DNA from: Eledone cirrhosa
Lineage: Eukaryota
DNA length: 64,000 bases
NCBI GenBank assembly: GCA_964016885.1
Contig: OZ024741.1
Location: 86,304,001 to 86,368,000, forward strand
Reading direction: 5' to 3'
Part shown: positions 1-64,000 of the stretch, piece after piece
How the letters are laid out: the number at the start of each line of letters is the position of its first letter
Position numbering within the stretch: position 1 is the stretch's first letter
Program-made: the position numbers and the translations under genes
Notes under the pieces: model-generated
Told to the model about the DNA's origin: nothing
The model's input: the letters and a program-made list of their open reading frames with translations, nothing else
Databases searched by the model: none

Positions 1-3000
1 CATAAAACTTGCTGGGGTACAGCACCTCTCTCTCCATTCTGATTCTTCTTCCAAAGTGGTATTTGAAAAAAAGAATCAGTTGTTGACCGGAGAGAAAGGT
101 GTCTGACCTCAGCCTTTTCAACCTTGTCCATCATACAACCTCTTTCGCCATAGCAAAAACCGCCTCTCCTTCATTTTTGAAGGAGGGTGGCGGCTTGATC
201 ATGACAATGGACTCGGTGGTCAACTGGATTGGTCCCACCCGCGACAATAGTCTACAGGTCGGTGATGCCCGGGCAGTGTATGAATGCATGCGCGACAGTT
301 TCTTCGTCTCGCACGCACCTCGGACAGATCTTTTTTGCAGGGTCCCTGCCCGGGCGCCTATGTCTGTAGAGCTTGTCTCGAACTGGTAGAGCTCCTCGGT
401 AGCACTGCCAGGCCAGGGACTTTTGGAAGTTGTCCATCGGTCCCTGGCGGAAGGTCCTACCGAACAGGCTGGCCAGTTCGTCTTCCTCTACGCCCAGAGT
501 TTCACCGAGCTCGTCGTCGCACTTGCTGCAGATCAACCCTCTATAGAATGACGAAGTGGAGTCTCCACTGATTGCCGGGTACGCCTGCCAGAGAGCTGTG
601 AGCGCCTGAGCAAATTCGATGTGCCAGTCGCCCATTTTCCTCGGTCTTTGCTTGATCCAGGACTGCAGCTCGGTCAGCGAGACGAGTCGTGGGAAGGCTC
701 GCCTCACGAACGGGGCCCACACCGGTTGTCTGGTGAGGAATACGTAGAGATGCCGAAGCCTGAGTGCGTGTTTGCGCATCGTCAGCCACGGCATCCCCAG
801 CCTTCCGTTGGAAGGGCGTTGGCAGCAGATGGATCTTCTCACCATAGGAGCCCGCCTCTTCCAAAGGAATTGGAAGAGCGCGCGCTCCATTTTGGCGAGT
901 GTTTGGGCTGGACAAGGCACGACGTTCAAGCGGTAGTAGATGGCGGACGCTATAAAAGTGTTCGCCACCTCCGCTCGACCTTTCAAGGATAGTTTGCACT
1001 CAGCCCACTTCTGGGTGAGTGCAAACACCTTGGCCGACACCTCGTTCCAGTTCTTCTCCACCTGGAGGTCCGGACCAAACCAGACCCCGAGCAGCTTTAC
1101 TGGTCGTTCCGTCCAGCGTCCGACGGCGCCATCGGAAGGCATTGGTCTGCCTCTCCATGATCCGAGTTGCAAACCCATGGACTTGTTCAGCTTCGCTCCT
1201 GTGAACCTTTCGTATTCCTTCAGTAAGGTGCCGACTTCCTCGATTTGCGAGGCGCTCGACACCATTACTGTCACGCCACTTTCCGCAGTCCCGGTTCCAG
1301 AGGGACGCCCTGCAATAGCTCCAACTTTCGCAGTAGTGGCTCGAGAGTCAATATACAGAAGGGAGGAGAGAGGGCATCCCTGTTGAATGGATCGCGCGAT
1401 ATGGAACGGCTCTGAAAGGTAGCCGTTCACCTTAACCCTTGAGTAGATGTTGCTGTTATGCATTGCAGCAATCCAGCCCCTGAACACGGGTCCGAAGCCT
1501 GCCGCCTTGAGCACCGCATCCAGGTAACGATGGTTAGCCCTATCGAAAGCCTTAGACTGATCCAAGTTGATCAGGGCCCCACTGAAGCCGGGTTTACACC
1601 CTACCCTCTCTATGATGTATCGCATGAGGTGGAGGTTGTCGTGTATGGACCTGGTCGGGATTGCGCATCTCTGCGCTTCTCCCACCAGGTTCCCGACGAC
1701 AAGCGCCAGCCTCTTTGCCAACACCTTGGCCAAAATCTGTAACTCTGTGTTTAGCAGAGTTATGGGTCGGAAGTTGCCTATGTCATCCCCCTTATTCTCG
1801 TCCTTCCTGACTAGTGTGACCACGCCCCCGGTTACAGAACTGGGAATTCTCCCGTTCTGTTGCCAGTTGCAGTAGACCGCTTCCAGGAGACCGGAGAATA
1901 AGTCCGGCATTACTACGTAAAATTCGTAGGGTAGACCGTTGAGACCTGGAGATTTGCGTTTGCCGCATTGGCTCAACACGTCCTCTATCTCAGCGGCTGA
2001 AATCGGCTTTTCGCAGAACTTTGCCTCGCTGTCCGAGAGTCGCGATAGGCCGTCGAGGTATGGACCGAAATCCATAGCCCCTCCTGGGGCGCCACCCTGC
2101 CTGAACAGCTGAGCAAAGTGTCGCTGAAAGGCCGCACACATCTGCTTCGGCTCACGTATCACGCGTCCGTTTTGGTCCTTCAAAGACCGAATCGTGGACT
2201 TGCTGCCACTTTTTGCCTCCGTCACCCGGGCCCAGCTAACAGCTTTGGCTCCCTCGTTTCCCAGAGCACGTATTTTGCTTCCGATAACGCAGCCCTCATG
2301 CTTTGCGTCGAAGAACTGGTCCAAGGCCGTTCTCGTTGCTAGCACGCTGGCTACGTTGCCACTTCTAATTGCCTCTTCTACTTTATCTACCAGTTCTTTC
2401 TCGGTTCTATTTCTATCTAATGCTAATTCTTTACTAAAAACTAACGAGTCTAATCTAACTGCCCTCTTGAGAGAGTACCACCATCTGTTGTTGACAATGG
2501 CCCCTGTCAAGTGCTGTTTAACTAAAGTGCTAATCCGTCTACTGTAGGCTTTGCATGTCGGTAACGACAAGTTCAGCTTCCAGTAGCTGGGTCCTTGTCT
2601 ATGGGTTCTATCAAGGTTGACCATGCAGGTCACTAGTTTGTGATCTGAATAGGCAACCATGAACATTTGTGGACAGCTTAACATGCCCCTATCCTTATTT
2701 CTAACTAGAACCCTATCTAGGTACGATCTAGATGTTCTGCTGCGATTAGTCCACGTCCACAGTGGCACAGTCGGAAAATCTAATCGATATCTATCGGCCA
2801 GGTCAAATCGGCCGATTAACTGTTTGAGGATGTTACACCCCCCACCTTTATCAGGACATGCTCCCACATAGTCCCAACGTGCATCTAGGAATCCATTCCA
2901 GTCCCCCACTAAAAGCAAGGAGCGGGACGTTGCCAGAAAAGTCTCTAAACGTTTGAAGAAGTCTGGCCGCGGTGTCCCGGATGGGGCATATGCGGCCACC

Positions 3001-4475
3001 AGCCTGAAGGCTCCACCTTCACTACCGTCAACGTCTAGGACCACCAGTCGATCCTCCGGGTCCAGATGTACCATCTGTGTTACGAGGCACAGGTGTTTCC
3101 GCAGCAAAACGCAACCCCGACCCCACCCCCGGCTGACAGAGAGATGCATAGATCTCAAAGTCATCGAAGATGGGGGCCAGCTGTCGCTCACTGTGGATCC
3201 TGGACTCGCAAATAGCTACTACATCCATACTGTGCGACCTGAGGTCGTTTAAGAGTTTGCCCTGTTTCCAGGGCATCCCCAGGCCGCGTACATCCACACA
3301 CCCAACTCTTATATTGGCCATGTTGGTTCTGAAAAGTTAAAAGAGAAGAAAACACTCACCTCTTCGTCTCCCGGGGATCAGGCCGCACGGTTTCCATGGG
3401 GGTGTTAAAGGAGTTGTCTGGGCGGCTGGTGGTTTCCGGCGGGGTGGGGATGTCTGGGGTGAGGGTGGGGAAAGTTTTTAAAAGGACGCGGTTAATGGGT
3501 TTAACACAAGTATTACCCACGTCCTTAGGAAAGTTTTCCTTTAAAGACTTATAGGTGTCCGTAGGCACCCTAATCATCTTTAAATTAGGTTTGTCTACAC
3601 AGTTCGAAAAAGTTTTCCCTTCAGTTTTCACCGAAGGGTCGTTGGAGATGACCTCCATTAAAGTTTTGTTTTTACTGTTTATGTATGTGTAATGTTCTTG
3701 TTGTGTTGCGGTGGTTTTTGTCTGTTGTTCTTGTGGGAGCTTTCGTTTTGTTGTAGGTGTTTGTGTTTGGATTGATGTCGTGGTTTTGTTTTCGGGACGG
3801 GGGGTTTTTGTTTGTAATGTTTGTGTTGTTTGTGTTGGTGGTTGTATATTTGTAGTGATGTTTGTTGTTTTTTTGTTCTTATGGTGTCTTTTCTTCTTTC
3901 TTTTCGAATGGAGAGGCTCTCCCTCATCATCACTTGGTGATGATGTGGGAGCCTCGTCCGTTGTGGTGTCTGTGTTATTTGGAAGGGGTATGTTTTAGGG
4001 AGCTGTTGTTTGTGGGTGCTTTTGCAGTGGTTTTAGGTGGAGTGGGGTTGGGTGGGACTGTGCTTGCAGGTTGGTTTGTTGTTCTTATTTTGGTTGTTTG
4101 TGTGTTGTTGTGGTGGTGGTGGTGGCTGTGGTTGTGTTGTTGTTTTGGGTTTTGGCAGTAGTGCCTCTTTTTTTTTTAGTTAACTGAGGACAGTAAGCCT
4201 TCAGGTGACCACTGCTTAAACAGTGGTAACATGAAGGCCGCCTACCCTCAACAGAAATGTTTATGTGTGAAATTCCATCCAGAGGCACACGTTGGGGTAT
4301 TTTAGCTATCCGTTCTGGCCTCATTTGGACCAGAACTTCCATGCTTGTACCATTGAATGTGCCTCTGGAGGACTTTCCCACCGAAATGATGGTGTCTTCG
4401 ACGAAATCGATGAAGCCAGTTAGAATCCACCAGACGTTTACATTTGGTGCAATGTTCAAAATTTTTATTTTTTGA
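1..4475 (-). mobile_element. Tx1/L1-clade LINE, copy 1: ORF1 remnant plus ORF2 (APE endonuclease, RT, Cys-rich C-terminus); runs off the window start; inactivated
   Basis: ORF2 starts at ATG 3321 (MANIRVG...NDLRS...AICESRI) and frameshifts into the 979-aa ORF, which has VGDWN, SYLDR, SDH, KSPG, FRPITLLN, LDQSKAFDR, QGCPLS and CPRC...H...C. The ORF1 remnant at 4085-4459 has the zinc knuckle CYHCLSSGHLKAYC, followed by a low-complexity linker. Confidence 0.92.
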
Positions 4476-4559
4476 GTCAGTGATCACTGTCACTCTGGCT
4501 ACACTAAATGATCCCTTGTGTCCTCCACAAAATTCAAGTTGCAGTTCTCTTTTTCTTCA

Positions 4560-5000
4560 AGAAGGATAATTAACACCATTGCAGTAGCTATCAGGACATC
4601 TGTTTGATAGATATTACTGCCAAGATATTAACCATAATTCTACTTCGAAGATTTCAACACAAGAGTGATCAACCCAATCAACTAAAGTTTGACTTTTGTC
4701 TGAGTCCAAGTTTGCATAGATCAAATGTTCACAGTGAGAACAATGCTTGATCTACCAACAACAAACTATTACCTGTTTTGTGGACTTTGCAGCAGTTGAT
4801 GATTCTGTCAACTGCTGTGTGCTCTGGGATATCATGATAGTAGAGGGCTATTTTTGAAGCTGCTGAATCTAATTAGGGTATTTTACAACTGTACAAGCAA
4901 TGATACAGTGTTACAGTGAGGAATCTAACCCCTTCGAAATTCAACCAGGTGTCTAGTTGGGTTATGTACTATCTTCAACACTCTACAACTGTTATCAACT
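4560..5000 (+). mobile_element. Highly degenerate RTE-like RT fragment
   Basis: Decayed FVDF..A.DSV and GV..G.VLS.TLYN-like motifs. Confidence 0.4.
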
Positions 5001-6031
5001 ACCAAGTACTTGTTGGCACCATTCTATTATATGCCTATGAGATGTGACTAAAGAGAGCAATGGACTCATGCAAGCTGGAAGTATTTGATCACTTTTTGCC
5101 TTTGCAGAATCTTTCATATTCACACGTTGGATTTTGTGTCAAATTGAGAAATTTGTCATCGCTTTTGGATAGATTCTCATCATCAACTCTTGTTTACAAG
5201 TATGAGGATTGTTGACTGGGTTTTTGTGAGTCCTTCAGTGCTTGCAAGTAGAGTCACAGGTATTTTTGCATGCTGTTGTAACTTCATGAAACATGAGTGG
5301 GGAATACAATTGAACACTTCTCTTAATTAAGCCATTGACACAAATAGTTTGGGTGTTGGACTCATGGTCATATGGTTGTGGGTCCGATTCCTGGATTGAA
5401 CAGCATGTGTTCTTGAGCAAAATGTTCCATATCATGTTGCTTTTCATGTTACTTTTCATGTTAGGACATCAAAACACCCCAAAAGTGTCATATGAGTTGC
5501 AACTTTGTAGGAGGACAATTAAATCTATATAGACATGAGCTGTAGATTTCATTTCTTTATTCATTGTAAGGTTTCTGCTGTTTTCTCACTTCAGACAGGA
5601 CAGTTTTATTTATCAAAAAATGTTTAGCACATCCCCATATACTAAGTTTCTCCAATGCTAGCAACTTTTTTTTTAATCATTTAGTCAAAGGAAGGATGGC
5701 AGTGCTCATGATGCTTTATTTTTTCAGGGACCATGAGATTGGTAGGAAGAAGGGAACAAGTTATCCTTAAATTGGAGACATAGCCCATGTCCTTGCAACA
5801 GAGTGAACTCCATTAAAGTATTCAAGTATTAAGAGGTGCTATTAAATTCAGTGATGAGTTAATTCTACCCCCTAAGAATTCAGAACTGCAAAAATGGCAA
5901 CATCTTATACCAGAATCCAACTATTAGATCTCTTCTTTCTGTCTTCCAGGAGTTGCAACCTGCAGATAATATCAGTAATGGAAAGACCAATAGAAACATT
6001 TTGTCCTTAGTCTGATCCTAAGTCTGAATTA

Positions 6032-7747
6032 CACCGTGTAACAAAAACATTTTTTTTCTCTGTTCCTGACTTGTAATCACTTTTTTGTGTTGCTGAGGTT
6101 CCAAATAAATAAAAAAATGCTATTAAACAGTTAAAAGTTTGGGTTTGTAAAAATTCTAAGCTATTCACTAGAATTATTTGTATGCTGGATTTTACGTTGT
6201 ATGTAAGTTTAATTTGCTTATGTTAAATGATTTTTTTATATATGTTTCAGGTTAAATTAAAATTATAAAATAAAGAGTAATACCTAAAGAAAATTATAAA
6301 AGTGCAATAAAGTATAAAATTGTTAAAAAGGGTATTAAAGAGATTTATTGATACTGGATTTTCGCACCCTGAATAAAGGTTAAGTTGTGTTTTAAGCATT
6401 CATCTCCAGGATGAAGCAGTGGAACTTGGTCAAGGAGGAAGTGCAGGTGACAAGTCAGAGAAGTCGACACAAACCTTTCTCAGGCTTTTACACTCTTAGG
6501 GATGGCCTCTGCTTCTGCCATGACGTTATTGGGGTGCCGTTTGTGCCCAAGGAGTGGCGGCTATTTATAGACAGCTCCACCAAGTTTGAAGGCTGTCCTC
6601 CTTCACAATGGAAACAAGTTCCCGACACTGCCCCTAGCTCATTCAGTCTGCCTGAAGGAAGATTACTACAGTGTGAAAGTCCTCTTGGAAGCTCTGCAAT
6701 ACAACCAGTACAATTGGGAAATCATTGGAGACTTCAAGATGGTGGCTTTCCTGCTTGGACTCCAAGGAGGCTTTATCAAATTCCAATGCTTCCTCTGCCT
6801 TTGGGACAGCAGAGCCATCTCTGACCACTACAAAAGAAAGAACTGGGAGCAGTGAACAGAATTTGTAGTTGGGACCCGGAATGTCATGTGGGAGCCACTG
6901 GTTGATCCCAGGATTGTGCTCATGCTGCCACTGCACATTAAGTTGGGGTTGATGAAGCAGTTTGTGAAGGCTCTCAACCAAGAATCAGCCGCTTTTAAGT
7001 ACCTTCTTAAGTTCTTCCCCAAGTTATCTGAGGCCAAAATCAAAGGTGGAATTTTTGTTGGACCTCAGATAAAGAAGGTGTTTGAGTCTACTGAGTTCTC
7101 CAATAAGCTCAATAGGATTGAGAGAACAGCATGGAACTGTTTCAAGGCAGTTGTTAAGGGATTCCTGGGCACTACAGAGCTGAAAACTACCAGCAACTGG
7201 TGCAGGATCTGATAAAGGCTTTTGGCGTCATGGGATGCAGGATGTTGCTTAAACTCCATATGCTGGATGCTCACCTGGAAAAATTCAAAGACAATATGGG
7301 CGCCTACTCAGAAGAACAAGGCGAACGATTCCACCAAGATGTGAAAGAGATAGAGCGGAGGTACCAGGGCCACTACAATGAAAAAATGATGGGGGCCTAT
7401 ATCTGGGGGCTAGTGCGGGAATGCGACCTGGACTACAACTGCAAATCCAAGTAATCCAGTCATTTCTGACTTATATAAGTTGCTTTATAAGTGTTATTTG
7501 TTTTTACTTGTTTGCTTTTGATAAGTTTGTGTAATAAAATAAATATATACTCTGATTTAATTATATGAACGGATAAATTTAAAAAGAAAGGGTTTTTTCT
7601 TGAAAAATATGAAAATTTCGAAATATCAAACTCCTGACCACAAACCCAAACTTTCTGATTAAATAATAGTGTTTTTTTTATAATAATGGGATATAACAAA
7701 CCATGAAATGACACTTAGAACCGGGGAAAAAAAAATGTTACACAGTG
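6032..7747 (+). mobile_element. Chapaev3-like (CMC superfamily) DNA transposon; internally deleted, with a frameshifted transposase
   Basis: Termini CACCGTGTAACA... and ...TGTTACACAGTG, with TTA on both flanks (6029-6031, 7748-7750). Peptides WRLFIDSS, KAVLLHNGN, GDFKMV..LLGLQGG, CFLCLWDSR, PLHIKLGLMKQFVKAL and SEEQGERFHQD lie in several frames at 6400-7454. Confidence 0.82.
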
Positions 7748-9124
7748 TTATTAGATCAACTCCCTTTTCTTTTTACACTTTCCCATTATGTAGCTTTCCC
7801 AAAGCTTTGAAACTTTCAAAATTGGTTATACAAGTTTTACTGTTGTTGTTGGTGCAGTATTTCTTGATTTTATCTAGTTATGATGCGTTCTGTTTGAAAT
7901 CCTTCTTTTCGAAATCCTTCTTTTCATTCCAGATCTTAGGCTAAAATAATTTATCCCAAGAAGGGGCTTTTTTTAAAAACCAAGATATTGTTTTTCTTCA
8001 TCCTTTAGTATACAGCTTGTAGATTAGAAACAAACTTATGGATATCATTGACTCACAGTAGTACCCCACCCCCACCGTTTTCGGTCAGTGTCTTGTGTTT
8101 GTGTATTAAAGTTATTAACTTCTCCTCAAGGGCTTGGTGTGGGTTTTCTCCATACAGTTTTCTGAATTTTTTCCTACGACATAGTTAGGATGCTGTGATC
8201 TTATCCACCTTAAACCTTATGATGGTAATTAAATGTTTGATCCTGCAGTGCAGGTTATGGCTTTCTTCTAGTTTTGTTATCTATCTGGATTAATTATGTT
8301 GCCATATGTCATTACCATATGCACTGCAGGTATTAATAATCTATGTGTTACCACATTTTTATATGGTCTCCAGCAGTATTGTCAATAACTTCTAACATGA
8401 GAGTGGTTAGTTTTTCTCCATATTTAGGCTCCTTTCATTCATGACTGATCATAGGTCGGTTTGCACTTAGAAAGTTCCTCTCTAAGATGCAAGCCTGAAA
8501 CTAGCAGTTTCATATGCATACAGTTGTGCTCTCTCCATGCTACTAATTTGTCCAGTGACGTTATAGGCAAACTCAGACAGAACACAAAGGACCAAAAATA
8601 CAAGGTGTCAGGTTGACTCTCTAACAATTCTGTCCTGGACTGGTACTTTATGGACCTTGAGAAGTTCTAGACTTGGAGCACAGAGAGCTTGAATAAATAT
8701 TGACACTTGAACAATTCTGTCAATTCACCACCTGTTTTTTTCCATAGTCTAGTAAAAAAAAATTTTAAATGGCCTGTTATTTAATTTGAAAAATTATTTT
8801 CAATTTCAATTTGTTTTTAAGCTGTATATAATCCTTAGCCATCTCTGTTGAATCAGATTCATTGTGGAGATTTATGAGAGTTGAGTGATGGGGATGATGG
8901 AACTGGTTTGTTTATATTTTTTATTGCATTCTTTTTATGACAGCTTTTGGAGGAACTTAGAAAATTAACTGGCATCATTAGAGTTTGGTTAATAATTGCT
9001 AACTGACACTATCATCATCATCATCATGATTTAACTTCTATTTTTCATACTTGCATGGGTTAGACGAGTTGTTTTATTCTTTTTCTTTTTTCTTTTCTTT
9101 TTTCTACCTTATCTTTTTCATCTC

Positions 9125-9335
9125 CTCCTCCAACTTATTCCCGCTAGGGTCATGGGGGCAGACACTTCTTCCAGTGGGTCTTGGCAGAAGCAACCATCTC
9201 CAACTTGTTCAGCTGGATCCCCAAGCAAGACCAACCAAGCTCATGGATGTTATCCAACCATCTTGCTCGGGGTTTATCCCTAGGTCTCCTGTTGGTTGGT
9301 TTTGCCAGTAAAATATGCCCCGGTACTGGTGCACA
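9125..9335 (-). mobile_element. RTE-clade LINE 3' fragment
   Basis: LLAKPTNRRPRDKPRARWLDNI; same family as 11310-12025. Confidence 0.7.
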
Positions 9336-9359
9336 CAAGAATTGATAATATAGTTAGAG

Positions 9360-10190
9360 AGACTTCCATCAGTACATGCCACTGTGATGCATATAATAGG
9401 AAGATTGAGCTGAGAGGCAGATATAGTTCATAGTAAGGTAGTTTTGCTCTGGGAATTCTGTGCTTGCTGCAGTCAAATGCATGAATGTGGTGGAAGTTAA
9501 AAAGAATGAAAAGTAGAGGTATGTGTTGTTACATGTGACAATGATAAGATCATGTATAGAAGGAAGTATATATACCAGTGCAGTTAGATCTCTATTAGGT
9601 TAAGAAATGAAACAGGTAGAGACACCATGCAAGCTACTAGCTTCATGCTTTATGTTGACAAAAGATCACTGGTGCATTACATAGGAGTGCAAGTCTTAAA
9701 TAGTTCTTAGTGTGGAGTTAGAAGCTAAATTAATAGCAAATGTAAAGGTTTTATCAGTAGTAGCGTTGCATTCAGAGTGATTTTGTTGAGTATTGGTGAG
9801 TACAAAGTTGGCAGAGATCCTCTTGGAAGAAAATCAAAATGTGAAAAAGTATTGGTTGCAGCTTGTTAATGAAATGGCTTTCTGTTTGCAGTCTAGTATA
9901 TTTTAGCAAGGTTGTATATGTGAGGGTATCATAAGAAATCATCTTAGATTCTGAGGTCTAGCATTCATAGTGACTCAGAGGGCATAAATCGTGTTGTTAA
10001 TGTGTAGTGAGAGTATAATGCAAGACCTTTTCCATAATAGTATAACATTTATGTTTGTGCCATTGTAAGCAGCTAGACTGTTCAGTCCACATTTAAGAAT
10101 GTTTCCCGGTCTTTAGTCATAGAAGCCACAAGATGACTGTTACATATGGATAACAAGTTTAGAAGGTTAACAAGTTATGTGTGGCATCAA
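9360..10190 (-). mobile_element. Very old CR1/Jockey-like ORF2 remnant
   Basis: Only a decayed 'TTDKTFTFAINLASNSTL' segment, resembling the DKAELFA..F..NSTL linker. Confidence 0.3.
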
Positions 10191-11299
10191 CTGCATAGGT
10201 GGTGTGTGTGTGTGTTGTTAAAAGTGACAGGAGGAGGAGGAGGTGGTGATAGTGGTGGGTAGGATGAAGGTTGCAGTAAAGTTAAGAGATATCGTTATTG
10301 CAGTTGAACTGAAGTTCAATGGTATTATCTCTATCCAATTTTTATGTATCTCCTGGCATCAATTCTGAAAACTTTGGCTGTTTATTCTATGGAGTGGGTT
10401 TTATTTTATTTGTTTACATTTTGTTACTTTCCTTGTTAGCTTCACTACTTTTTACTACTGTTGAAATACAATTGCTTATATATATTAAAATTGAAACATT
10501 TTCTCAGTATTTTCAACATAACTGACGGAAATAGTATTCATGTTGGATTGATGCTTGAACTGGTTGGTATTGAGTTATGTGTGTCATTTTTGAAAACATC
10601 ACGGAAACCAGTTGCTATATAATTTATTGTATAATTGATTATATAACTGTGCATCAAAAGTTAGTAATAACAATTGTAAGATGTTTTTCAATTTGTGAAA
10701 ATAAATTTTTACCCCAAAGAAATATATAAACTAATACAATAACAGCTTTTCAAAAGAGGGTACAGCATGAGATATCTTATTTGTTATTGGTAAGCCCTTC
10801 TCCTTTCCCCACTAACAAAATATTGAAATGAATCACCATTTTAATAGTTTTCTGATCAGAGCTAAAAGAGTTGGAAAATGTTTATTAGTACTATCAGCAA
10901 CTAACTGTTGGTCATGTTAGTCTTTGATTCAAGTTATTTTTACAAATTGTTTGCTTTGTTTTACTTTGCCAACGATGGGTTTGTAGCTGATGCAAAATTT
11001 CTGAAAATCCAAACAATCACCTTCATTGAAAATTTTAACTAATTTCTTTTTTACAGATTTATTCTTTGCCAATATTTGGTGATTTTCATTGAAAAGGCAT
11101 ATATCTAAGAGAAAGAACAATGAATACTCTTATCATTGTGTGCACTTTCTAGTTAAATCTAGATAATGATTGGTTAGCCAAAGTTTTGTTTTCTAAGCTC
11201 TTTTAGACAGATAAGGTTTTCTGAACACTACTACTTTTCTCTAGTAATATTTTTTTTAGAACAGTAAATTTATTTTATCCACTCAAATTATCATAATAA

Positions 11300-12025
11300 A
11301 GCCACTTGATAAGTTTGATGTTGAGTGCTGCATGTCTGGAATGAAAATCAGTGCTGTGAAAACTGAGATGTTTGTCCTCTCAAGGAAACCTGCATAGTGC
11401 ACTCTACATGTGGGTGGAGTTACACTGAAGCAGGTGGATAAGTTCAATTATCTTGGGGCTGTGTTCACGAGTGATGGAAGGCAAGAGGCTGAATTAAGTG
11501 TAAGAATAGCCGGAGCTGGTGCAGTAATGTGCTGGCTACAGCATTCGGTCATCAGAAGAAGGGAGGTAGGTGTAAAAACCAAACTCGCTATCTTCAATTC
11601 GATATTCGCACCAACCCTTACCTATGATCATGAATCTTGTGTAATGGCCGAAAGAATACAAGTAGCTGAAATGGGGTTCCTTCGAAGGGTCTTTGGAATA
11701 ATGTTACTGGATAGTGTGTAGCTGAGAGATCAGTCACATCAAGTAAAGCTGCTATTTCTTTGCATTGAGAGATGACAGCTCCGATACTATAGATATGTGG
11801 TTAGAATGTCTCAGGAACGAATTGCTGGACAGATTTTATGAGCAAAGCCAACCAGGAGGAGACGACGGGCAAGAGGATTGGATAATATCCATGAGCTCAG
11901 TTGGTCTTGCTTGGGGATCCAACCAGATCAATTGGAGATGGTTGCTTTTTTACTGGACCTGCTGTAAGGCGTGTTTGTGGACTCTCACCCACTTATACCT
12001 GGGAGGGTCATGGGGGCAAGAAGTT
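11300..12025 (+). mobile_element. RTE-clade LINE 3' fragment (C-terminal RT to end)
   Basis: GMKISAVKTE, LKQVDKFNYLG..FTSDG, PTLTY.HES.VM, IQVAEMGFLRRV. Confidence 0.8.
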
Positions 12026-12841
12026 GCAGTTTAATTACTTATAGCAGTCTTGTCTTTTTGAATTATATTTTTACTATATTTACTCTCAACAGCCCACATT
12101 TTCTGATCATTGCACCATTTCATAAGCTTTTGGTATATGTTCAAGACTAGAAAATTTAATTATTTGGGCTTATGTGGATAATGCAAACCACATTCTGGTG
12201 TCTATTTTTCACTTGAGAAATTAAATGTTAAACTGCTATGCTTTGTAACAAATAGTGTTAATTTGGTAATTTTTAACATTTTGAGACAGGTATATGAGAA
12301 ATTTAATTCAAAACATACTAGAAATTAATAAGTTTTTCACAAGAACATTTTTAGCCTTTCTGTAAAATAATTTTGGGATTACAAAGAAAGAACATATAGG
12401 TTTGACAGTTAAAAAAAAAAAAAGCATATATTTAAAACCGTAGAATCCAAGAAAACTAGTGATGTTCTATGTCGGCAAAAAAGCAATATAAATAATTCAA
12501 ACATTGGGATATATTTTATGTTTTGAGGAAGAAAAGAATTATAACATTTCCTGTTGAAACCTTAGTTGGAGATAAAAATGTCAATTGATATTGAAGGATA
12601 AATAAAATGGGACGGCGGTGGGGAGAGGGATGACAAAGAGGTAATAAATGTTAGTCGAGCAGGGTAACAATGGTCTCCAACAGAGAAAAAATCAAAGGAA
12701 TGCCAACATATTTAAAAACCATTGAGCTGAGGGATAGGGGGTAATGAAACGGAAAGGTTATACAGATGGGTTCTTCCCAAAATGTTTGAATTCTCTTTTA
12801 AACAGCATAAAATCCATTCCATTGTTTGAATTATATACATT

Positions 12842-13290
12842 TTAACTCTTGATACCAAACTGTCAGAAACTGCCCTGGTTCTATGACATAAAACTATGTT
12901 TTAACCCTTTAATGTTCAAACCGGCCAAAGCCGGCCAGAATTCTCTACCTTTTTCTGTTGAAACTGGCTGTAACTGGTCACTCAAACTGATGTTAAGGTA
13001 TTGTTCTCAAAATAAATCCTTTCAAAATCTCATAGATTCGATATTATGTGAGATAAAGCATTTACCAGGAAAATAAAATAGTATATATAATAGAAAATAT
13101 AATAGCAATGTGAATGCTAAAGGGTTAAAGAGTTTATATTTATCTAAAAACCTTCCTCCAATAATTTTATGTAAGAACATTAAGTTATGTTCCAAACACC
13201 AACTTAATAAGGAGAAAGTTATATTATCACTTCAAATCCTTGATAATGTTCAGAATATTTCATTAGATACATGGTAGTAGATACTTTCTA
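12842..13290 (+). mobile_element. TTAA-type (piggyBac-like) MITE family A, interrupted by a family B copy
   Basis: About 250-bp repeat TTAACCCTTT(T)GATACCAAAC...ATATGGTAACGAAAGGGTTAA. Other copies lie near 13615, 16719, 21315, 25660, 26103, 37815, 43830 and 54890 (+), and near 49991, 51286, 62760 and 63060 (-). Confidence 0.65.
12905..13124 (+). mobile_element. TTAA-type (piggyBac-like) MITE family B
   Basis: TTAA|CCCTTTA...TAAAGGG|TTAA; further copies at about 13930-14117 (+) and 25154-25381 (-). Confidence 0.75.
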
Positions 13291-14927
13291 TGAGCCCTGC
13301 TGTTGATAATCATAGCATGATTATATTCTCTGATCAATTCTATGGTTTACCAACTGAACTAAACAGTCTTTACTGAGAAGTAATAAGATCAAAACAGACA
13401 ATCTTTATTTTTTGCTTTTAAATTTAAATAGGCTACCATTAGCAGTTATCTTCCTTTCATTGTTTTTTACATTTTAAACAACCCTAGATAGGATCTTTGA
13501 TTAACCAATATTATTCATATAATTAGGAGACAGTTTTTCAATCCCCCATTTAAAACCCTACTGCAATTTGTATTTTTGAAGAAAAGATTAGAAATAACTA
13601 GCTATTTGATTGGTTTAACACTATCGTTACTAAATCATCTGAAACTGTCCTGGTTCTATGATACAAAACTGTTTATTTGAAAGTGGTTATATTTATCTAA
13701 AAACCGTCCGTCATAATTGCTAAGTTGTGTTCCACTTGATAATGAGAATGTGAATCATTTTACTAAATTCCTTCATATACTTGATTATTTAAAAAATTAT
13801 TTTAAAACCATAGCCACTATCTTTCGTTAGAAATATGGTAACGAAAGGGTTAATGACAAAAGTTGAATGTTAAAAAAGAAATTAAGAAGGTCTGTCGTTC
13901 TGGGCAGTAGACTTAACCTGTCACCTGTTTTAACCATTTAGCATTTAAACCGGCCAGAATTCTCTCACCTCTTTCTTTCATACTGGCTGTAACTGGCCAC
14001 TCATACTGCTGTTAAGGTATTGTTCTCAAAATAAATAACATCAAAATCTCATAGATTCAATATTATGTAAGATAATTAAATATAATAGTATATATAATGT
14101 AAATGCTAAAAGGTTAACAACACAATTTGGCCCTTGCAATGCTTTTAGCAGAATCTACTTTGTTACAAGCATTCTGACCAGGTGTCTGGCCTGATCATAA
14201 CTTGATATCTTGGTGCACTGTTTCCTACTGCAGCACCTTATGAGCTATAGTTCCAACCCAACCACACATGTCAATGCTAGAAGCTCTGCATAGAATTTTT
14301 ACTAATGTAGTAGTGTAATGGAAGGCTGCCAAGGTGAGTCTGACTTCACTATTATGGGTTCCTTTATAGAAATGGATAACATAAGTATAGTTGTTTATTC
14401 TTTTACCTGCTCCAGCCCATGGTCTGTGGCCTTGCTGGGACAGCACCATTAGTGAAATATATCTTTTATTCATGGTGAAATATATCTTTTATTCCTTAGT
14501 AGCTGTAGTGACAACCTTTCAAGGAGCCAACAGCTCTATCCTAGTGATGAAGGTGGATGAACGGTGGCTCAATAACCATCTCCTAAATAATGACCACCTC
14601 AAGGAGAGTCATGGATGTATAGCATCATATAGATGAGCATTGGTACAATTGTCCATGGTCCCTGATCCTCAACAATGAGAATGGGAGGACACAAGACCAG
14701 ATGTATAGAGCTACAAAATACAGGGCATGACCTTGGGGTTATAAAACACAATTTGTGTGTGAGTGTGTGTGTGAGAGAGAGATTTTATCATTTTAACATA
14801 TGTAATAGCAAATGAGAAAAATCAGTGATCTGTTTACATTCAACCTGTCAAAAGAAGATATTTGTTGCCTTTAGTGTGTAACAAAGTTAGCTTCTAATCA
14901 TAGAACAAAATAGTATGTAAAAGTGGA

Positions 14928-15280
14928 TGCAGCATAGCCAAATGATTAAGGAGTTTGCCCCACAATCATTAAGTCTCCAGTTCAATCCCACTGTGTTACA
15001 TTTTGGGAAAGTATCATTTACCATAATCTAGGATCAACTCATGTCTTATGAGTAATATTGGGTCGACGGAAACTGTTTGGAAGTCCATTGTATGGACTAT
15101 ACCTGTAAATCAAAGAGCCAGCCTTCTCACACCTTGTCATGCTGAATCTTTCAGAATTATGTTAACGGTGCATGTATATTGGGAACTACTCAGTCACTTA
15201 CACATTAATTTCAAGCGCAGGTTATTCTGTTCATCAAACAATTGAAACATGCATTGTCAAGACTGACAGAGGTCCATTCA
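14928..15280 (+). repeat. tRNA-derived CORE-type SINE (related copy at about 47030-47355)
   Basis: tRNA-like head with B-box-like GTTCAATCC, then TTGGG(C)AAGT and the GTGAGT...GACGGAAACTG segment. Confidence 0.55.
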
Positions 15281-18200
15281 TTGCTGCTTTCCTATATGAA
15301 AGTGAAAATATGTTTATATAAGAGGTTTTATAACTAATATGATGTATTTTATTTCCATCTTCAGCTGTATGAAGGTGTTGGATTCATGATTAAATGGTTG
15401 TGGGTTTGATTCCTGGTCTGAGCATCATATTGTGTTCTTGTGCAAAATGCTTTATTTCGTGTTGCTTTCCATGATAGAACCAAGACCCCTTATCATCCCA
15501 AAGAAACCTATGAGATACAACTTCATAAGTCAGCTAAACTTGCAGAGGAGAGAATTGTAAATGGAATTTTTTTTTATTTTTTTTTTTTATCTTCAGGTAT
15601 ATGTGACTTTGGTGCTATGAAAAGCAGTTGAAATTGCAGTCTTCATGATGAAAGTACAATCATAAATCAAATTTTTGGAGATACTTAATTCTACACTATG
15701 TATTTTGGTCTATTTCCTTGATAAGGCTATGCAAGTTGCCTCTCGTGGTTCTTTACCAATTATGGAAACTTCCTCTTATGTGAGTGGATAATTTTCTTTT
15801 TCATATTTTTTTTTAGCCATTCCTCTATTTTTTGTTTGTCCTTTCTTGATTGTGGTTTTTCTGTTTCAAGGTGAGATGCCATATAAACCGAGAATATTTT
15901 AGCTGGAATATCATCATCATCACTACCATCATCATCATCATTCATTTTATATCTGCTTTCCACACTGGCATGAGTTGGATAGGGTGTCACAGTCTGAGAC
16001 TAGACGGGTCAGAGAGACATCATCTTGCTCATGCATTCCATATTTGGCTTGATTTTAACAGCTGGATGTCCTTAACGCCAACCACCTTACAGAGTGTACT
16101 GGGTGCATTTTTGTCGTGGCACCAGCATTACCACTTTACAAAGTGGACTGGGTGCATTTTATTGTGGCACCAGCGCTAGACAAGTTGTCACATGAATGTG
16201 TAGATTGAACAGTCCTCTTAAACTTATATATATTCTCTCCATTTAATCGCTAAATACTGTAGCCTTGAATTTCACTGTTTACTTTTAGTATTGCAGTGTT
16301 TGTACTGGTGGACATTTTAAAATATATATTTAATGTAATTATAACTGATCAACCTACTTTGTCTGTTGCAGTAGTAACTACTACAGGTGTCACTTGCAAT
16401 TGAGTGTAACTTGGTAGTGTGTACCATGCTTTCTCTCAAGGTTTTAGGTGCTCATGCAGTCTTAAGCAGAATTAGAACATTCAGGATGCAACAGCAGAAA
16501 GGGGAGATGGCTGTATCGACACTGGGCAGGTAGTTTCTTTATTGACCCTAGAAGGATGAAAGGTGTGATTTGAACTCAGAGACCTATAAACAAATATCCA
16601 ACACTCTAACAACTCTGCCAAACCAACAATCTTTGTTGCAGTAGTACAACTGCATTATTTGAAAACATTTTCGTTAGTTTTCTTCCTTCATCACACAAAT
16701 GTGGCATTTCATTTTTATTTAACCCTTTTGATACCAAACCAGCTAAATCTGGTCCTGCTTCTATGATACAAAGCTGATAAATTTGAAGTGTTTCTATTTA
16801 TCTAAAACCTTTCCAACATAATTTTATGTAAGAACTTCTAAGTTATGTTCCAAACACCAGGTTTATAATGAAAAAGTAAGTTATATTATTAAATCCCTTT
16901 AAATTCTTGATGATTTTCAAAATTATTTGAAGATCACAGGCAGTGTCTTTCATTACAAATATGGTAAAAATACAAGTTAAATATTGACGATGATAAAGAT
17001 ATTGTAGATTTTAAATATATTTTTCTTTGTCATTACTAGATAGTATCATAGGGTACTGCAGTTCACATCTATTTTCAAGGTGTCAAGCAGTTGAGAAACA
17101 CTTTTCACTTTGCTTAGAGTACTAAGTTTATTGCTGGTTTTGTATGAGTTGATTTATACTCAGTAGTAGTTTTTGTCAAGCTACCAAATTCTTCTTAATG
17201 CACTCAACTCTTTTCTTTTTTTCACATCACCCTCCACCCAAAGTATACTAAATGTAGAGGACAAGATAAAGCCTGAGTATTTTATGTGTATGTAAAGGTA
17301 TTGATTACAAAATGGGTATTACATGTGGCAGAATGTTTTTTTTGTTATCTAGTTCAAGAAAGTGAGGAATTGCTTATTTGCTTGGAAAGCATTCCAGACT
17401 ATTCCAGGCTGATTTATGCTGATGTGGTTGATGAATCTAAAGCAATCCTTTCTTTTATTGTGGAGGACTTGATAGCAATGTAACTATCTGAACAGATGCA
17501 GCAATACAGTTGCAAGCAGGTTTTGGGGAGAAAGTCAAAAGTCTGTCCCCTCCCCAATTCATGTGATCTACAAACAATAGGAAAATATATAGATATTTGC
17601 ACAAAATAGTGTTGAGAATGCCAACATCAGAAAAGTTCTAAGTGGACAGTCAATTCAAAAACACTTTCCAGTGAGCATTCTGCAAGATTCGCATTATGCA
17701 GAGTGAAATGCTTTATAAATTGCTATAAAAGAAATATATATTTGCATATAATTTAATTTTATAAAATATTCTTGAGATTTACATGGTTTTCAATGTTATA
17801 TTTTATTTATCTGTGATTTTAATTTACCTATAAGGTGCTGGGCAAATTTTGATTAATTTTATTAATGGATCATTATTATGTATGCTTGTGTGTGTTTATG
17901 TATGTGTATGTTTGAATTTATTTGTTTTCTCCAAACATTTTGATCAATTCCAGTCTTTCATGTTATTTACCTTTATGATACAGCTATTTTATATACACTT
18001 AATTTTAGGTGAAAATCAGTTAATGTGCACAATTTTTCTATACTAGAATTCTATTATACATCCCAGCTGAATGCTGGTTAATAATTTGTTTTATATGGTG
18101 CTATTTTAACAGAATTAAAATAATTTTACTTAATTTACTCCTATTTACCCATAATTCGAGTAGTTCTGTGGTGGCAAAAGTTATGTAATATATTTAAAAC

Positions 18201-18683
18201 CATATTGTGTTCCAAAAAGTAATTGATTATTTTATTGTCTAAATTCTTGATTATTTTAGAATTAAATTAAAAGATTTGATATATTTTAGTTAGCAATATC
18301 AGTAGAAATATATTTTGATTCATCATCATCATTGTCTAACGTCCATCTTCCACGCTAGCATAGGTTAGAAATATAAAAGGATAATCCCCAATTCCTGTCT
18401 CTTTATCCTCCACCCCCCACTAGCTCCTCTGACGGCTTCTCTTTCTTTCTTTTGTATCTATCTTTCTTCCTTCCTCTTGTACCCAATTTGCTTCTTGTCT
18501 TCCCTTCTTTTTATCTCTGTCTCTTTGCTATTGTGCCCCTCTTCTTCAGAAGTTTTAATTATAAACAAAACTTTAGAAGTTTTAATTATAAACAAAACTT
18601 TACACAAGCTAGATAAAACTTTTGAAGCTGAGAAAACAATTTTACTCATCGACTTATGAAGCATTGGGAAATTTGAAATTATA

Positions 18684-19421
18684 TTGATGATGTATGATGC
18701 GTGTATCCGAACAGCGATGTTGCATGGTAGTGAGACCTGGGCGCTGAAGGTGGAAGACTTACGTAGATTAGAGAGAAACGAAGCCTGCATGCTCCGATGG
18801 ATGTGTAACAGTAATATATGTGAACGACAAAGCATAAATGAATTGAGAGAGAGACTGAGCATAAGAGGAATCAAATGCTGTGTGCAGGAGAGGCGGTTGC
18901 GTTGATATGGACATGTGATGCGTATGAAGGATGACAGCTGCATAAAAAGGTGCAGAGCACTAGAAGTCGATGGAAACCGTGGAGTGGGGAGACCCAAGAT
19001 GACCTGGGATGAGGTGATAAAAGCCGACCTTACCCAATTACACCTCTCAAAGGCGATGACACACGACCGTGACCTCTGGCGTCACGCAGTAATACAGAGT
19101 ACCCGACCTCCCATGGGTACAAGCTGAAGCATATAGACAATATGCCCCCACACCCCCCACTGCAAGGTGGTCGTGGAGGTGCCACGGCAAAAAAGCACCC
19201 AGCCCACACTGTAAAGTGGACGTGTAGGCGCCACGAAAAAGCACCCAGCACTCACTGTAAATGAGGTTGGTGTTAGGAAGGGCATCCAGCTGTAGAAATC
19301 AAGCCAAATCAGTTCCTGTATGAGCAAGGCATGGTCAGCCGACCAGACACTGCCCACAACAGGACAACCCGTCTAACCCATGCTAGCGTGGAAGAACAGA
19401 CGTAAAACGGTGATGATGATA
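18684..19421 (+). mobile_element. RTE (BovB-like) LINE 3' portion with a repetitive 3' UTR and (GAT)n tail
   Basis: YDACIRTAMLHGSETWA, ERNEACMLRWMC, RRLR*YGHV and GRPKMTWDEV. The 3' UTR has repeated AAAAGCACCCAG.CAC(A)CTGTAAAGTGG units and ends CCATGCTAGCGTGGAA...GATGATGAT. Related tail-derived copies lie near 15910, 20225, 20930, 28780, 29360, 30970, 42380, 46900, 53300, 58980 and 59230. Confidence 0.85.
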
Positions 19422-19875
19422 TTGCAGTTAACTTTAGTAATAATTGATAACTAAATAATAGTTGAATAAATCAGGTAAACCACCCCAGTTTAGTGAATCT
19501 TGTGTGTGTGATAAAAAAACAAAAAAGAAACTGTGGCTGATTTAATATTTAACTCTGTAATGATTTAGAAGAAAATATCTAATTATTGGTTTGTTAATTC
19601 AAATGTTTGCAGTATCTTTACTATTGAACAGATTGTGAATCTTTGCAGTATTAGAGTAAAGACTTCAATTTTTAATGTGAAGATGTCATAATGCTGTTTC
19701 ATACTTTTCAATAATGTCTTGGTAACACAGTTTCATGCATTACAGGAAATTAGGAGTTAATATGTAAATGCTAAAATTTCCACATTTTGTCATGGACTAA
19801 ACTATGTTCATTTTTATTTTAGGTAAGTCTTGATACTTTATGGTCTGACTTGGATTTGTATTTAGATGATACATT

Positions 19876-19882
19876 ATGACTG
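19876..19882 (+). CDS. MED1: Candidate initiation segment ATG ACT G (M-T-G) at the end of a putative 60-nt exon (19823-19882)
   Basis: Ends at CTG|gtaagt in phase 1, matching the phase-1 start of exon 24566. An in-frame TGA lies upstream at 19867. There is no homology support. Confidence 0.3.
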
Positions 19883-20599
19883 GTAAGTTGATATATTTTA
19901 TTATTTTCTTTTAAGAAAGATATAAGAATATAATTATGATTGTGTAATTTTATTTAAAAGTCATTTGGAGTGTGTTGTGCTTTCCATAATTTTTGCAGGG
20001 TTTTTTCCAGCTAGATGCCCTACTTATCACCAACCACTTAACTGCAGACTGGATGCATTATTCATGCCACCAATACTAAGGAGGTTGTCTTACTGAACTC
20101 AGTCCTCTCCACCCTATGTCAGTTTTTATTTGGAGTGTCGACTCTCCAAGACGAGTTGCCTTCACTATGGCTTACGGAGGCCACGTCTGCCCCATAAATG
20201 TAGTTATACATACATTCATTATTATCATTACTGTTTTATGTCCATTTTCTATGCAAGCATGGGTTAGATAAGTTGTCACCTTCCAAGATTAGACATGGTC
20301 AGGCGACCATGTCTAATGTGTTCATTTGTTCTATTTTTGGCATGGTTTCTATGGCTGGGTACCTTTTTTTAACGCCAACCATTTTATAGTGTGTACCAAC
20401 ACTACCACTTTAATTAGTGGGCTGGCTGCATTTTATCATGGCACCATCACTACCACTTTTACATTTTATCATGGCACCATCACTACCACTTTTACATGTT
20501 ATCATGGCACCAGCATTAACACTTTCCAAATTAAAAAGTGAGCTTTATAATCCATTTAATCAAATGTGCACTCTGAAGACCTGCTTCATGTAGAATAAA

Positions 20600-20896
20600 T
20601 CAGTTTGATAGAACACACCTTACACCAAGCTATTAATTAGGTAGAACACACCTTACACCAAGCTATTAATTAGGTAGAACACACCTTACACCAAGCTATC
20701 AGTTTGGTAGAACACACCTTACACCAAGCTATCAGTTTGGTAGAACACACCATACACTAAGCTATCAGTTTGGTAGAACACACCTTACACCAAGCTATCA
20801 GTTTGGTAGAACACACCTTACACCAAGCTATCAGTTTGGTAGAACACGCCTTACAACAAGCTATCAGTTTGGTAGAACACACCCTACTCCAAGCTA
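20600..20896. repeat. 33-bp minisatellite, about 9 copies (GTAGAACACACCTTACACCAAGCTATCAGTTTG)
   Basis: Direct tandem units with no spacers. Confidence 0.95.
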
Positions 20897-22366
20897 CAAT
20901 AATAGGAGAATTTAAACTTGGCTCTACAAGCACCCAGTACACTCTATAAAATGGTAGTGGTGGTGTTACCAAAAAAGGCACCCAGTACACTCTGTAAAGT
21001 GGTTGGACTCAGAAAGGACATCTAGCCATAGAAACTATGCCAAATATGGAATATATGAGTATGATGAGGTCACTTCAACCCATCTGGTCTTGAAAAAATG
21101 ACAACCCATCCAACTCATGCCAGCATGGAAAGTGAATTTAAATTATTGATGATGACGATATTGCCACTGCTTTTAGCAATTTGTTGGTGCTTGTTTCTAG
21201 CTTAGAAGACAAGGTGATTTGGTCTGTGTCTTGGCTATAGATATAGCACTGCACTGATGACAGGATAAAGATTGCCAATCTTGTGATATGTTGGCTGGAT
21301 TCTTTGTAATGCTTTAAACCTTTTGGCAGCAAACTGCCTGAAACCAACTCTGGTTCTACAATACAAAATTGTTTTATAACACTTATTTATCTTAAAACCT
21401 TCCATTATAATTTTATGTAAGAACTTTTGTTATGTTCCAAACACCAGCTTAATTAAAAGTAAAAGGTTAGATTAATAAATTCCTTCAAATTCTTGATTAT
21501 TTTCAATGTGATTTGAAAATCATTGGCAATGTCTTTCATTAGAAATGATATGACAATGAAAGGGTTGACATTGCTAGTTACTGTTTTCAAAGGAATTTAT
21601 ATTTGAAGTCAATAGTTTCCTTTTGCATCAGTTTCGTTCATTTTGCCAGCTTTGACTATCAGATTATACATATGAATTCTAACTGTTAAGAATAATCCCT
21701 TGATAAATAATATACCTGCTGTTACTAAGAAGAAAATTACCTCGTTTAAAATGAAATTTACAGCTCACACCTATATGCAATTTTGGTCTCCTACGAAGTT
21801 GTATCTTATAGAAGATTTCTTAATGATAGAGGCTCCAATCTTGTCATAGAAATGAAGCATTTTACACAATGTACCGTCTTGTTCAGGAATCAAATCCACG
21901 ACCATATGATTGTGAGATAAACACCCTACTTGCCCTCACTACTTTATTGGAAATGTTGACAATTTATTTTTTATGAAATTGATGTTTTAGTTTTCTTCAA
22001 AATACCAAATAAATTCAATTATTACATCCTATTATGATTGAATAAAAAATATCAAAAAATCAGGTTTGTTAATTCAAATGTTTTTACTAGTGGACAGATT
22101 TTAAAAATTTTCAGTATTAGTGTAAAGACTTTAATATTTAATGTAATGTAGTTTCATGTGGTACAGGACATGAAGAATTAAAGAATGATAAAATACCAGT
22201 CATCTTATATTTTTAATTCATACAAATATTCAGCTTAACTTGTGTACAAACAGAAATGATGCCTGACTTATTTATATTCTTTATTGATAAGAAAAATTGC
22301 AGGTATGAGCTGTAAATTTAATTTTTTCATTTGCTTAGCCATTTATTCAACAAACAATCTAACAGG

Positions 22367-24253
22367 TCATCATCATCATATCTTGTCGCGCCAGGGCCGT
22401 ATCCATTGAAGTGCAGCGTCGTTTGCCGCAGGGGCACTCAGCGCAGGTGGCCATTCCCCACTTGTGGAGATTGTCTCCAGTTTTGCCGTTTTGGCTCTGT
22501 TTAGGGTTACCTAGTCCTTTCTGCTAAGAGATGTTCCATTGGGGAAGCTTTCATTTTGGCTTGGTAAGGCCGCGTTGGGTGGGCGGCGGTCACTCTCCTT
22601 CCACTTTTCCAACCTGTAAGCTGCCGATTGTGCATGCTCCAGGCTATCCACGGTTAAGAAGCTTTTTCGTGATTTTAATCGACTTCTTATTTCCTAGTGG
22701 CCATAGAGTGGATGCCTGGGATTGTGTTGTTTGTACTGTTCAGTTTTTGCGTTGACCTCTCGTCGTATGTGGGGCGGTGGAATGTCGGCAAGAGTGTATA
22801 CGGCTGGAAGGGGAGTTGCTTTTAATATTCCGGTGATCATCCGGCATGATTTGTTCAACTCTGGGTCAACTCTGTTTGCATGGCACGACCTTGCCCATAC
22901 TGGTGAAGAATATTCTGCGGTGGAGTAGCAGAGTGCCAGTGCTGTTTGCCTCAGTGTTGTGGGATCTGCACCCCAGCTGGTGTTGGTTAGTTTGCTGAGG
23001 AGATTATTTCTAGTTGCCAGTTTACTTTTAAGTTTGTCTATGTGTTGTTTGAAGGAGAGCGTTCTATCAAGGGCAACTTCGAGGTAAACTGGTTGAGGGT
23101 GGTTTTCCAGTTCATTGTTGCCCCATCTGATTTTTAGTTTCCTGTTTGCTTGGTGGTTGTTAAGATGGAAGGCACACACCTGCATTTTGCTGGCATTAGC
23201 GTTAAGGTACCATTTTTTGTAGTATGCTGAGAGATTTGTCAGGGCATTTGATAGTCTTTCCTCAATTGTGTCAAAGGAGCCTGACTGTGTTGCGATGCAG
23301 AGATCATTCGTATATATGGATCTACGAATATTGTGGAACTGCAGCTGGTCATTTGTGTAAATGTTGAACAGCATAGGGGCCAGCACAGAGCCCTGTGGGA
23401 GTCAGTTGTTCTGGACCCTCCACCTACTTTGCCTGCCATCCATCTCAACAAAGGATCGCCGATTGATGAGCAGTGACTCAATTATGCGGACTGCAGTGGT
23501 GTTCCGAACTGTTTGGGCCACCTGTAAAAGAAGTGCTCTGTGGTTCACGGTGTCATAGGCAGCTGTGAGGTTGACAAAGACTGCTCCAGTCATTTGTTTG
23601 GCCTCAAAACCTGACTCAATACATCCTCGATGTATTGAGTCAGGTTCAGTACTTGACCGCAGCATGATCAGCCGGGTCGGAAGCCAGTCTGGTCTGGAGA
23701 TAGTTGTTCTTCTACAATAGGGGGGACAAGCAAGCCATGATCATGCGCTCATATAGTTTGTAAAGGGTGCACAGTAAGGATATTGGTCGGTAGCTCTTTG
23801 GAGATGCCGGCTCTTTGCCTGGTTTCAAGAGAGCCACCACTCTAGCTCTTCTCCATATCCTTGATATTTGACAGGCTGATGTACAGTTGTTAAAGAGTGA
23901 CAGGAGCCACGTTTTCGCCATTTCTCCAAAGTGCAGTATCACCTCCACTGTGATGCCTTCCCGGGTTTAAGGTGTTTCATAGCTGCATGCAGCTCTTCCA
24001 TGTTAAATGGTTCAAAGTTTTCGTCAGAGTTGTGCATGGCACGGTTCATGTCCTGTTTCATTTCCCTTAGGTATCCCCTTTCTCTATTCTTGGGCTTACC
24101 GTTGAGTAGCAGTTGGTGTGCCACTTCGTTTGGGGTAACGGCAGCTATTCTTGGTTGTGGTTTCTTTTCAGGGCTTAATTTTTTGATGGTTGCCCAGGCG
24201 TTTTTGCTGTTATGAGTCATATCGGTGTTGGTTATGACTTCTTGCCAGCGCTC
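22367..24253 (-). mobile_element. 5'-truncated LINE of probable Ingi/Vingi-like (I group) type, with a (TGA)n tail; frameshifted
   Basis: SYRPISLLC, AVFVNLTAAYDTV, PQGSVLAPMLFNIYTND, YTND in place of YADD, LDRTLSF, WGADPTTLRQTALALCYSTAEY..PVW and PPHIRR. The clade assignment is from memory. Confidence 0.75.
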
Positions 24254-24565
24254 TAATATTGAAGTTTTAAAGATAATAAAATTTAAATGAACCATTAATT
24301 CTTAACATACTGTACCACATGGAACCACTAGCAAGCCATTCTTCAAAAATGTAAAACAGTATAGTGATTGCATCATATCAAAAGTTAATCTTTAGTTTAC
24401 TTCAGATTTTCACAACAATCTGTCCCCTAGTAAAGATACTATAAACATTTGAATTAATAAAGCTGTTAAGAATTAATTTTTTGTTTCTTTTGCTAAATTT
24501 TTCTTCTATTTTTGTTATTTTTCTTTCAACTTTAAAAAAACAAAAACATTTTTTTTACTCTCTAG

Positions 24566-24672
24566 GTATCCAAAATCATAAACTAGCTATCCTCATGGAT
24601 AGGCTTCGTAACAGAGGTCCATTGCAACGGTCTTGGAATGAAAGTATTAAAGCTATTCGGGTGGCTATGGCT
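24566..24672 (+). CDS. MED1: MED1 exon (107 nt): (G)IQNHKLAILMDRLRNRGPLQRSWNESIKAIRVAMA
   Basis: ttttactctctag| acceptor and |gtaagt donor; resembles MED1 'LLERL...RPWSETIKLVRQVM'. Confidence 0.9.
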
Positions 24673-24759
24673 GTAAGTATATTCTAACTTGATTTGTATA
24701 ACCATCTATCTATTCTGACTGTTAGGTTGCTCATCTGTCTTTACATATACCCTCCAAAG

Positions 24760-25120
24760 TTCTCTATCATCAACATTCTACGCTCTCCTGAACTATCCAC
24801 ACTGGTATCTTCCAGCAGGCTATCAATGTAATTTTTTTGTGTATCCATCTGATGGGTCCCACAGAATAAAAGCTGTTATCTCATCATGGTGTCAAACAGT
24901 GACCTAAAAGTTTCCTTCTCCTCTGACTTTTCTTTTTTATTACTGGTGGAAGCTGCCAATACAATTCTTTGCTGGGGAGTTTCTGTTTCGATGAAACATT
25001 GTCATCTTCAACATTCTTGTTCGGCAGTCATTAATTCTATCTTCTAGTTGCTTTGTTATGCTCTATTCTTCTTATCTATACATGAAAACAGACTTCACTG
25101 TTGCAATAAAAAAACTTCCT
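24760..25120 (-). mobile_element. Degenerate RTE-X-like 3' fragment
   Basis: The decayed peptide NVSSKQKLPSKELYWQLPPV resembles NVSW..H.TNKELYG.LPPV. Confidence 0.35.
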
Positions 25121-26448
25121 ATATATGTTTTTATCATTAAAAGTCCTATTTATTTAACCCTTTAACATTTACATTACTCTATATTTACTATTGTATTTTC
25201 ATGATAAAGGCTGTATCTTACATAATATCTCACATAATATTGAATCTATGAGATTTTGATATTATTTATTTTGAGAACACTACCTTAACATCAGTATGAG
25301 TGGCCAGTTACGGTTGGTTTGAACAGAAAGAGGTGAGAGAATTCTGGCCAGATACGGCCGGTTTAAATGCTAAAGTGTTAAATTCACAATGAATGAGGGG
25401 ATAATATGTCAGTCTTTTAGTTAATAGATTAATCTTTCTAAATGTTGCTACAGATGTTGCACCATTATCATATATCTGTTTTCCAGGTTAACATGTGTTC
25501 AACATTATTTGGCACTCATAGCAAAAGAAAAATGCTAGTTAACTCTGTTTTTGTGTATGCAATGTTATTTTTGGCATGGATTTTGCAGTTTGGTGCTCTT
25601 CTTATCACCAACCACTTCATAGTGTTGATTGGGTGCATTTTATTATGCCACTTGCATTTTTACTTTTTTAATAACAAACCACCTGAAACAGCCCCTGTTT
25701 CTATGATACTAAATTGTTTATTTTAAAATCTTTGTAGTCATCTAAAATTCTTCCATCAAATTTTATGTGAGAACCTTTATGTTCTAATCACCATCATAGT
25801 AATAAGAAAATTATTTTTACTAAATCCCTCCAAATTTTTTTTATTATTTTCCAAATTTATATGATAATTACAGGCAGTGAATTTGTTAAACTAAATGTAA
25901 ATGAAAATTCAGTGTTGATACTCTTTCATGTGTCTTTTGTATCTGCATTTACATATAATGTAACCTTTTCATTGCCATATTTCTAATGAAATACTGTGAT
26001 ACTTGAATATAAGCCAAGGAATATGTGTGGTAAAATGGTGGGAGGTCTGCTTACATTCAGGGTCAATATTTTGACCATTTTTACCAATTTCAAATTTTAC
26101 ATAACCCTTTTAGTACCAAACCAGCTGAAACCAGTTCTGTTTCTATGATGTAAAACTGTTTATTTTAAAGTGTTTATTTTTAAAAGTTTCTCCATCATAA
26201 TAATATGTCAGAACCTTTCTGTTATGCTATGTTTCAAACCCGAGATAAATAAGAAAATTAATATTAAACCCATCCAAATTCTTGATTATTTACAAAATGA
26301 TTTGAAAATTATAGGCAGTGTCTTTCAATAGAAATATGGTAACAAGAGGGTTAAACTTATTCTATAATTGTATCTAAGATTTATAAAAAAATATGGTTTG
26401 TAAACTTTAATAGAATATGAATTGATTTTCACATTGTTTTCCCTCTAG

Positions 26449-26527
26449 GATAAACGTCACCAATCAGATGCAGTGGATCGTCCTCAATTACAGAGGTTGC
26501 TTGACACTTTACAGAAAGCAATGAGAG
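26449..26527 (+). CDS. MED1: MED1 exon (79 nt): DKRHQSDAVDRPQLQRLLDTLQKAMR
   Basis: ttttccctctag| and G|gtatc; resembles 'LETLQKALK'. Not in the ORF track. Confidence 0.9.
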
Positions 26528-27019
26528 GTATCCCACTTTAAATGATATTGTTTTTCTTTTAACTCCTACAGTTGCAAATAATGAATTGATTAGATTATCT
26601 TTTTATTCTTTAATATCTATTCTAATCTGTATACCTCCATTGAAGGTATTGATTTATGGCTACATGCCTTTCCTGGCACAAACTCTTTTAGTTGCTTCTT
26701 ACTGCATGTAGAGATAGGGTATACATGGGAATATAACCAGTGTTGAATGTTGTGAAGAGAAAATTATGTTGAGGAAGGATGAGAGGAGAGATGGAAATGA
26801 ATGTGGAAAGAAGTAGAGGAAGGGAAAGCACAAGAAAAATATGGTTAAAAATGATGGATGAGGAAATGAAAGCCAAGTGGTTGATGATGGGAAGGGAATA
26901 AAGAAGTTTGTCATGGGGTCCACAAGGCTAACCCTTGTTTGAGCAAGGAAAATGGCTTTAAATGCCTGTTGTTGTGTTGTATATCAACATAACCTATTTA
27001 ATGTTTGTCTGTCCAAACT

Positions 27020-28150
27020 AGCATATGTGTAGTGGGATTTCAACATAGTACAAGGCAGTGAATTGGCAGGCAGTCCTTAGAGTGTGTTGCAGTATTCTCA
27101 TCAGCTCTCTGATCTCTAAGTTCAAAACCTCCTGAGCTAAAATTTGGATTGTTGTCTCTATTTTCAGGCGAACTCCTGTGGTAAAGAAGATATCTATCAT
27201 TGTCAGTGTGTGTGAATTTCCCATAGAAAGGTTCTAGGATAGCTTTTGGTGCATCTTCTATCTTATATACAGGCTGAAGCTGGATTGATGACTCCACAGG
27301 GACTGTGGATGTGTTTGGTCTTGATAATTTCAAAGAACCCTGGATTCTCCTTATCAAGCAGCTCAGTTGAAATGATTTTATCAACATTTTGTCTAATCTT
27401 CCAGAGGTGGAGAAATTCTCTTTTGTAATTCAATTGTGGTCATCAAGGTACTAATCTCATTGTAAATTCTTCCTTCTTTTAGGAACCAGAGGAGTTTCTT
27501 TTGTTTCTCATTGGAGCACTTGAGCAATGAGATCATGTTGATCCTTCAGTATCTGATGTTGAGAAAGTTAATCAGAGATAGATTTCTGTCCATTTTAAAT
27601 TATAGTTAAATGTAATGAAGAGATATTTCCAGACTAATTTTCTGACATAGTCATGCACAGTAACAGGGTTTTGTGAAGCTTGACAGGAGTGTAGCTGACT
27701 GGCCAATATTTCTTGTAACTGTTTGATGTGATGGCATTTCAAAGATGGATATATTCCTCTGACCTTAATTTGTAATTTCTTTGCAGGAAACTCAACCTCT
27801 CTAGCTCACTTTTGGCATTATAAACTAATCCATGCCACAAAATGGTACATGTAGAATTCTCTGCAGCTGATTGATTTGTCAACTTTTTTTGATAATAGTA
27901 ACCATATCGACTATTCCAGAAGATGAGAGGGTATTGGTGATTTATATGCCCTGTGAATTTTACACATTCACTCCAAATAACCATTTCTTTTTCACAAAAC
28001 AATGTCTTATGTAGTTCATTAACCATTATGACTGCAATTTTATTATTGAGAGGTGCAGTATATATATATATTTGCAGCTAGACATGTCTGCTTTAATGAT
28101 AGTTTTGCAGTCCTTGGTGGTGTTCATGTATTCCAGTGTATGATTTGAAA
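27020..28150 (-). mobile_element. Ancient Penelope-like element RT remnant
   Basis: RIQGSLKLSRPNTSTVPVESSIQLQPVYKI...ILEPFYGKFTH resembles the PLE motif FYGLPKIHKPN.PLRPIVSSI.SPTY.L...L.P..GK..H; IIKAD and TALY..IP are in the expected order. Confidence 0.5.
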
Positions 28151-30044
28151 TTGATATGAGATTCTGGTGAAGCATTTCTTGTAATTCCATGAATATGTAC
28201 AACTGCAATCTGAATTGCTTTTTAGAAAGTAGGGCTGGAAGTGTTGTGTTTTTGGTGTATCCAGAAGGAGCAGTTTCTTGAGAATTTCAGGAAGCTCTTG
28301 TATCGTTGAGAAATTAACTCTGCCTCCTGAGCATCACAAACCTATTGTTTCTGCAGGCCACTTCTTAGCACTGCAGTGTTGACAGCATTTCTTCGTTTTT
28401 CCAATAGTAATTTATTTTTTAAGGCGGTGGGTGTCATAGAGTATAACACCAATCAACCAATACATATTTCTTGTGGTTTATATGCTGTTTAGGCTAGAAA
28501 ATGATGCAGCTTGAACCACATTTTTTCCTAATTTTTTGCTGTTCCTTAATTTTGTTGTTCATTTGCAATAACAGTCTTTTGTTTCCATCCAAACAGTATT
28601 GCCTTTCTATTATATTGTGCTATAGCAGTTTGAATTCTGTTATCAGTTACATTGGCCTTCAATTTCTTTAGATTGCTGTATTTTCTTTTTCATGGCCTCT
28701 GAAGAGAACCTTCTATATTATGTTCTCCTTCAACATTTTACTTACCATATGATGCCTGTATGAGAAGTGCACTGTTTCATGATAGTGAGACATGGGCAAT
28801 TAATTCAGAAGATATGTGAGGCCTGGACAGGAATGAATCAAGCATGCACCAATGAATGTGTAATGTTAGTGTGCATGAAAGATGCAGCACAGAGGAGCTG
28901 AGAGAAGTCTCAGCATAAGAGGAATCATGTTGCATGCAGGAAAGAGCATTGTACTGGTATAGACATGTGACGTATGTGGATGACCTGGGATGAAGTGGTG
29001 AGAGCTGATCTCAAATTACTGAATTGCTCAGAGGAGATAATAAAGGAATGGAACAAGTGGAAGGAAACTGTGCTGGAAAAGTCCTGTCCAACCCATGCAA
29101 ACATAGAAAGATGGATGTAAAATAGTGATGATAATAGCAATCATCATCACCACCACCTCTGAAAGTGAATTCATTATAAAATATATTGAGCTTTCATTCA
29201 GTAAGGTTTTTGCAATAAACTGTTTATTGTAATATGCATGTACTTAGTTTGTTTTCACCATACGTACATTTTTCACAATCCAGAGACCAGGGGCTACAGT
29301 GCTTGGTGATCAAACGGAGACAGTATAGGGTTTGAAAGCTTCTTTTGTCTGGCTGAGCATGCGACACAACCCTCTAGTGCTGGTGACATGATAAAAGGCA
29401 TCTAGTACACCCTTTAAAGTATAGTGTAGCTTCCACAATAAAATGCACCCAGTCCACTCTATATAGTGGTAGTGTTGGTGCCACAATAATTGCACTCAAT
29501 ACATTCTGTAAGATGGTTGAGACTAGAAAGTGCATCCAGCTATAGAAGCTATGCTAAACATGGAATGTATGAGCATGACAAGGTTGCTTTGACCTGTCTG
29601 GTCTTGAACTGAGACAACCTGTCCAACCTATACCAGCATACTGGGCATAAACTGATGATGATTATGGTGAAGTGGCATCAATTTAGGTAAAGTTATTTAA
29701 GCAGTAATAAAAATCTACAATGGCGATAGTCTGGTGATGTCAGGATCTTGCTGGTTTCTTTCTTGTTCGGCCAAGCAACCTAGATGTTAGCACAGATATT
29801 ACAAATGCATTGTAGGATATTGTTTTATTGTAAGAGGAAAGTCTGGACTTTTATATGTTTTTAAATATATAGTTCTTTTTGCTCAGAGAGCCTGTATTAG
29901 AACATTTTCATCAAATTTGCAAGTATGTGTGTGTATGCAAAACTTCCTAACCAGCTTTCTACCTTGCCTTGTCACTCATTAACCTCGAAATTTGTTTTTA
30001 TTTATGCTTGTAAATGTTTATGTAATTATATAATGTATTTAGTA

Positions 30045-30280
30045 AAAGCTCCTGACTTAGTGGTTAGGGAGTTGGACTCATGATCATAAGGTTGTTGGTT
30101 TGATTCTTGGACTGGACAGCACATTGTATTCTTGAGCAAGACACTTCATTTCATATTGCTGTTCATGATAGGACTGGGGCTCCTATTATTAAAACACCCA
30201 TGAAACCTTGTATGAGATATAACCTCACAGGAGGCCAGCTAATTCTCCACAGGTGTGAGCTGTAAATTTCATTTCATTCT
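30045..30280 (+). repeat. tRNA-derived SINE; same family at about 5340-5555, 15375-15560, 30537-30730, 41898-42015 and 63790-64000
   Basis: A-box-like TAGTGGTTAGG and B-box-like GTTTGATTC, with the shared body TTCTTGAGCAAGACACTTCATTTCA. Confidence 0.6.
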
Positions 30281-30320
30281 TTTTTCATTTCATTATATGA
30301 TATTTAATTATTTATTGTAG

Positions 30321-30508
30321 TGCTTTCTCAGTTGAATCTTGTGGAACAATTGGAAGCGGTTGCCAGGCAAGTTGGACTAAGTTTTACTCCGCCCAGTGGC
30401 CCTGAATCACAGCTCTTTGTTGGTTCTGACATGTTCTATATTCAAGTTGCAATGGACAAGAGTGGCATGGCTAAGGATGTTAAGATAGCACATCAGGGAG
30501 AACCAAAA
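30321..30508 (+). CDS. MED1: MED1 exon (188 nt): VLSQLNLVEQLEAVARQVGL...SDMFYIQVAMDKSGMAKDVKIAHQGEPK
   Basis: ttattgtag| and |gtaagt; LE-x-x-ARQ-x-GL, SDMFY and DVK-x-AH-x-GE motifs. Confidence 0.95.
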
Positions 30509-31544
30509 GTAAGTTTATTTCTTATTTTTTTCCTTGTGAAGGCATGTAGCCTTGTGATTAGGGTCTTGGACTCACAACTATAAGATCATGGATTTGATTC
30601 ATGGACCAAGCTGTGCATTATGTTCTTGAGTATGACACTTCATTTCATGTTAGGATCAGGACATCATTATTAAAACTCCCCAAAAAATTTCTATGAGATA
30701 CAAACCTCATAGGAAACCAGCTAAACCCCTCCTATCTCTCCAATTAGAAGTTGACAGAACTATGAAATTTTAATTTCTTTTGTAGTTTTTAGTTTCTTTA
30801 TTGCAAATAATCAGAAAGTTTTTGCAGATTACATCAACAAACACCAGGAAAAAAAAATCTGAATAAAAAATATTAATAGTTAAAATCGTGCAAATTAATA
30901 AGGAAGCACTTGTTACATTCATGTGATCTTTACAAATATGTATAAACTTAACACTTTATGGAATGTATGAGGGCCGAGATCTCTGGCGTTATGCAGTAAT
31001 ATAGAAAACACAACCTCCCCTGTGCACAGGTTGAAGCATACATCGAGTATTCACCTCCCACGCCCAACCACCCAACCCTCACCCACATCCCTAGATCTAC
31101 CTCCCCAACCCAAGTCTCCAGCCCATACTATAAAGTGGTCGTTTTGGTGCCACAACAAAAAACGTCCAGCTCACACTGTAAAGTGGTCCTGTCGGTGTCA
31201 CGGCAAAAAGCACCCAGCTCACACTGTAAAGTGGTTGTGTGGATGTCATGGCAAAACGTACCCAGTACACACTTTAAATGTGGTTGGCATTAGGAAGGGC
31301 ATCCAGTAGAAACCAAACCGGAATCAGTTCTGTATGAGCAAGACATGGTCACCTGATTTGACTTGTCTCACAACGGGACAACTTATTTAACCCATGCTGT
31401 TGTGGAAAAATGGATGTTAAACAGTGATGATGATGATGATATACATATTGTTTTAAGATATATTCCTTTTGTTCATAGCAAGACTGAATTCTTTAACATA
31501 CAATGGCTTCACTATATAAGTAGATACAGAGATAGTATTATGCA

Positions 31545-31614
31545 TGACATTTGTACATTTTCTATGTACTATACATACACCTTTGATGAGTTGTAGTGCC
31601 CCTGAGCACTGTAC
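31545..31614 (+). mobile_element. 3'-terminal 70 bp of the CR1 family at 38267-40367, lacking its last ~9 nt and tail
   Basis: Close match to 40272-40342 (..TATGTACTATACATACAC.TTTGATGAGTTGTAGTGC.CCTGAGCACTGTAC). Confidence 0.85.
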
Positions 31615-33484
31615 CGTTTTCAGGGGTTGGATCGCTGCGATGTACAGCGACATCTGCTCAGTTGTGAGGGTGAATGGTCACCTGTCGCAGCCGTTCGGCA
31701 TCATGCACTCGGTCCACCAGGGTCGTCCTCTCTCGTCCGTCTTGTACGTATTCGCTCTCAAGCCGTTACTGTACAAACTGGGGGCGATGAGGGGCATCCC
31801 ACGCGAACTAGGATGCGGGAAATCCGAGTCGGCTTACGCCGACAACGTCACCGTGGTGGTGTCTAGCACCAGACACGTCCAGATGCTCGGCACCACTCTC
31901 AAGGAATACGAAGCGGTGACAGGAGCATAGATAAACCAGGAAAAGTCGGTAGGCTTGCAGCTCGGCACCTGGAGAGGCAAGCCCATGCCGCCCGACAGCG
32001 TCGTGGGGCGTTTGACGGGGGACCGGTTAAATTGTTCAGGGTCTGGTTCGGACCGGACTTCCAGATGGAGAAAAACTGGAGTGAGGTGACGAGCAAGGTG
32101 GCCTCCCTCACCCAGAAATGGGCCGAGAGGAAGCTGTCCCTGAAAGGCCGGGTGGAAGTGGCGAATGTGTACTTTGCATCCGTCATCTGCTACTGCCTCA
32201 CCATCATCCCTTGCCCCGGCCCAACTCTCACCAAAATGGAGCGCCTCCTCTTCCGCTTTTTAAAGGGACGCGCTCCCATGGTCAGATGATCCATCTGCTG
32301 TCAACACCAGTTGGGTGGAGGACTGGGCATGCCATGGCTGAAGATGCGCAAACATGCGCTGAGGCTGCGACATCTCTGGTGCTTCCTTGACGGTGAACAG
32401 GTGTGGTCGCCGTTCGCCAGGCACGTTTTCCCACAGCTCGTCTCCTTGACAGAGCTGCAGTCCTGGGTCAGGAAAATACCGAGGGATAGCGCTTGGAAAC
32501 TGGAATGTCTCCAGGCGCTCACTGCCCTCTGCCAGCTGGGCACCAGTATCAGTGGAACATCCACCTAGGCATTCTATAGAGGACTAGTGGAGGGGAAGAG
32601 CGACGACGTTCTCGGAGAGATCCTGGGCGTCGAAGAAGATCAGCTGTTTGCTCTCTTCCGGAGAACTTTCAGCCCAGGGCCTATGGATAACTTCCAAAAA
32701 TCCCTGGTCTGGCAGTGCTACTGGGGAGCGTTGCCGGTTCGAGATAAGCCCTACAGGCACGGAAGTGCCGTCAGCCGAGATGCGCGCAGAGCGACGAAAC
32801 CGTCGTGCACGCACTCGTTCAGTGCCCGAGCATTGCTGACTTGTTGAGCTATGTCGAACAGTTGCTGTTGAGTGTAGGACTGATCCAGTTATTGACTGAG
32901 TCCATTGTGCAGATGGTCTCGCCGTCTTCCTTCGAGGAGGAAGGGCAGGCGGTTTTCATCTGCCTGGTGGTCATGGCGAAAGAGATTGTGTGGTGGACAA
33001 AGTTGAAAGGGTTAAAGACAGACACTTTCCTCTTTGGCGAATCCCAATTAACTTTTTCAAGTTTCACTTGAAGAGGAAAATCAGGGTGGAGAGGGAAGTG
33101 CTGCCTTCTAGCAAGTTTGTTGAAAGATGGGTGAATGTAGCGAGAATAGTCCGAGTGAACGGGACCGCTCTGAATATACGCCTGTAGTTTGAGAAATGGA
33201 AAAATTGAGAGAGGGCGCTTGCCCTGGTGGTCAGGGTGGTCGTGGTCTTTTGTGTGGTTTTCGCCACGAGTCACCCTCGGAGGTTTCCCCCCTATTGCAG
33301 AATTTTTCATTGTTTCAATTTTCATTTTTATTGTTTATATATATATATATATATATGTTTCTGTCTTTTTTTTTCTTTTCTTATATAAATAATAAAAATC
33401 CTTACATGCACAAAACCCACATCGTACCGTCCTGTGCCGTCTGTAATGTTTTTCTTGATGTCAGCCCTTGTGGCCAATAAAGAA
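31615..33484 (+). mobile_element. Tx1/L1-clade LINE, copy A: 5'-truncated within RT; frameshifts and stops
   Basis: GWIAAMYS, QGRPLS, SAYADN, WFGPD, LSLKGR and LGMPWL. The 3' UTR ends AATAAAGAA, followed by (ATT)9. Confidence 0.92.
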
Positions 33485-33511
33485 ATTATTATTATTATTA
33501 TTATTATTATT

Positions 33512-33720
33512 CTTTGAGTCTCAGTCATTGATGTTAGTTAACTGGAAAGTTTGTTGAAATGAATATCAAGCCACTACCTGCAGCCTCAGATATTCAGGAC
33601 GTATCGGAGGGTTCTTGCTGTTCCCAGCAAGCATGCCTTTTGAAGCGTTCCAAAAAGCGTGGCAGGGCCAATTTTCTTTAACCATCCCTGGAAACTTTTT
33701 GAGATAGTACCTAGTGCGCC
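33512..33720 (-). mobile_element. 5'-truncated Dong/R4-clade (restriction-like endonuclease) non-LTR element inserted in (TAA)n
   Basis: The minus strand reads GALGTISKSFQGWLKKIGPATLFGTLQKACLLGTARTLRYVLNI* (33720-33586), then a ~75-nt 3' UTR; TAA repeats lie on both sides. Missed by the ORF track. Confidence 0.8.
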
Positions 33721-33739
33721 TATTATTATAATTATTATT

Positions 33740-36700
33740 CAACGACCTCCGGTCGCTGGAAATGGATGTGATTGCCGTAAGCGAGACCAGAATTTCCGAC
33801 GCGCGCACTAGCCCCCATTTTCGACGACTATCGGATCTTCACATCTGTTAGCAGGCCGGGAATGGGGGGTGGGGTGGCAGTGCTGTTTAGGAAAGGACTG
33901 GATCTCGAGGTAAGGTCGATCTTCCGGGACCCGGACGGTAAGTTGGTGGTCTTGGATGTGAGCAGTAGCGAAGGTGGTGCCTTTAGACTGCTGGCCGTCT
34001 ACGCCCCTACAGGGGCCGGATGACCTGACTTCTTTAGGCGCCTGGAGACCTTTCTGGGTACGTCTCGCCCTTTACTGTTAGCGGGGGACTGGAATGGCAT
34101 CTTAGACGCACGCTGGGATTGTGTGAGAGTAGCCGATAGGAGCGGGGGGTGCAAAAGCCTCAAGCACCTACTCAGCCAGTTCCAACTGTCTGACAGGTAT
34201 CGACTAGATTTCCCCAATGTGCAAGTATACATGGACCAACCGAATGGGGTCATCTAGATCGTATATAGACAGAATCTTCATTAGGAAAATAGATAGAAAT
34301 AGTGTGGGCTGTCCACTTTTTAAAACGGTCGCCTATTCAGATCACAAATTTGTGATCTGTACGGTCGACCTAAATAAAACGCGTAGGTTAGGACCGGGTT
34401 ACTGGAAGCTGAACATGTCATTTCCGGCACGTAAGGCTTACAGGGACCGAGTCAACAAGTTAGTTAAGCAAAAGTTGACAGGGGGGATCATCAACAACAG
34501 ATGGTGGGGGGGCTCTCAAAAGAGAGATTAGAGTAACTTCGATAGAGTTCAGCAAAGAACTAGCGTTATAGAAAGGAGGGGGAGCTGGTAGATAAGTTAG
34601 ACGAGGCTATTTGTAGTGGCATCGCAACTGACGTGTAGCGGCGAGAATGGCATTAGACCATTTCTTCAATGCCAAACACGAAGGTTGCATTGTCAGAGCT
34701 AAGGCACGTGCGCTGAGAAACGAGGGAGCTAAAGCTGTTCAATGGACCCGTGTGTCGGAGGCGCAGCGTCGTAATAAAACCACAATTCGGTCTTTGGCGG
34801 ACCGAGACGGATACGAGATAAGCGATTCCAAGCGGATGTGTGAGGCCTTTCGCCAGCACTTTGTTCGGTTGTTCAGGGAGAGTGGCGAGTCAGAGAGAGA
34901 ATAGCGGATTTCAGTCCCTACCTTGACGGCTTGCCGCGTATCTCGACGGTCGACGCTGAGCGCTGCGAAAGGCCGATTACTTCAGCCAAAATTCAGGACG
35001 CCCTTGTCGGCTGCATGAGGCGCAAGTCACCCGGTTTGGATGGCCTGCCCTACGAGCTTTACGTAAATATGCCAGACTTGTTCTCCGAACTCCTTGAAGC
35101 ACTCTACTGTAACTGGCAGCAGAATGGGAGTATTCCCAGTTCTGTGAGCAGGGGAGTGGTGACGCTGATAAGGAAAGACGAGAACAAGAGGGATACATTA
35201 GACAACTTCAGGCCCATAACTCTGCTCAACACAGAGTTTAAAATTTTGGCCAAGGTGTTAGCAAAGAGATTGGCGCTTGTTGTCGAGGATTTGGTTGGGG
35301 AGGCGCAAACTTGCGCAATCCCAGCCAGATCCATACACGACAATCTCCACCTCATGCGATACATCATAGAGAGGGTAGGGTGTAAACCTGGCTTCGGTGG
35401 GGCACTGATCAATCGAAAGCATTCGATAGGGTCGACCATCGGTATCTGGAGTTTGTCCTCAAAGCAGCTGGCTTCAGCCCTGTCTTTAGAAGCTGGATCG
35501 TTGCAATGCACAGCGGCACACGCTCGGTGGTCAAGGTTAATGGCCACCTCTCGGAACCATTTTGGCTCTCCCGATCGGTCCGTCAAGGGTGCCCTCTCTC
35601 TTCCCTTCTGTACGTATTGACTCTCGAGCCTTTACTGCGGAAGCTGGAGCTGTTGCAGGGCATCCCGCTCGAACTGGGACGTGGAAAGGCGGTGTCGGCT
35701 TATGCGGACGACATCACCGTGATGGTGTCGAACACCTCAGAAATCGAGGTGGTCGACACCTTATTGAAGGAATATGAAAGGTTGACAGGAGCCAAACTTA
35801 ACCCGGAAAAGTCGGTGAGCTTGCAGCTCGGAACCTGGAGAGGCAAGCCCATGCCGTCCAACAGCGTCGTGGGGCGCTGGACGGACGGACCAGTAAAGTT
35901 GCTCGGGGTTTGGTTCGGACCAGACCTCCAGGTGGAAAAGAATTGGGACGAGGTAACGAGCAGAGTAGCCAGTCTCACCCAAATATGGGCTGGGAGGAAA
36001 CTATCACTGAAAGGTGGCGAATGCGTACATCGCGTCCGTCATCTACTACCGCCTAACCGTTGTGCCTTGCCCCCGTCCGCGCCTCGTCAAGTTGGAACGG
36101 CTCCTCTTCAAATTCTTGTGGAGGAGACAAGTTCCGTTGGTGAGGCGGTCCATCTGCTGCCAGCACCCTCTACACAGAGGGCTGGGCATGCCGTGGCTAA
36201 TGATGGGCAGACATGCGTTGAGGCTGCGACATCTCCAGATATTCTGCCTCAATGGTGAACAGGTGTGGTCGCCGTTTATCAGACGGGCCTTTCCGCAGCT
36301 CATTTCTTTGACTGAGCTGCAGTCCTGGGTCAAGAAGAGACCGAGACTGGGTGACTGGCACCTGGAATGTTGCCAGGCACTCACTGCCCTCTACCAAGCG
36401 GGCAATGCGATCAGTGGAACTTCCACTCTCGAGTTCTATAGAGGATTAGTGGTGGGCAAGTGCGATGACGCACTCGGAGAAGCTTTGGGCCTTGACGAAG
36501 TCGAACTGACCAGTCTGTACCGGAAGACTTTTGAGCCGGGGACGATGGACAATTTCCAGAAATCCCTCGCTTGGCAGTGCTACCGGGGGGCACTGCCGGT
36601 TCGGGATAAAATCTACAGGCACGGAAGTGCTGTCAGACGGACCTGCCCAAGATGCGCACAGAATGACGAAACCGTTCTGCACGCACTTGTCCAATGTCCG

Positions 36701-37324
36701 TGCATTACTGACTTGTGGAGTTATGTCGAACAGCTACTGTCGCGTGTGGAACGAATCCGGCTATCGGCCGAGTCCATAGGGAAGATCGAGCCGCCACCTT
36801 CCTTAGGTCAGGAAGAGCAGGACATTTTCCTCTGTCTGGTGGCAGTTGCGAAAGAGATTATATGGTGGACCAGGTTGAAAGGACTAAAGACAGACACTTT
36901 TCTCTTCGGCCAATCCCTCATCAACTTCTTCAATTTTCACCTGGAAAGGAGGGTGAGGGTGGAGAGAGAAGTGCTGCCCCCCAGTACATTTGCTAAAAGG
37001 TGGTTGAATGTGGTGAGAATGGCTCGTGTGAATGGGCCTACTCTGACCATGCGCCTATAGGCTGGCTAACTTGAGGAGAGGGGTGCTCTCCTGGGTGCCC
37101 TAGAAGCGCAGGGTGGTTCAGGATTGGTGGGGTACCCGAATCACCCCAGGGTTGTCCACCCCCTATCGGGGAATTTATTTTGTTATATTTATGCATAGTT
37201 TATTTTATATTTTTATATTTTCATTGTTAAATTAGTCTTGCCATTGTGCACTTTTACTCGACCTTATTGTAAACCCCCACTGTCCCTGTCTTTGTATTGT
37301 CCCCTTGTGGCTAATAAATGAAAT
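33740..37324 (+). mobile_element. Tx1/L1-clade LINE, copy B: nearly complete ORF2 with several frameshifts and stops
   Basis: Begins NDLRSLEMDVIAVSETRI, then AGDWN, SYIDR, YSDH, KSPGLDG, FRPITLLN, RQGCPLS, AYADDIT and CPRC..ETVLHALVQC. Ends AATAAATGAAAT followed by C(ATT)9. Confidence 0.93.
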
Positions 37325-38266
37325 CATTATTATTATTATTATTATTATTATTACTTTCATTAGTTTTATGACAGTTTTGAAAGTGTGTGGTCGAGTTGGG
37401 TTAGGGTATTGGATTAAGGTTTTAAGTTCAATTTCTTGACTCATTGGCACGCTGTGTTTTTGGAATGTATGTAGTTGCATATATATACAAATTAATGTAT
37501 GTGTCAACATATACACACAGACTAATGTATGTAGCTACATATATGCACTGACTAAGATATGTAGCTGCATATATGCACAGACTGATGCATGTAACTGCAT
37601 ATATATATAGAGAAATTGAGAACATATCAGAGATTTGCCATTTTTGTTGTTTTTCATTTTATTTTTTTCATTTTATTAAAATCTGGCACAACAAAAGATT
37701 TATATGTAATTACCATTATTCTAGAAGTTGTTTTATAACGATATAAATAATACAATGGTGAGTACTTTAAAAAATTTGAAGTTTTCCACTATATTTATCA
37801 GTGTATTAAGATTGCTTAATCCTTTTAATACGGAACTGTCCATTTATTTAAATTAAAATCTTCCAACATAATTTTATATAAAAACATTTATTAAGTTACT
37901 ATCATTAGAAATATCACAAAAGAGTTGAAGCAATGTAAAGTTAATCGCTTACTCTATTCCACTCTTATTTTCATTCGCTCACTTTTTCTTTGCCAGTCAG
38001 TACAGGGTTATAAACACCTCATCCTTCCTTGTTTGTTGTCTGCTTGGCTGTCTCCAACTTCTTCACTGTGACAGTAAACAAAAGCTCTAAGCTCATTATT
38101 ATATGTGATGAATTTACATTGTATTTATTTGTATCATTCAACAGTGATGACAATATATGACTGAATGAATTGTTACAAGAGTCAGAGAAACATTAAGAGA
38201 TTTCAAAATAAAATTGTTCTAAATTGTAGCTATGCCCATAAATGATTTGTTTCCTTCATCTAGTAT

Positions 38267-40367
38267 GGATAGCGTGTGCAGCATCAGTGCCACGTAAGCA
38301 GGAAAAAAAAACCTACCCCAAAAGTGCAATTTGGGAAACTTCAGCGGTCCAACTTGCCAGGAAAGAACGTTGGAACGCTGAACGGGAACATAAACTGCAT
38401 AAATCAGATGCCAACAGAAAAAAGCGGAATAAATCTTCTAACCATCTCAAGCAAGTGACAAAGAAGGCAGTGCTTGAATTTGAACAGTGCATAGCAACCA
38501 ATCCTGACAGTAAGGTGTTCTGGAAATATGTTCATTCAAAGCAGAGACCTCACTCTCCAGTTGGTCCTCTTCGCAATCCCCACACAAGCCAGGTCACTGA
38601 CGATCCCAAAGAATGCGCAGAACTCATTGCTGAGTGCTATGCAAGTATTTTTACTGTCAAAAACCAGAATGTACCATCTCCACCATCTCTAACATCAAAT
38701 TCCATAACAACTATGGCATTTACACCTGCAATGCTGCGACGTCACGTTAAGAATAAGCGCAACTATGCCTCCCCTGGTCTTGATGGTGTTACATACCTGC
38801 TTCTCAAACGTGGCGGGTATTTCCTTTTGCGCCAGCTTTCTTTCTTCTTTCAATACTGTCTCAACAATGGTGCTACTCCGGAGCAGTGGAAAACTGCCAG
38901 TGTCATTCCCCTGTTCAAAAAGGGCAATCGTATGTCACCTGTCAACTATCGTCCAGTCAGTCTTACTAGCTGTATGGCCAAACTGATGGAATCCTGTGTC
39001 AGAGAAACACTTTGGGACTTCTGGAGCTCTCACACCGGCCCTCACAGTTTGGATTTATCCCTAACTCCAGCTGCTGTGATCAGCTTATCGAGTTCCTTGA
39101 AGACATCACCCGGATCACTGACAGCAGCTCATGGGTGGATGTTGTTTACCTTGACTTTGCTAGGACTTTTAATTATGTGCCACACAAAAGACTTATGGCA
39201 AAACTCTCTGCAATGAGTGTGAGGGATGATCTTTTCGACTGGTTGAAATCCTTCATTCTCAGCCGAAAAGAGGTAGTCACGGTACTAGGAGAGCATTCTT
39301 CACCATATGAGATGTCATCTGGTGTACCACAGAGATCTGTTCTTGGTCCCGTTTTGTTTGTGGCATATATTAATGACATAGATGCCAACTTACAGAATGC
39401 CACGGTACTGAAATATGCAGATGACATCAAGCTGGACCTTGAAATCAAAACGACTGATCCTGAAATCTACAACTCTTTCCTACAATCAGACCTGGACACA
39501 ATGCAGCAAGGGATCACAGACTGGCAACTGAAGCTGGCTGTGGATAAGTGTACCACCATGCATTTTGGGAGGAAAAATCCAGTGTCCACATACTCCCTCC
39601 ACAACACTGATATCAAGAAGTCCTCTTGTGAACGTGACCTGGGCATTACTGTCAGCAGCGATTTGCGTTGGACAAAGCACATCTCTAAGATTGTCAAGAA
39701 GGCTGAGGGTGTCTTGGCATCACTCAGCAAGACCTTTGTTAGCCGCTCTCCAGCCATCTATTTAAAACTGTATACAGCTATGGTACGACCACACTTTGAA
39801 TTCGCATCATCAGTCTGGAACCCCTATCTTGCTCAGAACATTGACCGCCTGGAAACTGTTCAGAGATGTGCAACCAAGCGCATACCCTCCATCAGACACC
39901 TACCATACGCTGAACGCCTTGCTTCCCTGGGCATGGATTCATTGAAGCTCCGACGTCTGGCAATGGACTTGGTGAAAACCCACAAAGTTATTAACCATTT
40001 CGCCAACAACAACCCTGAGCACCTTTTTTATCTCCATGTGTTTAACACACATGGACATGCCTACAAAATCAGAAAACAGCACAGCTCCCATGGCTTTCGT
40101 AAACATTTTTTCACGCTCGGAGTTGCTGAAGCATGGAACAAACTGCCTGCGTCAGTTGTTAGCTGCCGAGACACTCATGCTTCCTGAAATACGCCAAAAC
40201 TACACCTGATGTACCCCTTCCATACACATGGACACATGTGTATATCATGACTCATGCACTGTTCATTTTCCTGACATTTGTGCATTACCCTATGTACTAT
40301 ACATACACTTTTGATGAGTTGTAGTGCACCTGAGCACTGTACACAATATTTCATTATTATTATTATA
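38267..40367 (+). mobile_element. CR1-clade LINE: 5'-truncated ORF2 with one frameshift near 39030; (ATT)n tail
   Basis: SPGLDG, PLFKKG, NYRPVSLTS, QFGF, YLDF, GVPQRSVLGP, YADD, ERDLG and HFFT..VAEAWNKLP. Candidate TSD TAGTAT at 38261-38266 and 40368-40373. Confidence 0.92.
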
Positions 40368-40417
40368 TAGTATTTTCTACTCACTGTTCTAAATTAAATT
40401 TATTATTTTACTTTCAG

Positions 40418-40446
40418 AGCTGTCAAGACCTTCAAGATGTTCTCAG
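40418..40446 (+). CDS. MED1: MED1 29-nt micro-exon: SCQDLQDVL(S)
   Basis: ttttactttcag| and AG|gtaaa; needed to bridge phase 0 to phase 2; resembles 'SCPELVQQL'. Confidence 0.88.
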
Positions 40447-40559
40447 GTAAAACATGTTTTTTTTCTCATGCAATTTTGTTTTATAAATGTTATCTGTTGG
40501 AGAAGATATATTTTATTCAACTAATGTATTTCAGCTTAGATAGAAATACTAATACTAAA

Positions 40560-41240
40560 TCGCTAGAGGAGATGCTAGGCACCAGGTATACTTAGCAAAG
40601 GGAAAGGCAGAAAAGAAGTTCACACATGTTCTACTATGCTGTATGATCAGGGCTGTGAACTGTTCTGTATTTTGTGACTGTTAGGGAAAACTGAGATCTT
40701 GTGCCTGATGTGATAAGGAAGTACTTGCTCTGACTGATATGAAAAGAAGTCCTATTACAAAAGTGCTGAAGAGAAAGAATAAATGGGAGATTGAGGGCCT
40801 ACCAGAGCAAACCCAACTTAGAGATCATCATCATCATCATCATCATCATCTTCGTTTAACGACCATCTTCCACGCTAGCATGGGTTAGACGGGAAAAATG
40901 CTCCGCTCGCAGTATGATAGACAAAACAATTAAGTATGTGAAGGCGAGGAAGGCAGCTAGACCATCTTGTATTGTTGCCAAGATGCTAAAAACATCTGGT
41001 ATGGAAGGTTACAAGCTAGTCAGATGCATAATTAATTGAATAGTAGAGAATGGTGTCACACTTAATGATTTGTACAGAAGTATCACTGTAAATTACTGCA
41101 AGGGTGAAGGAGACACTCTAGAGAGAGGTAAGTACAGAGGCATCAAGTTGATGAACCAGATCTGTTATGTCACTTTCAGTAGCATGAAAGTTACTGGAAG
41201 TGACATAACACAACTAATTAGGGATAGAATGATGTCTAGA
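40560..41240 (+). mobile_element. Degenerate RTE RT fragment interrupted by a ~50-bp RTE tail insertion (40824-40872, -)
   Basis: YCKGEGDTLERGKYRGIKLMNQ near 41095-41160. Confidence 0.55.
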
Positions 41241-41688
41241 TGAACTTTACAAACACTTAAGTACTAATGAGTAGGAAACACAGACAGGAACCTTATATCT
41301 TCAAGGAAGTGACCTTGACAGATATATTAAAAAGGGGTAGGCAGAAATTCCATAAGATGTACACTGTAATCTATGAACACAAAAGAAATGAAGTGGAATT
41401 ACAGGCAGGTTAATGGAGAAGATTGATTTTGTATGCTGTCATTTCGATTTTTCAATGTATAAACATATATATTTGTATTAAGCACTCTTACATTTATGTG
41501 TTGCCATCCAACTAAATTTCCATGCTGCTCACCAATTTACTTGGTAAATCTGCAAGACATTCTTTTGTGCAATTAAATTATTTTGATAACTGTTATTTTG
41601 GTTAAATATTTACAAAATATTTTCTATAAATAAGCATTTTTAGTAAACCTAACAATATAAAATTTTACTTTTCTTTGATATTTTTTAG

Positions 41689-41760
41689 CCGAGGTGATTT
41701 CAGTGAATTTACTTCACATTTAGAAGGATTATGTCAAATCTACAATATAACTGGTGACAA
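41689..41760 (+). CDS. MED1: MED1 exon (72 nt): RGDFSEFTSHLEGLCQIYNITGD(K)
   Basis: ttttttag| and |gtaagt; resembles 'FDEFSKHLKGLVNLYNLPGD'. Confidence 0.93.
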
Positions 41761-42596
41761 GTAAGTTGAAACTTTATATTTCAGAAATTACTTATTTTTG
41801 AAGTTATAAATTTCATTGTAATGTTATTTCAAAGTAAATACACAGAAAAGTCCTATATTGCTTTTCAAGATAAATAATTATTGTTCTGTAAATTTAGTGA
41901 AGGCATGTAGTCTAGTGGTTAAGGTGTTGCTCTCATGATTATAAGGACCTGGTAGTGCATTGTGTTCTTAAGCAAGATGTTTTCTGAGATGCAACCTCAT
42001 AGGAGGCTAGCTAAAACATTGAATTGAGTTGTTTTCTGCTGCTCTGAATTTTTATTAATTTGGATATTTTAAAATCATTGAAAATTCTAACTTAAAGCAA
42101 TAATTTCTTAAATGATAACACTTAAAGACTTCATTGAATATTCTAGAATCACCTGTATTGTTTACAATTTTGATAAACTTAATCAGTACAATATTATACT
42201 TTGTTTCTGAGTCAGTTTCACTACTGCTTTTGAAATTTCACAACCACAGCAATTCAACATTGATATAAGTGGACATACTCTAATTTGACACAAATTGAGA
42301 GTTGTGAAAAGTTATAGATTTATAATGAAAATTATACATAACATAAAAAGAAATTGTGTCACAAAGACTAAAAGTACTACATCATCATCATATTTTACAC
42401 TCATTTTCTGTGCTTGCACGGGTTAGATATGTTATCATGGTCAGATGACTGTCTTGCTCATATCTTCCATTCTGGCATGGTTTCTACAGTTAGATGCCCT
42501 TCTTAATGTCAACCACTTATGTACTGAGTGCATTTTATCATGGCACCAGCACTACCACTTTATAGGGTGGACTGAATGCACCAGGACTACACTTTT

Positions 42597-42995
42597 TAAC
42601 ACTAGAGCACATGTGTCAACATCAGAGCAAGCGTTGTGTCAGCACTAGAGCAAGCGTTGTCAGCACTAGAGCACTTGTTGTGTCAACACTAGGGCACTTG
42701 TTGTGTAAACACTAGGGCACTTGTTGTGTCAACACTAGGGCACTTGTTGTGTCAACACTAGAACACTTATTGTGTCAACACTATAACACTTATTGTGTCA
42801 ACACTATAACACTTATTGTGTCAACACTATAACACTTTTAGTGTCAACACTATAACACTTATAGTGTCAACACTAGAGCACTTGTGTCAACACTAGAGCA
42901 CTTATGTCAACACTAGAGCACTTGTTATGTCAACACTAGAGCACTTGTTGTGTCAACACTAGAGCACTTGTTGTGTCAATATAAGAGCACTTGTC
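42597..42995. repeat. ~23-bp minisatellite (GTGTCAACACTAGAGCACTTGTT), about 17 variant copies
   Basis: Direct tandem units; the variants AGAGC, AGGGC and ATAAC occur in blocks. Confidence 0.92.
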
Positions 42996-43099
42996 TTTCA
43001 TTAGAAATATGATAATCAAAGGGTTAAATTTAATTCAGAGTGTCAAGAGTCATAACATGTTAATGTTAAAAAAAAAAATTTTTTTTCTTTTAATTTTAG

Positions 43100-43174
43100 G
43101 AAACAGAAAACTAAAACTTTTCTTGCACTTCAATCTTTGGAATGTGATTTGAGTATGCTTGCACAATTACAGAG
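43100..43174 (+). CDS. MED1: MED1 exon (75 nt): KQKTKTFLALQSLECDLSMLAQLQ(S)
   Basis: aattttag| and AG|gtagg; resembles 'KLKTKMYLALQSLEQDLS'. Confidence 0.93.
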
Positions 43175-45477
43175 GTAGGATTTTGATACTGAAGAACTTT
43201 TTTAATTTAAACAAAATTCTTTTTACATGTATTTTAACAAAGAAAAATGTTTTATCATGGAAGAATAGTTATAACTAGGTATGTTTTATTAGTAATGAAG
43301 TATTCTTTCTATGCAGAAAAAAAAAGTATTTGTTATTGAAACATTAAATATGACTATTAGACAACTGTGTCTACATATAGGCATTTTGATGAGTAGCTCT
43401 GTGTGTGTGTGTGTGTGGAGGGGGTGCATCTGTATTTATATATAATGTCAAGTATCTATGCCAGTTGTAAATATAAAAAAGAAAGACTAGCTCATGACAT
43501 ATCTTATTACAAAATAATTGATTCTTCTTTCTTTGGATCTTGTTAACCTTAACTCTTGATGGAGTTGTAGGGGTGCCATCCTGACATACTGCAATATAGG
43601 TGCTGATCATAACACCATGTCACAATATCTCAAACACCATAATACCAAATCTTAGAATATAATATAAAAAAATGGGAACACTGACGGTTTGCAAAGCTAT
43701 AAAGGAAAATCCTTTAATAAACTAATATTGATAAATGAATATCAAAGGTGTAATATTAAATGTTGGTAATGGATATCAAAAGGGTAATTGTGATTTAAAA
43801 TTTTATGAATGAAAGCAGTTCCTTTCTTTGATTCTTTTGCTACCAACTCAGGGAAAACCAGCTCCAGTCCCTTGAAACAAAACCACTCATTTTAAAGAGT
43901 TTGTATTTAAATAAAAATCTTTCAACATAATTTTATATAAGAACTAGATGTTAAGGTACTATCATAGTAATAAAATAATTAATCATTTTTAATAAATCCC
44001 TCAAAATTCTACAACAATTAATTGAAATAGTGTATTTCATTAGAAATATGGTCACAGTTGGGTTCTAATTTCAGTACAAATATAGTGAATATAAAATTAT
44101 CAAAACAATTATAATTTTAAATTACATGATCAAGACTGAGTTAGAGAAGCAAGTTCATATGACTTAGGATTCTAATTGTTTCCATGATTTTGCACATGCT
44201 TTGTTTGTATCAATTTGAGAGAATTTGAAGAAGGAAATTACTTGTTTAATAAAATCTGAATTTACAGTTATACCTTTGATATTCATTATTGACATTAATT
44301 CACATTTGTTTGATAATTGTTCTCAAGATTTATTTACACATTTTACTAAATAAATAATGTTTGACACATCAATCCTCCATTTAAAACTGAAGAGTTTTTT
44401 TTTTCCTATTATTTCTCATTAAAAATATATTTTTGAGATTCCCAGTTGGATATTTTTTATCGCCATTCATTTCCACTTTTTAAAGGAAATGACATATTTG
44501 TCAAATATAACCCCTCTTTAAAACCATAAATAATGTCTTTTAAGGAAGTCTTTATATTTTATTACTTATTTCTAAAGTATATTTCTGGGCTTTTGATTTT
44601 CAGTTTTCAATATTTTAAGAATTGGTATTATGGAGTTCAGGATTATCTTTTTTGGTATTATGACCCACAGATGTGTGTGTATAATGTATATGTGTATGTA
44701 GAACGCATACCTCAGACACATAGATAGTTCTGTTCATCTCACTACATTCTTGGTATACTATCAGTCGTACCTTACCTCTAAACAAGAAAATGAAACTGGT
44801 TGTTTGGTCCAACTCTCCCTCACTACAATCAAAGTTTTATCTTCGTATTTGTTGATTGTATGTTTGAAGCCAGAATAATTATGCTTAAAATGCTAATATA
44901 TTAAATGTGTATACAAACAGCAAGTGTATATATAATATCAACACACTATGTACACTCATGCATATGTGCTTTGATGCAGTTTATTTGTGATAATTAACAA
45001 ATAAAATGTATTTGAGGTTCTGCACACAGTTTGACAATTGAGCATTGTATGTATGGACCTGTAACTCCTTGGAGAGTTTTAGGGGTCTGTAGTGAGATGC
45101 ATCATTTCTTAGCCATTTAAAACCTGGTGGAGCCCATATCTCTCCAGGTATGAACACAGATGATTTCTTCTAGAGTTGGAAAGAAGTGTGAAAGAAATTA
45201 TGGTACTTTTTTTTATCAACCTCCAATGGATAGAAGGCAAAATGAACCTCAGCAGGGTTTGAACTGAACACTGAGAGCTGGACCAAATGCTGCAAAGTAT
45301 TCTAACGACTCTGCAAATTTTGCTGCCCTGTGTCTATTGAGCATTAAAGACCTTAATTTCTATTGTTGAAAATTTGGACAGGACACTTCAGATTGAGAGT
45401 GTAGTGTGTTGTTAGGAAATGCAATCTGAAATATTTGCTATGGCTTTTTACATTTATTTTATTTTATTTTTTTGCAG

Positions 45478-45632
45478 TATCATTGTTGGTGATTCTAATA
45501 TTATTTTCCGATCTCCACTTGGTATCCTGTTACCACGTAAAGGTGGTCGTCCAATGAAGCTTATTTATTTTGTATCCCCATACGACCTTCTTGATCGTAA
45601 AACTAAAATAAAACATCCTCTAACAATCGACG
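45478..45632 (+). CDS. MED1: MED1 exon (155 nt): IIVGDSNIIFRSPLGILLPRKGGRPMKLIYFVSPYDLLDRKTKIKHPLTID
   Basis: tttttgcag| and G|gtatgt; resembles 'GYLTPRSGGHLMNLKYYVSPSDLLD'. Confidence 0.93.
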
Positions 45633-45733
45633 GTATGTATTTTACAAGTTCTATTTTGATTATATGAAAGTATGAATACTGTTTTGTTCTGGATTTTTCT
45701 TCTTCAGTAAACACTTTTTCTCCACATATTCAA

Positions 45734-46745
45734 TCTATATATATAAAGTTGTAGTTCCTGTCTGTTTTTTTGTTTCTTTGTTCACAAACTCCTCCTATGG
45801 TTTTGGAGATAGACCCCCATAACCATATATATTCTGAAACTACATTGCCCAGGGTACTTCGATAAGTATATTTCATTTTAATCAAAGGGTTCCTCGGTGT
45901 CACAAACCCCCACTGAAAAATGTTTCCCTTCGATTTATATGAAATTTAAACCATAGGTAAATGACAAGATATGATGCCTATTTGCAAAATTTCAGCAAAT
46001 TTCAATAATATTAAGACACCTTAATGGGGGTTAAACCCTCTATAGTGAAATTTTGGCCATTAAATGGAACAAGATGTGTTGTAACAAGATTGCATGAGAA
46101 CTTGATTGAAGCAACCATTATATTCGGGGCTTACAAAGATCAAGCTCTTCTCATTCCGAGGATTCCACTTATACCACATGATAGCGATTTGCCTTTTACA
46201 TTTAAGAGGCTGCAGTTCCCAGTGAGGCCATGCTTTGCCATGATAAGAGTCACGGTCAAACTTTCAAAACTATTGGCATAGACCTGACAAACCCATGTTT
46301 CAGTATTGGCATGTTTTATGTGGGTGTTTCAAGGACTGGAACTTCAAAAAATCTCTACATTTTAGCCAATCAAGAAATGTTGTTTACCCTGAAGCTCTTC
46401 ATTAGGACAACGTATAAAATATATTTTCATGTATTTATTATGTTAAAAAATAAATAATTAAACTTTGAATTTCTAATTTGAAAATGCTTTACACAAAAAT
46501 AAAATGATATTTTGAAAAAAATTATTTACAAGAAACAAAATAAGAATGAGATTTAATAATGTAATTTTGATTTGATATATTACAAAAAATAATGTTTTCC
46601 AATTTTTCATGCATTACATTTTACATTGAGTAATATTGAAATGCAGTGTTTTTCTCCATAAATTATATCACTGATTTAAAATCAATCATCATTTTCTTAC
46701 AAAAGAAATGTGCGAAACGCAGCAAGGTGCGGGTAATTCGGCTAG
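45734..46745 (+). mobile_element. Non-autonomous Helitron carrying a Pif1-like helicase C-terminal fragment
   Basis: A|TCTATATATATAAAG 5' end, subterminal hairpin CGCA-gcaagg-TGCG and CTAG|T 3' end, with no TSD. Peptides NGTR, LIPRIPL, LPFTFKRLQFPVRPCFAM, KSHGQT and YVGVSR. Confidence 0.9.
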
Positions 46746-47552
46746 TTACTAATATTGTTAAATATTTCTGAGCAGCATGGGAAAAAAGAAAACATCTCTG
46801 TAATATGCTATAAACAGTTCAGTATGCCTATTGATTCCAACTGTAGAAACCAAGCCAAATGTTTGAAAGAACTCTTCAGTCATGATACAACAACTCATCT
46901 GATGTTGGTATCATGAAAAATGTAGTTTGTACAGCCTGTAAGGTGGTTGGTGATAGGAAAGGCATTCAACCATAGAAACCTTGAAACCATGCCCAGAGAG
47001 CATGATACCCTTTCTAGTGTTAGTGCGTGAATGTATCATGACTGAATGATTACGAAGTTTGCTTTGCAGTTATTAAGCCCCAGGTTTGATCCCATTGAGT
47101 GGTATTTTGGGCAAGTGTATTTACCATAGCCTTAAGTCGATCTATGCCTTGTGAGTGAAATTAGGTAGACAGAAACTGCTTGGAAATCTGTCTGATGGAC
47201 TGAACCTTTAATTCAAAGGGCCATCCTTGTCACATTGAATCTTCTTGGGAAATATGTTACGGGTACATATATCTGTGGAATGCTCAATCACACATTCATT
47301 TTATGAGCTGTCCCATTTATTGAACAACTAGAACGCTTATTGAAACAGATGGAGGTGACACACCCAGTACACTGTAAAATAGTTGGTACCACTATTACCA
47401 CCTGACAGAATGGACTGGGTTCATTTTATCATGGTACCAGCAGCACTACTTTTTACAAAGTAGGCTGGGTGCATTTTATCATGACATAGCATTTTTGTGT
47501 TTTAAAATCTCATATTTGAATTTTAAACTGTTTCTGTAAATGTTTTTTGTAG

Positions 47553-47667
47553 CCATCACAGAATATCAGTTAGGACATAGTGTCACAGTATCAATTGAAC
47601 ATAGCTCTTTGAACCGCTTACAAACGATGCCTTTAATGACAGTTATGAAAAATCAAGATGGTAAAAG
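47553..47667 (+). CDS. MED1: MED1 exon (115 nt): AITEYQLGHSVTVSIEHSSLNRLQTMPLMTVMKNQDGK(S)
   Basis: ttttttgtag| and AG|gtaaga; phase 1 to 2; resembles 'LGMNASVTIE...KLPIAPLI'. Confidence 0.9.
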
Positions 47668-49582
47668 GTAAGATATGGTTTAATTTTATTAAAGTTACTT
47701 ATATTTTTAGGAGATTACCTGACATGCAAACAAAAATTATGGTTGTCCACAGAATTCTGTTACTTCAAATTTGTCAAATTATTTTAACTACTTACACTTT
47801 GTTTGCACTAGATGTTTTAAGTTGTATTTGACAAGGCTGTGCACTTGTAAACTTCATTCATTCAACTTATTTGTCTTGATGTACCCATGGCCCTTTCTGG
47901 AAACTGTTTTATCAGTTCTAAAGCTCTAAAAACTTGCCAAACAAAGGATCATGAGTACTCTTCATTTGTCTCAAAGATACGACAACCTCCATAGTGTTGG
48001 TGTCACTTTATAGAAAATAATTTAGCAACATATTCAACAAAACAATAGTTTAAAAATCACTATATGATAATTTCAGTCTAATAAAGTAGAATTCTAAGTT
48101 TTTGATCATGTGTACTCTGTAGGATGTAGGAACATATGTAAGAAAGATGCAGCCCATGAATTCTCTGAGGTGTTAGTAACTCCAATTACTAATTCAGTTT
48201 ATGATGATGTTGCAGTATCTGTGACAATGTTGTAGTTTCTGTTTTACAGTGTATAACAGTTGTTCGTAAATGAATTAAAGCTTGTTAGGAATGTTGATTT
48301 TTTATTTTTTTATTTCGTTTTCTTTGGAGAAAACTCATGGTTTTCACTTGCCCATCAGGACTGGTGAGGTTGATGTGGTTGACATTACTCATATAAACAG
48401 TTGCATGGTAATGATTAAGTGAAAAATCTGTGCATGGTAGGAATTCCAGTGAGCTAACGTTTTGGGGAGGAAGGACTGAGGAGAGTGGTTAGTGCAGGGC
48501 CTGAAGTATGGATGAACTCAGTTTAAGTAACTATAGGAGAAACAAATGACTCAGGTGTTCTTGAGTAGAGGTGGCATGAGACCAGCCAGCTCTCGGAGCA
48601 GGGGCCATTGCAGTCATGGTATAAAAGGCAACAAGTATTTAATATACTGCTTGATTTGATTCATATATTGATGGAATTTTTTTCATATTTGATGGTTACA
48701 TCAAGATCTATAATAAAATATTATTTCTACTGTAATCAAACCTTTTCTTGAACTTTTATTTTAGCTGGTTCGGTTTTGCATCATATATCTGTTTAAAATA
48801 GCAAGAGATTGTATACTATTAACCCTTAATGTCTTGTAACACATGAAACCACATTAGAAAAGGACAAAATAGCGCTATGACTGCATAAAGTCTTTACTCT
48901 AATATTGCAAATGTTTACAGCTATCTGTCCACTAGTAATGGTACAGGATGTTAAGAGTTAAGCATTTATAGGCCGTTGAGATGATGATTCGGTGTGTGTG
49001 TGTGTATCGGGTCTCATTAATCATGGACTAATTTTATATAGTATATCAGTGTTGTGCAGTATATTACAATGAAATGGGAAGTGGATTTTCTCCTTACAGC
49101 TGATTATGGTTGTCATCTTTTTAAAATAAGTTGAAACAGGGATTGGTGAATGCAATGTTTGCTTGAATGTAAAGATATTAACTTGTAGTTTTTATATTAA
49201 AACCACTTTGTATTAAAATTTGATTTTGGTTTTGTTCTGTTACAGAACAAAGCCCAAATTTAAAAAAAAAACCTCCACACACACACACACAGAGAAACAC
49301 CTTGTTTTCATTCCCTGGTATTCTGATTAAATTACATACTGGAAAAAAAGAAGTTTCTGTTTTATTTTATTACTGTTCCAATTTAAAGCGTTCAGTAAAA
49401 TGGAAAAATAGATATATTAGGACATTAGTTACAAAATAAGTCAGATTGAATGTAACCTTCTCTGAGGCTGGAGGAATCAGATGACAAGATTTTTTATTAT
49501 AGGTTTCAATTTGGAGCAGTTTGATTGATTTTAATTAAATAACACTAATTATGCAAGATTTTCCATTTCTTTTTTATTACAG

Positions 49583-49707
49583 CCTGCCATCTTTCTCAGG
49601 ATTAAGCAACATGAACAGTTGTATGCTTCCAGCTTGCTTTGTACTGACTCTACGAACACCACTCACTGTTCTGGCCTCATTATTGCAAAAGATTGAATCA
49701 GTAACCA
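49583..49707 (+). CDS. MED1: MED1 exon (125 nt): LPSFSGLSNMNSCMLPACFVLTLRTPLTVLASLLQKIESVT
   Basis: tttattacag| and A|gtgagt; 'PSFS...NS..LPACF' motif. Confidence 0.93.
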
Positions 49708-50555
49708 GTGAGTTGTTAAAATTATTACAACTATTATAAATACAGCAAGCACTGTTTGGTGCCATTTATGGTGTTCACCATGATGCCATTTTCTATTTTT
49801 ATTTTTTTATGCTTGCTTTTCTTATGACACCAATATATACCACCCAAGGAAACTGTTTTTGTTTTGCTTAAGGAAAATTTAAGATAACTTTTTTTTTAAA
49901 GATAATAACAATCATGAATGCTAACATTATTTCATTCTCTTAAAAAATTCCTTGGAATTTAAACCAATTTGTGTGAAGATTTACAATTATTTAATCCTTT
50001 CATTACCATATTTCTTATAAAAGACGCTACCTGTATAATATTCAAATCCTTTTGAAAATAATTAAGAATCTTGAGAGATTTAGTACATTAGCTTTCTCAT
50101 TAAGCTGAAGTTTTTGAACACAGATCATCATCATCATCATACGTCCGCTTTTCCCTGCTTGCAGTTTTACATAAAATTGTGATATGTATTTAGATAAATA
50201 TAGACATTTTAGAACCATCAATTTTATATCATAAAACCAAAGTCGTTTTCAAGCAGTTTGATATCAAAAGAATTAATTACTGAAACACTAAGAGTTTGAA
50301 ATAGTTCTATGAATATATATTGAAACTTTCTTTTCATTACTGCTATCACATAATTGGCATTTTGATAGTTGTTATAAAAAGAACTGTTGTATAATGAATT
50401 GATTCGGCATTCCTAAACAAATAAAATAATATTCTATGATAATCTTTTATTAATTAGATGTTTATGTATGATGGTATTAAAGCTGTTAAATAAGACTTTA
50501 TTATAATTTCATATTTAAATTAAAAATATGTTTTCATAATTGTTCTCTTTTACAG

Positions 50556-50656
50556 ATATGGAAGTTCCTCGAATATCTGAAGGAAAGAAGTTGTTAACTT
50601 TATTGATTGAGACCATTTCATGTCGACAATTATTTGACAAAAAGGAGCTTTATGTT
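50556..50656 (+). CDS. MED1: MED1 exon (101 nt): (N)MEVPRISEGKKLLTLLIETISCRQLFDKKELYV
   Basis: ctcttttacag| and |gttagt; phase 1 to 0 fits the neighbouring exons. Confidence 0.85.
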
Positions 50657-50833
50657 GTTAGTAACCTTTCCTATTCCATATTTGTTTTTATATACTTTGA
50701 GGATGCTACTATTAAAAAAAAAAAAATAAATAAAAGCTGAATGTTATGATATAATTTGTATTTCATATAAACATTCTAAAAATTATTTGTCTAAAATCAA
50801 ATTTTTCACTGCTTCTACTTTTTTCTGTTTCAG

Positions 50834-51023
50834 ACTTTACCTGATCAGCAGCATGTTTATTTTTTGGATGGTCATCAAGGTGGTATAGAAGAAGAAGGAG
50901 TTCTTATATCAAAGATTCCTTTTACTCATCCGACCAATCTACCAAAAATTTTGTCTTATCTTCGTCAGCAAATGCTATTTAACACTGCTATTACCAGTTG
51001 CATCCGGCCCTCTGCCAAAAAAG
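50834..51023 (+). CDS. MED1: MED1 exon (190 nt): TLPDQQHVYFLDG...GVLISKIPFTHPTNLPKILSYLRQQMLFNTAITSCIRPSAKK
   Basis: ctgtttcag| and G|gtaaa; resembles 'LPGQQHCYFL...SKITFQHP...IRHQVAYNTLIGSCV'. Confidence 0.95.
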
Positions 51024-51814
51024 GTAAAATATTTTGAACTTATTTACTTCTTTATAAATTTATGTCTACATGTTACATTTCTAGATTTAGAAAAGACATT
51101 TCAACTCATTTAAACAAGTGGTGCTACATAAACCATATACCCCGCTGCATAGTGATTTGACAGGTGAAAATCAGTTTAGTGATTTGATAGGTGAAGAATT
51201 AAGTATGATACTTTAGAAAGTATGAGTTGGCTATTTTGGAAAAACAGATGGGAAAATGATGACAATGATTGAAATGTGTTGGCCTTTAACCCTTTCACTA
51301 CCATATTTCAAATAAAATACACTGTCCATGTGTTACAATGATTTTTGATAATAAGTAAAAATTAGGAAAGATTTAGTTAGTTAACTGATTTTTTTCATTA
51401 TTACAACGGAGTTAAGAACATATCTTAACAAAAGCTATTTTACAGTAAATTATGTTGGAAAGTTAGAATTTGAATATGAACTCTTCAGAATTAGACTTTT
51501 ATTATTATAAAAGTACAGGTGATTTCAGGCTGGTTCTTATCAAAAGCGTCAAGGTTTTTTCTATTTATTTAAGTGTAGTAGTTTTTTTTACCAATCTTTA
51601 TTTATCGAGTGGTTAAGTTAACTTCTTGTCTCAACACCTTTTTTTAAAAAAACTGGTGGTGTTGTCGTGGGGATAGACACGTGTGTGCAGCATACTTCTG
51701 CACAGTTTACTAAATTTCACTCAAGGTATATGTTAAACCAGGGTTATAGTAGATAACTTATCAAGTCCCTGCATGAAGGTTCTTCTATTGATCATAGGTA
51801 TTCAATGTACTTTA

Positions 51815-51968
51815 AGGTAGCGAGTTGGCAGAATTGTTAGAATGTCAGATAGAATGCTTTGCGGTATTTGTTCTGGCTCTCTGTTCTCTACTTTCAAATC
51901 CTGCTGAGGTCAATTTTGCTTTTTATTCTTTCGAGGTTGATAAAAAAAAGTACCAGTATTGGGGTTGA
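51815..51968 (+). repeat. tRNA-headed SINE with a Meta-domain-like segment; second copy at about 52310-52475, minus copies near 8640, 16530 and 45200
   Basis: GAGTTGGCAGAATTGTTAG head, TTCAAATCC B-box-like motif, GAGGTCAA.TTTGC...TCGAGGTTGATAAAA..AGTACCAG. Confidence 0.55.
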
Positions 51969-53904
51969 TTTTCCTCTATATCTCTTTCTCATTTCCTCTC
52001 TCTCTCTCTCTCACTTTTTCCTTCTCTTGGAGAAATCTGCAGTATTCAGACATGGGCTCTACCAGGATTTAAAATGCCCTAGAAACGCTGTATGTCAATA
52101 TGGTTCCCCATTGACTCCCTCGTTCACTGTACTGGTGTAGTATTTTGTAAAGAGTCAAATGTTAGAAGCTTAATATAAAATAAAATCCTTTCATGTGGGT
52201 CTGATGATACTTTAATTTTCATCTTTCTGATCTTAGAGGGATCTATGAAATACAGGCTGTTCAGACAAGCCATTTTAGCCAAAGATTTTGCTACAATTAA
52301 AAGCAATAGGGTAAGTAGTTGGTTGGCAGAATTGTTAGAGCATCAGGCAAAATGCCTTGTGGCATTCCGTTACAGTGCTTTACACTCTTTGTTCAAATCC
52401 TGCTCAGGTCAACTTTGCCATACATCCTTCCTAGAGTCAATAAAACAAAATGCCAGTCAAATATTGGGGCCTTATGTCTAAATTAGAAAGCACAATTAAA
52501 AGCAAGATCATGATTTCTTTGTTATACATATAAACAACTTAAAATTTTAATTTATTGGATGGAAATTATCATACAGTAGTTTTTAAGCTATGTTGTTTTG
52601 TTGAATATGCTGCTACATTATTTTCTGTAACGATTCATCCAAGGCGTCCATATTATCCAGTATTTAATTATTTCAAAGAAATGAAATGAAGATATTCTTC
52701 TTTGTTGTATTCATCATATGTCCTCCCTAATACCAACCACATAACTGAATGTATTTTATAGTGGTACCAGCAGTAGTAACATTGTCAATTATTGATTTGA
52801 CTGAAGAGCTCTCTCTGCTCTATGGGGAGAAGGTTAGAAAGCAGTCTTGTCTGAAGAGAGCTGTATTTACAGAGTGAGGGCAGAAATAAATAGAGTGGCA
52901 AGTATGACGATGTGGGGTGGGGTGGCATAAGCGACAGAAAGATAAGTGTAATGTGATGTGAGTATGACAAGTGTGAAGATATTCTTTTATAATATTTTAC
53001 TGGTAATATGATACATAGTAAAATGAGCCCATCCATCACCTTGATTATATCATTTTCTGTGGTAACAGCTACCAAGTAAGCTATTCAGTATCATAGAAAT
53101 AGTCTCATTCTCATAATAAGAAAATTATTTATCAGCATGTTGATCATTAATAGTTGTTTAGTTTAATTATGAAAGATTTATTAGAAACAGATCTGCCATT
53201 GATTAAAATATTTTGGGCCAAGGCTTATTTTCGCAAGAAGCAGTTACATCATAACCCCTTTGAAACCATAATCTGATATTTTGCAGATCTATCCAGTTCA
53301 TCATCATCATCATTATAAATCTGCTTTCCATATTGGTATTGTTTGGTTGGGTTGTCATGGTCCAAGACCAGACAGGTTGGAGCGACCTCATCTCGTTCTT
53401 GTATTCCATGTTTGGTATGGTTTTTACAGCTTGATCTCCTTCCTAATGCCAACCACCTTACAGGGGTACTGAGTACATTTTTTGTGGCACCAGCACTATC
53501 CCTTTACAGAATGTACCTCATGTATTTTATTGTGGTACCAATACTAACACTTTACAGGGTGTACTGGGTGCATTTTGTTGAGGTACCAGTCACATGTTCG
53601 TTTAGACTGAAGGTCCTCTCAAATCTTATGTTGTCTTCATTCGATCACCAACATTGGTGTCTCACATTTACTTTCAGTGATATTTTGGTTGTAATTGGGC
53701 AGCTCTTTTGACATTCTGTCATCTATCCTATTTCTTCAAGTAGTTGGCTTTAGTCATACATATAACTGGCATTGGACAGGCCACCATCTGAGTGTCTGAA
53801 ATTGACTTTGTGAATATTACTGGATTAAAAGATACTCTGCAAGACAGCAGTTTTGAACAAGCAATTGTAGATATTGAAATAAAGATTGACATCATCATCT
53901 TCTT

Positions 53905-54070
53905 TAGTGTGGGCTGGGAGTATTTTATCATGGCACCAGCTTTACCACTTTACAGTGTGAGCTGGGTGTATTTTATCATGGCACTAGGTCTACCACTTTA
54001 CAGTGTGGACTGGGAGTATTTTATCATGGCACCAGCTCTACTACCTTAGTGTGGGCTGGGTGTATTTTAT
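53905..54070 (-). repeat. Tandem ~47-bp units derived from the RTE 3' UTR repeat
   Basis: AGTGTGGGCTGGG.GTATTTTATCATGGCACCAGCT.TACCACTTTAC, about 3.5 copies. Confidence 0.75.
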
Positions 54071-55323
54071 GACAAATGAAAATATGTAAGTAATGGAGGC
54101 AGCAGGGAGGACAAGGTTGTTGTGATATTTGGATAACAATTAATGGTGAAATTTGATATAATTACCCACTCTGACATAGCATTTTCAAGTGAAGAACATG
54201 AATGGTTTTGCAGAATTGTGAAGTAGAAACCATATTCCACAGAATGGGCCACAATGTAATCTATATGCTCAATAAAAATTACTTGTACAAACTGCTTTTC
54301 CAGTCATAATTTATTCCAACCAAACAAATGACAGTGGAAAGGGTATCACAAACCTGAATGTCTTTCTATCTCTGATATTTGAACACGAATTAATGTTAAA
54401 CAGGAAGTATATAATATAAAATCATGAATTTGGGTACTCCCCAGATATGGTTTCAGAATAAAGTCAAGCTGTGTCCTTCATATGGCAGGCTATTGTTATC
54501 CTACATTTGCATTGTTCAATATTAAAGGATAGCCATTAAACGATTTCCACATTTTGGAATGTACTGTAAAAACTGAAAGCTGTCATAAATAGAGATTTAT
54601 TTCTTCCAAATGGTATGAAATAATGTAACCCAAATGAAATCACTAGTTATTGTTAGTTTTACAGCATTGTTTATGAATATATTTATTGTACAGAACATTA
54701 TAAAGTTAACTATAAATAAATGTTTATTTTCATTTATACATCAAGAATGGGAAACAATGTTGGACATGTTTAAACCTTACTCAGATTTGCTGAAAATGTT
54801 TGAATGTCTCATTAAATTAGGCAATATTTCACTTTAATTGACATTGGAAAAGAGAATTTAGAAATTAAAAGCTGTTGTTCATATAAATCCCTTAACATTT
54901 TTTATACCAAACTAGATCTGTTTATTTTACAGTGTTTATATTTATCTAAATACCTTCCATCATAATTCTATATCAGAACCGTTAAGTTGTTCCAAACTCC
55001 AGCTTAATAATAAAAAAAATAGTTATATTACTAAATCCCTTCAAATTATTGTATATTCTCAACATATGAAAAGCTATGTCTTTCATTAAGTCCGGTCTAC
55101 CATAACGGAATGAAGAACAAAGAAAATATTTCCAAAATGGCGAAGCAACTTCTACCTCACAATGGTTAGCATAAGTCTCGCGTTGTTATCGTGTGACTTC
55201 AATTAATTGTTGAAGCAAGGGAGATCATTCTCAAGAATTTAGGATGAAGATAGATAATTATATGCTAGCACGCGCACATATTACTTAAGCTGATGTATGC
55301 ATATAATCCAAATATTGTGTGTG

Positions 55324-55362
<39 letters not shown>

Positions 55363-55372
55363 GTTGTAATAG

Positions 55373-55474
55373 AATGAAAACGAAATTTCATTTCTCACTC
55401 TTAGTACGGCACTTACTTAAATGTAAGTATGTATGTATACGTACATACATATATGTATACAGACGTACAGTAGC

Positions 55475-55529
<55 letters not shown>

Positions 55530-56193
55530 CAGGTACACATACATATATGTACGTATCAGTTTAGCGGACGTTTATTATAACGCCCGCTTTGTCTGTTTGT
55601 AAACAAGCGGACAGCCTGAATTTATGTCGAAAGTATATACTTTCGAACGTTCAACCATCTGGCAGAAGGGTATACGGTGCTGATGATAGCTAAGAAGCTT
55701 GAAACTAGTACATCGTTCCTGTGTCAGTGGCGTTATAATAAACATCCGCTAAACTGATACGTACATATATGTATGTGTACCTGTATGTATATATATATAT
55801 GCATGCTACTGTACGTCTGTATACATATATGTATGTACGTATACATATATATATATGTATGTGTGTGTATGTGTATGATAATAATATGGAAAACGAAGAA
55901 TCAGTGATGCATCAAAACATTTATTAACGTATGACAATTGTTTCTCCGGCGAACAGTTCGAGATAAGATCTATTTGTGGATCAAACATGACTGGATTCGC
56001 AAGTTCCAGTGATACGTCTAGCGACTTCGAAGCAAATCCTCTTTGCCGGACAAACAATTGTAATACGTTAATAAATTGTGTTTCAATGCATCACTGATTC
56101 TTCGTTTTCCATATTATTATTATACTCTGCTCTGAAGGAGCATAGAGTGCTCAATCGGCATACCACCTATGGACGCATCGAAGCAACCTTACT

Positions 56194-56263
<70 letters not shown>

Positions 56264-56380
56264 GGAAAAAAAATGAAACGAAATTTCATTTCCCACTCTT
56301 AGTACTGCTGTTACTTAAATATAAGTATGTACACGTACATACATATATGTATACAGACGTACAGTAGTATGTATATATAT
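55373..56380 (+). mobile_element. Structured, hammerhead-containing, terminally redundant element (retrozyme-like or Penelope pLTR-like) embedded in (TA)n
   Basis: Direct repeat 55373-~55480 / 56272-~56375; inverted repeats 55433-55584 / 55729-55846 and 55878-55953 / 56042-56120; the hammerhead lies in the first loop. Confidence 0.6.
55667..55720 (+). ncRNA. Type I (minimal) hammerhead ribozyme
   Basis: Stem I ACGGUG (55674-79) pairs with CAUCGU (55711-16) and extends past a UAU bulge by AGGG/UCCU. Core CUGAUGA at 55680-86. Stem II is AGCU-AAGA-AGCU with a U.U closing pair. GAAA at 55701-04, palindromic mini stem III ACUAGU, and cleavage triplet GUA (cut after 55710). Confidence 0.8.
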
Positions 56381-58370
56381 ATACATACATACATGCGCAC
56401 ATATATGTACGTGTACATACTTATATATATATATATTATATGCATATAATCATTTTCACCATTCTTGCATGGGTTGAACAGGTTATTAAAGGCCAAGTCA
56501 ATACTTAATTGAAGCTATTGCCTTCTTAGATAGATTCGTGAACCAGACTTCAATTCATTCCGCTTTAACTTTTTTTCTTTTTTTCTTCTTATAATTAGAT
56601 GTCTTTTCTAATGCCAGTCACTTTACAGAATGCACTGGAGGAATTTTATTTTGTCAATATTAATGCTAAAATACTGCGGAAATAAAAATTACTCTGGGCT
56701 AATATACTAGAGTTATTACAGAGTTTGTGATTTATTCATAGTTCTGCACAGCCATTAAGATGAGAGGGAGAGGTTGCATGTTTGGTGGGGCATAGAGGAG
56801 TACTCAGCATCATAAAAGTAGTAACTTCAACATTCCCTGTAATACGAACCTAACAGTCCTGTTTAGATTTATGTACTTGTATATGGTATATGTGTATGTA
56901 TTCGTATATGTACACACTATAAACTTTTGGTTCTCCGTGGTGGCCACAGTGGAGTTAGTTATCTCCCTTCATTCTAAATTCATGAGAATCACCTCCCCTG
57001 AATTGAATACATGAAACAATTTGCGTGTGTGTGTATGTATGTATATATGTATATATAGTTTTGTTTTTTCACATTCATATATGCGGTATTACCAACCATA
57101 TTTAGATGTGATTAAAGGATTAAAGTGAAAGCTTTTAAATACTAATTGCTGGCCAATAGCAGCATATAAGAATCATCATCATCATCACCATCATTGTTTA
57201 ATTACCGTTTTCTCTGCTAATAAAGTTATGACATGTCATCACAGACCGGCCAGTACTCTAGGTGGTCTGGGAGCCTACTCTCTACTGAGTGTATTTTATC
57301 ATAGCACCAACACCAGGGAAGTTGTCATGTATTAGCATAGCTGAAAAGCCTTGCCAACACTGTTTGATAGGTTTTCTACAGCTAGCTCCGTCATAACACC
57401 TACCATTTTACAGGAGCATACAGGATAAAAGTTTATTGTGTGTGGTTCATCAACTTTAAGGAAGTAGTCATGTCTATGGCATGACTGAAGAGACCTCCAG
57501 ACGTGTACTGAGTATGTTTATCATGTCAATCATCAACACTAGAGGGGTTATCATGCTCCTAATAGATTATCAATTTAAGCACACAATCTCTGCATTCACG
57601 CTTAGAAGGGATCTTAGAAAACTGAGATATTCTAAAATCTAACATTTCAAAATATTTCAGGCAAATATAATATTCAAAATACAGAAAGATGTAATGGATG
57701 ACCGAGCGAATGTAAAGTAGAACTTCAGTTACATGCATACAGTTATAATGTATACAGTCAATGTTACATGATTTGGTGAATAGAATTAGTGCATACATTT
57801 GAATAAGCTGATGGTGTATATAACTTAAATAAGCCGAATTCTCAAATTAATAACTATTAGTCTGGTCTCTTCCTATTCTCATTGTTCAGGGTCAGTGACC
57901 ATGGACAATTGCACAAATGCTCAGCTATTTGATGCTGTATGTTCATGATTCTTATTAGGAAAAATATGACATTGGTGGGTCCTGAATCCACAAGCTGGCT
58001 ACCAAGCTGCAGCGCACCGATCTACATTACAAGGATGAACCCTTTGGCCACCTTAAAGCTTATTACCAATATGAATGAGTCACCTCTACCTGAGTTTTGC
58101 AGTCAGTTATCCTTCCCCTAGACAGATTTCTAACCACGATTAACAAGCTCTATCTACTGTTTTTATTATTATTATTCAGTATTGGTAAAGCAGCAGACAC
58201 CATGCTTTACTGTATAGTTATGGCCCTTTGCGTTCTGAGTTCAAATGCCCTTCCCAATGCCTATATATATGTGTATATATATACGTCTAAACCCATGCTA
58301 GCATGGAAGATAGACGTTAAACGATGATGATTATGTGTGTGTGTATGTGTATATATATATATATATATAT

Positions 58371-58925
58371 GCAATAAAGTTTTGTGTCAAAAACGCTGCA
58401 GAAACCTATGAAATGATCAAAACTGCTTACCGACTAACTTTCATGAGCTAAGCACCTGTTTTCTGTCGGACCAAGAGAGTGCCTAGAAGAAACATTCTGA
58501 CAACCCAAGAAAGCCAGGCAAAGCAAGTCGACTGGGAAGTTCATGATCTTATTTTTTGACAGCAAGGGCATCTAGATCAACTGGGTCCCCCGCGGCCAGA
58601 CAGTCAACAAAGAGTACTATGTAATTCAGAAAGCGATATTGTCGCAAGAGGCCAAAGCTCTTCAAGTCTGGTCAGTGGCACCTGCACCAGGACAATGTTT
58701 CCTGCCACAAATCTATCCTGGTGACCAGCTACTTGGCCATTATAGGAATCAATCCTCTATACAGTCCAGACTTAGCCACATGTGACTTCTGGATGTTTCT
58801 GAAGCTGAAGGAGAAGTTCAGGGGTATCCGCTTTGAGGATGTGGAGGAGTTGGGGGTCGTGACAAGCACATTGGACACCTTCACTTTGGAGGATTACAAG
58901 GGGCCCTTCCAGAAGTGGCTGGAGT
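58371..58925 (+). pseudogene. Mariner-type transposase remnant, internally deleted, no TIRs, flanked by (TA)n
   Basis: AIKFCVK.AAETYEMIKTAY, FFDSKGI, WVPRGQTVNKEYY, WHLHQDN and YSPDLATCDFWMFLKLK. Confidence 0.85.
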
Positions 58926-58937
58926 GTGGGTGTGGCG

Positions 58938-58977
<40 letters not shown>

Positions 58978-59706
58978 CTTAGCCCACACTGTGAAGTGGG
59001 CGTGTAGGTGTCATGATAGAAAGCACCCAGCACACACTGTCAATGTGATTGGCATTGGGAAGGCCATCCAGCCATACAAAACCAGCCAGAAACACTCTTA
59101 TATGAGCGAGATACAGTCACCTGACCCAACTTGCCTCTAAGTGGGACAAACCTGTCTAACCCATGCTAGCGTGGAAGATAGACGTTAATCGATGATGATG
59201 ATGATGATTATATATATATATATAATTGATGGAAGCTACGGTGTAGGCAGACGCAGAAAAACCTGGGACGATTTGATAAATTGCGACCTTACACACTTAC
59301 ACCTCTCTAAGACAATGTCACTGGACCGAGATCTTTGGCACTACACTATTATAGAAGACCCCACTTGCCTAAGTACAAAGCGAAACCTACAGTCAGTAGG
59401 CACCTCTTAACCAAAAATACACCCCCATCTACACCACCCCTTTCGATGTAGAGTTATGTTGGTACCACAACATCTAGTCCTAAATAAATGAGGTCGTGTA
59501 GGTATCACGACAAAAAAAAACACACAGTCCACGCTGTAATGTGGCCGTGTAGGTAACACGGTAAAAACCTCCCAGTCCACACTGTAAACGTGGTTGGTGT
59601 TAGGAAGGGCAGAAAGCCCTATATGAGCAAGACAACCAATCTTGCCTCAAGTGGGACAATTCCCGTCTAAACCCATGCTAGCATGGAAGATAGATGTTAA
59701 ACGATG

Positions 59707-59749
<43 letters not shown>

Positions 59750-59909
59750 TGCCATGACTAAATTATAACTATCAATAGTCAAGGTATGTCAAGCATCAAC
59801 TTATTTTATATGATGAGGATGTATTGTTGAAATAGCTCAGTATCTCTGAAATATGTATAATAAAATATATTTGATCACATGAATGTCTATATTTATTAAT
59901 ATTTTGAAG

Positions 59910-59968
<59 letters not shown>

Positions 59969-61165
59969 AACGAGTCCTACTCGTTCTTATTACCCACTCT
60001 ACTACCCTAAGTATTGAGTACTTTGGTGCGTTATGGTCCACCTGGTTCCTTACCACATTTCCTTCGTTATATATATATATATATACACACATAAACATAT
60101 ACCTTACTCTTATAACTTTTTATTCTAAAAATAATCCTATTAATATGTGGTTATTTGTTTCTTAGTAACTAGAACTTCTAGTTATTGATATTTTTATTAC
60201 TGAATTAAGCTTCCATAATTTTTCTATTGTTTTTCTTAATATATTCTATTACTATTATTCTTATAATTCTCGTTACTTCAATTAGTAAGTATTATTAAAC
60301 TTATAAGCTCAAGAATATAGTATTAGAGTGTAAAAGTCAAGCTAAATATTTTTTAGTCACTGCACATATCTTTACTAATTAATTTTAATTGCGTGTTTAG
60401 TCTTCCATAAAATTTTAAGGTTTTCCCAACTGCATTTTAAATTTGTTTACATTTTTGGAATGTAGATGTTTGGCTATGTACTCAGTAATTAATTGTTATT
60501 TATGTTGTTTGATAGATTCTGAAGTAATCAATACAGAAGAAATGTATTTTTTACTGTATTGAGTGAAACATTCATAAATCAATTAAATTATCTAATGTAA
60601 TTTAATCCTGGTTATTTTTATTCATTTTGTGATATTGTAAAACTACTGTGAATGGAAATTTACTGATTGTATTAAACTCTGAATTGTCTTTTATCTATCT
60701 TGCTGTGGACCATAAAGTCACGTTTGAGCTTTGAATTATTCTTTGCCTTTATATGGTTGTATTATGAACTCATCTAAACACACGCACACGCGCGCACATA
60801 TCCAATGGTTGAAGCCAATCAACATCAACCTTTTTGCCATTTTGTTTCATAATCTTTCTTGGTTTAAAGCCTCAAATCACTTGACTATGTTGACAACTTT
60901 CTGCTTGTCTCATTTGTTAATAAAAATCGATTTGGTTTTCATGGCCACCTGATGGATATGGGACTAGTTGGGTGGCTGGCTGACTGACATTGTCAGGCTT
61001 ACATTGCGAATGATACACATTTCTTGTGTTTGATGACCAAAATGTTTATCGCATCTATATTCGATACAAAAAAGTATGTATTCATATTTATTACCACATT
61101 TTTTAATGAAACCCTCAGTATATAAGTGAGGAATTTAGAGGCGTTACTTTTATTTCATTATTAAG

Positions 61166-61592
61166 GGCTGAAGACGAGCACTTACCTCTTCGGTGATGCC
61201 CTGATTAACTTTTTCAAATTTCATTTGAAAAGGAAAATCAGGGTAGAGAGGGAAGTGCTCTCTTCCCAGCATTTTGTTGAAAGATGGGTGAGAGAGGCAA
61301 GAATGGCCCAAGTGAATGGGCCTACTCTGAGTATGTCTGTAAATTAAAGGTGGAAAACTGGGAGAGGGCACTTACTCTGGTGGTCAGGGTCACTGTGGAT
61401 TTTTAATGGGCTTTCTCCATGAATGTCCCTCGGAAGTCTCCCCCGTATTGGGGAATTTTTTATTGTTATTTTTTTGTTACATCCTCTGTTTTTGTTTTTT
61501 ACACGCAGAAATGCCCATTTGTACCATCCTGTATTGTCCTGTACTGTCCTTAATGTCTACATTATGTAAACCTTTGTGGTTAATAAAGAAAG
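61166..61592 (+). mobile_element. Tx1/L1-clade LINE, copy C: short 3' fragment with a 10-bp TSD
   Basis: Matches the 3' ends of copies A and B (INFFKFHLKRKIRVEREVL..., AATAAAGAAAG). CATTATTAAG occurs at 61156-61165 and 61593-61602. Confidence 0.88.
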
Positions 61593-62441
61593 CATTATTA
61601 AGATGGCATTTGGAATATTACTTAAGATGTTGAAAAATTTAAATTTAAATAGAAACCCTTTAAAATGGGTAGTTTTGCTTAATTTATATTAAGAGTCCAT
61701 TTGGGGGGGGGGGGGGGGCGTATTTAAAAAAAAAACAACCTTTATACACAGTATCAGTATATACTTGTATATGTCACCTGTTTCAAGTGTATAATATTTT
61801 GGCTTCAGTATTTACATATATCACATGTTGCATTTTACAAATACTGTTTGCAGCATAGCTGGTTATATTTAAGTGGAGATTAGGATTATGGCTAGCTGAT
61901 GAAGTACTGCATATATATTTTTTACACACATGGATGACTTCTATGTATAAATTAATGAAAACTGCATATTGTCATAGGAGCATGTATTTAGCAAGAACAG
62001 AATTTTGCAGTTTTGGGGGGATTTCATTTTTCATGTAATATCATTGATATACATTTGTTTGCAGTGATAATGTTCATATAGACTGAGTAGTGGTATGAGC
62101 AATCTGCCTAACAAGCTTAATTATCACTTGGTTGTGTGTAGTGAAATTTTGAACCTTGATAGATAAATTACATGCAGTTTTTTATACTTTTTTTTCTTTT
62201 TTAATTAACATTCCCCCCCCCCCCCACACACTTTTTTAAAGCAACAAAAAGGTGGGGCTTATCTTCAAAAGTATACTTGATAGTTATATGCTTTAACATA
62301 TTGAGTATTCCTGCATTCTTTAAAGTGTTGGTTATTAGGATTAGAGGAACAATAAAATTTAAGATACACATCCTTATTGCTAAATTGAAATCTATTTTCT
62401 CTTACTGTTTTTACTAATGAAAATTTCTTATGTATTTACAG

Positions 62442-62537
62442 ATCTTAAAAGTGCACTCGTGTTTGAGTTATCTGCTTTGTCTTTGCATCAAGTTAATGTA
62501 TCATTTGAACACCCTCTACAAGATTCCATGGTTACAG
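62442..62537 (+). CDS. MED1: MED1 exon (96 nt): DLKSALVFELSALSLHQVNVSFEHPLQDSMVT
   Basis: gtatttacag| and G|gtaatt; resembles 'FEVCPLS...FSVSFQHPVNDSLV'. Confidence 0.92.
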
Positions 62538-63475
62538 GTAATTCTCTTTTCTCTTTGATATCTTAAAATATATTTGTAATACCCTGCTTCATGATAAATA
62601 TTGAACACAAATAGTTATTTTCTCTAGTGTAATGGGGGAAACTTTGGTAATTAAAATTAAAAATCTTAAATAATGTATTTTTGTAAATGAATAACTGTAT
62701 ATGTAGTTCAAATACTTTTTAATAAAAGAACTTCCTTGTTTTGTTTTACTGCAAGACATGAAAAGATACTGTTTGTAATTTTCAAATAATTTTGGAAATA
62801 AGAATTTGGAGATATTTAGTAATATAACTTACTTTCTCAGCCTTAAGCTGTTGTTTGGAACAAAGGTTCTGACATAAAATTATGATAGGCTTTTAGATAA
62901 TTATAGACACTTTAAAATAAAGTTTGGTATTGTAGAACTTGGACTCCTTTCAGGTGATTTGGTATCAAGAAGGTTAAACTACAATCATATTAATAAATAG
63001 TGTATTTTGACTATTTTACATTTCATTTTCCTATGTTAGCATATTACGGTCAATTTTGTTTCTTTTCCTCTCCCTGTTTCAAGTACATTCATTACTATAT
63101 TTCTAATAAATAGTTTTGAAACAATTGAGTTTTTGGATGGATTTAATAATATAATTTTCTCATTATTAAGTTCATATTTTGAATATATTTTAACAAATGT
63201 TCTTACATGAAATTATGATGTAGGTTTTTAGATAACTATAAACACTTTAAAATACAAACAGTTTTATATCGTATAACCAGGGGTGATTTCAGACGGTTTC
63301 ATATTAAAAAAAAGTTACTACATTGGAATCAGTTGAATTAGTTATTCCCCTTCCCAACAAAGTTGCTCATTTGCCTAATCTGAAAGAGAAAAAAAACAAA
63401 ACATTATTTATGAATATATTTCTGTATTTTGTGTGAACATTTAATAAAGTATTTATTTATTTTATTTTTATTTAG

Positions 63476-63581
63476 CTGAGTTTGATATGAGTGACATTAC
63501 CAACCTGAAGTGTCGTGTTTGCACTGCTGTAGATGGCCAGTCATTTTGTTCAGATGAATATGCATCTAAAGTATTTCGCCA
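63476..63581 (+). CDS. MED1: MED1 exon (106 nt): AEFDMSDITNLKCRVCTAVDGQSFCSDEYASKVFR
   Basis: ttttatttag| and CA|gtatgt; resembles 'DVQDSTHVSCKL...ICTDDFIAKVVQR'. Confidence 0.9.
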
Positions 63582-64000
63582 GTATGTATAAAATTACTCA
63601 TTACAATGCTACATCAGTAATTCTGTCTCTTTGTATTTTATTTTTCATAAAACCATATTGTTTTGTAAGTAATATTATATAGAAGCCACATGACCTTACA
63701 TATGCTCTTTGAATTGTTGCTTTGGTTAATTGATCAAATAATTTTATGCTTACTGTTCATATCACTTGATATTTTTTTCTTCAATAAACTGTGAAGGCTT
63801 AGTGGTTAGTGTATTTGGCTCACAATCGTAAAGTTGTGAGTTCAATTATAGGTGACACATCAGTCCTTGAGCAAATTGCTTTATTTCACGTTGCTCCAGT
63901 CTACTCAGCTGTCAAAATTATGTTGTACCTGTAATTAAGAGGGCTAGCCCTGTCATACACTGTCATGCTGAATTTCTTTGAGAGCTATGTTAAAGGTAAT

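Follow-up and report, generated by a model that had tools for sequence, protein, structure and literature searches.

A pile of LINE retrotransposons joined by ATT tracts in a MED1 intron of Eledone cirrhosa

The pile in the MED1 intron

The window analysed here is a stretch of 64 kb without a single N. It contains an intron of the MED1 gene (30509-40417, 9,909 bp), 5,818 bp of which are occupied by a pile of LINE retrotransposons. The MED1 exons flanking the pile keep their phase on both sides. The features are listed below in window positions, together with their strand.

30332..30508, +: MED1 coding exon 5' of the host intron (Pfam Med1, E 1.5e-6; MED1 chains in the PDB, E 5e-8; AG before, GT after)
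31533..31542, +: left copy of the candidate CR1 target-site duplication, TAGTATTATG; 9/10 match to 37361-37370, abuts the CR1 piece
31543..31614, +: 3' UTR fragment of a CR1-like LINE (the CR1 piece), ending 9 nt short of the intact copy and without its tail
31615..33484, +: Tx1-A, 5'-truncated LINE of the L1/Tx1 group, from mid-RT to the 3' end (RVT_1; 72% aa identity to P0061)
33485..33511, +: (ATT)9 at the 3' junction of Tx1-A, also serving the Dong-like piece as tail and target
33512..33720, -: 3' end of a putative Dong/R4-like RLE LINE (last 44 codons, stop, 74-nt 3' UTR)
33721..33739, +: six ATT units, one base substituted; 5' junction of the Dong-like piece and left target copy of Tx1-B
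33740..37324, +: Tx1-B, LINE of the L1/Tx1 group truncated near the ORF2 start (RVT_1, zf-RVT; 76% aa identity to P0061)
37325..37353, +: C(ATT)9A, tract proper 37326-37352; right target copy of Tx1-B
37354..37360, +: CTTTCAT, repeat of the CR1 terminal motif (8-mer TTTCATTA at 37355 and 40349)
37361..37370, +: right copy of the candidate CR1 target-site duplication, TAGTTTTATG; 9/10 match to the left copy
38254..40364, +: separate CR1-like LINE, 5'-truncated, its 3' end intact and followed by an uninvaded (ATT)4 tail; reference copy (RVT_1)
40418..40446, +: putative following MED1 exon, placed by its AG/GT boundaries and by a phase that continues from the exon before; at 29 nt too short to be searched against families
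1..4485 (boundary approximate), -: Tx1-C with ORF1 remains, 3' end beyond the window (Exo_endo_phos, RVT_1, zf-RVT, weak zf-CCHC)
61156..61602, +: Tx1-D (61166-61592) with its target duplication, an independent control (74% aa identity to P0061)

Read 5' to 3', the pile consists of the CR1 end (72 bp), Tx1-A (1,870 bp), (ATT)9, the Dong-like piece (209 bp), (ATT)6, Tx1-B (3,585 bp) and C(ATT)9, and the unit enclosed by the direct repeat extends to 37360. An earlier note on this DNA had described four abutting elements from three clades with an ATT tract at every junction but the first, and each of the four elements and of the three tracts was confirmed at its position. The CR1 piece ends with CTGTAC at 31614 and Tx1-A begins at 31615 with no ATT tract between them, again as described, and the 5,818 bp measured agree with the estimate of about 5.8 kb added to the intron. 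Runs of at least three ATT units occur only six times in the window, and the tracts of the pile include the two longest. The 8-mer TTTCATTA has 21 copies in the window, both strands counted. A comparison of the outer flanks of the pile with other repeat families gave no clear match. The pile is most likely neutral intron filler, and at this single locus it shows no sign of a function for MED1.

Classification of the elements

Taken together, Tx1-A, Tx1-B, Tx1-C and Tx1-D exhibit the ORF2 of the L1/Tx1 group with APE, RT and zinc finger, Tx1-B being aligned to the APE region of P0063. The best solved relative of these elements is LINE-1 ORF2 (E 1e-34 vs 1e-15 for R2). In the tree, Tx1-A, Tx1-B, Tx1-C and P0061 are grouped with an Argonauta protein in a single clade (support 100); the tree has no named Tx1 or L1 references, nor were named clade references found among the homolog-search matches of these elements. 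A zinc knuckle in ORF1 marks the Tx1 clade. The zf-CCHC match in ORF1 of Tx1-C (E 0.07) lies under the curated cut-off, and Tx1-A, Tx1-B and Tx1-D carry no ORF1. By their ORF2, the four elements belong to the L1/Tx1 group, and we use the name Tx1 in the sense of "Tx1-like" only.

Tx1-A, Tx1-B and Tx1-D share a common 3' motif, which in Tx1-A ends with AATAAA-GAAA. P0061 is an intact relative. Tx1-A has three stops and three frameshifts, and Tx1-B one stop and eight frameshifts. Over 1,578 bp the two share 74% identity, and their differences (24/21/40% by codon position) fall mostly on third positions. This points to separate subfamilies. An origin of Tx1-B by local duplication of Tx1-A was rejected on the same grounds. 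A search with nine relatives and five terminal probes found only the four Tx1 copies, and no CR1 or Dong copies beyond those listed, in the window, so local statistics are limited to n = 2 to 4.

The CR1 piece (31545-31614) aligns to the 3' end of the intact CR1-like LINE (40272-40342) with 91.5% identity over 71 bp; its start is probably 31543 rather than 31545. Six mismatches in 70 aligned bases correspond to a divergence of 8.6% (CI 3-18%), which is compatible with an age equal to that of Tx1-A. CR1 elements have short tandem repeats at the 3' end and a terminal stem-loop; (ATT)4 is present in one copy here, and both copies carry a 5-bp terminal hairpin, with a folding that is not significant (z -1.0 and -0.65). 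The intact copy has 60% aa identity to P0178, a relative with Exo_endo_phos and RVT_1 and without zf-RVT, the domain content of the CR1 clade. Its named matches are bird (stork) and turtle proteins with 35-38% identity, which we take to be CR1. For the target duplication of this copy, an 8/9 candidate was dismissed (1035 of 4000 null draws); it may lie inside the element. The (ATT)n end, taken as normal for the CR1 family in the earlier note, is seen in a single intact copy.

The 44 amino acids of the Dong-like piece have 59 matches with 52-77% identity, including full-length RT proteins of 1,127-1,158 aa; named Dong or R4 references did not turn up among the homologs. The full-length relatives P0012, P0013, P0022 and P0053 show RT, CCHC finger and PD..D nuclease, with R2 as best solved relative, and thus the single ORF of the RT-CCHC-RLE type, of which the copy in the window covers the last 44 aa only. 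Unlike R2, the Dong/R4 clade has no N-terminal zinc fingers; among Pfam zinc fingers, N-terminal matches were found in 0 of these 4 relatives. The piece lies inside (TAA)n with tracts on both sides and is the one copy in the window. Judging by relatives and target of the 209 bp present, it is probably a member of the Dong/R4 clade. None of 19 invariant residues is altered, which only bounds its age. An Ile directly precedes GALG in 50 of the 59 relatives, so ATA of the tract may represent a 5' microhomology.

Insertion at ATT sites

At 61156 and 61593, Tx1-D is flanked by the two copies of its target duplication, CATTATTAAG, identical in all 10 bp (15 of 4000 null draws). The duplication begins with CATTATT and no ATT follows beyond it; a tail supplied by Tx1 itself is thus not evident. 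With a perfect duplication at a non-CR1 site, Tx1-D indicates that ATT is a target and that CR1 is not required for insertion. A position of Tx1-D on a decayed CR1 end was ruled out, as 384 of 1000 random windows align equally well. The earlier note had proposed a Tx1 family inserting at ATT sites, and Tx1-D, matching in 10/10 positions, is an independent case of it. The whole evidence base is one pile and one independent control within the 64-kb window.

ATTATT adjoins all 3 Tx1 3' ends visible in the window. Tx1-A and Tx1-B lie at one site, which leaves two independent cases; in the background, a hexamer of the ATTATT type occurs within 2 nt of a random AT-rich point in 547 of 83,471 cases (0.7%). 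The 5' ends are next to ATT in 2 of 4 copies, and among these few copies there is one clean 10-bp duplication. At its 5' junction, of approximate boundary, Tx1-C shows no ATT and a flank resembling an old RT fragment. The 3' junction of Tx1-A is without the C present at Tx1-B and Tx1-D, which calls for a base substitution or a different register. Two copies of the 12-mer TATTTCATTATT are present in the 64 kb, one at the intact CR1 3' end and one at the Tx1-D target, against 0.06 expected by dinucleotide content. As for Dong, an insertion at TAA on the opposite strand had been proposed, and the (TAA)n around the Dong-like piece is the published Dong target.

Order of insertion and alternative explanations

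We regard the pile as a real stack that grew by one target-primed insertion after another at a single, self-renewing ATT site, with a probability of roughly 0.6. The likely order is CR1, Tx1-A (with the last 8-9 nt of CR1 gone), Tx1-B and Dong. A direct repeat (9/10) encloses the entire pile from the CR1 boundary, and 94 of 4000 random AT-rich flanks are as good; it favours CR1 as the first element. The repeat is moderately significant, was picked after inspection and is itself ATT-like. Tx1-A shows more decay than Tx1-B: of 102 invariant residues, 18 are changed in the former and 7 in the latter (p 0.03), and the comparison over 99 residues gives 20 and 7 (p 0.012). A more distant reference gave 20 vs 6 of 102, and the comparison was repeated with the closer P0061. 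P0061 is slightly nearer to Tx1-B than to Tx1-A, a possible bias in this test. Frameshifts (3 in 1,570 vs 8 in 3,320 bp, p 1.0) and CpG decay over the common region (0.79 vs 0.78) do not separate the two elements; stops alone give p 0.10.

In the proposed series, a very short 5'-truncated CR1-like LINE would have inserted first, making a 10-bp target duplication and leaving a TTTC(ATT)n end. This end resembles the site of the octopod L1/Tx1 lineage, whose nick in TTT-CATTATT falls on the C or directly beside it in Tx1-D and presumably likewise at the pile. Tx1-A would then have entered the CR1 end, pushing the tail to its own 3' side. For the presumed loss of the last 8-9 nt of CR1, truncation of the target site is the simplest explanation and a deletion at a later time the alternative. 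C(ATT)9A at 37325..37353 is probably the displaced CR1 tail: CATTATT is the common start of this tract, of the CR1 tail at 40352 and of the Tx1-D duplication. As suggested by the decay, Tx1-B of the other subfamily would have inserted later at the 3' junction of Tx1-A and duplicated the tract. The Dong-like element finally would have entered the tract between Tx1-A and Tx1-B on the opposite strand, where it reads (TAA)n, adding its own tail and being cut short probably at the ATA microhomology. As the target is retained or grows with each insertion, the site remains attractive.

Under an alternative that we consider unlikely, CR1 came first with a short TTTCAT end only, which Tx1-A split between 31614 and 37354; the tracts arose later by Tx1 read-through or slippage, plus the Dong tail. 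The CR1 terminal 8-mer at 37355, immediately ahead of the right copy of the repeat, fits this explanation, as do the three bases TAC at both edges of the inserted block and a CR1 tail that is seen in one copy only. It requires, however, that the CR1 end differed by 6 nt from the intact one and that Tx1 nicked several bases off the Tx1-D register, and the lack of ATT past the Tx1-D duplication is at odds with it.

Alternatively, an ordinary genomic ATT microsatellite was there first, and CR1 was merely its first visitor with little contribution. TATTAT is found within the candidate duplication, a plain genomic CATTATT was enough for Tx1-D, and two other ATT runs of the window (56113 and 58165) are unrelated to these LINEs. 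What renders this rather improbable is the left repeat copy with just one ATT-type hexamer, together with the fact that the long tracts all lie within the enclosing repeat, with a start in the register of the CR1 tail at 37325.

It is quite improbable that the CR1 piece and Tx1-A are one chimera, produced at a pre-existing ATT tract by a Tx1 RT that switched template to CR1 RNA. Template switching is discussed for the Tx1-mobilised SINEU in PMC4494074, and both pieces lie on the same strand in direct abutment, with about 1 nt overlap, no ATT at the junction and overlapping ages. The left flank matches an ATT tract in 8 of 9 positions, but with 423 of 4000 this is not significant and falls behind the enclosing repeat with its 94 of 4000. 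Moreover, the switch would enter the CR1 RNA 9 nt plus the tail inside its 3' end, and the CR1 terminal motif at 37355 is left as a coincidence. A misassembly joining unrelated repeat copies via ATT tracts is barely credible: three junctions are simple repeats, but the tracts measure merely 19-29 bp, the elements are diverged and not near-identical, a matching repeat lies on both outer flanks, the junction registers agree with the independent copy, and the window is free of N with MED1 exons in phase on both sides.

Returning to successive insertions at a self-renewing site, the CR1 3' end most likely supplied the original landing site. At the pile, CR1 as the first element and its tail as landing pad are supported by the enclosing repeat, the common 12-mer and the terminal 8-mer after the last tract. 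For CR1 tails as pads in general, the window offers no support: Tx1-D, the one further Tx1 copy whose two ends both lie in the window, is at a non-CR1 site, the tail of the intact CR1, 3 kb from the pile within this intron, is not invaded, and two other ATT runs are empty. CR1 is one source of seed sites and not required. A succession on CR1 tails, as the earlier note had put it, captures the stacking and misses the regeneration of the pad with each insertion after the first, by which Tx1-B and Dong would have landed on a tract already duplicated by Tx1. We find it doubtful that in octopods TTTC(ATT)n ends of CR1 seed insertions of an undescribed ATT-specific Tx1 and of Dong, with piles recurring genome-wide and measurable intron growth.

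Comparison with known systems

Tandem insertion with target regeneration as well as microsatellite-targeting Tx1 and Dong elements have already been published; the ATT target and this mix of elements look unreported. ATT-targeting Tx1 and seeding by CR1 were not found in the literature searched, and Repbase or the O. vulgaris repeat library may record the target. At one locus only, the pile clearly illustrates principles already known. Should the ATT preference prove to be genome-wide, the Tx1 group, whose endonucleases are models of evolving sequence specificity, would gain a new target, and two unrelated nucleases, APE and restriction-like, would act on one microsatellite from opposite strands. 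A CR1-seeded chain across clades, if true, would be a simple way in which LINE hot spots could form locally and octopus introns become large.

Microsatellites are the targets of the Tx1 elements Kibi (TC)n, Koshi (TTC)n and crocodilian Tx1 (TTCC/TTTC)n (PMC4494074, PMC3812793). Like these, the pile has APE-RT-zinc-finger LINEs of the L1/Tx1 group at a simple repeat with a duplicated target. It differs in the target, ATT/CATTATT, at two independent sites in an octopod lineage, and for Tx1-D two ATT units were enough. ATT/CATTATT is not among the Tx1 targets given in the available parts of both sources. In PMC4494074, a Tx1 family is counted as target-specific when more than 20% of its flanks lie in one target, and Tx1 families that target transposons besides microsatellites are described as well. 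The Dong target is (TAA)n in insects, molluscs and cnidarians (PMC7998251, PMC3812793, PMC3774820), in good agreement with the RLE-type 3' end with (TAA)n on both sides in the pile; within the 209 bp and against these sources, no difference was found. In Octopus vulgaris, Dong-R4, CR1 and L1-Tx1 are all listed as recently active (PMC13282606).

Elements that make target-site duplications preserve their target and form tandem dimers by double insertion (bioRxiv 10.1101/158386), and tandem SINEU-3 copies sandwich such a duplication (PMC4494074). Likewise, Tx1-A and Tx1-B stand tail to truncated head with a copy of the target between them, the target being preserved and duplicated. Their distinct 5' truncations, mid-RT vs near the ORF2 start, with an ATT tract between, are those of a double insertion. 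Unlike these cases, mostly of one family, the pile mixes two Tx1 subfamilies, a Dong-like element and CR1.

SaTar arrays of guayule and rice are built from non-autonomous DNA transposons (MULEs), with a recombination route proposed (PMC5907723). They share with the pile a non-nested linear array of unrelated elements joined by microsatellites; the pile, in contrast, is made of LINEs, and its seed may be the tail of another LINE. Retrotransposon tails are known as a source of microsatellites (PMC3812793) and of tandem Alu clusters (PMC3415434). In the Alu clusters, as in the pile, the 3' end or target-site duplication of an older element is the target for later insertions. Alu clusters involve a poly(A) tail and an L1 ORF2 serving all copies, whereas in the pile endonucleases of two unrelated types seem to meet on the trinucleotide tail of a third clade.

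Structure of the stack and its host intron

The earlier note described a stack of a CR1 end, Tx1-A, Dong and Tx1-B joined by ATT tracts, adding about 5.8 kb to one MED1 intron. Self-comparison of the window and a listing of tracts find this stack as described, and it measures 5,818 bp, i.e., 59% of the 9,909-bp intron. Together with a separate CR1-like element (38254-40364), LINEs account for 80% of the intron. The window, from an animal genome, is AT-rich and contains no N.

MED1 exons and further Tx1-like copies
30332-30508: MED1 exon, match to Pfam Med1 and solved MED1 chains
40418-40446: next MED1 exon, 29 nt, in-phase continuation inferred from splice sites
window start to about 4485, minus strand: Tx1-C, relative of A and B by self-comparison, longest copy
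61166-61592: Tx1-D, relative of A and B by self-comparison

The CR1 piece (31545-31614) matches the 3' end of the separate element (40272-40342) at 91.5% over 71 bp. It breaks off at CTGTAC, 9 nt before the tail position of this intact copy, with Tx1-A directly adjoining. Tx1-A and Tx1-B agree at 74% over 1,578 bp. On the minus strand, the 209 bp between them encode the C-terminal 44 residues of a LINE protein, with 59 matches of up to 77% identity. This Dong-like piece has four full-length relatives with RT, CCHC finger and restriction-like nuclease region; R2 is the nearest solved structure for the one compared. The window holds six ATT runs of at least three units, three of them, including the two longest, in the stack.

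Homolog searches with the window's elements returned no named Tx1, Dong or R4 references, and thus "Tx1" and "Dong" are labels of likeness, not established memberships. Tx1-C carries APE, RT and zf-RVT domains and a weak ORF1 zinc knuckle, with LINE-1 ORF2 as its best solved relative. The closest named relative of the Tx1-like proteins, from Argonauta hians (60% identity), forms one clade with A, B, C and their intact relative P0061 in a quick tree of 18 rows. This kinship makes an octopod the most likely host. Named matches of the CR1-like ORF are stork and turtle proteins, which we take to be CR1. All three clades are given as recently active in Octopus vulgaris in the part of PMC13282606 consulted.

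Tx1-C (1-4485) retains ORF1 remains and a near-complete ORF2 with one stop and four frameshifts. Its 5' end adjoins an old plus-strand RT fragment, presumably RTE-like by motif. Since no ATT is found there, Tx1-C may have used another target or lost its 5' duplication.

CR1, Tx1-A, Tx1-B and Tx1-D all lie in sense orientation relative to MED1, and the separate CR1 ends about 50 nt upstream of the 3' splice site before the 29-nt exon. AATAAA occurs in the host transcript direction at all three visible Tx1 3' ends (33476, 37313, 61582), with a putative effect on premature polyadenylation.

ATT as a probable target of the Tx1-like lineage

The window shows three Tx1 3' ends (A, B, D; that of C falls beyond it), which share a motif ending AATAAA-GAAA and all have ATTATT within two bases, as do 547 of 83,471 AT-rich background sites. 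As A and B occupy one site, D is the independent test. It is flanked on both sides by a perfect CATTATTAAG, matched by 15 of 4000 null draws (random AT-rich flanks scored for direct repeats), and has no additional ATT units beyond this duplication; hence ATT is target, not tail, at D. The earlier proposal of an ATT-targeting Tx1 family landing on CR1 tails is supported as to the target. CR1 is dispensable: the D flank shows no CR1 likeness (384 of 1000 random windows align as well).

The 12-mer TATTTCATTATT, a coincidence spotted after the fact, occurs in the window only at the D target and the intact CR1 3' end (0.06 expected), which makes the CR1 end look like a ready-made Tx1 site. CATTATT opens the 3' junction of B, as in the CR1 end. 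Against a strict ATT rule are the 5' junctions of A and C, which lack ATT (2 of 4), and the 3' junction of A, which lacks the C. Invasion is not the rule, since no element has entered the intact CR1 tail of this intron or two further ATT runs of the window. A recurrent three-clade succession expanding octopus introns is doubtful.

Order of insertion and decay

TAGTATTATG adjoins the CR1 piece (31533-31542) and has a second copy, different at one base, at 37361-37370, a pair equalled by 94 of 4000 random AT-rich flanks. The right copy lies 7 nt beyond the last tract, and these 7 nt open a further copy of the terminal 8-mer of CR1, which the window holds 21 times. Pair and 8-mer together suggest the CR1 insertion as enclosing all other elements. 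The intact CR1 fails the same test for a target duplication (1035/4000), so the CR1 duplications have no independent confirmation. TAGTAT follows the intact CR1 tail and also starts the candidate duplication of the stack; with 33 copies in the window, it may reflect a site preference of CR1.

Differences between A and B amount to 24, 21 and 40% at the first, second and third codon positions, and the two therefore derive from different masters. Decay was counted at residues invariant in eight distant intact relatives and one close relative: 18 (A), 7 (B) and 11 (C) of 102 are changed (A versus B, p 0.03), or 20, 7 and 13 of 99 with the other close relative (p 0.012). Taken as upper limits, these counts suggest a decay of about 6-9% in A and 2-3% in B. 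At the rate of 0.0036 per million years quoted in the part of PMC13282606 consulted, these limits translate to about 17-26 and 5-9 million years, respectively. Stops number 3 in 521 codons of A versus 1 in about 1,100 of B (p 0.10). Frameshifts (3 in 1,570 bp versus 8 in 3,320 bp, p 1.0) and CpG content do not separate the two, and so A is placed before B by substitutions only. None of 19 invariant residues is altered in the Dong-like piece and 9 of 105 are in the intact CR1, from which the CR1 piece differs at 6 of 70 sites. An order of CR1, A, B, Dong is compatible with these data but not proven by them.

Deletions of 8-19 nt occur in the Tx1 copies at 34568, 35413, 36014, 32775, 1275 and 250, some between short direct repeats, which suggests microhomology-mediated repair as a main route of LINE decay in the window.

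Proposed mechanism and alternatives

We favour, at a probability of roughly 0.6, successive insertions at a self-renewing ATT site with CR1 first. Most likely, a short CR1 insertion left TTTC(ATT)n. Priming of Tx1-A at the CR1 end would then have cost the 8-9 nt upstream, and target-site truncation is known for Tx1-mobilised elements (PMC4494074, in part). Given the 8-19 nt lesions of the Tx1 copies, later deletion could also account for the missing CR1 end. Tx1-B would have followed at the 3' junction of A, duplicating the tract, and the Dong-like element would have entered the tract copy between A and B from the other strand. Isoleucine immediately precedes GALG, where this piece is cut, in 50 of 59 relatives; ATA of the tract may thus have served as microhomology for its 5' end. 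From the first hit on, the site would be self-renewing, in line with the argument made for Drosophila tandem dimers (10.1101/158386, in part).

The foremost alternative, itself unlikely, is that CR1 contributed only its short end and not the tract; a pre-existing ATT tract comes next and is improbable. Behind these we place a template-switch chimera of CR1 and Tx1-A, whose expected repeat pairing is worse (423/4000) than the TAGTATTATG pair (94/4000). The stack is real, well-formed and explained by known principles, and misassembly is highly improbable.

In the parts of the literature consulted, (TAA)n is the Dong target in insects, molluscs and cnidarians (PMC7998251, PMC3812793, PMC3774820), and for Tx1 families the targets are (TC)n, (TTC)n, (TTCC/TTTC)n and other transposons, with tandem copies sandwiching a TSD on record (PMC4494074). 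Plant MULEs form non-nested arrays of unrelated elements with microsatellite joints (PMC5907723), and tandem Alu inserts are common (PMC3415434). Literature searches listed no ATT-targeting Tx1 or CR1-seeded cross-clade stack, a weak absence as bracketed repeat notation is unsearchable. Two points may be new, each resting on one or two events: a Tx1-like lineage of octopods with a preference for ATT, and the use of a CR1 end as the initial landing site.

Other repeats in the window

Further repeats
31118-31441, 15924-16178, 19150-19420, 20928-21158, 29375-29666, 53298-54070, 58981-59734: SINE-like family with (ATC/GAT)n tail
30060-30295, 30554-30724, 5347-5561, 15374-15580, 21749-21928: second SINE-like family, ATTTC repeats at end
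22694-24301, minus strand: RT-bearing LINE fragment (RVT_1)
58625-59140: ORF broken by (TA)n and a SINE
20429-20896: minisatellite, 33-bp units, about 3 and 9 copies, 93% matches
42612-42994: minisatellite, 23-bp unit, 17 copies, 90%
55873-56125: 250-bp inverted-repeat element, 75% self-complementary

The first SINE-like family is abundant and has 48-bp internal repeats; one copy stops some 100 bp to the left of the stack. No LINE was seen inside ATC/GAT runs, which make up 18 of the window's trinucleotide runs. The ATTTC repeats of the second family resemble the CR1 terminal motif, and a CR1-type LINE may have mobilised it; near 37385 there may be the start of a decayed copy. The broken ORF resembles, as we assume from its motif, the C-terminus of a mariner-type transposase. 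The inverted-repeat element carries (ATT)3 at 56113 within its right arm and is surrounded by long (TA)n tracts.

Follow-up and report, generated by a model that had tools for sequence, protein, structure and literature searches.

The stretch at positions 55373..56380 of the window (the whole 64,000-nt piece of Eledone cirrhosa DNA that was analysed) is, by sequence comparison, composed of three separate insertions that share TA tracts within one TA microsatellite. Our overall reading, to which we assign a probability of about 0.8, is that this TA hot spot received three independent inverted insertions, two of which belong to a non-LTR retrozyme likely copied by the reverse transcriptase (RT)-endonuclease of a Hydra-clade Penelope-like element (PLE). 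Insertion 1 is a rearranged A1 copy, A1 being one subfamily of a tandem type I hammerhead repeat; insertion 2 is the 3' end of a decayed Hydra-clade PLE, named here family B, and insertion 3 is a fragment of subfamily A2 of the hammerhead repeat. This repeat (family A, about 430-500 nt per unit) would represent a non-LTR retrozyme family that is new, likely mobilised by a PLE; it is abundant and young, and its marks of PLE integration are unusually clear. The locus is laid out as follows.

55324..55360, no strand: target microsatellite, a (TA)n tract that bounds the A1 insertion on its outer side; A1 copies end in TA at the same monomer position
55361..55626, minus strand: A1 inverted arm, running backwards from monomer ~283-287, the main 3' end, to ~60; 95% to a natural A1 array
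55627..55728, plus strand: A1 forward arm, part 1, spanning the cut site between monomer ~362 and ~19; identical to many copies (100% over 101 nt)
55729..55851, plus strand: second part of the A1 forward arm, beyond an 83-nt deletion; its end, near monomer ~213, is in TA
55873..56041, minus strand: family B inverted arm, starting at the short end; second type I hammerhead from ~56017 to 55927
56042..56196, plus strand: family B forward arm with a ~75-nt tail; pairs with the inverted arm as hairpin 2
56194..56258, no strand: (CA)n(TA)n tract common to family B and the A2 fragment, which meet tail-to-tail
56259..56400, minus strand: A2 fragment, running backwards from monomer ~284, the main 3' end, to ~142; its 105-bp repeat is 102/105 to A2
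56401..56438, plus strand: A2 short opposite arm, monomer ~204-225, ending in TA (path map)

On the path map, the inverted A1 arm holds the left copy of a 105-bp repeat together with the internal TA tract of the unit, and the forward arm at 55729..55851 pairs with it to give hairpin 1. With at most one mismatch allowed, the junction of the A1 inversion (55626/55627) occurs once in the 3-Gb genome, and so does the junction of the 83-nt deletion, which is private to this copy. The ribozyme region itself is multi-copy, but its other copies continue otherwise, in head-to-tail arrays where the sequence of 55361-55626 follows the ribozyme in the opposite orientation. The A2 fragment contains the right copy of the 105-bp repeat and lacks the ribozyme; with its short opposite arm it is a complete miniature inverted insertion. 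The adjacency of family A, a TA tract and family B was found a second time, independently, at locus L260. We infer that the A1 copy is a one-ribozyme dead-end product of joining two cDNAs at their truncated ends; only one intact core is present in the window, and therefore no unit could be released from it by double cleavage.

A first-pass annotation had proposed that the same stretch may be one 899-bp monomer of a circular RNA resembling viroids, whose cDNA copy slightly exceeds one unit. The 105-nt repeat spaced 899 nt apart, the very stable fold and the single hammerhead all speak for such a monomer. The recurrence of the 105 nt from 55373 at 56272 is indeed real, with 93 of 100 aligned positions identical, but it is not a terminal redundancy and the two copies do not come from one template: the left one matches A1 at 105/105 positions and A2 at 92/100, whereas the right one matches A2 at 102/105 and is 100% identical to other A2 copies. 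In place of an 899-bp period, natural units measured from cut site to cut site (n = 98) have a median of 500 nt in A1 (n = 48) and 434 nt in A2 (n = 50), a good part of the difference lying in the TA tract inside the unit. The ribozyme repeat proved multi-copy and tandem in the genome, but both A1 junctions of the 899-bp layout are single-copy. Moreover, none of 19 other family B loci matched the A ribozyme segment (the TA-rich part of the unit was matched in nine), and family B continues into a PLE reading frame. The monomer model, together with the over-unit cDNA and the 0.85-0.9-kb circle derived from it, is thus refuted at the DNA level, and we give it next to no credence.

Several simpler observations of that annotation were borne out. 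The stretch is strongly foldable (-441 kcal/mol for 55373-56271, z of -29 against 20 shuffles), has a higher CpG observed/expected ratio (1.5) than its flanks (0.27 and 0.40), and carries no credible ORF, since frames above 40 aa are mostly microsatellite translations and the longest is 68 aa. The class proposed, a hammerhead retrozyme likely mobilised by a Penelope-type RT, also agrees with the insertion geometry and with the retrozyme features that can be tested in DNA. The two long hairpins exist, with arms complementary at 116/118 and 71/76 positions (gaps aside), but all three modules of the window have the form of inverted integration into TA tracts, and the hairpins, like the (UA)n arms, are explained by it; the second hairpin belongs to a different, coding PLE. 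A stem with G·U pairs, cited in favour of plus-strand polarity, sits in the arm that is antisense for family A, and its 3' side (CAG) was found in 0 of 42 A1 units scored, CGG being present in 40. More generally, stacked inverted insertions of PLE type can give rise to long hairpins and to seeming terminal repeats in animal genomes rich in TA.

The hammerhead of family A was correctly placed by the annotation, including its predicted cut at 55710/55711. It is a type I ribozyme at 55674-55716 on the plus strand, in which helix I (ACGGUG/CAUCGU) encloses the core CUGAUGA (55680-55686), followed by helix II and GAAA. Helix II (AGCU/AGCU) stands on a U·U mismatch at its base, helix III is a single pair closed by the palindrome CUAG (A-CUAG-U), and the cleavage triplet is GUA; the predicted ribozyme therefore combines two weak features, the mismatch and the one-pair helix III. 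Rfam gave no match in the window at gathering thresholds, and in E-value mode it returned TA-driven miRNA noise and a sub-threshold HH9 match of 18.1 bits against a gathering score of 52. A1 and A2 ribozymes differ only in N7, loop II and one G·U/U·G pair. Among 144 instances of the 43-nt ribozyme the only widely variable positions are N7, one base of loop II and pair 2.3/1.3, although exact core patterns served to find many of the loci, which inflates conservation within subfamilies (A2 was initially detected by its 3' end). Pair 2.3/1.3 swaps G·U for U·G, being GT in 84, TG in 58 and AT in 6 of 157 cases. A pattern for hammerheads that share this helix III but have a shorter helix II gave 74 matches, which were set aside because on inspection they were mostly deletion variants of family A. 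From the palindromic helix III of family A, whose computed self-duplex energy is -6.8 kcal/mol, cleavage that depends on dimers is predicted (PMC4209133).

In the 3.0-Gb assembly searched (1796 contigs), exact 31-nt cores number 479 for A1 and 12,756 for A2, more than 13,000 in total, and reversed-pattern controls gave 0. At least two intact cores on one strand occur in 21 of 141 contained insertions; the copy in the window has one. Two natural units have a GC content of 34% and 38%, below the 45% taken as the retrozyme limit, and the circular folds of two natural monomers have 71-72% of their bases paired, with z of -10 to -11 against 30 shuffles. For covariation, the majority letters of one subfamily were read onto the fold of the other, with 81 of 98 units used and 17 outside the length filter. 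Two-sided changes that keep a pair numbered 6 and 7 against 1.2 and 1.4 expected (0/2000 shuffles), and broken pairs 8 and 13 against 24 and 27 expected from random placement, both figures reflecting a single contrast between two subfamilies under a null that ignores the clustering of substitutions. The covarying pairs include G·U/U·G swaps, which are a signature of RNA. Family A is thus under selection as RNA, with a predicted whole-monomer fold that includes compensatory changes. In this predicted fold helix I is extended by three further stems, so that the ends of a released monomer would stay held together. As for expression, matches in three runs presumed to be RNA were limited to about 35 nt of the TA-rich part and so are uninformative, and run X9, of unspecified kind, contains both subfamilies in pieces. 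Two candidate source loci were observed: an A1 array of more than 40 kb with higher-order periodicity (G000:C2:60568000-60610000, L125-L129), and a duplicated cluster (C4:351.9-352.3 Mb, L311-L314) in which an array of more than 10 A2 units is joined to the 3' UTR of a PLE.

The geometry of integration was studied in 141 distinct, fully contained insertions. The loci are best matches or first positions on two contigs with intact motifs, and hence a non-random sample; 19 family B loci (L032-L050), clusters at most 120 nt from a locus edge or shorter than 150 nt, and duplicates were left out. Seventy-two insertions consist of two inverted arms pointing outward (-/+), 63 of a single arm, and 6 are more complex. 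Outer 3' ends concentrate near monomer position ~287 (83/215) and ~225 (70/215), and (TA)n adjoins 155 of the 215. The inverted insertions combine ends 225 and 287 in 30 cases and 195 and 287 in 10; 287 occurs twice in one, 225 twice in none, and in the remaining 31 of 72 an end lies elsewhere. End mapping skips low-complexity words, which makes the classes '195' and 'TA tract' imprecise. Inner ends and junctions are spread along the entire monomer length. In the genome as a whole, one variant of A2 terminates at the main site into TA 4,065 times and continues through it 5,077 times. An inverted 5'-truncated copy, often with a tail at one end, is described as a PLE signature in PMC8557442, and PMC11167929 explains this geometry by RT starting at two internal sites, both strands being cut and extended. 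The same asymmetry is present in the coding elements of this genome: one long and one short end were found in 15 of 17 two-strand copies of family B (47 loci examined), and of 6 fetched long-ORF copies of intact Hydra PLEs, 4 carry a tail end on one strand and a short end on the other. The insertion pattern of the retrozyme thus matches the PLE signature, and the repeat was likely copied around the genome by Penelope-like retrotransposons.

The pieces might instead be TA-inserting MITEs or Helitron-like DNA elements with the ribozyme as a passenger, given their terminal inverted arms, TA flanks, internal microsatellite and tandem arrays. The first-pass annotation had named unrelated TA-inserting MITEs with fixed terminal inverted repeats (TIRs) as the competing outcome, and half of this was found: the pieces are separate insertions, but they are not MITEs of that kind. 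Their arms are asymmetric (225 versus 287) and their scattered inner junctions define no fixed symmetric TIRs; furthermore, the covariation includes G·U/U·G swaps, which point to RNA, and coding PLEs of the same genome carry the matching geometry. We therefore consider the DNA-element explanation very improbable and retain copying by a PLE.

Two PLE families of this genome were compared with the retrozyme. Family B (window 55873-56196; L257-L276, L305, L308) is older, with 76-88% identity among full-length best matches. Upstream of it lie a non-coding, TG/TA-rich 3' UTR of about 1.5 kb and then remnants of RT-thumb and GIY-YIG coding sequence. Its type I hammerhead has a palindromic helix III and a branched insert of about 65 nt in helix II, and the full motif is present in 16 of 29 other B loci; in the window the core is broken, and an ACUGGA...UCCAGU stem that had been taken as part of the structured RNA is a place where the window departs from the family B sequence and disrupts the family B core CUGAGGA. 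The second family, a young Hydra-clade PLE, has uninterrupted frames of 808-818 aa (L297-L301, e.g., G000:C3:238977321-238979744), a type I hammerhead with palindromic helix III in its pLTR, a tail of about 90 nt and TA targeting. Its ~800-aa RT-EN ORFs show, in translation, a C-terminal EN, DKT, a CxCX5C linker, CxxC and CxH, DKT being seen only in this intact family and not in the family B remnants. By the motifs listed in PMC8557442, family B and the intact ORFs would both fall into the Hydra clade. A 426-aa PLE query gave 86,673 first-look candidates and 98 scored matches; Pfam found no significant match for the 808-aa ORF and one weak RVT_1 match among the PLE fragments.

The expected linkage to Penelope coding sequence was thus confirmed for family B, whose upstream part reaches it, but no pLTR homology was detected for the retrozyme: in BLAST of family A against the pLTRs of the two PLE families, the matches listed were neighbouring A insertions or TA-rich tracts. 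The PLE partner is therefore assigned by insertion geometry only, and other PLE clades with fragments in the genome may also be candidates. Fragments of further PLE-like RT families lie beside some retrozyme copies (L072:1725-2903, L076:2445-2984, L084, L064), and further hammerhead-bearing repeats flank TA tracts, e.g., at L041, L302 and L310. TA-free PLE-retrozyme junctions (L082 and the C4 cluster L279/L280/L291) were considered as proof of template switching, which they do not demonstrate; at L082 the two elements meet by their tails, and the C4 copies stem from the duplication of one locus and differ in their junctions. A tRNA or SINE origin of family A or B was likewise dismissed, as ARAGORN found none in 13 loci and the B-box-like GGTTCGATCC of family B sits within the helix II insert of its ribozyme. 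The hexamer AGAGTG (A1 monomer ~246-251) lies 23-28 nt downstream of the short end in the retrozyme, family B and the active PLE alike; paired in a helix of the retrozyme folds, these six bases are a possible RT-recognition mark.

The nature of the template is constrained by the positions of 5' ends. Only 6 of 227 fall near the cut site, against 8.2 expected, while 152 of 227 arms run across an intact site; 88 are longer than one unit and 19 longer than two. The usual template is therefore not a cleaved linear monomer, which leaves a circle or an uncut multimer. At polymorphic sites, mismatch within the same arm, between opposite arms and between different insertions amounts to 2.7%, 6.9% and 20% for A1 and 7.2%, 11.4% and 35% for A2, with similar figures when CpG sites are omitted. 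Of the 64 insertions with several arms, 6 combine A1 with A2, and there are clear differences between some arms (L112, L184). Both a circle and a homogeneous uncut multimer explain the read-through and this haplotype homogeneity. Rare variants are mostly not common to the units (11 shared versus 79 not, for A1 private variants), as expected from later mutation, and they give no positive sign of a circle.

We consider a circular RNA template possible at slightly less than even odds. The other explanation keeps the same family and PLE partner and takes the template to be uncut linear multimer RNA transcribed from homogeneous arrays, with little cleavage and no involvement of circles; its chances, too, are in our view a little short of one half. 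Long arrays indeed exist, e.g., at C2:60.57-60.61 Mb, and the ribozyme architecture is weak. According to PMC11167929, hammerhead cleavage is dispensable in the PLE PAc and uncut RNA is its main template, and in bioRxiv 10.64898/2026.07.22.740005, 8 of 9 Xenopus retrozyme dimers were without cleavage in vitro. Yet an array template is not favoured by the comparison of units between loci, where ordered unit-to-unit differences recurred in 0 of 10 discordant sets (a test of low power), nor by the conservation of core and whole-monomer fold with compensatory changes. Moreover, the retrozymes of mussel, coral and axolotl accumulate as circles, as reported in PMC7229834.

Returning to the PLE-copied retrozyme with a circular template, its cycle might run as follows. 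The arrays would be transcribed as multimers, and the weak palindromic helix III would let two ribozymes cleave as a dimer, releasing monomers whose ends, held by the long helix I, would likely be ligated into circles. The PLE endonuclease would cut both strands of a (TA)n tract, and RT would start internally, near monomer ~287 for one strand and near ~225 for its opposite, in most cases with a single RNA haplotype serving both, running past the cut site for 0.1 to several units. Joining of the two cDNAs at their truncated ends would leave an inverted repeat with tails outward and a ~60-nt tail on one side. We tentatively suggest, as something we would bet against rather than for, that the insertions are a record of rolling-circle reverse transcription, in which a dimeric Hydra PLE enzyme primes the two cut strands of a TA tract at two offset positions on a single circular RNA of ~450 nt and travels around it, the PLE being parasitised through RNA structure alone. 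If true, the homogeneity of the tandems, the overlap of the inverted arms and the presence of a tail on one side would all follow from this one process; the retrozyme would parasitise PLEs without pLTR homology, and the whole circle would be under selection.

Various aspects of family A resemble the animal non-LTR retrozymes of coral, mussel and axolotl described by Cervera and de la Peña (2020; PMC7229834). These are non-coding, with GC below 45% (34-38% in family A), occur as dimers to long arrays in thousands of copies, carry one type I hammerhead per unit in a highly self-paired predicted circle, and co-exist with PLEs. The two weak features of the ribozyme are known separately from the same source, the U·U at the base of helix II in HHR_Amex2 and the one-pair helix III with a palindromic tetraloop in HHR_Amex1. 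The monomer of 430-500 nt is longer than the 170-400 nt given there, and lies within the 51-972 bp range of bioRxiv 10.64898/2026.07.22.740005. Unlike the retrozymes of PMC7229834, family A has a variable (TA)n inside the unit. Its insertions into (TA)n also have two fixed ends as well as arms in inverted orientation, a feature that we did not find described for retrozymes in the open literature searched. Family A thus has the DNA-testable features of a non-LTR retrozyme, and its self-cleavage and expression are predicted.

The proposal that tandem hammerhead repeats rely on PLE machinery has been made for Xenopus and other vertebrate retrozymes (Li, Clavereau, Pollet 2026). In vertebrates the link consists of co-occurrence and pLTR homology, whereas for family A it consists of integration geometry, with no pLTR homology detected. 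Hydra-clade PLEs (Craig et al. 2021, PMC8557442) share with family A the (TA)n targets, canonical hammerheads, partial tandems and the inverted 5'-truncated copy with a tail at one end, family A itself being without an ORF. Tails measure about 60 nt in family A, 75 nt in family B and 90 nt in the active PLE, compared with 30-40 bp quoted for PLEs. In PAc Poseidon of Anolis, studied in vitro by Frangieh et al. (2024; PMC11167929), two internal RT starts downstream of the hammerhead define the tail, and both strands of AT-rich targets are cut and extended, as we propose for family A. PAc, in contrast, is an autonomous element whose start site lacks homology to the DNA that is cut; both start sites of family A carry TA/TAT, and short pairing with the target is therefore possible.

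In the open literature, a scope that excludes Repbase and most subscription papers, we found no description of family A or of PLE-type inverted arms and tails on a retrozyme; supplements of PMC8557442, PMC7229834 or the preprint could list the family. The movement of animal retrozymes has so far been argued from co-occurrence and homology. In family A the signature of PLE integration is visible on the retrozyme itself, with young copies numbering in the thousands and intact ~800-aa Hydra ORFs alongside. With the in vitro PLE assay published in PMC11167929, action of a PLE in trans on a retrozyme could be tested, as could the choice between a circle and an uncut multimer.

Some minor observations concern the monomer and the surroundings of the locus. 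In both subfamilies a ATGCAAAT octamer stands upstream of a TATA-like motif (A1 monomer ~325-372, missing from the copy in the window); the pair could be a snRNA-type promoter or just part of a predicted hairpin. The layout may parallel that of newt satellite 2, a parallel that a literature search did not confirm. A 13-nt direct repeat (55296-55308 and 56439-56451), possibly a target duplication, flanks the whole composite; 15 nt separate its left copy from the TA tract, and the flank on that side occurs only once in the genome, with no empty site to compare. Elsewhere the window has frames at 255-3215 (minus strand, 987 aa) and, on the plus strand, at 31520-37057, 38242-40184 and 58625-59137. 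It presumably contains LINE-type endonuclease/RT frames and a mariner-like transposase fragment.

Follow-up and report, generated by a model that had tools for sequence, protein, structure and literature searches.

The window, that is, the whole 64-kb stretch of octopus DNA analysed here, covers part of the MED1 gene. Six MED1 exons were mapped on the + strand, and the gene was identified by Pfam Med1 matches on two of the three exon pieces scanned and by 95% identity to an Octopus bimaculoides MED1 protein. The intron 51024-62441 has GT-AG ends and its flanking exons join in frame on the + strand; thus the claim of the preliminary description, that a hammerhead ribozyme lies in sense orientation within this MED1 intron, was upheld. 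An open frame of 1,547 codons, starting near window position 65,536, is likely the last MED1 exon, and we take it to resemble the MED1 C-terminus. Broken or partly open LINE-type retrotransposon frames were also observed around and within MED1, at window positions 252-3215 (− strand), 22694-24300 (− strand), 31520-33300, 33780-37060 (+ strand) and 38242-40187 (+ strand). The features that concern the intron are listed below, with their basis in brackets.

50834-51023, + strand: MED1 exon upstream of the intron (Pfam Med1; tblastn with P0001; in-frame splice)
55324-55360, no strand: (TA)n flank, likely the insertion target (sequence; survey of 3' ends)
55358-55626, − strand: inverted 5' copy of the retrozyme unit with a tail of ~60 nt, without ribozyme (unit mapping)
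55629-55845, + strand: part of the insertion in direct orientation, truncated at its 5' end and lacking ~82 nt of the unit after 55729 (BLAST against the natural units L023 and L022)
55659-55727, + strand: ribozyme with distal stem I extension, comprising the bulge UAU and two further helices (constrained fold; pair counts across subfamilies)
55674-55716, + strand: type I hammerhead with stem I (6 bp, one G·U), core, stem II and palindromic stem III (sequence; strict descriptor; Rfam HH9 below threshold)
55680-55686, + strand: catalytic core CUGAUGA, N7 being U or C among subfamilies (sequence; subfamily comparison)
55687-55700, + strand: stem II (4 bp, loop AAGA), its U·U closing pair being the family norm (54 of 11,492 matches non-U at the first position)
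55704-55709, + strand: ACUAGU palindrome, predicted to form a 6-bp stem III between two ribozymes (sequence; energy model; retained in 133 of 142 dispersed copies)
55708-55711, + strand: GUA triplet and predicted scissile bond 55710/55711 (hammerhead consensus register)
62442-62537, + strand: MED1 exon downstream of the intron (tblastn with P0001; in-frame splice)

On the + strand the motif at 55674-55716 begins with the 5' strand of stem I, ACGGUG (55674-79), followed by the core CUGAUGA (55680-86) and U55687. Stem II is made of AGCU (55688-91), the loop AAGA and AGCU (55696-99), after which come U55700, GAAAC (55701-05), UA, GUA (55708-10) and CAUCGU (55711-16). These letters agree exactly with the earlier claim that all conserved type I elements are in register: CUGANGA, GAAA and NUH stand at their proper places, there are three helices and helix I is open. 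Helix II is closed by U·U instead of a purine-pyrimidine pair. Stem III consists of one A-U pair over the palindromic loop CUAG, and we take the cut to fall at 55710/55711, where the established hammerhead consensus register places it. In a constrained fold, stem I continued beyond a 3-nt bulge (UAU) with AGGG:UCCU and then another 6-bp helix, so that both the G·U pair of stem I and its extension past the bulge, as noted before, were recovered.

A loose hammerhead pattern was uninformative as a chance test (3 matches seen, 10.2 expected) and a strict type I descriptor was used instead. On both strands of the window the descriptor matched once, at 55674-55716, and none of 500 dinucleotide shuffles gave a match. 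We concluded that the motif is real and far above chance level. The proposed comparison with Rfam gave a weak match only. The best family in the clan, Hammerhead_HH9, scored 18.1 bits (E 0.02 on 106 bases), where its gathering score is 52, and the motif reached the gathering score of no Rfam hammerhead. Rfam matches to miRNAs and snoRNAs around 55.3-56.5 kb were all far below their gathering scores and were rejected; they result from (TA)n inverted repeats.

Genome-wide, a 35-letter core pattern in which stem II was left free matched at 5,857 + 5,635 = 11,492 places, and its reversed control at none. This number is a lower bound, because subfamilies with CUGACGA are excluded by the pattern. 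A query of 201 bases gave 1,518 candidates, and in 33 of the best-scored 40 listed the ribozyme region of 101-102 nt was 100% identical. The ribozyme in the MED1 intron sits in a truncated copy of a mobile repeat that is very abundant, and it is not specific to MED1. The repeat unit is tandem, protein-free and 416-560 bp long with one ribozyme each, and the tandem spacing was 441-557 bp. Natural units of three subfamilies measured 441, 511 and 416 nt, with a GC content of 32-39% and an internal (TA)n tract; folded as circles, 65-71% of their bases were predicted to be paired. Two or more consecutive complete units, each with one type I hammerhead, were found at the level of the family, the copy in the window being a truncated monomer. 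The unit has no coding capacity, and in the tandem runs read, unit follows unit without an ORF. In one array, 40 matches to the pattern lay within 40 kb. Among the first 100 matches listed, a count by hand gave 43 with a same-strand neighbour within 700 bp and 57 without, therefore lone copies are common.

In the unit, the octamer ATGCAAAT lies ~80 nt ahead of the ribozyme in each of the three aligned subfamilies (positions ~322-330 of L022), and it may resemble a promoter element. Long decaying tandem arrays with higher-order repeats were seen at G000:C2:60.56-60.60 Mb (L061-L064) and G000:C3:12.27-12.32 Mb, the latter with many units carrying G at the cleavage base; both arrays look like retrozymes turning into satellite DNA.

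The preliminary description had made its reading depend on whether paralogous copies conserve the core with its GUH triplet and the covariation of the stems. All 12 core positions were intact in 130 of 142 dispersed copies, compared with 44 of 58 copies in the large array (200 de-duplicated copies in total, a sample biased towards those recovered by ribozyme-containing queries), and ACUAGU was kept in 133 of the 142. Differences between subfamilies spare the core and are located at N7, in loop II, in the bulge, or where they preserve pairs; one pair of stem I is G·U, U·G or A-U depending on the subfamily. Conservation of the core was borne out. The covariation part stayed thin: among 11 hand-picked related variants 96.7% of 209 cells were paired and two pairs showed a two-sided change, but independent events are few, and that number of two-sided pairs is also attained in 358 of 500 shuffles.

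The U·U pair at the base of stem II had been suspected as a lesion that leaves this copy slow or dead, with the expectation that position 55687 might normally be A. This was contradicted by the family. The equivalent base is U in 11,438 of 11,492 pattern matches (99.5%), so the family consensus is U and decay by mutation was ruled out as the origin of the mismatch. Only 6 of the 54 exceptions have A, thus U55687A could not be regarded as a reversion. About 15 of the 54 form a small subgroup in which C·A replaces U·U, and among the genome-wide matches changes at this closing pair almost never give a Watson-Crick pair. The axolotl ribozyme HHR_Amex2 has the identical U·U mismatch; its monomer cleaves to 22% within 1 h, and its dimer far more efficiently (PMC7229834).

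The insertion in the intron is composed of two parts in opposite orientation. By BLAST, 55629-55729 is 100% identical to the natural units L023 and L022, after which the alignment jumps: the direct part starts at unit position ~360, runs through the ribozyme to 55729, resumes after the deletion of ~82 nt and ends at ~55845. In the fold model it pairs with the inverted copy at 55358-55626 as a long hairpin. The insertion is flanked by microsatellites and lies within a pile of repeats. Next to it, at 55873-56125, is another high-copy element, which is older and is bounded by long terminal inverted repeats (2,378 candidates, the best with 80-88% identity); no hammerhead core was found on either of its strands. 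A further inverted fragment of the retrozyme family, 83% identical to the L023 unit and without a ribozyme, was observed at 56267-56441 on the − strand.

Described features of Penelope-like elements are a 5' copy in inverted orientation, a tail confined to one end and the targeting of microsatellites (PMC8557442), and the tail has been traced to two internal starts of reverse transcription (PMC11167929). In the octopus family we found partial tandems, the inverted 5' copy and a one-sided tail. An inverted copy stood beside the direct run at 29 of 38 loci mapped to the natural unit, from which the array loci L011-L016 and overlapping loci had been excluded, and at 10 of 15 loci in the position-ordered subset, which were not picked by likeness to the window. 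Of 54 3' ends, all but 2 fell in two fixed classes ~60 nt apart, 24 of them near unit position 224 and 28 near 285. By eye approximately 50 of the 54 run into (TA)n; the strict script rule counted 26, because the alignment ends are offset.

Penelope ORFs with a C-terminal GIY-YIG domain are abundant in the same genome (10,597 candidates, of which 150 were scored; ORFs of up to ~900-1,100 codons), so Penelope-like elements are present beside the retrozyme. An autonomous element carrying the retrozyme unit as a consistent terminal repeat was not found in 30 GIY-YIG and 16 long-ORF loci; 4 of these 46 loci hold a copy or fragment of the family, with no fixed placement beside the ORF. The linkage of repeat to ORF was read in ~200 of the ~11,500 family copies. 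A tail shared with one Penelope family was considered and rejected: a single locus out of 30 scored above all of the 200 shuffles, and did so at another site, whereas the remaining loci failed to do so. The exact candidate tail motif was present in 2 of 124 loci. One Penelope family (L112, L113, L116, L122, L108) was observed to carry a minimal hammerhead of its own, which is located ~390-400 bp past the GIY-YIG ORF and differs in its palindromic stem III.

To rank the possible structures of the ribozyme, folds were compared by energy; the model omits tertiary contacts, Mg2+ and other ions as well as proteins, and therefore gives no rates. In the lowest-energy ViennaRNA fold of the lone copy the core CUG pairs with UAG of stem III and stem I is shifted, and the forced active monomer fold lies at +7.5 kcal/mol, whether or not the flanking inverted repeat is included. 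In five of five natural tandem pairs the double hammerhead was modelled at +0.2 to +1.5 kcal/mol above the minimum, one non-standard L022 pair being left unforced, and two separate active monomers at +15.0 to +17.6 kcal/mol. Two tethered copies of the MED1 ribozyme stretch reached the double fold at +1.2 kcal/mol. The energy model for the dimer supports the earlier assignment of stem III to the palindromic, dimer-working kind of Penelope-like elements and retrozymes. These energies agree with the rule, known from the literature, that monomers are hindered when helix III is short and palindromic (PMC4209133; PMC6765202). We therefore expect dimers in tandem transcripts to be the working form of the family, and the lone MED1 copy to be nearly silent. 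Cleavage of only one in nine predicted retrozyme dimers is reported by Li et al. (2026, bioRxiv 10.64898/2026.07.22.740005).

In the 204 kb examined around MED1, the motif at 55674-55716 is the sole ribozyme of the family on the + strand; the nearest other one lies ~92 kb upstream on the opposite strand. No partner ribozyme was found within MED1, and other loose matches in the 204 kb were non-family and were dismissed. As modelled, the lone intronic ribozyme likely cuts rarely, and the MED1 pre-mRNA would be left uncut, probably because there is no partner anywhere in the gene. Introns that are cut are often still spliced, since the exons stay tethered to the polymerase. We also looked for a footprint of cleavage in the genome. 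In C1 and C2 together no pile-up of 5' ends was seen at the cut site (44 breaks, versus 45 and 25 at two control offsets), true junctions at the cut site were found at 2 of 30 loci, and thus no genomic footprint of cleavage was detected. The 3' ends ~225 and ~285 nt past the cut site, together with the missing 5' pile-up, fit circular or uncut multimeric templates and are no proof of cleavage.

Judged from its genomic sequence, the octopus family falls under the genomic definition of an animal non-LTR retrozyme (PMC7229834; Li et al. 2026). It has in common with those a protein-free tandem unit of a few hundred bases with a GC content below 50% and one type I hammerhead, thousands of monomer and multimer copies, a well-paired predicted circle and Penelope elements in the same genome. 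It differs by its unit of 416-560 bp with a variable (TA)n tract, compared with 150-450 bp quoted for animal retrozymes, and by insertions with a Penelope-type tail and an inverted 5' copy, neither of which is described for retrozymes in the available parts of PMC7229834 and Li et al. 2026. Approximately 43% of the Xenopus retrozyme copies lie in introns (Li et al. 2026). Among the axolotl ribozymes, HHR_Amex1 shares with the octopus ribozyme a 1-bp helix III with a palindromic tetraloop. HHR_Amex2 shares the U·U at the base of helix II, and its stem III is made of 2 bp and a tetraloop. Cleavage is weak for the monomers of both and good for their dimers (PMC7229834). The octopus ribozyme combines the weak points of the two, therefore it may depend on dimerisation even more strongly.

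Penelope pLTR hammerheads share with the octopus family the palindromic helix III, the dependence on dimers and partial tandems, and the elements also have the inverted 5' copy, one-sided tail and AT-rich targets (PMC4209133, PMC8557442, PMC11167929). In contrast to these, the octopus family has no linked ORF, its helices are canonical (6 + 4 bp) instead of minimal, and its tail measures ~60 nt compared with 30-40 nt. The amniote hammerheads HH9/HH10 and the CPEB3 ribozyme are single-copy and conserved across species, unlike the octopus ribozyme, which is a young member of a mobile family of 11,500 copies. They are self-cleaving and located in introns in sense orientation (PMC6765202; PMC10919898); the octopus motif is likewise sense and intronic but predicted to be inactive alone.

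We hold it for quite probable that the MED1 site represents an isolated, truncated member of a high-copy tandem repeat of the octopus, each unit of which carries a single hammerhead; that this repeat is likely a non-LTR retrozyme mobilised by Penelope-like elements; and that the MED1 copy is predicted to cut the pre-mRNA rarely or never. The ribozyme would then likely not regulate the gene but be carried along as an ordinary transposon passenger. In the family, tandem units would be transcribed, and two neighbouring ribozymes could join their ACUAGU palindromes to a double hammerhead and cut out unit-length RNAs, which would probably be circularised by a host ligase. A Penelope reverse transcriptase/GIY-YIG endonuclease may then nick (TA)n DNA and copy the RNA from one of two internal starts. 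Having no partner, the MED1 copy would stay in the inactive fold, with the core CUG on UAG of stem III, and leave with the spliced intron.

The tail, the inverted 5' copy and the (TA)n flanks are features of Penelope elements, and Xenopus retrozymes are related to pLTRs (Li et al. 2026). The repeat could accordingly be the pLTR of an unsampled autonomous Penelope-like element and the MED1 site a truncated Penelope copy instead of a separate non-autonomous retrozyme. We consider this unlikely, as unit follows unit without an ORF in every tandem run read, and the sampled Penelope families have other 3' regions, one of them with its own, different minimal hammerhead. That the ribozyme was domesticated to regulate MED1, in the manner of the vertebrate intronic HH9/HH10 or CPEB3 ribozymes, would be in line with its sense orientation in an intron of an essential gene and with its weak Rfam likeness to HH9, but appears extremely improbable. 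The 100% identity over 101 nt to many dispersed copies means that the insertion is young, the site lies within a repeat pile at a microsatellite, and 11,492 matches are not those of a single-copy ribozyme. Moreover, at a density of one family copy per 261 kb an intron of 11.4 kb has a ~4% chance to hold one, therefore many octopus genes should carry such a ribozyme.

The retrozyme reading also has to be weighed against noticeable cleavage of MED1 pre-mRNA as an unselected side effect, by a protein-assisted monomer or together with free retrozyme RNA in trans. In its favour are the intact core and the sense orientation, with the predicted cut site 6.7 kb ahead of the 3' splice site of the intron. 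In addition, the flanking inverted repeat leaves the ribozyme domain undisturbed in the fold model, and two copies of the MED1 ribozyme stretch come within +1.2 kcal/mol of the minimum once tethered. A Penelope ribozyme was protein-assisted in vitro (PMC11167929), therefore the lone copy could be helped in vivo. Against this stand the monomer penalty of 7.5 kcal/mol and the lack of cleavage by single minimal motifs (PMC4209133), and we regard a noticeable share of cut MED1 transcripts as distinctly unlikely. Pairing in trans would require stable stems to be opened in both RNAs and strands to be exchanged, and the cost of association is not part of the tethered model. It is very doubtful that free retrozyme RNA acts in trans as the missing half of the double hammerhead, by pairing ACUAGU with lone sense intronic copies. 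If it did, the level of one mobile RNA would switch on the cleavage of many octopus pre-mRNAs including MED1, and a genome-wide network of ribozyme-cut introns would be gated by a retroelement.

The family appears to be an undescribed, young octopus retrozyme of 11,500 copies. No description of it was found in the literature on octopus and cephalopod hammerheads, retrozymes and Penelope elements; subscription papers and repeat databases were mostly outside this scope, and the family may already be catalogued. A term search of the main text and one supplement of the O. vulgaris repeat paper (PMC13282606) gave no mention of hammerheads, and 235 hammerhead-1 matches are reported for the giant squid (PMC6962438). 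The MED1 locus itself is ordinary and the value of the family is modest. The two fixed 3' ends, the tail and the inverted 5' copy give genomic support to the proposed, unproven movement of animal retrozymes by Penelope elements. With many near-identical copies and a gene annotation, selection against sense intronic ribozymes becomes countable, as does any stronger depletion of tandem (active) copies compared with lone copies. Finally, other hammerhead-like motifs were observed to recur in unrelated loci (L080, L088, L089, L101, L105, L116, L118, L121), therefore the genome likely holds many ribozyme families.
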